Shown here: positions 1 to 64,000 of the stretch, in pieces
Layout of the letters: every line of letters starts with the position of its first letter
Position numbering within the stretch: position 1 is the stretch's first letter
Origin: Dimorphilus gyrociliatus
Lineage: Eukaryota; Animalia; Annelida
Assembly (NCBI GenBank): GCA_904063045.1
Contig: CAJFCJ010000006.1
Location: forward strand, 5,348,408-5,412,407
DNA length: 64,000 nucleotides
Direction of reading: 5' to 3'
The notes under the pieces: generated by a model
The model's database searches: none
What the model was told of the DNA's origin: nothing
Seen by the model: the letters and a program-made list of their open reading frames with translations, nothing else
Translations under genes and position numbers: made by a program

Positions 1-1017
1 TGGCGCGTGCTGAGGATGAGATAGTGATTTGCGTTTTACACTTTCTTATATATGTTTATTCAAAAATAACTTCTTGTTTTGTTTACATTCTTAAAGGAAA
101 AAGAAATTCAGTGGTAAGTAGTTTGTCACCAAGTGTTTGTATAGGCCTAAATATCGACTACACCCACGTGTGTAAACATGACTTTGGCCTCTGATAGATC
201 CTCTACAGCTGTCCCTACTGTTCATATAGACTTCTATTTTTACAGCTTTTTAGCTATCATTTTCATTTTTTTGTTTTGTCGTTCATTAACCTATTTTTTT
301 TCTACAATTAAAAAATAATACGTACATTTTCGCCCTATAATTTGAATCATACTTCTCTTGCTCACTTATCCCACTCACTCGCTTACTCTCTTTTCGTTGT
401 CTTATACTCATATACTGTATATAGTATAGGTATATTATCTTCTTGGTCTTTATATTTATAATTTCTATCAAATTTGCCCTCGAATTTAACTTCTTCATCG
501 TAATCTTAACAACGTATAATTCGTCGTCGTCTTTCCTTTCGTTTATATTTTTATGGTTAGTTTGTTTACATAGTTTTAGATAGCGTTCGTTATGTATACA
601 AGAGAAAGTCGGTTGATTATCTAAAAGTGTGCAGAGCTTCAACTTTTTTCTTCTTTAACCTTAATATTAGCTTAAAATATTAGTTCTTTAATAATATTAA
701 AGCTATCTCTTTGCCTATTTTTATTCAAAATACTATAAGCAGAGAGTTCATATAAAATGTTAGGCCTAAAGCTTGACTTTTTTTTCTAATAAAAGTTTTT
801 AAAAGCCTCTTTATTTTCGTTTCAGGATTTGACCGACTTCTAGGAAAGCTAGGCCTTTTTAAAGCACCGGACAACCCCTCTTCAGAGAGCGAAAGAGAGA
901 TAGCCGCCATTTACAATATCGATATCAGGATTTTCTTTTTGTTTTATAGATTTGATAAGATTGAAAAACAGATCAAAACAAAAATAATTTAAAGTTAATA
1001 AAATAAAAAAAGAGGAT

Positions 1018-4000
1018 ATGCTCTCCATGGAGTTCTCAGTATTCGATGCCGAAGCAAGATACGGCTACGAAGACTTTTCAAGTAAGTTTTAAATTATAGT
1101 GATTTGTGTGATTTCTATTTTTTTGGCGCTGTGACGGAGTTATTTCGGTCGCATTTTTTTGTCATTGTATTTTATTTTTCTTCGGAGCGGCGCGTTCATC
1201 CTTATCCTATTCTCTCGACAAGTTGCATCGCCTAAGGGCACCACTGTCAGTGAATTATAGCGGATGAGGGATTGGGAGAGGGGAGAGGGGAAGGGAAAAA
1301 AGTTTTATTTAAATAAAATTAGAATACGGATAGGAGATGAAACGCTTAAACGATAAGGGAAGATCGTAGGGGGTTTTCCGAAAGTAGGTTATTTATGACT
1401 CTTCATGCGATCAGTCAGCGACTGTTCTCTTTTTTACCACTTTATCGCTAATAAATTTGATATTGGGAGAAGAGGGGGAGGAGGGGGTGGAGTTTTGAAA
1501 ATGTAAATGTACATCAACACTACTATCAATAGAGAGCAACGATGTGTGAGGTCAGTTGTTTTTTATTTCCGACTAATCATGCCCTTCGAACGATAAAACG
1601 AGCTTTAGGAATGCGCTTCAACTCAAACTTATATAGACAGACGGGCATACACTCAATCTTTCTTTCTTTTGTCTTCTTGTAGACTCATTCTTTCCACTAT
1701 CGTTAATTTTTTATGTTGTTTATTTGTTTATCCTATGTTATTTAGTTATCGTATGTCTCCTGCGTATCGTTTAGATGAGGTCATCTTTCGACTTGATAAA
1801 ATTGCAAGAGTTAATACTGCGCTTTCTTGTGTTCGATTTTTTTTGTATGTGTATGTTTATTTATCTGTGAATTTAGAAAAAGATCTTACATCTTAAGCCT
1901 ATTTGCAAATAGTTCTCAGAGAATATAGTAATGGCGGACAATAACAAAAAAAAAATTGATGAGTAGGAAAAGAAGAAAATACTATCTCACATATGAGAAA
2001 GAAATGAAATAAGAAAAAAAAAACAAGTAACTTGCACCGGAAGACCTTTTATGAATCACTGTCGATCGTTAGTATCGGAATTCGATCGTTAAACGAGAGA
2101 TCAATGCAGCTTTAAATAGAACCAGAAAAAAGTCCACTGCCTCTCTCCGCTACGCGCCGATAAACTTTTCCGTCATAATTTATTCACATAACCGCTTTAT
2201 ACAATAGCTGCTTTTATGATGCATTTTTCGCTGTAGTATATTTACAATGCCGTTTCTATACGTTTCCTGTATCAGCGTTTTAAACGGCAGTTGTTCTGAC
2301 TGTTCTAGGTCATTAAACAATTTAAGATAAATCCACGTTTGCGTTACGGTAAATGGGATATATGCATCCTGACCGACTGTCCAAGTAGCAACATGTGTGC
2401 AGTATATATCATGTCACTAACATGTCATCATATTTCATAATTAAACATCCATAGCGCGAATTGTTGACTATTTTATTGAACGATAGATGGCGGCCTCCCT
2501 TAGTACGGTATCTCTTCCGTTTTCAAGCCGTCCGCTGCCCATCCCGGCTTGGAAGACGGTCGCCTCTAAAAAATAGTCACGTGATAACAAGAGTGTAATG
2601 GCCAGGTAGAGGTTTGTTGAGTACTTTTTTTGATATATTTTCAACTTTTATCGTAACTTTACTTGTACATTGGATCATTAACATATCTTCAATGTGTTTT
2701 CGAATCATTTCAAGTCCTATTGATACGCGATCATCTCATAATAACGTCTTTCGTAAGCGATTTTCGGAAGCTAACTTGTGCGTTAGTAAACCAACTGGCG
2801 ATATCTATTTGGAAAGTAGGTCGGCGATTTCACCTTGAGTATAGGCTTATCTTATCTACCCTATTATTGATCTCTTTGATTAGGAATAGCTTTTTGAAAC
2901 GATGACTATAAGTCACTTCTTAGCTGAAGCGTTTTGTTTGGCCGTTGACGCTGAGCGATATTCAGCGGATAACCGAGGTTATGTTTACTGTGACGTCACC
3001 ATGACGCAATTTGGAAGCGGGAAAAGATTTTCGATTTTTATCTGCTGAGCTGTCAAATTCGGAGGCAATTCATTTCAAGAGACTAGATAGACTGTTTGCG
3101 AATAGATATCTGTTGTAAAAGATAATTTTGCAATATCTAAAGAATCAGGAATTAAAATAAATCAATTCTTGTACTTTCCTTTTTCTCTTTTTTATTCTAT
3201 CTCTTTTAACCGATGAAAGCAAAAGCAAGCCATAGTGTAAGAGAAGAAATGAGATTTATGCTATTCGGCGATCAGACCAACTTAAAGATGATGACATTTA
3301 GCTCAATTTACCCTAAACTGTCTGACGAATACTGTAGGCGGCTTATTTGCTTTCTATGGCATCGTTAGTTTGCCCGGCTCCTTCTTCGATAGCCGTTCGA
3401 TGTCTGTATTACGCATCGATGGCCTGTAGGCTGTAATAAAACTAGAGTAATATAACGTATACATTTATTGTTTACATTTGGTAATTTATATCCGAACATC
3501 GAATCTGCGTAAACGTCGATCTCGATAAAATGCGAATAATAGATAAAATAACATTTTATAATATATATATATTTTTTACAATCCTTTTTAGTAGATACCG
3601 TTACGTGAAAGATTTACAAAAACGAGAGTAACAGATATTAAGTAATGCGCGAGCTTATTACGATTAATGTACTCCGAATATGTATATGTGACGTCACGCC
3701 AATGAGAGACGATTGGCGCGCGCGTATATAAAAATTGTATACGCATACGTTCTCGGTGACTTTTTTTCTGGAGAAAGATGTCGGCACAAGTGAAGTTCTA
3801 TCAGAACCTTCCGCCCTTATCTTTAGAAGATGTTACACAATTCGTCAACAATCCTGATGTCGGTTTCGGCGTCGACTTTGATGAGAACGGTAAGATAAGT
3901 CTAGCCCAACTATTTTAATCGTCAAACTTTTTTTTACTGCGCATCAACGTATTTTTCTACCTTACCTTACTTCCCTTTGTCAATTATATCGTAATCAAAT

Positions 4001-7000
4001 CCTTTAAATATTATTGTGGCTGTGTTAATTACTAAGTTTATAGGTTGTAAAATTAAAAAAAAAAGCGAGAGAAGGAATGGAATAGACGAAACGCAAAGAA
4101 ACTCTTCTTTGAGTAAATAAAAAAATAGAACGTTTTCTTAATTGTTCATTTAATACCTTTTTTCCTTTCGTATAATTTTTTAATTTTATTATTTTTCTAT
4201 TTACTTTATACTCTATTTAAATTTTTAAAATGCATTTTGTCTTTATACATATATATATATATAGATATATATATATTCAGTTTATATATTATTATTTTCT
4301 GTGTTCTTTGTAGAAGCGTACCGAATATAAGTATTCTATTCTAGGGAGTGACTGAATTCGCATTTTATAATCGAAGATAAATTTAGAAATATTAGTTTTT
4401 TTTTCTTTTTCATCGACACCGACGAAATAATTATCTACCTGTTATTTTTTTGTACCGTTTGAAAGCATTCGAAAAAAAGAACGACGAGCGTTAAATGTTC
4501 CATAATGGAACGTGCACTTCCGTATATCCCGTTGTTTACGAGCATTTTGATTATGTTTACGGCATGTAATATATTTTTTAGTAAACGTCTCTTTATACTA
4601 TAATTCGACGTCAATTTAGTGAATTTTAAAAAAGAAACTATTTGTTCTCCTTTTTTATTATAGTGTTATGAGGAATGAATGAGACAATAAGAACTTTTTC
4701 CCGATAAAAAAGTTCTATATTGTTGTGTTTGCTTAAATCTTTTAGGGCGGCCCTCGATAGACAAGGCCAAAATCCGTTGGCCGTTTTAATAAAATGGGTT
4801 ATTAAAACACAATAAAATGTTTAAGAATCCCGCCCTTAATTGTAAGATATTAAGGAGGGGAATTGTTTCGTAGTTTACTTTTTTTTCTATTTGACAATTT
4901 ACTTTCTTCCGTCTTTAAGTTTCATGTATAAAGACAGAAGTTGCATTAATTAATCAACGATTGTAGCGCAAATGAAACGCTCTCGGTCGACTATAGTCGG
5001 GAAAAATGTCAGGTTTTGATGTCAGAAATGCCTGCCTCTTTTGAACGCCTACCTCTTGATTGGCGTTTCCTTTGTTCATTCGTCATTGATGTACGGGTGC
5101 CACCGCAAAAATGACATCTGAACGACGCCTCGAGGCATTTTACGGCGCTTTTGATCGCTATTCTTTTAATGTGTAAGCGCGCCTTCGCTACTGACGTCAT
5201 TTTTTGGTTTTTTTCTACCTTATTCTTTCCCTTCTCTTTCCCTTTTTTTTTAATTAACGTCGTCGATGCGTAGATGTGATTTGTCAGCGAAAATAAGCGT
5301 GTCTTATTGAATAATTGTCGTAAGATGATGTCTAAATTAGCTTTTTTCTCTGCCGCACGCCGAGTTGACTTGTTGAGCAAATGAGAGGGTGTCCTATAAG
5401 ATTGCTATGTCAAATCCCTTGTGATTTGATGTGTGAAAAGCATATTTATGAATATTAAAATGCAATACTTTCGTTTATATTTAAACGCTTGTACAAACAA
5501 TTGAAAGAGCTTTTTTTAAGTAACATAGATTGTAGTTATTATAAAGCTGTATCCCAAAGAAGAAAATTTGAGCCGAGCTTTTTTTTATATTAACGAATCA
5601 TTAAAGAATTATGAATGTTTGATCAGCGCTGATATTGTTTTAATGAGTATACCATATACGGGCGTTATATAAGGAAAGAGAATGCGAAAAGGGAGAGACG
5701 CCTGACACGCCCTTGTAAAAGTACCTTTTTATTTTTCTTCTCTATCATTTGGCGCCGAGCAGATTGTCTTTGTTCTTATAATCGCGATTGGCCTCAAGCT
5801 TCTACGTATGAAAAAAGGTGGATGCCTTAATTAAAGATAGTTTGTGATAATTACGGTTAGGCCTAAGTCTAGGGTGTGGGTGACGGTTTTTGGTAACGCC
5901 CATTTCGCTTCTATTGTTCGATTTCATACAAAGACGTATTCTTTTTATTGTTCGTCATCACGTTATTTCCGATTCATGTTAAACATTAATATTTCTTATA
6001 AGAATAAATAATAAAAAAGAGGAAATAATGTATAGACGACTGCTTGTATCATTTCATTATAACTATTCAACGTTCATGCGGGCTTTCATCCGAAATGGTC
6101 CATGGGTGTGGCCGCTGATTGCAGTCAATGAATAGGCGAAAAGTCCTTTGATCTGCAACAGCGTGATGTAGTGTTTTTGACACGTTATGCCATCACACCC
6201 TTGATTTTATGATGCTTTTATTTATCGTTTTATGCTCAAGTACGCTAAAACGTGTCGATGTAGTTTTTATTCTCTTTTCTCTCCACCTCTGACAATACGG
6301 AAATGAGCGTTTTCCTATCTTATCCAGGTTGCGCTTATGACCAAAGATATCAGCCGCCCTACGTTCCTCAGGCGTCAAACGATCTTGGTGGGAGAAACCT
6401 ATGGCACGACATGGATTCGGTTTCGATTAAAGTTCGTTTATATTTACGCTATTGTTTTCTATTGTGTATGTTATCTGTTAAATTTTTATCTACGTAGATG
6501 GAAATGCCAGAGACAGGACCCCAATACGATTACACAGCACATAATGGTCATATAATGCAATTACAAAATTCAAATAATTACCCTATGGCTCCTCAACAAA
6601 CCATGAACATAGACACAATGATGCCAGATTATTCCAGTTCATCTCCTCCGGCAAACACATCCCCAACGTCTACAACAACTACTTCCGGCTCAAAGAAAAA
6701 AACGAAAGAAGATAAAATATGCGGTGTCTGCGGGGATCGAGCACTTGGCTATAACTTTGACGCGATATCGTGCGAGAGTTGTAAAGCGTTTTTCAGAAGA
6801 AATGCTCCCAAGGGGCTGGTAGGTTTTTTCCTTTCTTAACCTTCTCCTTCATCCCTCCTATATCCTACGACGATAAGCGATCTAATATGTTTTGTAGAAG
6901 TTATCAGTTTTTAGATATTTTTCCTTTTGTAGGTTTTTTTTATTGGTAGCAAATGAAACTTTTTTTTTCGTACGAAGGAAATGATGTTGTTGTAAGAGAG

Positions 7001-8264
7001 AGAAAAATTTATATTTTATCCTTTAAAAACAGGAATACTTTAAATGCCCATATGACGAAAAATGTAAGATGGATATTAGTAACAGAAGATTTTGTAAAAG
7101 ATGCCGCTTAAAGAAATGCTTTGATATTGGTATGAGAAAAGAATACATTCTGACGGAAGAAGAAAAGGCAGCTAAAAGAAGAAAAATAGAAGAGAACAGG
7201 TTTGTTGAACTTTGTCACAGCCTACCAAAATATAACAGTTTATTAAATATCTATTTAATTATTTACTTATCGATGTTATATTTTTCTATTTTGATAGAAT
7301 GATGCGGGATATAGAGCGACAGGGAATGACTAGAGGACAAGTACCGGATTTTGTTTATAGCGGACATTCCACACCCGCTAGCCATACAAGTCAAGTCCCA
7401 ACTCCACCTATGAGTATGACCCACTCCCCAAACGGCCCAATGATTGCACCTCCGCCTACCCAACATCAACCTCAACAAATTATGGGCGGAATGTCTTCAC
7501 CCATGTATAATTCAACTAGTCCGGATAGCAGTGCAATGTCACCAACTTTTCGGGCTCTATCTCCAGAGGAACACGAACTTATAGCAGAACTTGAAAGCGC
7601 TTATAACGCTAGTGTTTATGTCAAGCGTCAAGAGGCCGAACCATCAAGAGAATCAGTTCAGGATATGTCGGATCTGGTTAATATAGCTGAAATCTCGATT
7701 AGAAGGGTGATAGAAATGGTAAAAAAGATTTACGCGTTTAAAAAACTCTCGCAGGTTGACCAAATCGCCTTATTAAAAGGCGGATGCATCGAATTATTAA
7801 TCCTCCGAGGTGCTCAAAGTTTTGACGCTGATAAACAACGTTTTCTAGAAGGTCAAGACTCGGAGGAAGCATCAGCTATGAATCTGGATCAATTAAGGCG
7901 AGCCGAGGGTTCTGACCTATTTAATGAACACATGATGTTTGTTAAGGATCTTAGTGTCGACTTGAAAGCCGATAGGACGACTTTAAGCATTCTGCTTGTC
8001 ATCAATCTTTTCTCACCGGATAGACCAGGACTAAAAGATAAAATCGAAGTATCACTCCAACAAGAGAGGTATTCAACTCTCTTACGCAATTACCTAACAG
8101 AACATTACGGCCAGGCGAATGCGCGTTTTATGTTTCCCAAACTGTTACTCAAACTTACCGACATAAGAAATTTGAACGAAGAGCATTCGCAGATTTTGTT
8201 GAGAGTAAAGCCAGATGGTATTCAACCATTGATGCAAGAGGTTCTTAATCTAAAGTCTAATTAA
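1018..8264 (+). CDS. Hr96: Nuclear receptor, NR1J/HR96 (DAF-12/VDR-related) type; two alternative first coding exons
   Basis: [32 protein letters not shown]...[30 protein letters not shown] (P-box ESCKA); LBD with [24 protein letters not shown] and AF-2 PLMQEVL. Exons: alt 1a 1018(or 1027)-1081, alt 1b 3778-3889, then 6328-6419, 6498-6818, 7033-7199, 7298-8264; all GT-AG with consistent phases. Subfamily assignment is from motif recall. Confidence 0.9.
3689..3734 (+). promoter_or_regulatory. Probable promoter of nuclear receptor exon 1b: CRE + two CCAAT boxes + TATA
   Basis: TGACGTCA at 3689-3696, CCAAT about 3699-3703, reverse CCAAT (ATTGG) about 3712-3716, TATATAAAAA at 3725-3734, about 45 nt upstream of ATG 3778. 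Confidence 0.65.
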
Positions 8265-8338
8265 GAATATAATTTCTTTGTTTTTTTCCAAGAGGAAAGT
8301 TAAAGCAAGCAGAACTGCACTTTTGTGTGTAAATATAG

Positions 8339-8342
<4 letters not shown>

Positions 8343-8386
<44 letters not shown>
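8343..8386. repeat. (TA)n microsatellite in the nuclear receptor 3' region
   Basis: About 22 perfect TA units; further shorter TA runs at 8445-8525. Confidence 0.95.
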
Positions 8387-8390
<4 letters not shown>

Positions 8391-10459
8391 ATGAGTATAA
8401 ATAAGTACATATAAAGACCTATATAAATATATCATTTCATATACATATATATATATATATATATCTGTATATATCTGTATATATTTATATAGTAACCTGA
8501 ATATATATATATATATATATATATATTTAATGCATAGATGTATATTGTGTATGTTTTTTCATCGTCTGCAGACGTTACGCCATTTTTTCACAAAGATTGC
8601 CATTATTTCTTCTTAGCGATTCAAATAATCGCTACGTTTTCATTGTAATTTTTTATTCATTAATCATCATTAATTTTGCTATTCTTTTTTGTTCTTCGCT
8701 CGTTTTAATTTTTTTAATACTTGTAAAAAGAAAATCAAAGAAAGGTGAAAAGAAGGAGAAAAAAACAATGCTTCATAAATATTCTTTTCACCTTTTTTGG
8801 ACACCTTTTAAAAGAAAAATAAGTCGAAAAAATTTATTGATAATATCTCTTTATTAAAAAAATAAGAAAGAAGAAAAAAGACAGAAAATAAAAATAAAAG
8901 AATAATTTTAATTCCTTTCTGTTTTTTTGAAAGAGAATTTTTAGATAAAAATTATTTTTTTTTTGCTATTGGTGTTTTCTTTCCTTTTCATTTAATTCTC
9001 TTATTTTTTATTTTTTTAAAAATTCTATCATCTCTTTTTTCGGCTTTTTCCTTTTACAACAAAAAATCGACCTTTTGTTTTTTTTTTTGTTCTTGTCCAT
9101 AGAAACATTTTTATTAATTGCCATGTTTTGTTTTTCATATGAATTCTTTATCTATTTCCTGCTATGTCGCAAAACACTTCTTCCAAATAATTCTGAATTA
9201 GTTGACTAAAAGAAATGGAAACTTTTGTTTGTTTCGTCATACCGTTTTGTTTGCTTTTAACAATATGATGTTAATAATTTTTCATTTATTGAATGATGCG
9301 AATGTTTGCGAGAGGAGGATTCTGAGGTGAATGTTGACAAATGTAAATCAAGATAAGAAGTGGTAAAAACGAAAGAAATATGCGAAAGATGAAAAGAGAA
9401 AGTGAGATAAAAATGTACATAATCAGATAGGAAGAGAGATAGAAGCTTAGTGAAGGTGTGTGTGTATGTGTGTCAGAGAGACGGAGAGACAGTGGGGAAA
9501 AAATCAGGAATAAATAGAATAAGAGATATAACGGTAGAATGGAAGAAAGAAAGGAAATTGAAATCTTTTATATATATATAAACTAAATGTGAACGAAAAA
9601 AATTGGAAAAATTGTTGTGTAGCTGTAGAAAAGAAAAATTTGTATAAATGTTAAAGCAGGAAAAGCAAAAAATAACGTTGTTGTTTGTCAGAATGGAAAT
9701 CGTTTCGTTAACAAAAAAAAGGGATAACAAATAGTGAATGCAAATGAGGTGCTGATGTTTATGCACTATTGTGATTGATAGTTGGTAAAAAAAAATATTT
9801 CAAATGAATGAAAAAATTCTTTTCTTTGTTTTTTTTTTCATTAAAAAAATCGTCCTTGCCACGATCTCGTTGCATCAAAATCTGAAAAAAAAACGTCGTC
9901 GATTCTGTGAAAGGAAAAAAAAATAAAAATGAGTATTTATATGCTAGAATGAACAAAAAAAATGATGCGTTGGGTGAATATTCAAGAAGGGAAATTTGTT
10001 TTATATTTTCTACAGAAAATCTTTTTTACATAAATATATATAAATATATAAGAAAGGGGAAAAAACGATAAGCAAATAATACTGTAATACATATAGTTGA
10101 TTCTCTAATCTTTTTTATTATTCTAGCATATTAATGCTTATTTTATATATTAAAACTATAAAAAAAAGAGACAATATTTACGCATTTGTGAGCCTTTGCG
10201 TTTTATTTTCGTTTTTTTTTCACTTTTGTGCCATTCTATTATTGATAAATAAATTACTAAATAAAAATCTCGTCATGTTGATCAAATAAAATATCTTTGT
10301 ATCATTGAAACACTTAAATTAATATTAGAAATATTTATATTTTTCGCGGGAAATGGAAAAATATTCGCAAATTATTAATAACTGGTCGTGAATCTTAAAA
10401 GAAAATTTTTTACACAAGGTTTGAAAGCAGGACATTCGGAACAATTAACTTGAACCGGC

Positions 10460-12079
10460 ATGGCGTTTGTAAAACGTTTCTTATATTTGATCGTTCCTCT
10501 CTCGGTTGGACTGTATTTTGTTAGGTAAGTTGTTCTAGAAGAATTTGAATAGTATTATCCATTGTAACTATTTTTAAAGACAAATTAGAAAAGAAAAACG
10601 TATATGTTTATTTAATTAAAAAGTTACACTTTTTACACTTCATATAGGTACATCGTACACATCCAAATATATTTATATATAGTCTACATATATATACTAT
10701 ATATATTATGCTATATATGCCAATACATACCGCACAGTACAACTACATATAGCAACATATACTTACAGAAGGGATGTAAACTATTTATATATAGATAGAT
10801 AGATATATAGTCAAACTGTACGTCATACACATACGTATGCATTTTAAAATATATATAAAAAAATACTGTATGATGTACGTATATTATGTTTTAGAGAGTA
10901 TTTTCAAGGATGTAAGTACACCGGTAATGAAAGACTCGATGATAAAGTTGTACTTATAACCGGTGCAAATACCGGTATTGGTAAGGAAACGGCTAAGAAT
11001 ATGGCTTTACGAGGTATGCTATAAACTCACTCGCTCTCATTCTCTTATTCTCTTTATTTTTCTTATTAAAAATAATTACTATATACAACGAATATTTTTC
11101 TATTTAAAAAAAAATCTAGGTGCTCGTGTTTACATGGCATGCCGAAATCTTAATAAAGCCAATGCTGCTAGAGACGATCTACTCAATATTACTGGATTGC
11201 CGGCAGATAAAATTAAAGTTATGCAAATGGATCTATCATCGTTTAGATCGATTAGAAATTTCGTTACGGAATTTCATAAAGTGGAGGAGAAATTACATAT
11301 ATTAATTAATAATGCTGGAATTATGTTTACACCTTTCCTTAAGACTGAAGACGGATTCGAAATGCAGGTTGGAGTGAATCATCTAGGCCATTTTCTACTT
11401 ACAAACTTGCTGATTGATAAATTGAAAACTTCCGCACCATCACGTGTCGTTACAGTATCTTCCCTTGCGCATATGTCTGGAACTGTTGAATTTGATAACT
11501 TTAGAGGAGAGAAGGGCTATTCTCGTATAAACTCGTATGGAAATAGTAAATTAATGAATATTCTCTTTGCAAAAGAATTGGGTAGAAGATTAGAGGGAAC
11601 CGGCGTAACGTCATATAGTTTACATCCTGGTGGCATTGTAACTGATCTGCAAAGAGAAGTTTTAAATCCGTTCTTCGTTAAAGTTGTTCATGTGCTAGGC
11701 TACGTGTTTTGGAAAACTATTGAAAGAGGTTAGTAATTTCTTTCTTCTTGTTATTTTGTTTATCATACATGCCCTTCAACCATTTTCTCCTTCATCTTGT
11801 TTTCTTTCTTCCTCTCATCCAACATAAATTACCTAATAACTTCTGTTTTTATCATAGGTGCTCAAACTACAATTTATTGCGCTGTGAATGATAATGCGGG
11901 CAAGGAAACGGGCTTATATTACAGGTTTTATAGTTTATACACAAGGTGTTTATTATACTAATTAACCATCTTTTACATAATTTAGCGATTGCGCAGTTAA
12001 AACTCCATTTGGAGTAGATTCAGAAACTGCTAAAAAATTATGGGAAGTTAGTCTCTCCTTAACTGGTTTAAAACAGTAA
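10460..12079 (+). CDS. Retinol dehydrogenase 11/12-like short-chain dehydrogenase/reductase
   Basis: N-terminal hydrophobic anchor MAFVKRFLYLIVPLSVGLYFVR; TGANTGIG Rossmann motif; LINNAG; catalytic YGNSK. Exons 10460-10524, 10895-11013, 11120-11728, 11858-11924, 11986-12079. Confidence 0.92.
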
Positions 12080-12923
12080 AAAGGAGAAGATGTGAAGATA
12101 GTAAAAGTGATGTGGACATATATAGAGGAAAGAAGGATAGATAAATATATATACTTAAACTGTCATGATACACTAATATATTTAACAAAATACACACTTT
12201 TGTATAAATTCTATCTTAATTAACGACAAAATCAATAAAATGAAATTGATAAAATTAGAAATATTCCTTTATAATCTTTCTCTTTTCTTTTCTTTTCTTT
12301 TCCTTCTTCTCTCCTTTCTTTTCCATATATTTTTCCTTTTTGATTAAATCTTAAAGATAAAATATGACATGATAAACGAAAAACGTTTTACCTACTTATT
12401 ATAAATCATAAATGAGAAAGAAAACTTTTTTAACTTGGGAATTGTTACAGACATACAGTCTATATATATATGTATATATATATATATCTGTATAATCATT
12501 TATTTTCATTAATTACTGATATCTCTTTCTCTCTTTCTTTCTTTTTCTCTTTTCACAAAAAAAGGAAGAAAGAATTTTCTAGTTTTTGTTCTTCACAAAA
12601 AAGGGGCGTCTCTTTTGCAAGTATATTTCAAGTGAATTTACAGTAATATATACTATATACACGTGTATATATAGATACATAGATAGATATTAAGAAAAGT
12701 GTATATGAAAGAAAAAACAAGAACATTACTTTACTGTGAATTGTAACAATCTTGTAATTTCGTTGTATTAACAAATAAGAATGTTAAGAGATTTTATTAC
12801 GATTAATCAACTTTTTAATAATTAATTAATTAGAGTTAATCATATAGAAATGTTTTCTTCCTTCTTCTGTTTGTTTTTTTGCCTTACCTGGATTTGTAGT
12901 GTAAACACAGCTTAGATACTGTT

Positions 12924-12964
<41 letters not shown>
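12924..12964. repeat. (TA)n microsatellite
   Basis: Near-perfect TA run in intergenic DNA. Confidence 0.9.
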
Positions 12965-12969
<5 letters not shown>

Positions 12970-14730
12970 CACCACTCGATTTCCACTAATTTCGACTTTC
13001 CTCTTAAAAGCTTTGCCACATTAGAATAATTTAGATAATTAAAAAAAAAATTCAATACTATCTATTCATTCAAAATAACCAATTACTCTAGCTGTATATT
13101 GCTACTATTATTATTTAATTATGTGCTATATAATGTATATAACTAATATATACATATATACAAGTCACCTTACTCCTAGTTGATTTATAACCTCAAGTTC
13201 CGGTCGACCTAACCAACTCTCCATTTACCTAATAACCTTTGTTGACCCTTTAGTTCAATTATTTACGAATATCTGTAAAATATACGAGACTTGTAGGCGT
13301 TACGTTACGCCTTTAAATTAATGGAATAGAACATGGGAATTAAAAGAATTGGAAAGCAAGGGTGGGCGGTTTGGAAAGAAATTTAGGCCTATTTTCAAAT
13401 GTGGGTAATAAAAATAAAGAAGATAAAGAAAAACATATAAAACAGAAGTGGCATGAAGAAATAAATAAACAAAATTGTTCTATAAAAGCTCTTTATTGGC
13501 ATTCATTTCTAAAGAGTGGTTGCCCAATGAAAATTATACAGAAAGGGCTGTTGTATTCTCTCCGGTACGTAAGAAAGGTAGAATGACAGAAGAATTCATC
13601 CGAAAGATGGAGCCAAAGCGCGTAACTTTTTAAAACGAATTTGAAATCTAAGACAAAAGATTAAAAATTTAGAAGAAATGAATTAGAAAATATATCTAAA
13701 AATAGTATGAAAAAATAACGTTGTAATTATAATTTGAATAGCGAAAAAAGAGAGATATTTCGTCATTTGTAGCTAAATTAATGAAAAAAAATCTATACTA
13801 CAAGTATGTAATTAACAGGTAAAGATGATACAGTTACAGAAATTAATCATACCTAGAGGTTAACTTTGATTTTTTTTTGGTTATAAATCTATTATTACGT
13901 TCATTTAATATTGCTATTGATTGAAATTCGCCTCTATTTTTTGTGTATATACCATATTAGGTTCCATTAGAAATGACTATTTTGATGATTATTAAGTAAA
14001 TAGAGAAAGAAAACAACAAAAACAACAACTCTGATTGGAAGGAAAACTTTTTCTTCAAAAGTTTTATCTTCTTCTTCTTTTCTCCTTTTCTTTTTACTTA
14101 TCTTTCAGTTCAACTATCTTCTTCATCAGCATCCTATCTGTTATTAGTCTCTCGAGGAAGAAACAAAAAAAAGAGAGATATAGAACAAAGATATTTAATG
14201 TCTTAGAAAGCCACTTTACAAAAGATATTCCGATGAGTGATTTTCTGTTTATGAAATAATCTTGCCGCTACTAGGGTGTTTTGAATCTGTTGATCGCAAA
14301 GAGTCATTCTCATTCAATCGTTTGCAGACAGTTCAGGCATGTTTATGTTATCTGTTCTTATAACGTTTATCGGCTCGACATGTGTTTACTGTATAAGCGA
14401 AAGTGAGTATCAACTATTAAATTAAATATCATAATTACGTAATCAAAATATTATTTGGCAAGATAATTTGCTTATAGATTCATTTATCTTTTTCATTTCT
14501 TTTCAATTTGCAGTAAATTGTCCTAATTAGGTGAAGAATTGTTTAATTACAATAAACATATAGTTATTCGCTAGATAAAGTTAAGTGAAAGTTGATGTAC
14601 AGACCGGTACTTGAAAAGTAAGAAACTGCAAAAAGAGATTAGAAAAAACGGTTGATTAAAAAAAGTGGTTTTGAAAAAGATTTTATCCTGTTTTTTTGTT
14701 GCTGTCGTGGGCAACAGCTTCGCGACAGTT

Positions 14731-16079
14731 ATGGAATTTCTCCCTTTCATTCTCTTACTAATAATTTTACCTTATTTAAATATAAATATTCCTTTGAATA
14801 GGCAAAATACCCTTATTCAATTAGGTTGTAATGAAAAGCTTTTTTATTACGAATATTTTGACTACTAAGTTGTATAGAACTTTGTGATTTCCGGGTTATT
14901 TTTTCTTTCTATAACAAAACAAAAAAAAAAACAGATTTTGTGACGCAAACATGCCCCGGAAGTATTGGACCATCGTACGGAGAAGTTTTGCGCTTTGATC
15001 CTTTATCTAAACAATCTACCTATGCCGTTCCAACTAAGGATCTTGATTGTTGGGTTACCCTAAGAGGTCGACCAAATATACCTGGAACTCCTCAGAGGAA
15101 AGTTACCTTAACCTGGAGGTCAAACCCGTTTTCTTTTCGCGGCGCAGCCTACGGTACGGGTAGCGCTAATTCAGCCAACAACACTGGAACATCTGGCTGT
15201 ACTACAGCTTATCTTGAAGTATATAATGCAACTAATGATGGACGTCATATCTTACCCCCCGTGATAGGACCTACGTGCGGTGTTGTGTCTCCATCTGAAT
15301 TTACAACTACAAGTGAGGCTATTGTAGTCCACTTTTACGTTTTGGCACCGCAATCAGCCCAAGACACTGCTGGTGCCGCTCCAAATGCTTCCTCCGTTAA
15401 CGCAACAGCTGCGCCATTCCAAGGTCCATATATAAATTTTACGGCAGACTTTACCAGTTATTTTGAAGGTTCCTGTAGCGCTGACGGTATTCAAAATGAT
15501 AGAGAGCAATTACAATGCTATAATCAGCGTTGCATTCATCGTTCTTTAAGATGTGATATTTATTTCTCGAATAATTGCGGGGACAACGGAGATGTAAGAG
15601 CATCACCGCCGGGAAACTGTACTTTTACAGCAACTACAACTCCAGAGCCTGATAAACCTATTGAAGAGGAGCTACTACCTCTTTGGATACTTTTAGGATT
15701 ACTTGCATTCTTATTAATGTTGTTGTGGTGTTGTTGGAGGCCAGGTTATGGTTTATGGCGTCTATGGCGATTGAGGAACTGTTTCTGCGCGCCGTGCCGA
15801 CATGTTTGCTGCAGCTGCTGCCTTTGCAACAATGGTTGTTGTGGGCCTAGAAGTGGTTGCTATAAAGGTAGATGTTGTACTTCTTGCTGCACCGGAACTG
15901 AAAAAGATCCAGCAGTCCTAGCTGCTGGTGGTGGAGGAGCAGTGTCTCAAGGCTGTTTACCTTGTAGACAGCGTCAGAAAGAGCCAAGGCCTAAGCCAGA
16001 AGAAGACGCTGGCGGACCAGGAGGAGCTTGGATGAAATTTGCAAATGGGGACGGGGGACACGTTAGAGAATTGAGATAA
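14731..16079 (+). CDS. Type I membrane protein: signal peptide, CUB-like domain, LDLa-like module, TM helix, Cys-rich cytoplasmic tail
   Basis: Exon 14731-14824 encodes hydrophobic MEFLPFILLLIILPYL; it splices in phase 1 to 14935-16079. CUB-like DLDCWVTLRG...YLEVYN...GPTCGVVSPSEFTTTSEAIVVHF; LDLa-like LQCYNQRCIHRSLRCDIYFSNNCGDNGD; TM LLPLWILLGLLAFLLMLLW. Confidence 0.75.
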
Positions 16080-16364
16080 GAGTAAAAATATTGATTATTC
16101 ACTAAAGAAGTCATTACATAACCAGCGGATAACTGCATAGATTATTTAAATGAATGTGATGATGATCTAAACACAAATAAGTAAAATTTTTTTTTTATTG
16201 GAGTTTTTAATTGGTCATAAGCAGCTTATTTCAAGGCAGCACGAAAGATCAAGGAATTGCAGGGCTAGTTAAAAAACCATCAAAAAACTATTTGACAAAA
16301 TATAAGCGATTAAAAATATTGAGCTCGCAAGAGCAATCTTTGAAAAATACATTTTGTTTTGCAT

Positions 16365-17434
16365 TTAATTCTTCCATTTGTCTTTTATTTCAAGAGTCCA
16401 CTCCCACTCAGCATGAACCTTCTTGTCGTCATCGACAAATTTACTCTTTACTGAGTATTTGCCACGGTGTAAGAATCCGCTAGGTACATCTCGAATTTGG
16501 CTTCGAATTGTACGCAATTCTTTACTGGGTGCAAAAGAGCCAAACATTTCGCTATCATTGTCGACAGTAACAACAGCTTTCGTAACTTTATGCGTATATT
16601 TTAGACCCGAGACCATTTCGCGCTGTACCATAAAATCAACAGCAATTCTATATCTAGTACCCTCTTTTAAGTTAAACGGTTGTTTCTTTAGACCGGATAG
16701 GTCTTTACCAGAAATATCCATATCTTGATTATGACAAGCATCGTCACCTTCGCATTCCAATCGGAGAGTTTTAATGATTACCGTATTCGGATTACTTGGT
16801 TCCAAGATAATTTTTTCAGAGGTAAGACCCAAACTTTCTTTATATTTTCTCAATGACTCATCATCTGCAATAAGAATGAAATGGAAATAAAAAACAACAT
16901 TAGATTAATAAAACGGAAATATTCGCTTTCATTTTATTATCACGACCATAATAAAACTGAATTTAATATTAGCTAGTAATTTTATCTAGCCGATAATAGC
17001 AACAGATTCAACTATCTACATTTTCTCATTTTTCTCTTTAGTTATTACAAAAGAAACATAAAATATTAAGCAGTTCGTCATTTTCAATGAAAATCAAACG
17101 TTTAGATTGTCTAGACAGATTTGAGAACTAATTGTTAACAAAAAAAAGTTAAAAAATTAGCTAATTATTTTTTGTATCTATACATAAGAACTATCTATTT
17201 ATTACTTGTTTTATGAATTTTATGCTAAAGTTGCATGCAATAAATAATAATAAGTTTGGGGTTTTTATTATTACTTTTTAGTTTAGTAATAATAAACCTG
17301 TATTTAAGGTCTATATCTAAAAAAAAAAACAAACCTTGGTCTTTTTTTAGCATTTCTTCAACAGTAGCAGCGGCTGGTACTTTATATTTATGTCCAGCAC
17401 TATCACATTCATTATCACTATCGTTTGATGCCAT
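16365..17434 (-). CDS. RhoGDI: Rho GDP-dissociation inhibitor
   Basis: Exons 17335-17434 and 16365-16864 join to give KKDQDDESLRKYKESLG...LKEGTRYRI...GSFAP...RGKYSVKSKFVDDDKKVHAEWEWTLEIKDKW (199 aa). Confidence 0.95.
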
Positions 17435-17835
17435 TTTTAAAGCTTGTTAACGGGTTAACTGTAGTAAAAGAAATGAACAACTCAAGAATGCCTGATATTC
17501 TTCCGGGTGGTGCCGTATACAACCGGCACACTCCATAAAAGTCTCTTTTTAACACAGAGTACATCAGTAAATTTTAATTGAACTAAATTCTAAATATCTG
17601 AAATTCTTAAAAATCATTTTTACGTCTTTAAATTACCTTATTAATTCAAAAGTTGAACAAATTTAACGAATTTTATATCTAACATAAATTGCGAGTGTTT
17701 ACGGCAGTTGAACTACAAGTGCATATGGAGGGAAAAGATAATAACTTTATGCTCTTTTTAAAATGGCCGAATATATACTTTTCAAATAATATCCATATCT
17801 TTTCCGCTGTGTAATAGTATCGTTTTAGTCACTGT

Positions 17836-17845
17836 TGCGCATGCG
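17836..17845. promoter_or_regulatory. NRF1-like palindrome (TGCGCATGCG) in the putative RhoGDI promoter
   Basis: Motif match in a locally GC-rich island about 400 nt upstream of the RhoGDI ATG; function is inferred. Confidence 0.4.
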
Positions 17846-18346
17846 TTCCCCGCCCATCCCGCCACCATTTTAAGTAAAAAATAACTGCCAGAATTTTTAT
17901 GACAGCCCTATCTCAAAAACATAGGCCTATTTGAAATAATTAACGGTTGAGGTACTTCCATCTACTCTTAGGCCTCTTTGAGTGATATAAATAGAACTTT
18001 AGCTATATTTTAAATGAGTAGAAAAGTCCATAAATCTCAGAATATAAACGAATGGGATTAATGAAAAAGTATTTTAAGAATGTTGTAATTGTTTTGTTAT
18101 AGGATGAATAAGGATAAATAAACCATTAGCATTCTCTAGGTTGAAGTGGATGCTAACGATGTTGGGCCTTGGAAGGATTATTGACTTATAGAATGCTAGT
18201 TTCAAGTGCATAGTTATTGAATACTTGCCACTTAAATAGCCCCAACAAGCACAAACTAATAATCTTACGAATATAAAGTATATTTGTAATATTATTGTAA
18301 ATATTTGTATAATACAGGAAAGTTTGATTATGTACAAAAGTACGAA

Positions 18347-20380
18347 TTATTTTGCTTCGCCAACAACATGTTTCTGCCTTTCTGAGACATATGGAACAGC
18401 TCCAGGTTTACTATGAGCTCTTCTATTGGATTCTTTCCTCTTTTGACTCTCTCTAATTGTTGCAATTTCACTAGCAGCATTATAAATAGCTTTTGGAATA
18501 TGCCGTTTCTTAGAAATTCCTTTAATTTTCGGAAAATGTTTATATTTTTGCTTTAATTTTTGACTATAATTCATTGATTCCTTTTCTCTAGTTTTCAACT
18601 GTGAAAGTAATAATTTTTAATTAAATTTTCTATAAAATATCGTATAATAATAAAGAAATTCTTAATAATTTCTTAGGACGAAATGTATACTAACCACGCC
18701 CAATTTTTCTGAGGCATTTGCCTTCCATACACGAACATTCATTTCATCGCTGGCTGATAGTAAATATCGATTGTCCAAAGACCATAGAACACAATTAACA
18801 CGTTGCATTCTCTTGGTATGATAAACTTCAATTGATCTTCCTTTATTAACTTCAAACACTCTTATTGTCTTGTCATAACTTCCAGACACAAAAGATTTTC
18901 CAGTCGGAGAATAGTCAACATCAAGTACTGCTGAAATATGATTCATGTGGACATTTACTGGGGTCGATAATTTTCTCATATCAAATGTATATAAGCTGCG
19001 AAATGATAAAAAAAAGCTATTTTAGTTATTCTATTAACAAAAGCATTTATGATAAATGATATTTAACAGGAATTGAAAAAAATTTCAACTATAGGGAAAT
19101 AATAATATGCTATTAATTTAAAAATAACATAATTACTTGTAATCTTCATTTGCTACGGTGAATGTAAATGCTTCCAATGGATTCCATGCCAGTTTATTTG
19201 ATCGTAATTTCAAGATTACCTAAATATAAGCAATTTATAATATAGCATAGAACATATATTACAATTAAACAGACAAAGATGAAAATATATATTATATAGA
19301 TTTTATTTACTTTGCGTAATGGGTTTCTTTCTCGACAATCATATAAGACAATGCTTCTGTCAGATGCACAAGAAGCAAGTATTTCCGTCTGTAAAATTAA
19401 TTTGAAAACTTAATGGAGGAAAATCGTTTAATTAATGCAGTAAAGTAAATAACCTCTATTGGGTTAAATGCTACATGATGAATGGAATCAATTCCCCAAG
19501 TAAGAGATCTACTTGGTGTTGTTCTGCCTATATTATATATATTGACGGACTGTCCACAAGTTGCTATTACTTCTTTTGACTTATGCCGAGATAAACCTTG
19601 AGGTACGTCCTGAAAAATTTAAATAGTAAAAGATAGAGAATCTTATAATAAAAAAGAGTATTCAAGTCAAGGGCACGAACCGATGTTAAAATAGTTTGTA
19701 AGGGCTCCTCTGGTGTTATAGTATTATCCCACAACTTTATAGTTTTATCATCTCCACACTTGAAGTGCACATATAAATTTAATTATTTAATGATTGCTTT
19801 TTAAACATATATGTAAACTAACCGTCCAAAACTTTTGAGCATCACTTTCGAAATCCATACCTCTAACAAAACCGCTGTGAGTAGCGATTATTTTCGTGCA
19901 TTGTAGTTTAGGTAAGTCCCATTCTCTAACTTCTCCATCGCAAGCGCCAGTGAAAACTTTTGATAGGCTTATTGGGTGTTTGCACATTACATTTACTCCA
20001 TCCCTATGTCCATTTAAATCTCCTAAAAATGGCTTGGCAAATAATCTTTCTAATTTAGTAGCATTTAAAGCTCTTGTGTATTCTCTTGCCTCTTCGAAAG
20101 GATGTAGAGTTGGATTATAATTTCTTGGAACTGAATAAGTTTAAAGTAAGCTTTTTTATTGGTTGAAAAAAATTTAATTCTTATTTATATTTTTATTAAG
20201 TATATTTATTATATGCAAATATTAAGGATTAGATTAAGATAACCGCTTTAGATCTGAATATATCATCAGAAATTGTGACATGTTGGGCGAAAATAAGAGT
20301 AAAATACCTTTAAAGATATCTTTCTTTGTCTCCCTTACATAATCATCAGGGTTTCGACTAAGGACCTTAACCTTAGGCAT
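18347..20380 (-). CDS. DCAF13: DDB1- and CUL4-associated factor 13 (Sof1 homologue, WD40)
   Basis: Starts MPKVKVLSRNPDDYVRETKKDIFK-VPRNYNPTLHPFE; WD repeats (HISAVLDVDYSPTGKSFVSGSYDKTIRVF; YHTKRMQRV); Sof1 C-terminus RKESNRRAHSKPGAVPYVSERQKHVV. Multi-exon, GT-AG. Confidence 0.95.
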
Positions 20381-20796
20381 TTTTAAATGGCTTTTAGCTT
20401 TTAATTTTTATTTTTAATAAACTAGCAATGATATATCAATAATTTTGCTAGAAACGAGCTAAAGACTTCACACTACTTCCGTTAGAGAACCACATGGTTC
20501 CGTTGCTGCGGTTCTTCTCTTAAAAAACAATTACAAAAGCGTGAGTTAAACTAGCAATTTTGGAGCTCTAATGTTGCTACACATTTAAGTATGCGAATAG
20601 TGGATAAATTTTGCCTGCCAACATTGGAATTTTGACAGATTTCGGGTTTTAAACTTCCCCGCTTTTTATGGACACTGTAAATCAAAAGAATCACATGTAG
20701 TCAGCGACATTTTGTTCCTCTCAGAGACTTCCTCGTCAAAGACAGCCGAGTGAACCCTTTATATAAACCTTTTCATTTAAAAATATACATGAAAAT

Positions 20797-22563
20797 ATGG
20801 CATCTATCGAAGTTCAGATGCAACCGAACTCAACAGATGATCATGGGGAGTTAGATTTCGAAGAGGAGGTAGAAGAAAGGGACGATGTCAAAATGGAAGC
20901 AAAGGTATAAACAAGTCTAAATTCATTATTTTATAATAGCTTCATGGCGGCTTTTTGTAAAAGAATGAAGAGGATAATATCGATTTGAGCGAGGAGGAAA
21001 AAGCAAAAGAAGATGGAGAGGCTAGTGAACTTAGTGACGAAGGAGAACTACCAGATTCGAATTCAGACGGAGAGCTCAACTCAGATAATGACCATGAGAC
21101 AGGAGCTATTGATATAATGAATAATAGACAGATGCCAAATAGTTCTAGACCAATTTGTAGATTTTTTCTTCGTGGAGCATGTACTTGGGGTAATACTTGC
21201 CGATATTTACACTCAGATAGATTCGGAGGAAATGATGCTTGGTCTGATTGGCGATTCTCTGGCCAGAATGTGCCACCAGTAGTAGAGGCTCCAAAGACAG
21301 AGTCTGCTTGGGAAAGAGGAATGAAACAGGCGAAAGAAATGGTTAAGAATGCTTCAGCAAGAAAAAAGCAGGAACCTGATTTTAATGAGAAGAAACTCAC
21401 AATGAAAGTTGAAGAGGCTCTCCCAGTGTATGATGATCATTACTATGATCAATCTTCAGAATTCAATAGAATTCGTTATCGTAGTCCTCCTACACCTGAA
21501 CCATATGCTGCTGCGACTGGTCAATTCGAGCCCGCTCCACCTTCTGCTAAAACTAGTAGAAGAGGAGATGAATGGCACGATCCCTGGGCACGAGGTAGAT
21601 CCCCCAAGCGACGGAATAGACATGCCTCCTATTCCTCATTTTCGTCATCATCCTCATCATCAGCATCTTCATCTCGGTCAACTTCATCTTCATCTGATAG
21701 TAGTTCATCAACGGGCAAGCAACATGGAAAAAAACCTAACTCCTCGAAACCAAAACGTCAAAGGGAAGCACCTCGTGCTAATCGCGTGTCTCAAACCAAC
21801 CCTCGGTCTCGGCAAGAGAATAAATCAGGTCGTCCGAAAGAATCAGAAGAAAAGAGGACAGTATCAATAGCGAAAGCACCATCAAATTATCAAAAGGAAA
21901 CAGTAAAACGATCTCCTCCTGTTCAAAAAGTACGCCGGAAAAAATCTACATCATCAAGTAGTTCTTCGGCCAGCGAATCAACAGGTGAATCGTCTCCTGA
22001 TAGGCGAAATAAAATGGGAAAACAAAATAAGTCTAAACCTCCGGTTAATGACCCAAAAATGCAAATGAAGGGACCTCCTCCCAAAGCTAATGTACCAAAG
22101 CCTAGTATTAAGATGACTCTTACATCTACAAAGGTTTGATTGAAATTATTTTGCTTTTAACCTTAATAGAAATAAGACAACATTAATTTATTTTCAGAAT
22201 GTAGATAGAATGAATGCAGTCAAACGTCGATCGGCAATTGCTGCACGTCTCAATGATGATTCAGATTCTGAAGTTGAGCCACCTGCAAAGAAATCAGCAG
22301 TTTCAACTACAAATAAGCCAAGAGAGGAAAATATGGAAATAGTTGAAAAACCCCTATCAGTTTCTGTGCCTAGACAAAGAAGAGATTCTTCCCCAACAAA
22401 GCAGAGAATAAAAGTTGAAAAATCTCCCCCTCCACAAAAGCAATTGATTAATAAATTACCACCAGGTAATGATAAAAAGGGTTCATCAAGGAGAGAAGAG
22501 CTCTTAAAACAATTAAAGAAAGTTGAAGACGCTATAAAGAGAAAAAAGTCGAAAATGCATTAA
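20797..22563 (+). CDS. ZC3H18: Zinc finger CCCH domain-containing protein 18-like
   Basis: Exons 20797-20904, 20964-22133, 22198-22563. CCCH finger CRFFLRGACTWGNTCRYLH; ESAWERGMKQAKEM; WHDPW; Ser-rich tract; C-terminal SRREELLKQLKKVEDAIKRKK typical of ZC3H18. Confidence 0.88.
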
Positions 22564-23278
22564 TAAAATACTGAATACGCAGTTTCGGAGTGTTATTATT
22601 TCTTATTCTGATATGGTAGGAGTTAGGTTATAGTAGAACAAACTAAAGTTTGAGCGAAATTACACCATCATCCAATCGTTGTTTGTTCTCGGATGTTGTA
22701 CAAATTTCGATCATGGCAACAAATTTCATCTTGTTTTTTTGTTTTTCAACTAACTGAAAAGAATTATTGTAATAATTTTGTAAATTTTGATGTACTTTTT
22801 AGTTAAAAGATTGGTCATAATGTATTTATTATGATAAGTAATATGTTACAGAATCTTTAAAAAAATATACATTATATACATATTTTTTACACCTTGAGTA
22901 CGTTCCGGCCTTCGCCAGGTAAAAAGTAGGACCTTCCTGTATATATATGTTTGTAATTTTGCCCCAAAAAACTACTTATAGCCTATTTATTTAATAATAA
23001 TGAATTTTTAAAAATTCTTAACGGCACTTTTTTATTTTTGTATAATGATTTATTACTTAAACGAAGTCCAGATATGCAAAGTCATGGTGGGAAAAAAGTC
23101 AATTGAACTGGTATCTAATTATATTTCACATGCTTTGTCTTTTCCAAATGGGTACGGAACACAATCCGATCTAAAGTTATTTTCACACTCCAACTTTTCG
23201 AAAGTACTCAACATTTTACTTCCGCTCTCTTTACCTTTACCACGATTTTTTGGTGTTGTAAAATATTTTCAAGAAAAA

Positions 23279-24158
23279 ATGGCTCAATCAGCTCAAGAAT
23301 TTAGTATTGTTAATAATGAAACCCTTATCACTTGCCCTTATGATCCTGTTCACAAAATTCGAGCTAAGAAAATTATGTACCATTTAAGCAAGTGTTCAAA
23401 AGTAGGTTAAAACATATGACGGGTAATCTTTTAATAATTTTTCTTCAACTATTGCAGAGCCATAGGTACTACTCTGGGAAAGTTCTTACTTGCTTATATG
23501 ACAGTACCCATGTCATAAGAGAGGACGAATATTATGACCACATGAAAGTTTGTAGTCAAAGGCATACTATCTGCCAAGAAATGACTCCTCAATATGGTAA
23601 ATGTGTCTTGAACAAATTTTACTTTTAAACATTTCATAATATTATCTTTCTTTCAGAGGAAAAGTTGGGTAATAACCCGTTTACAAGGGAGACTTTTTCG
23701 GATGACCGCTATCAAGCGGAAGAAGACTGGGGAGCTGAAATAGGTGATTATGATGGCTCGAACAATCAATCAATGAATGCAAAGCTACTGAATCAAAAAG
23801 CAAGCGTGATTCCTGTAGAAAAGATACAAGGGTAATTTTATAGCTACATTTTAATATTAGCAACTGAGTGTAAAACTGAAATATTTTTCGTCATAGTTTA
23901 TCAAGATATCATAAGAGATTGTATCTACATTACTTTGGAGCTAAACTCAAGGCTGAAGACGATAATTCCAGTCTGCCGGAACTACCGTTTGAATGTAAAC
24001 TTAAAGCCTACTAATTCAATTTTTTTAAAACTTTTTTTATTCTCCCAGTAAAGCATTTGCCGAATTTTCAAGAAGATCTAGGTTTAGGCTCTACTAGACC
24101 AATAGTTGCCGGCAGAGGTAGAGGACATTCTAGCATTACTTACAACAATTGTTTTTGA
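23279..24158 (+). CDS. GTSF1: Gametocyte-specific factor 1 / Asterix-like (two CHHC Zn fingers)
   Basis: CPYDPVHKI...HLSKC and CLYDSTHVI...HMKVC; EEDW motif; C-terminal AGRGRG. Exons 23279-23401, 23458-23596, 23657-23831, from 23897, and a last exon ending at TGA 24156-24158. Confidence 0.85.
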
Positions 24159-24740
24159 TTTTTAACGAATAATAATTCTGTAGACAAGTTGAAAATTGAT
24201 GAAATATATTAAAATGCTTTACGTTATATTATGACTTAATGGTTATATAAAATATAATTTGTTTGTTCAAACTTTCGTAATGAGATTGAACAGCTATAAA
24301 CAATACTTAAGTGTTTTTTCTATACTCATTTGGTCTGAATAATAAACAGTTGAACTAATAAGATACTTTTATCTCTTATCAATATTCAAAAAAAAGAATA
24401 ATAGTTGAGATGAACGTCTAATCTATATTTTAACGAATTGAAAAGTATGTTTATTGAAAATTTTATGGCAAGAAACAAATAATATAGAAATATTTTGAAC
24501 GTTTCCTCTTTACAGAATATGTTTAAATTACTCTGTGTTTTTTTTTATCTTTCTTTTTGTTATGTTTCTATCTATTTCTTCTCTTCGTTTCAAGAAGATA
24601 AAGAATAAAAGATAAGGATAAAAACAAAATTTAAAGCTAAACTTTTAAAAAATATTATTTATGGAAAATATCATTATAAAATTGAAATTTTGAACTTTTT
24701 TATATATTGACCACACCCACCAGCTAATGCTTGTACGTTT

Positions 24741-25241
24741 TTAATAACGATTCAACATTTCGTATTTAACCGAACCTCTTTTCTTTTTGAAATGCTTCTG
24801 CTTTGAAAAGATATTTAGACAACACCAATTTGTTGAGTTCTTTACCGGTTTACCATCGTCAATTTTCTTGTAAATATCAAGTTTATTCTCGTGAAAATCA
24901 AATTTTTCTTCTTTCCGATGATTATCTAACACTACTCGATTAACAGTATCAAAATCTTTTCTATCTCGATTCTTGAATGGTAATTTTGGTAATTTTATGC
25001 AACTTGTACTCTCCATATTATTTGAAGGGTTAACATTAAAACTCTCCTCCTTCTCACTTTTTGATGTTATAGCATAAACTTGTTCACTTTTATCGTTGTT
25101 AGAATATATAGTTGTTGTTGGAGAATTTATTCCAAATAAGCCTAGATCTATGAATTTGTTATTTGACAATCGGCGAGCGTATATTTCAGATATTGGTGTA
25201 TAAGATTGACTACTGTCTATACCAATGTCGTTGATATCCAT
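24741..25241 (-). CDS. Uncharacterised 166-aa ORF
   Basis: Open ATG-initiated frame in otherwise stop-rich AT DNA; no family recognised; C-terminal NWCCL followed by a basic tail. Confidence 0.45.
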   Translation of the reverse strand: MDINDIGIDSSQSYTPISEIYARRLSNNKFIDLGLFGINSPTTTIYSNNDKSEQVYAITSKSEKEESFNVNPSNNMESTSCIKLPKLPFKNRDRKDFDTVNRVVLDNHRKEEKFDFHENKLDIYKKIDDGKPVKNSTNWCCLNIFSKQKHFKKKRGSVKYEMLNRY

Positions 25242-25717
25242 ATTTTTTTGTATACAGCTGATTTTCCTTTATATTTCGACTGTCGACTTTCCAAACGCAA
25301 ACAACGTTATATGACACACTGAGTAGTGCTCTAATTTCTTTTTTGGACGCTTTTCATAAGTAGGCACGTACCCTTGCTAAAAAAAAAAAACAAACATTAT
25401 AGTAGGTCTATATCATCTAGATTAGAGACCAAATCTTAAATATCACCATATCATATTATTTCCATGTAAATAAGGTATTTTCCTTTTTCTTTTTATTATT
25501 ATTATTACATTAAAGGACGCCATCTTTTATTAATAATACTACTATTTATATATATATATATACATGTAATAAAATTATAAATTATACAATCTAATATTAA
25601 ATATAAATATACATATATTAATAGGCCTAGCCAAAGTAAAATATAGTCGAACGCGTCAAAACGAATAGAATTCTCGTCTACAATTCATATCTTTTGTTTT
25701 TATTTTTTATTTTCCAA

Positions 25718-26845
25718 ATGGAATCTAGACAGAGAAGACAATTCTACAAACCTGAAATAGTTGATATTGTAGATTCTATAAGGCAGAGGAAGAAAATATC
25801 ATCGGTAGGCGATTTTTCAATAAGAGCATGGATATTGGTAGCGTTAACTTTACCAGTTGGACTCTTTACACTCTATTGCTTCTTTCTATTTTCAACTGTT
25901 GGACTTCCCTCGCCATCTGACGTAGCCGAGAATGTTTATCATTTTACAAATGGTAAATAACATTTTCTACGTTATAAACAATGATTAACTATCGTAAATA
26001 TCTACTCCTTAAATAGATGTTCATAGGAGTCTTTCGAGCAATTGCCCGCTGTGGCTCTCCTCAAAAGATTTACAAGAAATTCGAAATTCAAAAGAACTAT
26101 TAACAGTATTAAGCGAAAAAAGTACCTTTGAAGCCGATGATTTAATAAGAAAGGCTCATCCGTTCGTATGGAAGAAATTAGGTAAGAAAATGATAATAAT
26201 TTATTCCCGTAGTTAATTATATAACTTTATTTAGCTACAGCTAATTTAAATATTCCAAATGATATTAAAAGTTGTGAAAGTGTACAAACTATTCATTCTC
26301 CTCTCATATTACATTGGCAAAGAAAATTAAAGGTTAAGCTAAGTGAGATTAGCTTAAAAGATGATCCTTGTTTTAGTGGTGTTATCAACTTGCGAATTAT
26401 GGATAATAGTGAACTTGAGGAAGTTGTATACAATACTCTATCCCCAAGACGTCTATCCTACTTTAGAAATAAATTGGATATTATAGAATTATTATACTTA
26501 TATATGGCAAAGAATAACTTAGGTATTCCACCAAAATTCCCAAATGAATGTGGAATATTTACCCTACATCAAATTTCTGGAATAGCTAATTATACACTAT
26601 CATGGCCAGTCGGTAACCACGGTTTAATTGAAATGAATAAACCAAAACATTTCCAATTAGAAGTTGGTTAGTTATTGATAATACTTAATAATTGTTTAAA
26701 TACCAATAATCTAATTCTCTTTTCAGGTGATATGGTCATTTTCTATTCGGGAATGAGATTACATATGGAATCTGTATCTGATTGTTCAATGAGTGTTTTA
26801 GAAAGGATGAAAGATAAGAACTATTGTCCATACGGCAGCAGTTAA
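25718..26845 (+). CDS. Uncharacterised type II membrane protein, possible degenerate cupin/JmjC-like luminal domain
   Basis: Exons 25718-25952, 26017-26181, 26235-26666, 26727-26845 join in frame. Single TM WILVALTLPVGLFTLYCFFLF; C-terminal GIFTLHQISGIANYTLSW...FQLEVGDMVIFYSGMRLH resembles cupin beta-strands (weak, by eye). Confidence 0.65.
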
Positions 26846-27095
26846 AATTGCTTTAAAAATATATCGCGAAAATGATTAGTTTTATTAAAACAAAACAAAA
26901 TATTTTACTTAATTAATCGTTTATTAATTAGGCAATTAAGTAGCTGTGATTGTTTGAAAAAATATTGCATTATATATCCCGTTTTCTTTAATGGCACAGC
27001 TTGTTCCTGCTTTTCTTCAAATTGTTTTTAAGATCTTTAGAGATATTCTAAAAAAAAATAGACCATTAAAATTCAAGAAAGCTGACTGTCGAGGC

Positions 27096-29819
27096 TTAGA
27101 CGCTTAATACAACTTCTTCTTTTTCATACCATCCTTTTTTCCCTTTTAGTAAATAGCCTTTGCTGTGAATTATTCCACGAGATTTGATCAAGACTGAGTA
27201 TCTTGTGGTATAAGTAGCTTGCCAACCTGCTCCATCTCTCTCAGTAGACTCTGAACGGATAATTTGCTGCAGTGCAGAGTTCGTTATGATATCTACAAAC
27301 GTATAAAAGGCAAAATATATATATATATATATACTGTATATACATAAACTTTTAATTCAAAGATATTTATATAAAAGATAAAGACAAAAGTTTATTAAAA
27401 ATAATTGTAGGCCTACTAGAACAAATAATAAGCATAAAATACTCTTTTTTCTTCTTCACGTACAATAAACATTATCACAGTTTAAAGTTCTATTTTTTTC
27501 AAAATTTTCAACATTTCATTAACAAGTAGTGGTGTGAAATAATCATGAAAACATTGTTAAAATATAAACACGGAATTATATTCGTTATTTGTTGTTCGAT
27601 AATTTTTCTATTTCTATTTAATAACTTTAAAGTAAGTATTCTTTTCTATTTCTCTTTCTCTCTCTGTCTCTCTCTCTTTTTTTTTTAAAAAACAAACAAA
27701 ATACTCTTACAGAATTCTACAATTAAGAAAAATCCAAGTGTTCAATGTAAGATTTATAGGAATAATTCAGAAATTAATGAAATTACTATTGTAACTGCAT
27801 ATATTCGTTTAAAACCTTTTCCAAAGACATTTTTTAATAATACAAGAGGAGCGCCGGATTATTTAGTTTGGATGAAAACTTTCTCAAATATTTTAAATCC
27901 AGTAGTAGCCTTTTTTACTACTGAAGAAGATGCCGATAAATTCTTAGCTATTCGTAATTCTAAGCGTAAATTACCTACAATTATTAAAATAACTGATATT
28001 AATAGATTAAGATCATTTGAAACTGTTGAAGATGTTGAAAGTCTCTTTAATAAACCATATTATCCAAAGTATTTACCAAATACTTGGGACGCTTCTTACT
28101 CTTGTGCCATGAACGCGAAATACGAATTTGTAAATTGGGCAAGCGAAATTAATCCATACAAAACAAGATATATCGCTTGGCTGGATATTGGTTTATTTCG
28201 CGAATTGGTCAAGATCAATAAGTCGTTATGTTTAGGTTTGCCAGACGATTTCGACGAGTGTAAAGTATCTTATGGAGTAGTTCATCAAGCTCAAATGTTT
28301 GATAATAAGAAAATATTTTATCATAATTTAGTTTGGGTTGCCGGAGGTTATTTTATAGCCAATAGAGAAATTATGAAAAATTGGAGTCAATTTTATATGG
28401 AGGCTACTGGTCATCTCCTAGCTCAAGGACTAAGTAATACGGATCAACAAGTTGTATACGCAATAAGGAATACTTTATATAAATACAACAAAACGATTCC
28501 TATAAAAGAGCATTTTTGGGATGGATATCGTTATAATCCGTGGTTTTTTTTGGCGTTTAAAAGTAGAAAAGACCCAGGAAAGTGTACTATTAAAAACATT
28601 TTAAACAAAGCTATAGTAAATTGATAAAAACCTGTCGGATCATTGTGGGTAAGTAGAGTAATGTCGTGCTCTTTCGCGAAATTTACCATTTCTGTTGGCA
28701 TTTCACAGCAAGAATCCAAATTGACTTGATTAACTGTGGGTTTAATCTTGTGGAAAAATAATATAAAAACTATATTAAAAGGTATTTATATATTCTTTGA
28801 TAAGTTAATTGATAAATAATTTGCTTAACAGTTATTCTTATAATCAACTATTTAAAAGTAGTAATACAATTGTATTTACTTTAGCTGTATTATATAGACG
28901 CTCTAACTCATCAGTATCCAAATCGGAGAAACCTATACTGAAGATTTTATTTTCGTCAACATATTCCTCTAGTTTTGTCCACATGTTCTAGATTTATAGA
29001 TAGAAATTTTAATGAATTAATAATAATTATATAAGGAATATTAATTTAACTATTACTTCAATATTCTCGAAAGTGAATAACTTTTCAGGTAAGGCTACCA
29101 AAACAGTTTCGATAGTTTTTATTCCCAATTCCGTCATCACTTAAAAAAGGAAGAAAAATCCAATTTATTATTTAAGTAAACCTTTTTTCAATAGTTTATA
29201 CCATCTTGAATAGCTTCGTCAAGAGAATTCGGATTAGCTTGATTCATAAATAACTTTACTGTAAAATAATTCAATTAATTAAGAATAACAATATTAATAT
29301 AATTATTATAAATATTACTATACCAGTTATCTTAAAATTACTTCGATCTTCTAAACTCAACTTTTCCGTACTTGTATTTATCGATAGCTTTTCAATATAC
29401 TGTTTTTTTTTTAAAAAAAAAAAATTTGTTCTAATTTATATCGAAATTCTGTTGAAATAAAATTGAACACAGTAAAAAAGAGGTTTGAGTATTAAACATA
29501 AACCTGTTTTTTTTATCTCTAGCTGTCCTTCTTAATGGTATTGGTTGCTAAGCTTGAACAATAGAAAAGTACTTACTTGTAAATCATCCTTATCCGAAGT
29601 CTTGAGCCATTCGTGTAATGAATGCTTAATACAATCCGCTAACTAAATCATTTAAGAAAGTTGCTTATAGGACTTAGATTTAGCAAAGTCATAATTATAC
29701 GGAACCTCCTCTTTTGGGGTCTGTTGTATACGCTTCGATAAGCGGTTCCAATTTACAATGTTACCAGTATGAATAAAGATCTCAGAAGCTTTTGGAAATG
29801 TGGACGAACTTTCTTCCAT
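27096..29819 (-). CDS. GCLM: Glutamate-cysteine ligase modifier subunit
   Basis: MEESSSTFPKASEIFIHTGNIVNWNRLSKR, DCIKHSLHEW, IGFSDLD, KPTVNQVNLDSCCEMP...ITLLTHNDP, RYSVLIKSRGIIHSKGY. Eight short exons; the last intron (27293-28631) is large and hosts a nested gene. The extreme 3' end is approximate. Confidence 0.92.
27545..28624 (+). CDS. HtrL/YibB-like putative glycosyltransferase-fold protein, type II membrane, nested antisense in the last GCLM intron
   Basis: Exon 27545-27631 (TM GIIFVICCSIIFLFLF) plus exon 27713-28624 in frame. Motifs ITIVTAY, YSCAMNAKYEFV, NPYKTRYIAWLDIG, WVAGGYF, NTDQQVVY match the HtrL/YibB pattern as I recall it. Confidence 0.8.
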
Positions 29820-30867
29820 AATTCAAAACGTTTTGTTTATACTAAACATACACGCTACACCAAGCTTTTTTATCACCAGACAAAAGTGATCTATATATAC
29901 GTTTAGAGAAGTTCAACATTTAGGCCTCTGGAATATTCTACAATCTCTTTGAAATACTTACTTCCTATTGGCGCCTAAAATATGAAATTATTTCCAACAA
30001 TAAACTAAAAATAGGACAGTTGAAAAAAATTTATTCCATTGTATTATTTTTTGTATTTATATAATATTTAAAAATTAAAGAAAACATAACAAAGAATTTG
30101 AGATATAGAAAAATAACATAGTTAGATATAGCAATACATATACAGTATACAGTATACAGTATATAAGCTATTGATTAATAAATAATTACGTTGTTTAATT
30201 AGTCGAAATATTCCATTTGAGAATGTTGATAAATAGTTTCATCTTATTTATTTTAGTATCAATTTGTACCTTTCTGGCTATTTGTTTCCTTTATTTACAT
30301 TAGTTTGTATGGCTTGTCTAGAAATTGTAATATCTGAAAGACGCATTAAAAATTTCACAAACGAATATATGCATACCAACATATATTAACAAATATTCAT
30401 AAGTATACTGTATATACATATATATAAATTATATATATATATACATATATATCAATGTATTACTATTCACAATTACGTAGAATGACAAAAACAATTGATT
30501 GATAGGTGGTTAATTTAGATAATGTTAATTACCTTTATTTTTATATGAAAACCTACATTCAGTATATGTACAGCGAATTTAGATTCTGTACATAATATAA
30601 CATATTAAATTCCTGACCTTATATGACCCCTTATATATATATAATTTTTGTTTTGCGCAATTGAGCCCCTTTATAATCACTACAGTCTTAAGACCAAGGA
30701 TTAATATATAGAATAAGCAAATACAGCCATTAATTGGATCACTAAACAGAGAGCAAAAATACTCTAAATTTCCACTATAGTTTAGCTGGAAAGGACAAAA
30801 CGATGAATTTATAGATTGTAGGACGTTTTATCTCTTCACTTTCTTTTTAGCATTTTTTTTATCAGGT

Positions 30868-33091
30868 CTATCGTTTTCGGCGACAAACTCTACGATGTAA
30901 CGGCCAATGGGAGCTCTGACATCCATCTGAACAATATGATGTGTTCCAACAACAATGATAAATTGCCTCTTTTTCGCAATTAAAACACCATTGTTTCTTT
31001 TTTGTTCTAGATAACTCGTCTTTATGTTTGTCAGAGGTTATTTTTCTCTCTTTTGCAAATCTAAGAAAAGAATAAAACAAGTGAAAATAAATAAAGTGAA
31101 CATTTGTATTGCATTTATTCAATTATTAATATATTTATATATACTATATATTAAAAACTTACTGCTCCTCGCATGCTCTTTTTGTCTCCTCAACGATTGC
31201 ATTTTTCTCTTCGATTAGCCTCAATCTCTCTTCGTCAAATGAATTTTTTAATTGTATAATACTTTCTCTATGCTGTTTTAGAAGCTCAGCCTTAGTTATG
31301 TTGCATTGGCAAACTTCTTTCTCTGATCTTGCTGATACGGTATCATTAGAACATGATGGACTGACTTTTGCGCTTTGTTCCATTTTGATTACAGATGAAC
31401 CAGCTAAAGAGGTTCTCCTCTTTTTTTTCATACCCTCCTCTGCTTCATTAGAATTTCGCTGCCGTTTTCGAAGAAACGGTAAAACAGTCCCCTGAGGCTT
31501 TTTCGGTTTTTCCACTTCTTCACATTTTCCCTCTTCCTCCTCATTTTCTTCTCTGTCATTTTTTCTTTCACCTTCGCCTTCTTCTTCATCTTCCTCGTCT
31601 CCCTCCTCTTCTTCCTCCTCAATTTCTTCTTCGCTATCGGTAAAATTTGAGGTGAAGCCTTTCTTACATAAATCTCGACATTTTTCTAATTGCGCAAGAG
31701 CCTTATCCATGTCTATAAAAAAAGATTATGATGACGAATGTAGATAAGATTGGAAGTTACGTCAAACTTACGTAACGTCTTTTTTAAATTTAACGATCGT
31801 TTATCAACATCAACATTTTTAATGTTGCTATGTGGAACGAATGCTCGTTCATGGGGCTCCCCAAAAAATTTCACTTCAACGGACACATCGGTCTCTTTCA
31901 TCACTTTTCCAGGCCAGTATGGATGACCACGAACTTTAGCAAAGACTAGCTTATGCTCCTTTCTGCAGGGTAGACAAAACCAATCCTTTGTATTTGATTT
32001 GGAGTTAAGGAAACAATCAAAACATGCGTCCAATAAAGCTATCTATAAATAAATTTTATATTAAAATGATTATTTTAATTCTCAAATATACTTACTTCTT
32101 CCTGCAGTTTGTCTAACATTTTAATAACTTGTTTAGAAACAGTTGATTGGTTACCCCAAATAAGCATAACATTATGCGCTACAAGGTAAACATCTTTAAC
32201 GAAACATTCAAAGGTTTTATATTCTTTCTTCTCTAACTGTAAAATTTAGTAAATCAAAAATATAATGAAAATTAAGTTAATAAGAGTAATAAGACAGAAT
32301 GAATTAAATTTTACTTTAGCTTGCATTCCTTCCAAGTCCAGATATTTGTATGTAATGAATTTTATTCTTTCGTCAACTTCACTATCACACTGCAACCTGT
32401 TTAGTTCTTCTCCAAATCTCATCAAAGGTTTAATTAGACACTTCAGTATTTTCAACAGTAGCTTTCTCTCGAAACATTTCTGAAATTTCTTGTCTTTCTG
32501 TATGTGAATTTTATTTGCACTTAATTAAATTAAGAAATTGCAAATGAAATTTGATTAACCAACAAGGCACATATCGCATATAAATGTTTCTGAACGGAAG
32601 TTCTTAGCTAAGTTTACTGGCAAGCAACTCTTGTGATAAACTAACCAGCAGGTAGTACATAAGCAGACATCTCCTCCCGTATGACATTCAAAGCAGTACC
32701 TAAACAAGATTAGAAACATATATGTATTTACGTTACTATGCATAATGTAAAATCTAAGGTACAACCAATCATGGGTTTGTCGGTCATCAACATCCTCGTT
32801 GACGGAAAGATTTGAGTAGTATATAGAATTATCTGAATTGTCGCAGTTTAAACGCAGTAAACCTTCAGCATCTGCTTGTCGTAGCTCATCCTCGCATTCT
32901 GCTAAAGTTATACCCTTGATGTTTTTAGCAACAGCTTTAAATATTTTTTCCAAAGTTGGTTTCTGCAATACATGCAATAATCTTATTAATTTGGCATTAA
33001 ATTTTATTGTAGTTTATTGTACCTTTAATGAATTTATTGCTGACCAAAAGAATTGAACATATACTGTATTCGCGGATCTTCTTTCGGGCAT
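30868..33091 (-). CDS. ZMYND11: ZMYND11/BS69-like chromatin reader (winged-helix-like N-terminus, PHD, bromo, PWWP, acidic tract, MYND)
   Basis: [23 protein letters not shown]; [27 protein letters not shown]; bromo half ending HNVMLIWG (no acetyl-lysine Asn, as in ZMYND11); [19 protein letters not shown]; [48 protein letters not shown]. Confidence 0.9.
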
Positions 33092-33370
33092 AGTATCTGG
33101 AAAACTATAGAATGTCGAACTAAAATTTAATTCGAGGACTTAAATAAGTCCGCAATGTGATAATTTCTTAAAACATACTGTTTATCTTAATAATGTTCTG
33201 CAGATGAAATTTATTTTGTATTCCTTGTGCAAATTTTCGAAGAATAATCCAAACTTAACGATCGCAAGCTCGCAAGATGCATCTACGCCATCTTGTATAA
33301 TGTTGACAAAAGGTATCCTCGCTACGTCATTATTTTAGGATACCCCAATAACCCATAATGCATCGGAATA

Positions 33371-33383
33371 GTTGCTTAGCAAC
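33371..33383. promoter_or_regulatory. RFX/X-box-like palindrome in the ZMYND11-FTCD bidirectional promoter
   Basis: GTTGCTTAGCAAC, a near-perfect inverted repeat resembling RFX (EF-C) sites. Confidence 0.4.
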
Positions 33384-33462
33384 GGACGCGATAGTTTTTT
33401 TTCAATATCGTATGACTGCTTTTTAAAAGCGATCTGATAAGAGTTCATTCATGTGGTTCGAC

Positions 33463-35666
33463 ATGTCGCGTATAGTAGAGTGCGTGCCAAATTTCTCAGA
33501 AGGGAGAAATAAGGAAGTAATTGATGCTATTGCTGCTGCAATTGGTTCAACAGAAGGCTGCTCATTGTTGGACGTCGATCCAGGACCTTCTACGAACAGG
33601 ACAGTTTATACTTTCGTCGGACCACCTGAGGCTGTTGTCGAGGGAGCCCTGAATGGAGCAAGAGCTGCCTCACAGCTCATTGATATGAGCAGACACACCG
33701 GCGAACATCCAAGATTAGGAGCCCTTGACGTCTGCCCTTTTGTACCCGTTAAAAATGTTACAATGGATGATTGTGTCGACTGTGCCAAAGAGTTTGGAAA
33801 AAGACTAGCAGAAGAATTGGAAGTACCCGGTGAGTGAATCGATTAAAATAATAAAAAAACTAGACCTTGGCCTAGTTTGTCATTGAACATTGTAATATCA
33901 TGTTACTTCATTGTATTCAGTGTATTTATATGGCGAAGCGTCTGAAGTAGATTATAGAAAGGCTGTACCACAAATTCGCCAAGGAGAGTACGAAAGTCTA
34001 CCACAACGCTTAGAAAAGAATGAATGGAAACCAGACTTTGGACCTGCCGAATTTCGTCCAACATGGGGTGCGACGATGGCTGGAGCTAGAAAGTTTCTCA
34101 TAGCTTATAACGTAAACATACTATCAACAAAGGAGCAAGCTCATCGTATAGCTTTAAATGTCAGAGAACAAGGAAGAGGAGAAGACAAACCGGGAAAATT
34201 GAAAGGGGTTCAAGCTATTGGATGGTATTTGGGAGAAGCAAATATGGCCCAAGTTTCGGTTAATATCTCAGATTTTGAGGTTACTCCTATTCATACCGTT
34301 TTTGAAGAAGTGAAAAAAGACGCCGAAGATTTAAATTTAGCTATATGTGGATCTCAAATCGTTGGTCTAGTCCCACTTTCTGCTCTTCTAATCTCGGCTG
34401 AGTACTACATTGAAAAGGAGGAACTCTTCCTATTGGATAATGATCAGAAAATACGCTTAATTATCGATAGGTTAGGTCTGCAGTCTTTTGACGCATTCAA
34501 ACCAAAAGAACGAGTTATAGAATATATGATTGATGATGATGAAATGAAAGGTCCTTTCTTGGGAATGCCTTTAGAAAGTTTTTTCCATGCAATTGGTGGA
34601 AGAACCGCGACACCTGGAGGTGGTTCAGCATCAGCTGTCTGCGCCACTCTGGGATCAGCTTTAGCAACTATGGTGGGTTTTCTTTCCTACGGCAACAGGA
34701 AATTCGAGCATCTCGATAAGGAAATGAGAAAGCTCCTACCTGACCTATACGAATGCACTAAGAAATTAATGCCTATTGTCGATCATGATGCAGTTGCCTA
34801 CGAGGATTTTATGGTATTTATCAATATTTTTTTTTATTAAAATCAATATTGTATAGTTTTTTTAATCTAGGGTAATATTATTTTTCTCACAATTCTTTGC
34901 CATCTGTAGGTCTTTAGCCATAAAAATTTGACACACAATAAATCTTTTTAATAGTTTTAAGGATGTCATTTGTAATTAAACTAACTAATATAAACATTTA
35001 AACAGTTAGCCTGTAAACTACCAAAAGACACGCCAGAAGAAGAGGAAAGGTAATAAAACTACTTTCCAGTAATATAAAAAAAAATTAGAGAAGGACAGGT
35101 ACTATAAATAAAAGAGAAAAGAGGGAGAGATAGACGGGGACGATATACGTAAGGAAAGAGGGTTTAAAGGATAGAGAAAAGGGAGTAGTGTAAATAGGGT
35201 AAAGGATAAAGAGATTAACTAAGCTAAATTTTAAATAAAACATAAATCATTCGGTGTAGGAGAGAAACGGCTATGCAAACTACATTGAAAAATTCAGCTC
35301 TTGTACCGCTAAATCTGGCTGTTACTGCAAACAAAGCGTGGCCGGCCTTTAAACGAGTCGCAGAAATCGGAAACGAAAATTGCATATCGGATTTGCAAGT
35401 TGGCGCCAGGGCATTAGAAACTGGAGTTTGGGGAGCTTATTACAATGTAATGACCAATTTAAAAGACGTTAAGGATGCAGAGTTCAAAGAAAAGGTATTT
35501 CTATATAATATTTGATTAGGTTTTCTTTCATCTATTAAATATTTGCTTTTTTTTAAATATCAAATAAAACAAAAAACAGGTCAAGACGGAAATTGAAAAT
35601 GAATTAAAGGAGGCCCAAAAATCTAAGGAAGAAATTCTTAAGCTAGCCGAAACTAGATTGGGATAA
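33463..35666 (+). CDS. FTCD: Formimidoyltransferase-cyclodeaminase
   Basis: [24 protein letters not shown]...[13 protein letters not shown]...[16 protein letters not shown]; TPGGGSASA. Exons 33463-33829, 33921-34813, 35006-35049, 35260-35494, 35580-35666. Confidence 0.97.
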
Positions 35667-35934
35667 GGAAAGAGAAGAGAACATAGTATTAACACCTTTA
35701 TCTATCATACACGCCATGCTATACAACCCCTTGATATTAATGCTCATACTTACTAGTCTGCCCCGTTTGTCGAACCCCTAGTTAATATAGGCCTAAACAC
35801 GTAATAAACAGCCTCAGTTCAATGTTGTTTTACGTGCACAAAAAAAATTCAAACAGATTTATATATTAATGTTTATAGACTTGTATATAGAAGGTTTATA
35901 CAGTGAATATAAAAGAGGGAGGGAGAGTAGAAAA

Positions 35935-35975
35935 GACAGACAGACAGACAGATAGATAGATAAATAGATAGATTG
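35935..35975. repeat. Compound (GACA)n/(GATA)n microsatellite
   Basis: gacagacagacagacagatagatagataaatagatagat between the FTCD and zinc-finger 3' ends. Confidence 0.8.
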
Positions 35976-36197
35976 ACCGACAGTCTAAGTGAGAGAAAGG
36001 AGAAACCCCGCAAAAAAAAAGAGAGGAAGGGTATAAGAAGATATTCTTTATTTACCCGTAAAATCAATTCAGTGAAAAAGTATATTTTTAAAAAAAGAGA
36101 CTAGATCATTAAAATCCCAAGTATAAAAGTGATAAATTAAAAAAAAAACTAGCCGGTTTAGATACTAAAAAAAAGTAAAAACAAAAACAAAACAAGA

Positions 36198-37178
36198 TTA
36201 AACGGCTGTTTCTATTGCCTTAGTTTTGTTTGGACTGCCATCTTCTTCCACGATTGAGCTATCGCCATGATCAACCACCAAGTGTTCCCTTAATTCATAC
36301 GCTAGAATGAACGATTTTTCGCAGACGGTGCAACGTATTTGATTCTCAACCGGATCGTGTTGCCTCATTTTATGCATTTTTAAGGCGCCTTTTGAGTAGA
36401 AATCTCTGTCACACATATCGCACGAATGCATTTTAATTTGCATATGTACTTTGATCACGTGCTCTTTCAAGCAAGACGTCGAAGGAAAATGACGATTACA
36501 AAGTGTGCAACCAATTTCAGTTGTAGATTTAGATAGATCCTTTACTTCCAGCGGTTCATCGTCTTCTCCATCAGTTAGCGAAAGTAGCGTATCGTCGTAT
36601 TTTTGACGCTTAGAGCGTTTTGATTCGGTAAATGAAAAAGATCTTTGACGATTACTTTTTGTTGATTTCTTACTAACATTTAAAATATCTGACGGTAGTT
36701 CAACTGGTGGGGAAGCGATCGTACTCGACTTATCGAAGAGCCTTTCGACAACTGTCTGCGTCTTTCGGGACGGTGTTTGAGTAAAAGCGTCCACATTCGG
36801 AGTATCGATTTTCTGTTCCTTACTAACCTTATTTTTCTTCGGATATAAAGCTTTCAGTTTAGATTGGATTGAAGAGCCGCTCGTAGACTGTTTCATGCCT
36901 TTCTCTTCTTTCTCGTCCGCAGGCGGTTGAAGGCATTTTTCAACCAATGAAGTAGCAGAGGACGTAAAACTCTTCCTCCTTAATCTTTTAGGCTTAATAG
37001 GCGCTTTGGGATTGATATTCTCTTGCAATAGACAATTCAACATTGCGTGTCCGTCGCATGAAAGGTGAATACTGCCAGTTATTGATAGATTATCCGTAAA
37101 ACTACAATTCGTCCTACACCAATCCCTTAGAGCAGCTTTAAGAGACTCACAAAGAGGATCGGAAGTTTGAGAAACCAT
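36198..37178 (-). CDS. Single-exon C2H2 zinc-finger protein (3 fingers) with an unnamed N-terminal domain
   Basis: Fingers CTLCNRHF...HVIKVH, CDMCDRDF...HKMRQH, CTVCEKSF...HLVVDH; probable ATG about 37178 (MVSQTSD). Confidence 0.85.
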   Translation of the reverse strand: MVSQTSDPLCESLKAALRDWCRTNCSFTDNLSITGSIHLSCDGHAMLNCLLQENINPKAPIKPKRLRRKSFTSSATSLVEKCLQPPADEKEEKGMKQSTSGSSIQSKLKALYPKKNKVSKEQKIDTPNVDAFTQTPSRKTQTVVERLFDKSSTIASPPVELPSDILNVSKKSTKSNRQRSFSFTESKRSKRQKYDDTLLSLTDGEDDEPLEVKDLSKSTTEIGCTLCNRHFPSTSCLKEHVIKVHMQIKMHSCDMCDRDFYSKGALKMHKMRQHDPVENQIRCTVCEKSFILAYELREHLVVDHGDSSIVEEDGSPNKTKAIETAV

Positions 37179-37415
37179 TATTAACAAATCTGTATACCCC
37201 CTTTATCGTTACTTCCTGTCTAACTCTACTAGTTGAATACAACTCAATTCGAATCGCCCGCCAAACCTACTCGCGGCCATAATAGAATTATTCAAATGAG
37301 CCGAGAAACGCTGGCGTTGATTGGTTCAGTAAACGAGGCCGGCTGGCGGCGCTGTCTTTGTTTCCAGAGCACGTTCCGTCCGATGACCGTTCAAAACGTA
37401 CGGCATCCGGAAAAG

Positions 37416-38485
<1,070 letters not shown>

Positions 38486-38896
38486 AATTTTGGCCATGTA
38501 CTCGTCAACATTCTTTATTTCTTCTTTTTAAATCTCATTAAATTCCTTCTGTTTTTTTCTACGCGAAAGAAAATTTAACTGATCTATAAGAGAGTGATGT
38601 GCATCTACATTTTAAAAAAAAGAATGAAAAAAAATGCACTTTTATCGGATAATTTATAATGTTTTTCTTCCGCTCATTTTTGTGTGCTTGTACTAAAAAA
38701 TCTAGTCCTAACAAATTTTTTTTCCTTTATAGTTTCTTATTATACAAACTAACGCTTACCACATTCTATTCAGTCAAAAAAACTGCTTTTTAAATGAGTC
38801 TAAGCGTTCATTATATTTATACGTGTTGTATCTAGTCGACTTCTGTTTTTATTGTGAAAACTGCTATGTAATAAAAACTATTTACATTCCTTTATT

Positions 38897-41800
38897 TCAT
38901 GATGAATGGCTTGAAGCCTTTGAGTCTGATTCCGGATGTTTTCGCTTCGATTTAATTCTGAACCTGTTAGGGTGAATAAAATAGATTTGTTTATGGGTTT
39001 ATTTTAAATAATGAGGAAGAATTTTCCTACTTTTCCCATCTATTGTGATTGAGGATGGTAAAATCGTCCAATGTGCTGATATCAGTCAAATATTTAGATA
39101 GCCTCAATAATTCCTTATCCGTATCTCTGTTTTGGTGAGCGTTCTTGAATGGTCTTATCTAAAAAAATAAAATAAAAGAATAAAACGAAATGAGAACATA
39201 TGTGAAAAGTAAAACTTTTGTGTTAGTTTAGTTTTTATTACAGTTTTCTACCCTAATAAAGAACAATTCAATTTCTATTTACCTTTAGACCAGATTGAGG
39301 ATTCATAATAAAATTCCTTCTGATATCGTCCATCATTATAGTGTTTTTATCACTCCACTGATCAAACTTTTTCCAAATAACTCCTAACGGTTTTACCTGT
39401 ATTCCATTAAGCTGATTTTTATTAAACTATATAGTAAGCAACAATACTAATACTTACGTTAACTAGTCCATATTTTTGGCAATTTACTGAGATCATTGCC
39501 AAACTGTCTAGCATAAAAGTAATTCTGTAAGATGGATGATTTAAAACTCCCAATTCGGACATTTTTGCTTTAATCCATTTCATATCAGTAGCAGCTTTAG
39601 TATTTAATATAAGGAAAAAGTCATTTGAATGGTTTATAAAACATTACTCATAGATTATAAAAATATTGTATATACTTACACCATATAACAATATCGTAAA
39701 ATGTATAGGCAGTTGTAAGAAATTCATGTAAATAAGGTCGCATTAAATCTCGCCCAGTTTCCCCCACAGACTTATGATCTAAATATAGAATTTGTAAAAA
39801 TTACACAACTATCGAATCTCTATTTATCTATATCTCTTATAGATCGATATACATAGTATACTACTTCAGAGAAGACCCTATCTTATCTAAGAAGGAGAAA
39901 GTTCATATAAAATGAATGTTAATGCTACTTACAATGCAAAAATATATTTCCTATCAAAGTATAGACATACATATCCATAGAAAACATTTGTAAAGCGATT
40001 TAATCTATTTTTACTAGCTTTTAAAAGATAAAAATGTGGAAATCAAAAGTAGACAGGAAAGCTTTATGAGTGGTTTCGTAATCTTTGAACGGTCAATTAC
40101 AGTTTTACGCTCTTCTAAACAACATGGAAAGTCAAACTTCCTTTAGAAATTTAGATATTGAAAATTTAGAGTTAGAAGAAGGTTTCTTTGATGGAATTGT
40201 ATTTAATAATACATTAGATGAAGCTCTCTTAGATTCTCCAAGTTTAAAAGATGTTAAGGGATCAGTTATGAAGATAAATTGGTTCGAAAAACTTCTAGAC
40301 AAGTTTAAGAAGGATCAGGTTTCAACTATTAATGTATTAAAATTACCTTCTTACGATGTTCGTCATAAAATGATTACTATGCAATCATCGATAAGAATTG
40401 ATGAAAAACCTTTTAGAAATTTTGTAAAGGGAATCCTGAAGCAAAAGATCATTATAGAAAAGCTCTATTATCCTAGTATTTCCAAGATTGCTCAATTAGA
40501 ACGTTTCTTATCTGAAGTTGGTCCGGATTTTACAAAAAGGGTTGACATTTTTGTTGAAAATTTACAAGAGAATATAAAAGACAAACTGAATTGTTACGGC
40601 AAAATAAACCTACATGTTCCACCCGCCATAACGATAACGCCAAAGCAAGAATATATTAAGAATATTCCTGAGAACAAGTTCAAAACAGATAAACCTAAAA
40701 CATATGTTGCTAATGAAATGTTTAAGGGAAATTTTATCGAAAAAAAAGGGGCAGGGGAAACTTTTTGTGACTCCGAGTCATTGTTTTCTGGAAAACCTAA
40801 ATGGAGAGAAAGTGAAGAATATTATGCAAAATTAAATGATACAAGACGTATTATAGATACGTGGTGTAAAGGAGAAAAACATAAAGGAGGACTTTCTAAA
40901 GGATATATTTGTGAAGGTGAAAATAATATTAGAATACTATTTCTCGATAGTGGAGTATGCCTTAATCATAGAGCTTTCAATCATGAAAAGTCACAAAATG
41001 TGCAATGGAATTATCCTATCACCAGAAATAAATTTATGTCAGCTTGGAATAAATGCAAAATAATTGCATTCAAATCATTCGATGATGTTGGAAAAGACGA
41101 ACTTTGCGCTAGAGATAAGCATGGTCATGGAACTCATTGTGCATCAATTGCTGCTGGTCTACCATTTGAAATGTATGTACCGAAAGAAACTGAATTTTAC
41201 GATAGAGAAAAAAATAATCCAGGTATATTGGTATATTTGTTTTCAGAAAGTTTTTCCTTTCTTTAGTTTACTACAATTTGAAAAATATAAACACTCCAAT
41301 TATTTTCAGTTAACTGGAGAGGTGGTGTTGCACCATTTGCGCAGATTTTAAGTGGTAAAATTGTAAATGATAAGGGGATTTCTAAACCAGTCTGGATGGC
41401 AGATGCTCTTAAACACTTCTTAGACGAAGACGAACTTAAGTTTAATAACGAATATTTTCATATTATCTGCACTTCGGTTGGGTATAATTTTTTTTCTGAA
41501 GAGTTACGTCAACAAATAAGTAGAGCTACCATGCAAGGGAAAATCTTTATCTGTGCAGCTAGTAACGAAGGAAAATTAAACACAACTAATATAGCTTATC
41601 CAGGAAGGTTTGGTGACGTTATTTGTGTTGGAGCTTCATGTCGTAAAGGACAGGCAACAAATTTCTCTCCAATTGGGAGAGAAATAGATTGCCTTGCTTT
41701 AGGGGAAAATGTGTGGGGTGCTTCTGCTAACGATTCGAAAAGTGGTATAGCTATGGATGGTACATCCCAAGCAGCTCCATATATTGCTGGAATATGTGCA

Positions 41801-42890
41801 CTTGTACTCTTGGCTGCTCAAAGACTTGGTAAATGTACCTTTAAAAAATTCTTTATATCCTAATACATATTGTGTATATTAACAACTTTAGGAGGAGTTT
41901 ACCTAAGACGTAAGATTCAACATACTGCGGTAATGAAAGAGATCCTAAAGAAAATGTCTAGCCATGATGGGACTCACAAGGAAGGAGAAGGCTATGGGAA
42001 CGTGAATCCTTTAAACATATTAAAATCCGAAAAGTCTCACTTCCTTAGAATTATTGCTGAAGTAATTACCTTTTTAACTATAAAGCTTATTACAACATTT
42101 AACAAATATTACTAATTTTTTCTTTTTTAAACAGATATATAACAAATCAATTGATGAGTTGGAGTGCGAAATCACAGACAGTACTGATTAATGAAAAGCT
42201 GCTTAATAAATGATTATAAAGAAATATTTACTAACCAAATAGTGTATAATCTATATCCAATACTAAAAGTTTCTTTCCCTTCCTGGGTTCATTGATTATG
42301 TCAATTTTATAGCTGTTAACTCTCTTTTGAACTTTTTCCAAATAAATTTCTCTGTAAGGTTAATTAGTAAAAAATTACTTAAAAAATGTATTTATATATT
42401 GGAAGATCTTACTGAGCTTCAACAGGTATTTCGTCCTCTTCTATATCAAATTCATCAACAACTTCGGGTTGATTTTCAGGTTTTTTCGATGCTTCTTCCT
42501 ATTTTTTTTTACGATTCAAAGAATGTTCTGAATAGTCGTTGATTACTTTGAATCACTTATATAAATACTTACTAAAACCTCTTCTTTCGATCCCATCATC
42601 ATAAATTTTTGGCCTGGCTTTATATTCAAGTCAGATAACATGCTATTATCCAAGGCTGGCTTACCAACTGTATTGATACAAAACAATAACATTGAACAAT
42701 CATAAAGAACCGCGCGATTTTAGGTTAAACCTTTTGTTTTTAGTCCGAATAATTTTTGTCTGCAGACAAGAACTTTGGTTTCCGTCTCTACACATTCTTT
42801 TAAGTTTAAAACTGTCTTCTCAGCAGGTAATTTAAAAGGGTATTCTTTGCCACTCCATTTTATTGTTATATCGACTTCGTTTTCTGCCAT
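38897..42890 (-). CDS. UBLCP1: Ubiquitin-like domain-containing CTD phosphatase 1
   Basis: Largely absent from the ORF track; read by hand. [17 protein letters not shown] (UBL)...[16 protein letters not shown] | [41 protein letters not shown]...VKPLGVIW...[25 protein letters not shown]. Intron 39779-42235 hosts a nested gene. Confidence 0.95.
40124..42191 (+). CDS. Subtilisin-like S8 serine peptidase without signal peptide, nested antisense in a UBLCP1 intron
   Basis: Intact triad ILFLDSGV (Asp), [13 protein letters not shown] (His), [12 protein letters not shown] (Ser); oxyanion AASNEG. Exons about 40103/40124-41222, 41310-41828, 41892-42061, 42135-42191; AATAAA at 42205-42210. The true 5' end is uncertain. 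Confidence 0.85.
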
Positions 42891-43204
42891 TTTCGGGGTT
42901 ACATTAATTTTCGTACCAAATTTCAGCTTATCAGCCCTAATTCATAAAATGACAAATTACATTGCTAGCAGATAAATTAAAATAATTATCAGTCATATAC
43001 GAAAAGCAGACCACTGATCGATAATTAGTGGATCCGCCTGATTAGTGTAAAGAAACCAAATATTCTTTCTTGTTCAAGTTGAAAAGTAGACACCAGCCAT
43101 TGAACCACAAGGCTTGTTTAATTTAAATGCCTTTATATATTATAAAACAGCAATTGTAATAATTGCATTATTGGATTATCTGGATAACTAAGGCATATGT
43201 GATA

Positions 43205-46200
43205 ATGGCTAGCCTGGAAAAATTAGTTAAAAGTTTAGATGCTCTAAAGGCTTACCATCCAGATACACTTTCTGAAGAAGTCAAGTAATACATTTTCAAT
43301 ATATTATATTACTAAATTAAAAAAACAAATATTTTATCATTTTATAAAATAGGAAAAAAGATAATGTTGCAATCAGGAAAGAGAAAAAGACAAATTGCAA
43401 TATTGCAGCTGATTGTATTTCTGCAAATGCTTTAAGAAATGTATCAGATTTCAATAATTTCCTGGGTTTAACGATAGAAGTGTTGCTATTTTTGTGTGAT
43501 GATCCGGACCCAGATGTCAGAACAGTAGCTGACGAATGTTTGAATAGAACAATCAAGGTAACCAATGTTTTTCATGTCTATTGTTCTGTGCTAACTTATT
43601 TTAATTAATTCGATTGTTGTTAAAACAGGCGCTGCTGGAAAGCTCTGTTAATCGTATTCATCTGGAACTTTTCAAAGAGATTAAAAAGAATGGGCCCTCT
43701 AGAACCCTACGAGCAGCGCTATGTCGTTTTACAGAGATGGTACATCTCATTAGAATACAAAAACGACGGTAGTAAAAAATATACTCAATACCTCGTTGTT
43801 TAAACGTTTACAACTATTTATATTTTTCATATAGGGCCTACGTTATGAATCTTGTTCAAACTATTGTCAAATTGTGTACTCGGGCTGAAGAGGCTGTTCA
43901 AGAATGCCTTGGGCAGTGCATGCAAAAGCTGTGTCCGGTTTTGCTATCCTATGCTAACGATGCAGAAATTAAGGTTTCGGCTTTCAGATATTTGTAGCCT
44001 TATAATTTCATAGAGTTTTATTTTACATTCTTCCAGGCACTTTTAAAGAGTTTTATGAGTAATTTAAATAGTAAATCAGCCACCAGTAGGAGAACGGCTG
44101 CGTCTTCTCTTGCTCTCATTTGTCAGTATGCTCGAAGACCTTTACTATTTACCGCTTGGCTTCTTGACTCTCTTTTAGGTATTGATACTTAATTCACTTG
44201 AAAATACTTTCCTTTCTGATAGTGAACTGTTATCAATTTCTTTATTACTAATAGATCTGGTGTTACCTATTTCACCTATATTGAGTAATGAACCATCTGA
44301 TTCCCCAATTCTACTGGGCGTTCTATTATCTCTTAAGAATCTACTACCACAGATAAGTGAACAGGAAAGTAGTTACGAGAGCGTAAAGGGAAGTTTCGGT
44401 GTTTTGAAAAAAGAAGAAGTTATATCGATAAAAGTGGAAAAGCTTTTGCAAGTTAGTTTCCTTTTTTGTATTTTTCTTCTTATCTATTGCGCAGTTTACG
44501 ATCTTACATTTTTTATCAATTTTTGTAGGTTTTTGAATTTGGAGTGCATTTATTATCACATTTCGACCATAATGTAATAAATGCATCATTGGATGCACTT
44601 CAAACGCTTTTAAGAAATTGTCCTAAAAAGTTGGCAGACCTTCTACTAACATCCGGAGCAGCTTCTGAAACGCATATATTTTCTGGTGATAAAATTTTTG
44701 AGCAAGCTACTAAAGGAGATACAATTCAAGGTTTGCTATAAACATTACTCTAATGTGCAAAACTGAGACAAATCTATCTACAATTTCCTCGTAGAAACAA
44801 ATTTTAGGTTGTCATCCTTGGCTGATGTCTCAAGCTTAACCGATGAGCCAATTGAAACGCATACTCGACTTGCGGAGACGGGAGATAATTCGACAAGTGA
44901 AGAAAGCGAGCCAGAAGTCTTTCCATCAGATGGACAAGACGAAGCTGGTAATTCAGAGGTTGCGGACCGGAGTATATCGAATTCGAGCTCAGAAGAAAAG
45001 TTATCAGAAAGTCTTCCCAATTTGAGTATCAAAACTCCTGATAATGGTGATATTAACAATTCAACTGAGAAGGAAGATGCATCCTTAATGGATACGAGTA
45101 AAGATTATTCTTCTAAAAATGGAGATATAGGAAATTTATCAGATAAATCGAGTATAGCCCTACTATACTTTGTTAGGTTGTTGTCTTCCAAATTTCTTTT
45201 AACTGGCTATAAGAATGGTTTGATTCCTGACAATGCAGTCAGAGTCAGCGTTAAAGCTCTAGCGTTGTCTTGCTTGTCAGCTGCCTCGTCAATCAGTCCT
45301 AAAATTCTCTTTGATACATTATTTATTGAGAAACTTGAAGATGATCCTCAGATGATTTTGGAGGTTATTTTCTATTCTAGTCACTCAGACCCTCAATTAA
45401 AGGGTAATGTATCGTTGTTGATTGGAAGTCTATTGGAGAATGTTCTCTTTCTGTGCGACGATAACGTAATAGAAGACTATATAGAAAAAACATACGGTCT
45501 CGGACGTCCAACGATAAGAGAACTTTGTAATCATCTGATAAAGATAGTTAAAGATGATTCAGCCGTTGCAGCGAAATTGGCTATAAGCAGTATTCGGAAA
45601 TTTTTGCCAACAATGCTTAATATGCCGTTAATGTGGGAGTCTGTCCAAATTCTTATGTCATTACTACAAGTTGCGGATAATCCATACTGGCTTGTTAAAG
45701 TTGAACTCTTAGAACTAATAGGAGAGTTAAATTTTCGTATCGTTAGCTATATGGAAAAGCGTTTCTCAGATACAGAAGAAAGTAAAAAATTAACTAATAA
45801 GGTATTTCTTGATTCATCGAAAAGGAATAATAAAATGAAAATTGTACACAAATTATTACTTATATTAAATATTTCTTTTTTAGCCATTAAACATTCAAGA
45901 AGTAATTTTGAACAAAATCCTATTGAAACTACTCAATGATTCAGATAATCGAATTCGCACTGCAGCTGCTTCTTCTCTTATGAAGTAATTTTATACTTTA
46001 CTATAGACTTTTTAGATTAATCTGAAAATATCTACATTCTTTAGGTGTTTACCAACTCTTTATTATTCTAATAACCTACTGCAAATGGATGAAGTTGTCA
46101 CGGAAACTAGATATAAAGTAACTAGATATCTGGATCCAATATTTCACGAATGGTCACAGCCCCCAACACCTATTGTTTATGGTTTGGCTTCCCCTTTCTA

Positions 46201-49200
46201 TAATCTTAAAGGATATTTCTCAGGAGATGAAGCAATCGAAGAAAATCTGTCACGTATTATTTCCACTTTATTATATAAACTATCTAGTACTAATTCAAAA
46301 CATTCTAAGGTTTGTAACTAATTATTATTTAATTTACACAAATATAGAGCCAAACATAATAATTCAATTTACAGGCTGGTTGTATATCGGCACTCGTACA
46401 AATTATTCAAGTATATCCCGCTACTGCTTATCCAACCCCATGGGGTTGTGGTGTAAGCAATTCTAGTTTCAAGTAAGTCTTTTCTCTTTATGAAATAAAC
46501 GAATCCTTTTCATCCTCTTATGTTTTGTCTTGTGTCTTTCTAGATCTCAGAATAACTCTGAAGTTGAAAATGATAATACAAGTGGTGGTGGCACTCTTCA
46601 AACTCTTCTTTCTTTTATAACAGCTACATCAATTACATTCGATTTATCGGTTCATCAGGAAATTCTTACTCTAATTGGTGAATTATACTGCGGTAAGTAA
46701 CAATTAAGCTAAACATATCAGTTAATGGATAGAAATATAACGTAATTTCCCATTAGGTGAAACGTATAAATGTTTAAGAAGTGTACCGGAAAACGATAAA
46801 GATAAACAGCAATGGAGCATGTTAAATGATAGACGGCTTTCAACCTTCTCAGAGCAGCTTCTACTGCATATACTCAGGTTTATAGAGGAATTTATAAACA
46901 ACATAAAACAATCTTTAACGCCTTGTTACTTTTTTCAGACTGTTAAACATATTTTATCACGTGATTGAAGAATGTCCGCCGATAGCTCCAAAGACAACCC
47001 TAAGCGCTCCATCTTTATCACCTATCAAGAAAAAAGCAAAAGGGCTTAAAGACGAAGCTTTAGCTGGCGTTATTAAAGACGGAGAGAAGGAAAAAGCGAA
47101 AGGTTTATATGATATATTCTTGCATTCGCTATCTAACTTTACGTTTTTTGCATAATTAAAGAAAAAGAGCTAGAGAAAAGTCCACCAAGTAAAACTGAAA
47201 AGATTGGTTCTTTTCATAATATAATACATTACATGAAACTTTATGATGTTTTAAATGCAACATACAATAGCTATAAGGTAGGCCTTTTAAAAGATAAAAA
47301 AGTTTATTCGGTTTGTTTTTTCTGCTAAGACTTGTTATTGTATTTTTAATTTTATATATAACAGTTGTCAGCTAGTCTCACATCGGAAGATCGATTTATT
47401 ACTTTTATGACATCAACTTTAACCGTTTTAAGTCAATTATTAGAAATTGCATCTCTGAAGGAAGTTGGAAAGTTAACTGAGGAAATTTTGAATTATTTAA
47501 GAGTTGTCAGTAACTTTGATGCGTGCAATAGCATTTACTGCGTTCAACAGGTGAGTTGAATAACATTAAAATAAGTATAGAATTGAGTTCCGTCCATCAT
47601 CTCTGTCCTTTGTGATTTATACTCAGTTTAAGTATGTTTTTGACCTTAATTAGACTGTTTTGAAGTCGTTTGCGTCTTGTAAAGCTAAGATTCAGTGTTC
47701 GTTCACGTCCAGTCATAAAATAATTGAAGAGTTAAAATCTTTTAAGAGAAAGTTTTTGAATTAATCTGTAATCTGGTATGGAACCTAATGTGGTAAGTTT
47801 TGTTGAAAAGTTCTAAATTGGTGAAAAATATTGGTTGAATTGAGCTGTTGAAATTCGACTAGGTTATAAAAGAAGAAAAGGATTTGACGGAAGAACTTTC
47901 ATTAGAAGTAAATAGTTCAACGAACTGCCCAATTATTAGCGTTATTGACAGTCCCTGTTCTGATGTTTTGAACGAATTAACAACTGTATATCGTAGGGAG
48001 GACGAAATCCCATCCAATATGAATGAAATATGTGATGAAGTATTTAAATTTATTGAATCTGATTTAAATAATATAGAAGAAAGCTCAGCAAGAGATAGCG
48101 AATCATCAACCGTAGATGTCGAAACAGTAGATAGCGGGAAAAGTGGACTTGAAGATAATCTTGGATGTGAATTAAGCGGTAGTATAAATAAGCAAATTAA
48201 TAATTGCGAAGCAAAAGTAAAAAGGAGAAGAAAAAAGAAAAAAGCCGTTATCGAAATTACACAAGATCAAATGTGCTTTAACAACGCTAAAGTACCAGAC
48301 GCTGCGTACTCACTACCATTTGACGACATACAATATATTGATTCCTCAGGATTTTCAACATCTATTCTAGCCCAAATGCTGCGAGACGATTCTTTGTCGT
48401 CAACAGCTTGTGACGCAGCTGAATCGTTGATGAACGCTAGCTCGGCACTTTTTGATGGCACAGATAATTTAAATGAAACGACATCTCCACCTATAACTCC
48501 TAAAAAATGTTTGGATGAAAATTCACCAAAAATACAAAGCGTTTCGGAAGGATGGAAGTGGCACGATAGAATGAAAGAGGCTAGAACAAAAAGAGATAGA
48601 ATTCGTAGGTCGAACGTTCTAGATCCGAAAGCTGTAAAGATGATGTCCGATTGGTATAATAAAAATGCGGCTCATCCATATCCATCTAATGAACAAAAGC
48701 TTAAATTTGCGAGTGAAGGGGGAGTTACTTTAAACCAAGTAAAGTCTTGGTTTAATAACAAGAGATGTCGTTGTTCACATACAAGACCAAGGAGAGAAAG
48801 AAAGATAACAAATTAAAACAGAGATTTATTAATTTTTCATACTTTGTCGTGTTCTTTATGTGTATATATTCAGAAAAAAAATTAACTATATTCATTTTGA
48901 ATTTATGAAATAATTGATAGTATTCATTCCATTTTGTGTTCAATAAATTGTAATTTTTTTGTATTTATCAAAAAAGCAAGCATACTTTAATATTTTATAT
49001 CTTTGTTTAGTTATTGAAAGCATTGTTTGGTACAAACTTATCGTCTCAATGGGATTCATCGAATTTCAATTCGGACGTTGCAAACAAAGGAGGCCCTGGA
49101 AAGGCAACTCGCCTTATTGCTCCATCCGGCTTTTACATGGGACTATATCATTCCTGCTTCACCGCCCCTTATACTCAATTTACTCAATCGCTTGCATCCG

Positions 49201-52200
49201 TTACTCTAAGAACAGGGATGCCAAGTGAACATTCGGATTCTTCTAGGTATGTTAATTAGTAACTAATGAATTAATTTCCTTATTTTATGAAATAATTAAT
49301 TATTTAATTTATTCTGATAAACAGTCTTTTATCCTGGTTAAAGAAAAAGTCAGAAAAGAGATTACCATCGACATTGAAATCTGATAGCAAAACATCCGAC
49401 AGAGCATTTGTATCTTCTTACATCAGACTATTTGAAACGTCCGTTATAAAAGCGCTGAAGCTCTATACAACGACATCTTCCTTGCCTTTACAAAAACAGG
49501 TACGTTAATTAATTGAATAAAAGAGTACTTAATATGTAATAATCATTTCACCTTCTGCATTTATGTGATTTTTTGCATTTATATGATAGGTTCTAAATCT
49601 ACTCTCTCAATTAGTTCAATTAAGAGTAAATTATTGCTTGCTTGACTCTGATCAAGTTTTTGTTGGTTTTGTTGTGAAGCAAGTTGAAAATTTTGAAGAG
49701 CAACAGTGCGATGGGATTGAAAATTTCCTTCCACATCTTTTATATTTTCTAGTGCTACTTTCCTACGAAAAATATCATTCAAAGCCTATTATAGCCGTTC
49801 CTAAAATTATTCAATTATGCGATGGAATCATGGCTAGTGCCGATCATAGACATTGTATGATGCTTCAATATCTTATACAATTGTCATTTATTAATCAATT
49901 ACATTCTTTTTAGTGCCACCAGCCCTGCAGCCCGTAGTTAATGATCTGTTTATCTCAAGGTCCTTGAATAAAGCGGACAGTGGAAAAGACTTAGATACTC
50001 AGAGAGAAGTTGTTGTATCAATGCTACTTCGTTTATTGAACAATTACGAAGCTCTCGAATTACTTGGTATAGTATTGCAAGCTAGTCGTAGGGAAACAGA
50101 AGAAAAATGGAAACGATTATCAAGACAAGTTGTCGATGCTATTTTACCTTTACTACAAAATCACCAAGTGCCTATCCGCAATCAAATGCAATTAGACGTT
50201 CTTCACCGTCTATTCGAAGCTGTTGCTCCAGCCGTCCTGAGGCCCACAGATATATTATTAAGATATCTCTTCGCTAAACCAAGTTCATTGGTGCGTTAAG
50301 TTTTATTAGCTTTTTTTATTATAAGCAGGCATTGAAATTGCCACTTGGCAAAAGAGAAAGAAAAATTGAGTTATTTATAAGATAGAATATTTAATTTATA
50401 TTAATTCTTTAAAATTAGAAATCAACGGAATCTTTAGAGTCATGGATGAGTTTGGTATTAATAATACTAAGAGTATTTCTATCGCAAAGCAAGGAAGATA
50501 TGATACTATCACGAATACACGAAATGCAATTAACTATTCCAATATTAAAAACAAATTCGGAAAATCAACAAATTTTTCCAGCAGCAATAACATTTACAAG
50601 GTTAATAATTGTATATAAATCCTATATACATGTAAATAAAAGCTTATTATGAAAATTAATAATCTAATTTCTTAGGAAATATGAATATTAATTGAATAAA
50701 TAATTTTGTTTCTTTTTTTTTTACTATAGATTTATTCTACAAACTTTTGGTATTGTTGTAGAATATTTGAATAAATCTAATAAAGATTTATTAACAAAGG
50801 TTAAACGAACTTTTCTGGAACAACAACTATCCCACCTTTTATTATACACAAGTCATATAATACAATGTGGGCAGTATAAGAGTTTTAGTAAAACTCTTAA
50901 GGAATTAGGAGAAGATAATACCAATAACTTCTATTCAATCAAAGATTTAAATAAGCTATTTTTACAATTGGCAAAAGAGAAACCGATATTATCATTACAA
51001 TGGTTTAATATATTAAATTTAATAGAATGGATGGATTTAACATATTGGAAGAAGTTATTACTAAGCGACGAAATATTGAATAAACGTGTTAATTGCAATT
51101 TAGAAATAATTAGAAGATGTTGTATAGTATTATTTAGCGATAATACTGTAAGTTGTTTTTAAATCATTTACATTTAATATAATCTGTTTACTTAGTATAT
51201 TAAATATTAAACTATTAATCTATTCATCCTTTTTTAATATGGCAGAAATTGGACGTAACTAAGAAGAGTGAGCAAGTAAATTTTATTCTGGACAATAATA
51301 TTACAGATTTAATTGATATGTCTCAAGAACCACCAATACAAGATTTAATAAGGTAATACTCATATCTAATGATACAGCATATACTGTATTTTATTGGTTT
51401 GCCTTTTATGTACAGTTTATATAAAACTTTTACAATACTTTTGTTTTTATTTGTTTCTAATTCTAATTTAATTAAATAGCAAAATACAAGAGAAATCAGA
51501 TCAATCGTTAGTTTTTATACAAACTATAAATGATAAGTGCGAAAGTCTGTGTGAGGTTAGTTTTTCTTGCTTTTAATTTTGTTTTTTTTTTAAATACCGT
51601 CTTTTCTTCTTTTCTCTTTTCATCTATAGGAAGCTGAAAGAGTTTACGATTGTTTGAAGTGCTTAAGGTGTGCTCATCAAGAACAAACCGCTCCTCTTTT
51701 ACGACTTATCATTACGCGTATTCTTCCGCAACGTCATTTAATGGCTGTTGGTCGATTCGCCGATAACGTCGCCTGTCAAAGAACCGAAGTTCTTTTAGCA
51801 GCTATAGCTCAGGGGAAAATTGATCAACCACCCTTAGAAGACATTGAAAAATTGTTAAGTTTTATGGAAGAGCGTGGTCTATTGAAACGATACGCTCGGC
51901 TAGCTACTCTCTTATCAAAGTTAATAATAGGGAATTCAAACAAAGCTAAGCAATATTTAACTGAATCGAAATCGCAGCATCCTTTAAATACTGTGGGAAA
52001 ATTAACTCAAAATTCCATTGTCGATAAAAACTTGGTTATATCAATTGTTCAATACGAGTGTTCGAAAAGAATGCCTAACTTCAGAGATTGCGCCCAAATG
52101 TTATCTTGTTTGGAATACGCCGACATTGTAAACATCCTCATGTCCTCATCCACTCATCAGTCCATAATAGGGGAATGTTTAAAAACGGGGGCGGAACTAT

Positions 52201-55200
52201 CATTAGCCTCCTATGACGAAAATTGTTTGCTTGGTGGGAAAAAAAATTATTCAGGCGATGAAAGTCTCGTTCCTTTGTTCAGGGCTGCCGAACTCTGTTT
52301 AATACGTAAGATTAGTGAGGTGGTCAGCGACCTTCCGGCCCCCCACGAAGTAAGTGATAAAAGTCTTCCGACGACTTTATTATATAAATATTCTCTTTTT
52401 ATTTTATCTTTTACAACATATTTAATTCCTTTGACAAAGAATGTAATTCTTTCCCTTCCCTTTAAATGTAGGTTCTTATGTGGGATGAGGATGAGAAAAT
52501 ATCTCCTCTATCACCAAGGGGTAAACAATACCGTGATAAACTTTTGGAAAAGTTTAGTGATAGTCATTGGTTACAAGGGTGCAGGAGGCTAGCCGGAGCT
52601 CTATTGGAATACTTAAGCGTTATTCCGTCGCTTCCATGGCAAGCTTCCGACGACAATCTACGCGACGCGACAAGATTCTGCGTGCTCGGATTTGAGGTAT
52701 GTGTTTAGATTAGTCAATCCCTAATCCTTGAGTAGGCTTACGCTAAAAACCTATTTCCAAAACGTTAGGCCGATTTGTAGGGATGGGCGTTTGTGGATAA
52801 GATTAAGTCGTTATATGCGCGTTCCGGACTATCGATCGCTATCGATCACAGCTTTAGTTTTCTATTCAATTTATGAAATTATTATAAATTATTTTATCAG
52901 ATAAAAACTTTGAAATCGTTCCTATCGAACTTTGACTGTTTAGTCATCATGACAACAAGTTCGCTTATTTCATCCTTAAACCATAAGCCTACTTCAATAC
53001 GAATTGCGCAGAAATATTTTCCATATAGGCGTATGTTTATAAATTTGTTTATTAACAACGAGTATTTCCCGAAATAAGGAATAATTGCAAATACTTTTAC
53101 AGACGGCTTTTTTTTTATCGTTGCAAAAAAAAAGGAAAAATTTGGTTTTTTTATGTTCATAAAGATGGAATATGTGAAGTGTTATATATATTTGTTTTGT
53201 TTCATCTTTAACACGTAAACTCCTTCAAATAATAGTTATTTAAATTACGTAAATAGTCCTCTCTTTCCTTTTACTCTTCCTCTATCCTGGATTTCTTGAA
53301 TGGAAGGAGGAGGGTAGCGAGAGGTGGGACAGGAGAAGGAAAAGGAAGAATAGGAAAATTTTTCCTCGTTTCTTCCAAATGATAGTTTCACAATTTTACT
53401 ACATTAATGTCTTCTTTTTTTTGGTGTTTTTACCGATTTTTCTTCTTTTTTTGTTTCTTTTTTTCTAGTACTTTTTGGTCATCTTTTTTTTTTACGAACT
53501 TTGCGGTGATTCGCACTTGACGTAGGTCTGATTATGTTGAACACTGCAATGGTGTTTGAGATCGTCTTTACGAGTGAAAGCTTGTGGGCATTCTGTACAT
53601 CTGCAAGAAACAGTATTTTTTTATTTTTTAGTCTATTATCCTTTTTTTTCTCTCTTTTAGGGCGTGGTCTCCACGCATGTACGAATTACTCCTTTTTTAT
53701 ATTTTATGTACTAGTATATAATATATCTGTTAATGTTGTTATATACTTATATAAAAAGATAGGTAAATAATTTTGTTTACCTGTACGGTCTTTCACCCGT
53801 ATGTAATCGAACATGCCGATCTCTATTACCCTTTTGTGTAAGGGATTTTCCACAATAAGAGCAAGGATATCGTTGGTGTAATCTTCTACAATGATCGTCA
53901 AACGCCGCGAATCCACGTATTGGTGTTGAGCAAAATTCGCAGTCATAGAGTCTTTCCTCCTGTTCTGATGAACCATTTAGCACCACTGTATCGTTTTTAG
54001 TGCTTAAATTAATTGGCTCGTCTGAGGATGAGGTACTGTTTGGCGAGTTTGGCGAATAATCCCTTGGTCGTTTTTGTGGGATTTGAAATGTCTTAGTTGT
54101 ATCCGTATGATCCGCTTCGTGTTCTTCTAGCTCGCCAATTGTACGAAATGGAGGTATTTGAGGACAGAGGACACATTGAAAAATAGGTGCTTGTATACTG
54201 GAATGCATTGTAGTAACGTGTTCACCGTAAAATACGGGATCGGCAAATCCGATCTGGCACAGTGTACAAGTCCAAGTTGCTCCAACATTTTTGTGCATAA
54301 CTAAGTGTTTGTGTAGTTTAAGAATGTCTCTTGATTGAAATCCGCAGTAGGAACATGACTGTTGACATAATGACCTTTTTCTAGACCTATGAGATGCCAT
54401 TAGCGAATGTATGGGTGATGGTTGTACGGTTAGTTCTTGTTGCCTAAATATCTCGTGGAATTTTATGACAACATCTTTGCCATCAACATTGACAACAATC
54501 ACTCCATCAAGTTGTCTAGGTGTTCCGAGATGTGATAAAGTAGTACGACATAACTCGATTATTGTCGGCTTTAGCCTGTTTTCCACAGTATACGACGTTT
54601 GCATGATTTCGCCTGTTAGAGAAAAAAAAAGAATAAAGAGAAATGATGAGTCAATTATTTTGGGTGGGGCGGTGGAAAAAGAGTACAAAACACCTATTGT
54701 TCAAACGATTACTATCTTATCGGAGAGCTACGCCGTTCGATTTTGTTTGTCTAACGATATAGGAATCATCCCACAACAAGAAATTAGTAATTGAATAATT
54801 TCTTTGATAAAATGAAAGAGTTTTGTTTAAAAAATGAAATCAGAAAAAAAAAATTTACCTTGAAGAAGTAAATTCTTTAATAGAAAGAAAAATGGTGTTT
54901 TTTTCTTTTTCTATCTATTTATCTATCTATCTATCTTATTCTTTTCTCTTTACTAGTATCTATTTTGTTAAAACTCTCCTTACTAACTTTACACAATTTA
55001 AAGATAGGAAGGAACATAGGTTTATGTTTTTTTTTAATATATATAAAAAGAGAAAAGAAAGAATTATATATCGATTTGGCCAACGAATTAAACCAGTTTG
55101 ATTCATTATACCCATACTCTGACATCAGATGGAAAAGATAGCTTATCTATTTTCTTCATTTTATAATTTGAGATAATAAAATTTCTAAATTTTTTTTATA

Positions 55201-58200
55201 CCGCCTCCGAATATGCCAAAAAAAGCTTATAGGTACTTTTATCTATAAATTTTATCTATCGGAATGCTCGGAACGATTTCGTCAATGACTTTTTGGCGCC
55301 ATCAGCGACTATCTCTTAATTCGTTAACCTATTAAATATATATTTTATTGTGATTTTTGAAGGGTGATAAATAGGATAATTGGGGGTTACGTAATTTGAG
55401 TAGAGGGGAAAAAATTTTTTATAACGTTTCACGATCCGATAATAATAAGTACAAATGAAAAGGAATGATTGAATAGGAATTACGAAAGACGAGTTCGTAG
55501 TTGAATGACAGTTCACAATTCGTATGAACGCGTATATACCGCGTATTGTACTTGAGATATATAGGTTTTCCATTATAAATACTTTTTTTCTATATTTTCA
55601 AGTGAAAAAGGCTCCTTTCTAAAGACTAATATTATAAAGGATACCTTAGAATTGCAACGTAATACACGTTTTGTTTTTAGGCGCCAAGGAGTGCTTTTTT
55701 CATAAGGCTATTATCTAATTGTCAAATTACATAGACACTTGTTCCTAATTGAATGATACGTAATTACTAAACAAAAATATAAAATATAACTTACTTTCTT
55801 GCACCATATAAGAATACATATAAAATATATATATATATATATAAAGTTGTAACAAAATTTAGGTAAATTACATATACATAGATGTAAATTTGAATATTGT
55901 ATATACATGTATATATATATATATAAACTGTCTACTTATATATACTAATATATGTATATATATATATATATATGTGTAATTAAAGTATTTAAGCGCGCAT
56001 AAAAAAGAGTGATATCCGTCTTTTAAGTTGAAAAGAAAATCTTACACGTAGGAGAAAAGGGGAAGGAATAAAATGAAAAAGAAAAAGGAGAAATATATTT
56101 TATACCTAATGAATACAAAGATATATTCATATATATATATATATAAATAGATATATATTTTCTCCTTTTCTGTCAATAAAATACACGATTTGGCACGTTG
56201 TCTCCGTGGAAGTGTACTTTATTCAAATCTCGAACGCCTACAGATTTCCATGAGTCAGTTGTTTAGCGATTGAACGCACGCGGCGGCTCTTGAACTGGAA
56301 ATAACTTACCTAAACCGATCAGGTCATCCGGTCCGCGCAATTGAAATTCTCCAAATTGTAGCGGTAAAAGTTGACAGAATGGTTACCTGAATCAGCGTTT
56401 CTCCTGGAATGGGCGTGGACGCCGTTAGCGAGATGTACTGCTGCCTGCGGCGTCACGCCCTTTCTCTTTAGCACGTTTCCATGCTTGTTTTTTGACATAT
56501 GTTTGTCAACATCGGTTCTTGTTTATTGATAAGTTTTGAACACGAAGGAGCGTCTATTTCAATACGTAACCGCACACAGATAAGACAGTATAAACTGTTC
56601 ATAAACTTATGACAATTATATACTTGTGTTTCTTATTTCGCTTTTTAATCTAAATGTACACACGGTGAAAAGCGTATAATCTATGCTTTTATAAGGTAAC
56701 AATTTAAATACGTACAGTTACAGCTATTCTTAAAATACCCCTAGATTTTTGTGTCTATATTTTAACGGTTTTTTTTAGCCTTTTCTTTTCTCTTTTACTT
56801 ATATAAACGGGTTTAAAAATAATATTATTTTCTACATAAATTTTATTCCTCTTTCGTCTTTTTTTCTCTAAAGTATTCCTTTTTAAACTTATTAATTTAA
56901 CGGTTTGATGATCGTACCTGTGTTTGAAATTTCCGTTTGACTAACATCTTTCGGTAAGGTTTCCGCAGACCTATCCATAACGCTCGAAATTTAATAATGA
57001 ACTGTAATCCGGCTCTGTTTATTATTCATCGAACTTAAAGGCCTAGAAAAATTCTGCCTATCCTTATCTTTTCTGTTTCATATTTTTCTCCAACCTACCA
57101 AGGCTGAATCATACTTCCAAATGTCTTTTCCATAACTGACGCAATTTATGCTTAGCAATATGTATGAATATTCAAAAATGACCTATTACTAAATTCCACA
57201 AAGGAGTATACACAATCATCTTTTTATTGAATAACAACTAAACAAGAAAACATTTAAAAGTTATTGTATAGCGATCTATTTACATATATACAATGACTAA
57301 AATATAAATAGCCCAAAATGTATCACGTAATGACGATATACACCCATTCTTGGTATTAATATTCATATTTTTTATGGCCTAAACATAAGAAGTAGGAAGG
57401 TCTATTGAATATATTTTGTCTTATTTTTCCTTTGCTTTTTTTTTTAAGTAGTATTGCTATTTTCTTATGAATTCAACTGTGACTTAACGATTGCTTAAAG
57501 ATATGTAAATACGAAAAGAGACATTCTTCTGCGAATATTCTCAATTAATATCTAAAAATATATAATATTTCTTATGTCCTTTTTTCCCCCCTTGAATAGA
57601 TAATTCACGTTAAGTTGAACGAAGGCGGTTCTTTATTACATTCCACCCACATACAAACGTGGCTAAAATTGGGAGCTGTTTCTCTGCAATTCCCTCAAAT
57701 TTCACAGGTAATAGGAAGTAAGGAAAGAAAATCATGGGTTTGCACGGCTGTTGCAGCTCTCTACCAATTAGTTTGCACGGGTAAATTATTTTATTATATG
57801 CTTATAATATGAATATCTAAACACACATACATATGCTTATACTATACATATATAATATATATATATTTGCCCACATACCTGTACATTCATTCATACGTGC
57901 ATCATACACAGTACAAATATACAAATTTGACACTTTTCTTACTGTGTATTTATATACTAATATTGTAGTTATCTTTAATTTTTATATAGTTGTCCTACTG
58001 CCCGGACAAAAACTTACAAAATTAAAAGTTACAAGCGAAGAAGAGTATATTCCGAAAACGGCTGATGAACTACACCACACAACCGAAGCATGCGATAGAA
58101 TATCTGAACTAATGTATGCCTTGAGCTCGCAACTGTCGTTTCTAGTAAAGAACAGGGCGTTACCGGATTATATATTATATCCTTTACGCAATGTTATCAT

Positions 58201-61200
58201 AGGTATAGCTCGATTGCCTTTAGTAAATAGCTATGCTAGGACACCAATGTTAGCATGGCGTCTTGGTTGGATTCCATCAGTTTCTGGAGAGAATAGAACA
58301 AGTTTACCTCCTCTCCCTCAAGAACTACTTATGGAGAGAGAAGTTTTAATAGAATTTATAAGACGTATTAATTGCTTGGGGTGGATATCGAGAACACAAT
58401 TTGAAGAGACTTGGATGAGTTTATTAGGTGTTTTGAGTCCCGCAGCTGAAGAGGGCGGAGGGAGCGTTCAGGTATTGAATTATCTTTTCCATTTTAAAAG
58501 CCTTTTAGAAAGTAATTAATAGGAAATTAAAGAATATCTTAATCAAGACTACATATATATGCATTTCCTATTATGCTATATATTACTATGTATCAACTTT
58601 ACATAGATATATTTATATAGCTTTTTAAATAACTATATACGTATGAATATACAACATGTCTCTTTTATCAATTATTTTAGGATATAATGGAAAGAAATCA
58701 TTGTTCATCTTTGGCGTTGAGAGCAATGACAGCACTTTTGCAGTATACAACACTAGCGCCTCATAGCGGCAATCCGGCAAGTAGTTCCACTTCACCTGGA
58801 CCCAGATCGGCTAATCTTTACAGTTTAAGAACAAGGTGAGTATTTAGATTATAGTAGAAAAAATTTTTATTTTATTCAAATTAGGCATATAATAGATAAC
58901 TATCTACACTTAGTACAAAACTGTTGGAAAATTCTATGAGGTCACAAATTTTCCCTAAACTAGTATTTTATTACATACTTTATTTGTTAGTATAGGATAA
59001 TTTACAGTTAAAAAAAACACGACAGACAAGGAATCTCTAATTGTACAGGCACTATAAACTCTTCTTCCATACTATACTTTTGTCTTGTTTCATTCATTCA
59101 TTTATCAAAATACTTTTTCTCTATTATTATCAATATTCCATTATCTATTTTTACTCTACATAATATAATATTTTAGGTTGGTTGTACAATATAATAACTG
59201 GAAAGAGAAAGTAAATTGAAATGATGTAAAGCAATTTTAGTAGCGTGTGAACAGTACAAAAATAGATAAGTCAATCAAGAGAAAGTTTTCCATAGTTATT
59301 TTTTTATCCTATATATAACAATTAGAAAAAATCTAACGATGACATCTGGATATTCATATCGGAAAAGTAATTCGATGATTCAACACCAATTTTTAGATTA
59401 TTTTTGCGTAGATTCCTGATTTTTTCGATTTCCATTCTTAATTTTTCATTTGTCACAATTAGTTCCTTTTCTCTTCTTTCCAAATTTAGTATTTTTGATT
59501 TGTGCCTCTCTCTGCTTCGTTTACATTTTTCCGCGTGTTCCGGATCCCGAGGAGGTTTTCTAGTCCTACTTGTCTGTATTTAAAAATAAGGATATTACGT
59601 ATTATTTAAATATAAATATATATATATAGTAGATAACTATATATAATCATTTATAATGTCATAAAACTTGTTCCGCTTATTAAAACTGACCTTTCTAATC
59701 TCTTTGTTGTAACCTTCTTCTACACGTTGATCAGGAGATATCGTAGATGGTACTCCAATTTGTTCGAAATCTAAAAAAAAAATCATTACAAGCGTAAATC
59801 AATGATAATACTTTTAAGATTATTAAATATAGTAATTATAAACATGTACTAAAATGCGCACCAGGAGTTACCATTAGGCCGCTTTTTTCATTAGCAGCGA
59901 GTTTTTCCATTGGTGAATTACATTGACTTGAGTAGTCGGGTGTTGGATATAGAGAATTTCCATAGCCTTCATCATGAACATTACATGAAGACTCTTCCTC
60001 GTTTTCCGCTGGATATTCACTCCCAGAATTCAATTCTTGTTCTATAAAAGCTATTAATGTTGGCTTTAAACACTCAAAAGCTGGAGATTTTATTATCTCT
60101 TCCAGATTACGATTATCAATATCACTGGTATCCATAAGAGACTCCATCATTTCTTAGGTAACTATGGAAAAATGAGTGATATAAAAAGTATTTATTGTTA
60201 AAAATGGCTGATTTTTTGTCTTCCTGGCAAATATAGGATAGGCTCTATTATAAATAGTGATAATATAAATTAGACAGCGCCACCTAACAGACTATATTGT
60301 TGGCCAACCACTTTGTTATGCCTATATTATATATTGTACATATCTTATTTATATGAATACTATATTGTCGAAATTTATAAATAGTACCATACCCTTCTGA
60401 ATTGGTTTAGGAAAACTTTTAAATCTAGGAAGGCAAATCGACGAATGACGTCAATAGATACTAAAATTACTCGATCTTTTGTCAGAGCTACCTTGAAAAA
60501 ACTAATACTCTAACTTCAGAAAGCCTATGATACCTTTTATTTCCTTTACAATATCTTTACTGAAAGGAAAAAGAGGAAAGAAAAATTCAACTTTATTACT
60601 TTATTAGCATTCTATTAAAATTTACGCCGTTACGTAGGTGCTTTTTCATATTGACTTAACTTCTATGTCAATAATCACTTGTTCTTTAGTTTTCTCTCTC
60701 TCTCTCTCTCTCTCACTCCCTTCCTATCTCTCTTTCCAATACCAATGCTTCTTTTCCTTTTTTTCCTCTTTTTGAAAAATCTTGCAATTTTACAGATAAT
60801 ACCCAATATTCTGTATAATAAATAATCCACTCTATTGATACTATAAATAGACTATAGATAAATCGTTAAATATCTAGAATTATTCAATATTCAATCAAGT
60901 GTTCAATATAAGTCCTACCTTTTGTTATAGTAAAACTTGCTAAATAATATATACTTAGATGTTATAATAAAAAAGTGAGGGAGAGTAGAAAACGAATAAA
61001 AGGAAGAAGTGAAAGAGAAGAGGGGTGGGGGAGAGAAAGAGAATAAAGGATAGAAATATTACTATATTATTATAAACATATTATTATGCAATACGGCATC
61101 CTAAACAAATATAGCTGTAGATTAAAAAAAAACAATCATTATGCAGTATAATTAGAAATATGTAAAATATTTTTCTATAATATTTTAACATAATGTCTTA

Positions 61201-61383
61201 TATTAGAATAATTTATATATATTATATATTTTATAATTAGATGGGGAAGGTATTATAGTCTTATAAGAATACTTCTCCAAAAAGAATTGGAGATAATTCA
61301 TCAACTTCACAGGTAGCTTTAATGTTGTAAAGCAAAAAAAAAAATTGTTATTGATTGATTGTTGTATAATTTATTATACCATT

Positions 61384-61426
<43 letters not shown>

Positions 61427-63865
61427 TACTCTTTTCTATACTTATTAATAATTTTAATTTATTTAATGATCTATTATTATTGATTTAGCTAGTTAATTTT
61501 ATTATAATTTGGTTTTTAGTTGACTTTCCTTTCTCTTATTTTTTGTTTAAAAGCATAAAATTTTATGATTTTGTTTTATTTTATGATAAGAATAGTAGAG
61601 ATATTTTTTCCACTGTTTTCTTTTTTATTTTCATATTTTCTCTTTCGGTTTATTGCTTCCTTAAACACAAATATCACGTGACTAATTTAAAAATATATAT
61701 ATAATACATCATATATGAAAAATTAGTGTTTATATAATTAACTTTAATAACCATATATAGCTCGAATACCAAACCGTTTGCGGAGAAACGAATAAACGTC
61801 GATAGATTAAATAGTTTATTTGATGAAAATTTGGAATGTCAGCTCGGTCATATCGGATTCTCATTTAGCCAGGTACGTCATTCCGTTTATTAGATATATC
61901 TACATGTATATATATATATTTTTGTCAGCGGATGTATAAAAAAGAATACGAATATACTGTATATACAGTATATATAAATGTATATATTGTATTTTGAGAT
62001 ATTCAATTCTTCTTCTTGTTTCCTTTCAATTTTCTATTTTGCTTAAACGTCTATACTGTATATCAACTTAAAATAAAAAAATAGAGAAATATAGTTTTCC
62101 ATATAGAAAACTTTAAAAGAAACATCACAAACACTAAGCAAGTATATGTACTATTATTCTAAATAAGGTTATAAGAAACAAACAAAGAAAAGGGAAGAAG
62201 GTAAAGTTAAGCATGCGTTAATAGTTTCTTTTTATATTCTATTTTTATATTCATATTTGTATTGAAAATACTTCTCTGTTTTTCTCTTTATCTATTTATC
62301 TGTTTTTTATTATCATTCTACTTATTTCCTTTATAATAGGGAAAATTCAGATTTTTTATTAATTTAACTAACTTCTACTTATATAGACAGCTTACTGCAT
62401 ACAATATGCATCTAAGCTATATACTTATATATTTTTTTATCTTGAAACTTTCCTTTTGTCAATGTCTTGTTTAATTCAAATCAAGATGAAACATTAAAGA
62501 AATCGACTCATTTTATTAATATACAATCAAATTGGTATCCCTTATCATAGTAATTTGTTTTCTATTTTAAATTATTAGAAAAGTGGTCGATCTATGAGTC
62601 ATTCGGCATCAACTGGAGATGATTCAACAGCCTCTGATAGTCCCGATTTGGAGATGGTGGAAGCTCCGAAGACTGTCTCTATGGTTACGGGTAAAATTCT
62701 TGTTTAATTATTTTCATTTAAAGTTAAAACAAAAGTTTTATTTTATTGCTTTTTCTTTATTGTTCGTCTTCATCTAACGTCTTTAGGAGATGAACTAGAT
62801 ATTCGTTCCTGTGTCCAATTACTTTTGGATTTATTTACTCAGTTTGTTTCTCCATCACCGGAGATAGCCACACCTCCAGCTCTTCTATGTCAAGTTATGC
62901 GATCGGTTAGTAGCATCGACTAAATAGGATAAAACTATATCCTTTAAGCCATAAAATACATATGTTTGTTTTCTTATCCCTTTTTTAGATGGTTGCTGTT
63001 ACGGACGTTTTAGATCAAGCACCCCATTATGAATGGTTATTGCATAATTTATTACAAGTTGATAAATTAAGACCAGTTGATGATGAGCTTGTTAGGCAAT
63101 ATTTAGCAATTGGAGCTTGTAAAGCTGCCTGTTTTTCGGGACAGGTGACTAGATAACATTTATATAAAATACTGTTTATTTATTTATCTATAAAATTATA
63201 ATCTTTAATTAACAGTTTGAAATGAGACAAGAAAAACTGATATCTCTTATTGATAATGGTCTACAATCGAGTCATGTTCCAAGTAGAGCTGCAGCTCTTC
63301 ACGCCTCTGTTTTTCTATTACAATCTGCCCCCAACAACAGCGTAAATTCAATAGTACTAAATTACCTAAAATCTTTACTTCAACGCCATTTATTACCTTT
63401 AACTTCTTGTCAATTTTGGTATATAATATTATTATTACATAACTATTATTTAAAAAATTATTAATGATTTATTGTTTTCAATTCAAGTACGTCTAACGAA
63501 CAATACTGGTTAACCGTTTGGTCGGTTGCATTCTATTTATTAGAGAATCACGCAGAAGAACTAGCTGATAATGAATTCTGTTCAAAGATATTGCAGGTAT
63601 AATATGTCTAATACGTATTTACATAATAAAATATATATACAGTATATATATATAAACTGAATAGATTGTTTATAATAATAATGGAGAGATTCTTGACCAT
63701 CCTTTTAATTCGTTTTTCTTTATAGGCTGCTATCGATAAGACGTACGAAGATAAAACGGCCTTGGGTCTATACTTATGTCTTATAAATGGCTTTGAACGT
63801 CTTATTTTATCCGGTTGCTTATCAACTAGTCAGATTACTGCTGTTGTCAAGTTATCCATAAACAA
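43205..63865 (+). CDS. HTT: Huntingtin (3' end beyond the window)
   Basis: N17-like [17 protein letters not shown]; [20 protein letters not shown]; [16 protein letters not shown]; [13 protein letters not shown]; CVQQ|[10 protein letters not shown]; [20 protein letters not shown]; [15 protein letters not shown]; [14 protein letters not shown]...[19 protein letters not shown]. More than 30 short exons. Three large introns (47551-49010, 52697-57599, 58837-61240) each contain another gene. Confidence 0.97.
47778..48816 (+). CDS. TALE-class homeobox protein (spiralian/SPILE-like), nested on the same strand in an HTT intron
   Basis: Micro-exon ATG GAA CCT AAT GTG|gtaagt (47778-47792), 70-nt intron, exon 47863-48816 (322 aa). 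Homeodomain [56 protein letters not shown] with the TALE PYP loop. Confidence 0.85.
48942..48947 (+). terminator. Putative polyadenylation signal of the nested homeobox gene (inside an HTT intron)
   Basis: AATAAA 126 nt after the homeobox stop and about 60 nt before the HTT acceptor at 49009-49010. Confidence 0.5.
53492..54604 (-). CDS. C2H2 zinc-finger protein (6 fingers), nested antisense in an HTT intron
   Basis: Exons 53781-54604 and 53492-53600. Fingers include [50 protein letters not shown]; PINLS (CtBP-motif-like). An acceptor just upstream of the ATG (54613-54614) implies 5' UTR exons further up. Confidence 0.88.
59322..60150 (-). CDS. Divergent bZIP transcription factor, nested antisense in an HTT intron
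   Basis: Exons 60150-59844 (or -59850), 59770-59691, 59573-59322 join in frame (about 212 aa). Exon 3 gives [56 protein letters not shown]: x7-R-x9-L-x6-L-x6-L-x6-I with Asn at heptad position a. Confidence 0.75.
61386..61423. repeat. (TA)n microsatellite in an HTT intron
   Basis: About 19 perfect TA units. Confidence 0.9.
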
Positions 63866-64000
63866 GTAGATACAATCGTCTTATATTTTTACCTTAACTG
63901 ATACCTTTTAAGATAAATTCTATAACCATAATATTTAGTCATTTATAATTTTCTATACAATTTATATATTTAAAAAATAATTACAGACTTCTAATGCAAA

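Follow-up and report, generated by a model that had tools for sequence, protein, structure and literature searches.

The DNA window considered here, a stretch of 64,000 nucleotides from Dimorphilus gyrociliatus, contains on its forward strand a gene whose sequence identifies it as huntingtin (HTT), and one intron of this gene harbors a homeobox gene of the same orientation. This raises the question of what becomes of an HTT pre-mRNA that is transcribed across a gene bringing along its own splice sites and polyadenylation signal. The preliminary description of the locus had pointed out that splicing of the HTT exon ending at 47550 to the second homeobox exon at 47863 would place roughly 1,100 HTT residues in frame with an acidic linker and a TALE homeodomain, and it envisaged either a chimeric isoform or a regulated switch by which the nested acceptor and poly(A) site are suppressed. 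We consider it likely, with a probability of about 0.7, that the locus represents an ordinary same-strand host/nested gene pair in which a small, fast-evolving TALE homeobox gene occupies one of the few long HTT introns. The features on which the argument is built are compiled in Table 1. The window is AT-rich, with a G+C content of approximately 32%.

Table 1. Position of host, nested and conserved features within the window (all coordinates refer to the first letter of the window as position 1).
Feature	Coordinates	Strand	Characteristics
HTT coding exon	47365..47550	+	Phase 0 at both ends; 5' joint 47277^47365 in RNA, 3' joint 47550^49011
RNA assembly-graph fork	47521..47551	+	Last 30 nt of the HTT exon lead to a spliced (49011) or an unspliced branch
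Conserved non-coding block right after the HTT donor	47551..47700	+	84.7% identical to L001 (127/150)
Less conserved stretch upstream of the homeobox ATG	47701..47777	+	63% identical to L001; TAA in frame, 9 nt ahead of the ATG
Homeobox exon 1, coding part (MEPNV)	47778..47792	+	Donor gtaagt; 15/15 identical in L001; joint 47792^47863 in three runs
Homeobox intron, 70 nt	47793..47862	+	RNA joint; acceptor gactag, pyrimidine-poor; four G(G/T)TGAA motifs
Homeobox exon 2, CDS, 317 aa plus stop	47863..48816	+	Translation VIKEEK...ITN-stop; open in frame 1
Predicted TALE-class homeodomain, 63 aa	48592..48780	+	WFNNKR in helix 3; Homeobox_KN match
Homeobox 3'UTR	48817..48961	+	AATAAA 48942-48947; same-species RNA contig end 48961
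Following HTT exon (LLKALFGTN...)	49011..49246	+	Joints 47550^49011 and 49246^49325; Htt_N-HEAT positions 535-596

Assignment of the host gene to huntingtin is based on its predicted N-terminal HEAT region. The translation of the exon upstream of the nested gene is free of stops, terminates with NSIYCVQQ in front of the donor gtgagt, and matches positions 479-534 of the Pfam profile Htt_N-HEAT (PF12372; E 5e-13). This match and that of the following exon both exceed the Pfam cut-off, and since the profile continues from one exon directly into the other, the sequence 47551-49010 represents a single HTT intron of 1,460 nt. Apart from this one, the introns of HTT are very short, ranging from 59 to 128 nt in the region. 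Boundaries and phase of the upstream exon had been delineated previously and were borne out by sequence and translation; the end of the downstream exon, formerly placed at 49247, was corrected by one nucleotide. Reconstruction of the HTT N-terminus yielded a model which starts at 43205 with an N17-like segment, contains no polyQ tract and comprises 1,114 amino acids up to position 47550, with its last eight junctions confirmed by RNA and the first seven obtained from a frame-keeping search.

The nested gene lies wholly within the long HTT intron, possesses its own ATG, splice sites and poly(A) signal, and is expressed. Its presence in a same-strand HTT intron, as originally proposed, is confirmed by the open reading frame, by the Homeobox_KN match and by the RNA junction 47792^47863. 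The two exons encode a protein of 322 amino acids, in which the product of exon 2 comprises an acidic and serine-rich N-terminal part, a basic run (KRRRKKKK) and the C-terminal homeodomain. The latter covers the full Homeobox_KN profile (positions 1-40 of 40; E 3.2e-11; 43.3 bits versus a Pfam cut-off of 24). Its best solved relatives are PBX1/Exd (Extradenticle) and MEIS1/2 (E 6e-10 to 4e-9), and the alignment with PBX1 is ungapped through the TALE loop between helices 1 and 2. Judged by its three-residue loop extension and the WF.N.R pattern of helix 3, the predicted protein belongs to the TALE class. Besides these two characters it shares with PBX/Exd and MEIS/PKNOX proteins the homeodomain length of 63 residues and the PYPS sequence after helix 1, but it differs from them by asparagine at residue 50, by two cysteines after helix 3 and by the lack of their characteristic N-terminal domains: neither a PBC-A/B nor a MEIS/PKNOX domain was found by Pfam across the 317 residues of exon 2 at E values up to 1, which places the protein outside the PBC and MEIS subclasses.

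A word search of a large protein collection retrieved one relative of the homeobox protein (P0001; 305 aa, 89% identical); the spliced protein of the same species was absent from that collection. Metagenome matches at three loci (42% identity over 33 homeodomain residues) were dismissed as unrelated TALE genes, and look-alikes in the ESM Atlas, with a best score of 0.84, were uninformative. Given that the word search returned a single full-length relative and that a PBC or MEIS domain is missing, the gene is predicted to be a divergent, lineage-restricted TALE. A spiralian-specific expansion of TALE genes is documented in the literature (PMC8524836, PMC6118893).

P0001 is encoded on the Logan contig L001 (1,816 nt), which is colinear with positions 47377-48826 of the window, introns included, at 80% identity. 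Thus, the order of HTT exon, leader, homeobox exon 1, 70-nt intron and exon 2 is found in a third species, together with the HTT donor, the nested acceptor and their phases. Identity by first, second and third codon position amounts to 91/95/55% for the homeobox open reading frame and to 87/95/53% for the HTT exon, a pattern that indicates purifying selection on the protein along the entire homeobox reading frame as well as the HTT exon. The third codon positions put the neutral level of this comparison near 55% or below. For an ordinary HTT intron (47276-47362) and for the homeobox 3'UTR, identity to L001 is 42-48%.

For the analysis of splicing, four RNA runs (X1-X4) were mapped to positions 45500-51000. 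All of them consist of assembled contigs, from which rare variants are dropped and which convey neither true transcript starts and ends nor local depth; rare or stage-specific forms may therefore be missed. The contigs of X4 are 99-100% identical to the window and have every HTT intron removed, and X4 thus represents RNA of the same species. X2 and X3 stem from one sample of a relative (organism A) that is approximately 90% identical, and X1 is a coral metatranscriptome of depth 2-9 which is uninformative over the nested gene.

HTT and the homeobox gene are both expressed in the same libraries. In X4 the canonical HTT junction 47550^49011 resides on a contig of depth 206.7 and the homeobox junction 47792^47863 on one of depth 42.9, which measures 1,371 nt and joins 47521-47791 to 47862-48961. 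The homeobox junction is likewise present in X2/X3, where the canonical HTT junction is represented by a 28-letter loose end at 49009 that corresponds to the relative's version of the HTT exon end. The fusion junction 47550^47863 was not among the contig joints listed for the informative runs X4 and X2/X3; of the three junctions whose comparison had been suggested, only the other two were seen in the contigs. Of four further joints, three are extra X2/X3 variants and the fourth is presumably another variant of organism A. Contig depth leads to the same result. In X4, the bin 47708-47891 has a depth of 26.6, precisely the value predicted from the homeobox contig alone (42.9 x 114/184), and the corresponding figures for X2 (X2/X3) are 6.98 observed and 7.06 predicted, which leaves no room for a second contig over the start of homeobox exon 2 (47863-47891). 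Moreover, the X4 homeobox contig is unbroken through 47863, and thus no second path enters there at appreciable depth. These data show that HTT pre-mRNA is spliced from 47550 directly to 49011, over the entire nested gene, and that at the level of contigs the in-frame fusion of HTT and homeodomain is possible in theory but is not used at any level visible to RNA assemblies.

The existence of a regulated 47550^47863 splice that produces an N-HTT/TALE-homeodomain fusion of about 1,431 amino acids in some stage or cell type is therefore very improbable. It is true that the join is in frame and open, in agreement with the preliminary description (reconstruction gives 1,114 HTT residues plus 317), that L001 has retained donor, acceptor and phases, and that the two genes are co-expressed in the libraries. 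However, a match between donor and acceptor phases is expected by chance in one of three cases, and conservation of the phases follows from conservation of both genes. Along with the missing joint in two species and the contig depths, the weakness of the nested acceptor also speaks against the fusion. The chimeric isoform is thus not supported. The AATAAA at 48942, which had been considered a possible end of the fusion transcript, is the sole AATAAA or ATTAAA between the homeobox stop codon and the HTT acceptor; a site is indeed located there and apparently used, by the homeobox transcript. The X4 homeobox contig ends 14 nt past this hexamer.

How the HTT pre-mRNA might bypass the nested gene can be rationalized by the quality and spacing of the splice sites. 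By a crude pyrimidine count over 14 RNA-confirmed introns between 45.8 and 50.4 kb, it is the nested acceptor that is poorest in pyrimidines (fraction 0.50; T 0.33), whereas the HTT acceptor at 49010 is among the richest (0.78; T 0.72). With all introns but one being 59-128 nt long, pairing of splice sites across short introns should dominate, and intron definition would normally confine the nested acceptor to the donor of its own intron, 70 nt upstream. Recognition of the last 3' splice site of a transcript is coupled to polyadenylation. On the HTT pre-mRNA, where the nested acceptor is not used, definition of the terminal nested exon and of the accompanying poly(A) site would then be poor. 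The assertion that HTT must skip both the nested acceptor and the nested poly(A) site in order to be made at full length is correct, yet it applies to any gene nested on the strand of its host and is in itself no sign of a regulated switch, which is a conjecture.

Comparison with L001 further revealed that the 150 nt following the HTT donor and the 70-nt homeobox intron (60 of 70 positions; 85.7%) are both about 85% identical to this distant relative, as opposed to 45-55% at neutral sites. To our view this is the main new observation at the locus. Within the 150-nt block, a 9-codon uORF (47634-47663) is conserved, and conservation peaks around it at 93%. In agreement with these findings, the RNA contig of organism A differs from positions 47521-47791 by 15 changes and two gaps in 271 nt (94% identity), compared with 88-91% identity in coding exons. 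The interval 47551-47862 is also enriched in short motifs: it contains four copies of GTTGAA and seven of TTGAA versus means of 0.15 and 0.84, respectively, per 312 nt of the window, which puts it in the top 0.1% of such intervals, and the copies within the 70-nt intron are conserved. We propose that the block probably serves the homeobox gene as promoter and/or 5' leader, and the motifs in the small intron may be binding sites for a regulator of splicing or transcription.

Several other interpretations of the conserved DNA were considered. A coding function of the 70-nt intron or the leader was rejected because each relevant frame is interrupted by stops and L001 carries a 2-nt indel that shifts the frame. 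An Rfam scan of 47200-49100 with E values up to 1 did not reveal any family, so that the conserved blocks do not correspond to a known snoRNA, miRNA or other family, and the single-strand fold of 47521-47900 was no better than that of shuffled sequences (z -0.81), providing no evidence for a structured RNA. Finally, a PBX/HOX-like site (TGATTTAT) at 47613, beside CTGTCC, was discarded as an autoregulatory element: its AT is changed in L001, and a single occurrence is not significant.

The RNA contigs contain one further feature that bears on the relation between the two genes. The homeobox contig of X4 starts exactly at 47521, and the contigs of the relative have the same start, 30 nt before the first base of the HTT intron. 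This distance equals k-1 for assembly words of 31 letters, and the spliced HTT contig opens with the same 30 letters (28+2) as the homeobox contig, which together indicates a fork at the HTT donor in the assembly graphs of the two species. In each of them, the second branch of the fork passes 47551-47791 without splicing and leads into the homeobox transcript; some RNA molecules do cross the HTT donor unspliced. The fork ties the end of the HTT exon to a contig ending at 48961, and no contig extends further upstream. The molecules of the unspliced branch may be HTT pre-mRNA, homeobox transcripts initiated upstream, or a read-through isoform that truncates HTT. Contig depth in X4 is zero in the neighboring short HTT introns and in 48962-49010, the 3' end of the long intron, which argues against plain uniform pre-mRNA background as the source of read-through at 47550. 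Graph clean-up could account for these zero values if the short introns were lost as bubbles and 48962-49010 as a weak link.

If the homeobox transcript were initiated within the HTT exon or further upstream, for instance in the 87-nt intron 47278-47364, the end of the HTT coding exon would double as homeobox 5'UTR, and the conserved block would be a regulatory 5' leader with a uORF and not a promoter. Such a start site would be compatible with the contig starts of the two species, which lie at the fork within the HTT exon, with the conserved uORF and the peak of conservation surrounding it, and with the rather long UTRs reported for D. gyrociliatus (PMC7854359). However, contigs cannot show where a transcript starts, conservation at the nucleotide level extends over the whole block instead of being confined to the uORF, and neither a fold signal nor an Rfam family is associated with it. 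We therefore rate an upstream start as unlikely.

Alternatively, a share of the transcripts from the HTT promoter might skip the donor at 47550, keep the leader 47551-47792, splice out the nested intron and become polyadenylated near 48961. In the HTT frame, translation of this isoform would stop after CVQQ-VS and give rise to an N-terminal HTT fragment approximately 1,116 amino acids in length, with the conserved leader and small intron setting the ratio between the two products. The X4 homeobox contig has exactly such a structure and is joined to the HTT exon at the fork, as it is in the second species; other HTT introns of X4 are devoid of contig depth, the leader and the small intron are strongly conserved, and precedents are available with H13/Mcts2 (PMC13309782) and HTT1a. 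On the other hand, the stop codon in the HTT frame (TGA, 47557-47559) precedes the exon junction by about 235 nt and the poly(A) site by about 1.3 kb. According to the rules of nonsense-mediated decay, an mRNA with such an early stop should be unstable, and for this reason the isoform is ranked low. In addition, as far as crude contig means can tell, HTT depth does not fall across the nested intron (127 upstream and 207-263 downstream in X4; 27.3 and 27.4 in X2), and the same contig would result if a small number of unspliced pre-mRNA reads bridged to an internal start site. Long introns are retained more often in a genome of this type (PMC7854359). Truncation of HTT by this route is thus unlikely, too, although the fork at the HTT donor keeps the idea alive. 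More specifically, one might view the conserved 150 nt and the 70-nt intron with its GTTGAA cluster as cis elements of a decision point, at which a regulated share of HTT transcripts skips the donor and ends at the nested poly(A) site. This stronger proposal appears clearly unlikely to us. If it were true, an mRNA for the N-HTT fragment of about 1,116 residues would be made and HTT output would be coupled to a TALE factor, representing an ancient natural counterpart of incomplete HTT splicing.

Taking these considerations together, we favor the ordinary host/nested gene pair, with homeobox transcription driven mainly by a promoter of its own that would be located in or just upstream of the conserved block behind the HTT donor. 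With the homeobox contig starting 30 nt inside the HTT exon, the existence of this promoter is something we infer. Published features of the D. gyrociliatus genome favor both an own promoter in the long HTT intron and some unspliced carry-over at the donor: the median intron length is 66 bp, which the intron sizes at this locus fit, operons and trans-splicing are absent, longer introns are retained more, and 944 ATAC peaks lie in unusually large introns (PMC7854359).

The significance of these findings resides mainly in the conserved non-coding elements. The 5' non-coding DNA and the tiny intron of the nested gene are conserved well above neutral and represent candidate regulatory elements that can be tested. 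Apart from that, the in-frame fusion, however tempting, is not produced at a detectable level, which spares follow-up work on a chimera, and the locus offers a clean natural case of a short-intron, intron-definition spliceosome that skips a complete same-strand gene with a competing acceptor and poly(A) site. Were HTT indeed truncated by read-through, nature would provide here a parallel to the incomplete splicing of HTT.

Pairs of host and nested genes and the interference between them are well described (for a survey, see PMC11694760), and the arrangement reported here is of this known kind, i.e. one more same-strand host/nested pair, found in a compact invertebrate genome. A quick literature search did not retrieve a report of a gene nested in an HTT intron of an invertebrate. 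The closest precedent is the H13/Mcts2 pair, in which transcription of the nested gene drives intronic polyadenylation of the host (PMC13309782). Common to both pairs are a complete protein-coding gene in an intron of the host, transcription and splicing of the host over the nested gene, and the capacity, in principle, of nested-gene activity to cause premature polyadenylation of the host. In the mammalian H13/Mcts2 pair, truncation of the host has been demonstrated; it takes place ahead of the promoter of the nested gene, under the control of imprinting and DNA methylation. By contrast, the nested gene in HTT is spliced and has an in-frame acceptor, it is found in an invertebrate with a compact genome, and truncation of its host is a possibility only. 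A second parallel concerns HTT1a, with which the unspliced branch at this locus shares an HTT donor that is left unspliced, translation that terminates within the first few intronic codons, and an intronic poly(A) site whose use would lead to an N-terminal HTT fragment. Mammalian HTT1a arises by incomplete splicing of intron 1 in dependence on an expanded CAG repeat and employs cryptic intronic poly(A) sites, whereas in D. gyrociliatus the intron in question follows residue 1,114 of a protein without polyQ, the poly(A) site is that of a real nested gene, and the corresponding isoform is only possible.

Two non-coding segments at the 5' end of the nested homeobox gene are unusually similar to their counterparts in L001, a contig from a related animal that is colinear with this region. 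In the alignment with L001:378–700, positions 47551–47700, which lie just 3' of the HTT donor, and all 70 nt of the homeobox intron (47793–47862) are each about 85% identical. In the same comparison of the window with L001, neutral identity is about 54% at third codon positions and 42–48% in other introns and UTRs. Because of this difference, the sequence comparison indicates that both segments are under strong constraint. Between 47551 and 47862, GTTGAA occurs four times and TTGAA seven times, roughly 8- to 25-fold above the window average by motif count. Within the homeobox intron there are three copies of GTTGAA and one GGTGAA, all of which are kept in L001. The peak of nucleotide conservation relative to L001 coincides with a short upstream ORF in the leader, which is itself conserved in L001 (see table).

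In the assembled RNA contigs of the related species (X2/X3, one sample), the homeobox contig is broken at about 48067–48091. Depth is 11.4 before this point and 38.9 after it, which means that an unseen branch, at about 27x, enters the transcript within exon 2. A divergent haplotype could explain this branch, as could an alternative 5' end. No contig break was found at these positions in the assembled RNA contigs of the same-species run X4. In the coral metatranscriptome X1, a contig (record 4) covering 47098–47277 is unspliced across a 59-nt HTT intron, and thus X1 contains low-depth DNA or pre-mRNA of the animal studied here, which probably belonged to the aquarium or reef fauna rather than to the coral.

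Additional ORFs seen in the HTT region
Feature	Position	Strand	Remark
Upstream ORF in leader, 9 codons, MFLTLIRLF*	47634–47663	+	L001 counterpart MFLTLISLF*
C2H2 zinc-finger ORF in another large HTT intron, antisense to HTT	53777–54688	-	ORF seen in window

The homeobox gene shares the strand of HTT, whereas the zinc-finger ORF lies on the opposite one. In the reconstructed HTT gene model, whose first seven introns are heuristic, the start of HTT (43205–43284) is N17-like (17 residues, not shown), and neither a polyglutamine nor a proline-rich tract follows it.

Follow-up and report, generated by a model that had tools for sequence, protein, structure and literature searches.

Why do three introns of the huntingtin gene (HTT) reach one to five kilobases in the annelid Dimorphilus gyrociliatus, whose compact genome has a median intron of only 66 bp (PMC7854359), and does their content bear on huntingtin itself? 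The window analysed here, 64,000 nucleotides of contig CAJFCJ010000006.1 (assembly GCA_904063045.1), matches that assembly at 100% and carries HTT on its + strand, the gene starting before 43.5 kb and continuing beyond the window end. The Pfam domains Htt_N-HEAT, Htt_bridge and Htt_C-HEAT follow in this order on + strand exons over 44.8-62.9 kb, with PF12372, PF20925 and PF20927 above their cut-offs on successive exons. Of the roughly 30 HTT introns in the window, about 23 measure 59-129 nt and four are of intermediate length (209, 209, ~448 and ~706 nt); the three largest, of 1460, 4903 and 2405 nt, each contain one gene. An initial annotation of this DNA had put HTT introns at mostly 50-130 nt, which describes the majority and leaves the four intermediate ones unmentioned. 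Its coordinates hold for the first two large introns (47551-49010 and 52697-57599), while the third spans 58836-61240 and not 58837-61240. An Rfam scan over 43-64 kb gave two sub-threshold mir-297 matches on TA-rich repeats, which were rejected, and nothing else.

The most convincing explanation, which we hold to be very probably correct, is a single HTT gene with three independent small genes nested in its three longest introns, each of these introns owing its length to the complete gene it carries. In all three nested genes the coding sequence, the splice joints and the poly(A) signals are confined to the host intron, and gene plus flanking signals fill most of the intron in three of three cases, in keeping with the initial proposal that the long introns are owed to the genes they carry. 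The further claim that each nested gene has an intact spliced open reading frame is borne out by joined models of 322, 310 and 206 aa, all intact when translated, checked for length and stop codons, and compared with database proteins. The HTT exons and introns that frame the nested genes are as follows.

47365..47550, + strand: HTT exon before intron 1; Htt_N-HEAT 478-534; donor CAG/GTGAGT; conserved in relatives L001 and L003
47551..49010, + strand: HTT intron 1, 1460 nt, host of the TALE homeobox gene; GT..AG ends; acceptor TTTAG/; next exon from 49011
52472..52696, + strand: HTT exon before intron 2; its letters 52665-52694 precede 57598 in an X4 contig
52697..57599, + strand: HTT intron 2, 4903 nt, host of the zinc-finger gene; sites GAG/GTATGT and AATAG/; junction in the X4 contig
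57600-57780, 57990-58471 and 58681-58835, + strand: the three HTT exons that separate intron 2 from intron 3; joints present in X4, X1/X3 and X2
58836..61240, + strand: HTT intron 3, 2405 nt, host of the bZIP-like gene; donor AAG/GTGAGT, acceptor TTAG/, frame kept
61241..61312, + strand: HTT exon after intron 3, in-frame continuation

Across intron 1 the profile positions are contiguous (flanking exons at N-HEAT 478-534 and 535-596), and the public gene model spans this intron as well. Reads were placed over 54400-60399 only. Among the read sets, X2 is a marine metatranscriptome and X4 is the one D. gyrociliatus run that shows splice joints, from which its RNA nature is deduced, the library type being unrecorded. 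For intron 2, an X4 contig starting at 57598 is preceded by the letters of 52665-52694 and thus joins 52696 to 57600. Over intron 2, at the least, HTT is therefore a single gene. The exons within 57600..58835 match Htt_C-HEAT 243-385 and 402-449. Intron 3 splits an AGA codon, and the RNA contigs stop at 58835; the predicted junction 58835>61241 is placed by splice-site consensus, frame and homology or domain order. The 24-aa exon beyond it found no match in a PDB sequence search; by eye it resembles human HTT after residue ~2541.

The gene in intron 1 is a TALE homeobox gene on the same strand as HTT, with two exons encoding 322 aa and no entry in the public annotation.

47575..47700, + strand: conserved stretch, non-coding, ahead of the TALE start; a probable promoter or 5' UTR
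47778..47792, + strand: TALE mini-exon 1, ATG plus four codons, then a GTAAGT donor; identical in three lineages
47863..48816, + strand: TALE exon 2, homeodomain and stop; Homeobox_KN E 3e-11
48942..48947, + strand: AATAAA, putative TALE poly(A) signal; the HTT acceptor follows after 63 nt

Mini-exon 1 is required because an in-frame TAG precedes exon 2, and the AATAAA is the sole AATAAA/ATTAAA from the TALE stop to 49100. As in PBX/Exd, MEIS, PKNOX and TGIF, the protein's loop between the first two helices is extended by three residues (…HPYP…) and its recognition helix carries WF-N-KR; Homeobox_KN matches it at 43.4 bits (cut-off 24). PBX1 and MEIS are its best PDB matches (PBX/MEIS homeodomains at E 1e-9), and the PYP loop was placed by alignment to PBX1. 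Unlike PBX/Exd and MEIS, however, it carries no PBC-A/B or MEIS/HM N-terminal domain, Pfam finding no match outside residues 257-300. The 240 residues N-terminal to the homeodomain match nothing, a word-based protein search returned only close relatives, and an exact-sequence look-up of the reading frame from the internal ATG gave no record. A spiralian-specific TALE expansion, SPILE, has been described (PMC6118893, PMC8524836).

Two relatives, which are 15% apart from each other, have contigs with the TALE gene in this HTT intron as well. Its overall pN/pS of 0.085 indicates strong purifying selection. The earlier call of a same-strand TALE homeobox is upheld. The last 87 codons, covering the homeodomain region, are 100% identical at a pS of 0.77, where synonymous divergence is saturated, and pN/pS is 0.11 over the 52 codons that precede the first internal ATG, so that constraint extends to the exon 2 acceptor. 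The upstream block shows 86-92% identity to L003 over 47600-47699, against 42% at 47300-47349, a comparison stretch that is mostly a small HTT intron. This block and the gene's own ATG mini-exon suggest that the TALE gene is a transcription unit in its own right.

Intron 2 contains a C2H2 zinc-finger gene on the − strand, encoding 310 aa and identical to DgyrCDS5595.

53492..53600, − strand: last coding exon, sixth finger and stop; the TGERPY/R-C linker spans a 180-nt GT..AG intron
53781..54612, − strand: main coding exon, five fingers, ATG 54604; Pfam zf-C2H2
56310..56350, − strand: alternative 5' leader exon (3' part seen); joint 54611>56309 in X2; donor TAG/GTAAGT
56918..56947, − strand: 5' leader exon (3' part seen); joint 54611>56917 in X4, word depth 1178; donor CAG/GTACGA

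The full protein scores 34.3 bits with zf-C2H2 (cut-off 25.2), and six C-x2-C-x12-H-x3-5-H units with TGEKP-like linkers can be read from its sequence. The main exon begins 8 nt upstream of the ATG, its acceptor taken from the X4 and X2 joints, and the transcripts are spliced with two alternative leader exons. The initial annotation was thus right to describe an antisense six-finger gene with 5' UTR exons. Minus-sense spliced contigs show that it is its own transcription unit. Its pN/pS is 0.027 against relative L002, and a word-based protein search with the exon found only close relatives and one generic finger match.

The third nested gene, also on the − strand, has three exons encoding a bZIP-like protein of 206 aa, identical to DgyrCDS5597.

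59322..59573, − strand: exon 3, basic region, zipper and stop; joint 59573>59691 in X4
59691..59770, − strand: exon 2; X4 joints on both sides; intron ends CT..AC as read on the + strand, hence GT..AG in the gene's own sense
59862..60150, − strand: exon 1, coding part, ATG 60150; joint 59770>59862 in X4

RNA contigs confirm both introns and the transcript contig extends beyond 60399; this gene, too, is its own transcription unit, as its minus-sense spliced contigs show. Packing is tight at either end of the series, with the TALE poly(A) signal as close to the HTT acceptor as given above and the last bZIP-like poly(A) signals ~30-40 nt from the HTT donor. A search with bZIP-like exon 1 found no candidates, under a length limit that would exclude the 206-aa full protein. 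Each of the three nested genes appears to be restricted to its lineage or to evolve fast.

Several other readings of the locus have to be weighed against ordinary nesting. The GenBank annotation gives three HTT-domain models (2221, 276 and 373+ aa), parted by DgyrCDS5595 and DgyrCDS5597, which taken at face value would make HTT three separate genes and the antisense genes intergenic. This is compatible with the 58835>61241 joint being unseen among reads placed over the range stated. The annotated models, however, run through consensus donors to the first intronic stops, at 52708 and 58839, and skip small exons; at least the cut at the zinc-finger gene is wrong, because the X4 contig connects the exons on its two sides, and the C-HEAT profile continues in order across the gap. 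We know of no organism in which HTT is cut inside the C-HEAT domain, and regard three HTT genes as highly improbable. The class of the third nested gene is a separate matter: it could encode a coiled-coil protein, or a CHOP-like partner for dimerisation only, and not a DNA-binding bZIP. The bZIP_1 match (E 4e-4) reaches 20.9 bits on exon 3 and 16.3 bits on the full protein, both below the cut-off of 27.6, and bZIP_2 gives 12.2 against 22.3. The invariant basic-region Asn (N-x7-R) is replaced by His, 8 residues before the conserved Arg, and Ala-Ala by Lys-Cys; HMMER, run exhaustively with exon 3 against 1.84 billion representatives, gave no sequence other than the query protein, and bZIP matches in a PDB sequence search were non-significant (E 0.6-2.5). 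On the other hand, H-x7-R-x9-L-x6-L-x6-L-x6-I matches the canonical register exactly and one zipper ‘a’ position holds Asn, bZIP families supply all of the nearest language-model clusters (score 0.90), and a single long C-terminal helix is predicted over residues 134-195, with block-mean pLDDT of 74-98 and 96-98 across 141-180. A non-bZIP identity seems to us rather unlikely. CHOP/DDIT3 is an atypical bZIP with a degenerate basic region, and by eye the protein resembles it in being small, with a disordered N-terminus, a C-terminal basic-zipper helix and substitutions of invariant residues; its sequence similarity to CHOP or any other protein is nevertheless non-significant, and the suspected kinship gained no computed support from the HMMER search. 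The antisense bZIP gene of the initial annotation thus survives as antisense, spliced and intact, with a bZIP label that is sub-threshold and an invariant Asn that is missing. Likewise, of its three transcription factors from three classes two are solid (TALE and C2H2), and the third is only tentatively bZIP.

The remaining alternatives concern coupling between host and nested genes. The initial annotation had seen transcriptional interference or co-regulation implied between HTT and three putative developmental regulators, and nesting might then have been selected. All three nested genes encode proteins of DNA-binding type, which exceeds the expectation of a random draw and leaves room for some functional reason; the TALE nesting is kept in three lineages, and nested transcripts would, by the positions of their poly(A) signals, end very near HTT splice sites. 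Selection is, however, not needed to account for conserved nesting, since there is no easy way for a gene to leave an intron, and spliced contigs of HTT, the zinc-finger gene and the bZIP-like gene co-occur in one run, X4. No coupling is in evidence, and we judge selected nesting improbable. A narrower form of coupling would involve the same-strand TALE unit, either through splicing into a fusion of the HTT N-terminus with the homeodomain or through the TALE poly(A) signal truncating some HTT transcripts. The HTT exon end and the TALE exon 2 start are both phase 0 and would join in frame with no stop, the AATAAA lies close before the HTT acceptor, and premature polyadenylation and exonization of hosts by nested genes have been reported (PMC3192792). 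Chance alone, however, would match the phases in one case out of three; the conserved ATG mini-exon, donor and upstream block are what an independent gene would have; and the word search returned no fusion protein, though its length limits would hide one. This form of coupling also appears quite unlikely. Were it true, a huntingtin cut short to its N-terminal part, or one fused to a homeodomain, would be conserved in three dinophilid lineages. Human HTT1a is an HTT transcript polyadenylated in intron 1. The D. gyrociliatus locus is similar in having, on the HTT strand and within an HTT intron, a poly(A) signal that could end HTT transcripts early, and differs in that the putative signal belongs to a nested TALE gene in a mid-gene intron; HTT transcripts terminated there would be a natural counterpart of HTT1a.

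Each of the two antisense genes is shown to be transcribed separately, using splice sites and a poly(A) signal of its own, and is lost in its entirety from the HTT pre-mRNA when the intron is spliced out. The same is probable for the TALE gene. The arrangement is ordinary nesting in a compact genome, a regulatory device is not demonstrated, and no new question on huntingtin or transcriptional interference arises unless coupling is demonstrated.

The initial annotation knew of no description of such an arrangement, a view that the literature does not sustain. Intronic nesting is common: in Drosophila ~6% of genes are of this kind (PMC3786989), and single human hosts that carry two or three such genes are on record (PMC3192792). 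As with 2mit in Drosophila tim2 and the human hosts described in the same sources, the genes at the HTT locus are complete within single host introns, lie in two of three cases on the opposite strand, are equipped with splicing and poly(A) signals of their own, and occur several to a host. Unlike those examples, the host is huntingtin and the genome is compact, and given its median intron length (PMC7854359) the nested genes make up nearly all of the long-intron sequence of HTT. A full-text literature search found no paper on genes nested in HTT.

In such a genome the few long introns may be explicable by the genes inside them, as is clearly seen at HTT. Comparisons of HTT or of gene content based on the public D. 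gyrociliatus annotation would miscount, with HTT split in three, and the TALE homeobox gene, conserved and constrained yet absent from that annotation, is thereby absent from homeobox surveys of this model annelid.

The three largest introns of huntingtin (HTT) each hold a gene, an observation of the initial annotation that is borne out by splice sites, RNA contigs and domain matches. The D. gyrociliatus genome is compact (73.8 Mb, median intron 66 bp; PMC7854359), and the window is gene-dense. GenBank contig CAJFCJ010000006.1 (GCA_904063045.1) matches window 43492-64000 at 100% identity over 20,509 bases. HTT exons occupy the + strand from 44.8 kb on; their Pfam matches follow the domain order expected of huntingtin (Htt_N-HEAT, Htt_bridge, Htt_C-HEAT), and a frame-keeping GT..AG chain across stop-free segments yields about 30 introns within the window. 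About 23 of these are 59-129 nt long, two are 209 nt each (both backed by RNA joints), two are mid-sized at ~448 and ~706 nt, and the largest measure 1460, 4903 and 2405 nt. The earlier description of HTT introns as mostly 50-130 nt with three exceptions was therefore right in substance, but left out the four intermediate, ORF-less introns. The gene-bearing introns are:

47551-49010, + strand: HTT intron 1, donor CAG|GTGAGT, acceptor TTTAG|
52697-57599, + strand: HTT intron 2, defined by an RNA contig of run X4
58836-61240, + strand: HTT intron 3, donor AAG|GTGAGT, with a split AGA codon finished at 61241

The two mid-sized introns, at 61313-61760 (~448 nt) and 61873-62578 (~706 nt), are AT-rich, contain TA repeats and lack an ORF. 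They could be regulatory, since ATAC-seq peaks have been reported for unusually long introns in this genome (PMC7854359).

Transcript evidence comes chiefly from X4, a run of the worm itself. Its contigs match the window at 100% identity and include spliced HTT in the plus sense and both antisense genes in the minus sense. Word depth is several-fold lower in its intronic contigs, the pattern expected of an RNA-seq run, the library type not being on record.

HTT is continuous across intron 2 and very probably across the other two nested genes. On the N-HEAT profile, the exons flanking intron 1 cover 478-534 and 535-596, gapless. For intron 2, an X4 contig of 2598 nt carries three spliced HTT exons and begins its match at 57598, the preceding letters being those of window 52665-52694; the transcript thus joins 52696 to 57600. 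Intron 3 is the intron previously recognised, though the AAG|GTGAGT donor places its start one base earlier, at 58836 and not 58837. RNA contigs from X4, and from runs X1 and X3 of a relative (organism A), end at the exon end 58835, a branch point of the assembly graph, which is why the junction 58835>61241 is absent from the contigs. The exon before intron 3 aligns with human HTT ~2496-2541 and C-HEAT 402-449, C-HEAT 575-613 lies downstream of the intron on the same strand, and the small exons in between would together be of roughly the length that the C-HEAT gap calls for. Runs X1 and X3 also contain a spliced HTT contig at 57598-58832, together with genomic-type contigs that show other letters in place of an intergenic stretch; these runs may be RNA or DNA.

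Public annotation (GenBank) divides the gene into three HTT-domain models on the + strand, with DgyrCDS5595 (zinc finger) and DgyrCDS5597 (bZIP-like) lying between them:

43492-52708, + strand: HTT model 1, 2221 aa, ending at 52708
57318-58839, + strand: HTT model 2, 276 aa
62594-64000, + strand: HTT model 3, 373+ aa, starting at 62594

Models 1 and 2 run through donor sites to the first intronic stop, and the small exons 61241-61312 and ~61761-61872 are omitted. Given the X4 contig, the first of the two cuts is an artefact; the second is very probably one as well. The corrected huntingtin model is a useful by-product of this analysis.

Intron 1 contains a TALE homeobox gene on the same strand as HTT. 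Its long ORF (47863-48816, +) matches Homeobox_KN above the Pfam cut-off (E 3e-11), with no other Pfam match in the protein, and aligns with the PBX1, MEIS and PKNOX homeodomains (E ~1e-9), including the PYP loop extension. An in-frame TAG lies immediately 5' of 47863; 70 nt upstream of that position is a mini-exon of five codons with an ATG at 47778 and a GTAAGT donor. The HTT exon, mini-exon, acceptor and ORF are all present in contigs of two relatives (L001 from ERR14224705; L003, L004 and L005 from SRR23372228, SRR23372229 and SRR23372216), whose TALE coding sequences are 15% apart, and L003 carries HTT exons on either side of the gene. In the comparison with L001, synonymous sites are nearly saturated (pS 0.72) and pN/pS is 0.085; the last 87 codons encode an identical protein at pS 0.77. 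The 52 codons that follow the acceptor, up to the first internal ATG, show pN/pS of ~0.11 in both relatives, so translation must begin further upstream, in favour of the spliced mini-exon model. The gene is absent among those annotated at the locus in GenBank, and no identical protein was found in the protein collection; its recovery is a second useful by-product.

A non-coding block at 47575-47700, in intron 1 and 5' of the TALE start, shares 86-92% identity with L003 over 47600-47699, compared with 42% for a window consisting mostly of a small HTT intron. Its interspecies conservation exceeds that of most coding sequence nearby. The block has no Rfam match; a promoter or 5' UTR is its probable role.

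Because TALE exon 2 would join the HTT exon ending at 47550 in frame, and the sole AATAAA of the TALE gene (48942), its putative poly(A) signal, lies 63 nt before the HTT acceptor, a fused HTT-TALE product or a shortened HTT isoform is possible. An in-frame phase arises one time in three by chance, and the TALE gene has its own conserved start.

Intron 2 houses a C2H2 zinc-finger gene on the opposite strand:

54604-53781 and 53600-53492, - strand: coding sequence, six C2H2 fingers
56918-56947, - strand: leader exon, ending at 56918, X4 joint at word depth 1178
56310-56350, - strand: alternative leader exon, ending at 56310, from X2, a marine metatranscriptome

The 180-nt coding intron is bridged by a TGERPY|R-C linker, and the 310-aa product equals DgyrCDS5595, the full protein scoring above the Pfam zf-C2H2 cut-off. 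Both leader exons have canonical donors and splice to a shared acceptor 8 nt upstream of the start codon. Collinearity with a relative's genomic contig (L002) extends over 3.4 kb, and that contig encodes a 97% identical protein at pS 0.53 (pN/pS 0.027); the protein search returned no further close homologue. Across 54400-59527, X2 holds spliced contigs 93-100% identical to the HTT, zinc-finger and bZIP-like genes, suggesting the presence of D. gyrociliatus or a very close relative in the sample.

The third gene, in intron 3 and antisense to HTT, is fixed at three coding exons and 206 aa by the joints 59573>59691 and 59770>59862 of a 1706-nt X4 contig (CT..AC on the + strand, hence GT..AG on the - strand). 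One of its donors, G|GTGCGC, is weak and would not have been settled by sequence alone, and its product equals DgyrCDS5597 (59322-60150, - strand). Four minus-strand poly(A) signals follow, at 58984, 58972, 58876 and 58871, the last two 30-40 nt from the HTT donor.

Whether this protein is a bZIP at all must be weighed. Pfam bZIP_1 scores of 20.9 bits (exon 3) and 16.3 bits (full protein) fall below the cut-off of 27.6, matches to bZIPs in the PDB are non-significant, a His replaces the invariant Asn, and HMMER, run exhaustively over 1.84 billion cluster representatives, returned DgyrCDS5597 itself as the sole match. Yet the register H-x7-R-x9-L-x6-L-x6-L-x6-I is canonical, the closest language-model clusters are bZIP families throughout (0.90), and a single-sequence structure model predicts one long helix over residues 134-195. 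We regard DgyrCDS5597, an orphan by sequence search, as bZIP-like, and probably as a degenerate or partner-dependent bZIP. Contigs of organism A are unrecognisably divergent past 59017, so the gene would be either fast-evolving or absent there.

The arrangement is a fresh instance of known nesting, and its initial interpretation was overstated. Intronic genes make up ~6% of Drosophila genes (PMC3786989), and in a human sample 23 of 74 hosts contained two or three such genes (PMC3192792), contrary to the suggestion that no such arrangement had been described. Full-text literature searching turned up no paper that describes nested genes for huntingtin; what is new is therefore the host, not the type of arrangement. 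That the long introns persist because they carry genes holds, as a near-tautology. For the proposed transcriptional interference or co-regulation we found nothing in support, the data comprising joint spliced contigs of HTT and both antisense genes in one run. That all three passengers are of DNA-binding type is mildly unusual; the observation is post hoc, and the bZIP assignment is tentative. Each of the three looks lineage-restricted or fast-evolving, as would fit young, small genes that have settled in introns.

Elsewhere in the window, the finger regions of the zinc-finger genes at 36198-37187 (-) and 53783-54604 (-) align (E 0.001), and a putative shared N-terminal domain of the two genes gives a weak pairwise match (17.3 bits, E 0.38, ~40 residues). 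An ORF at 27872-28624 (+) matches Pfam HtrL_YibB (E 5e-9), a family described as bacterial, and could represent an old horizontal acquisition.
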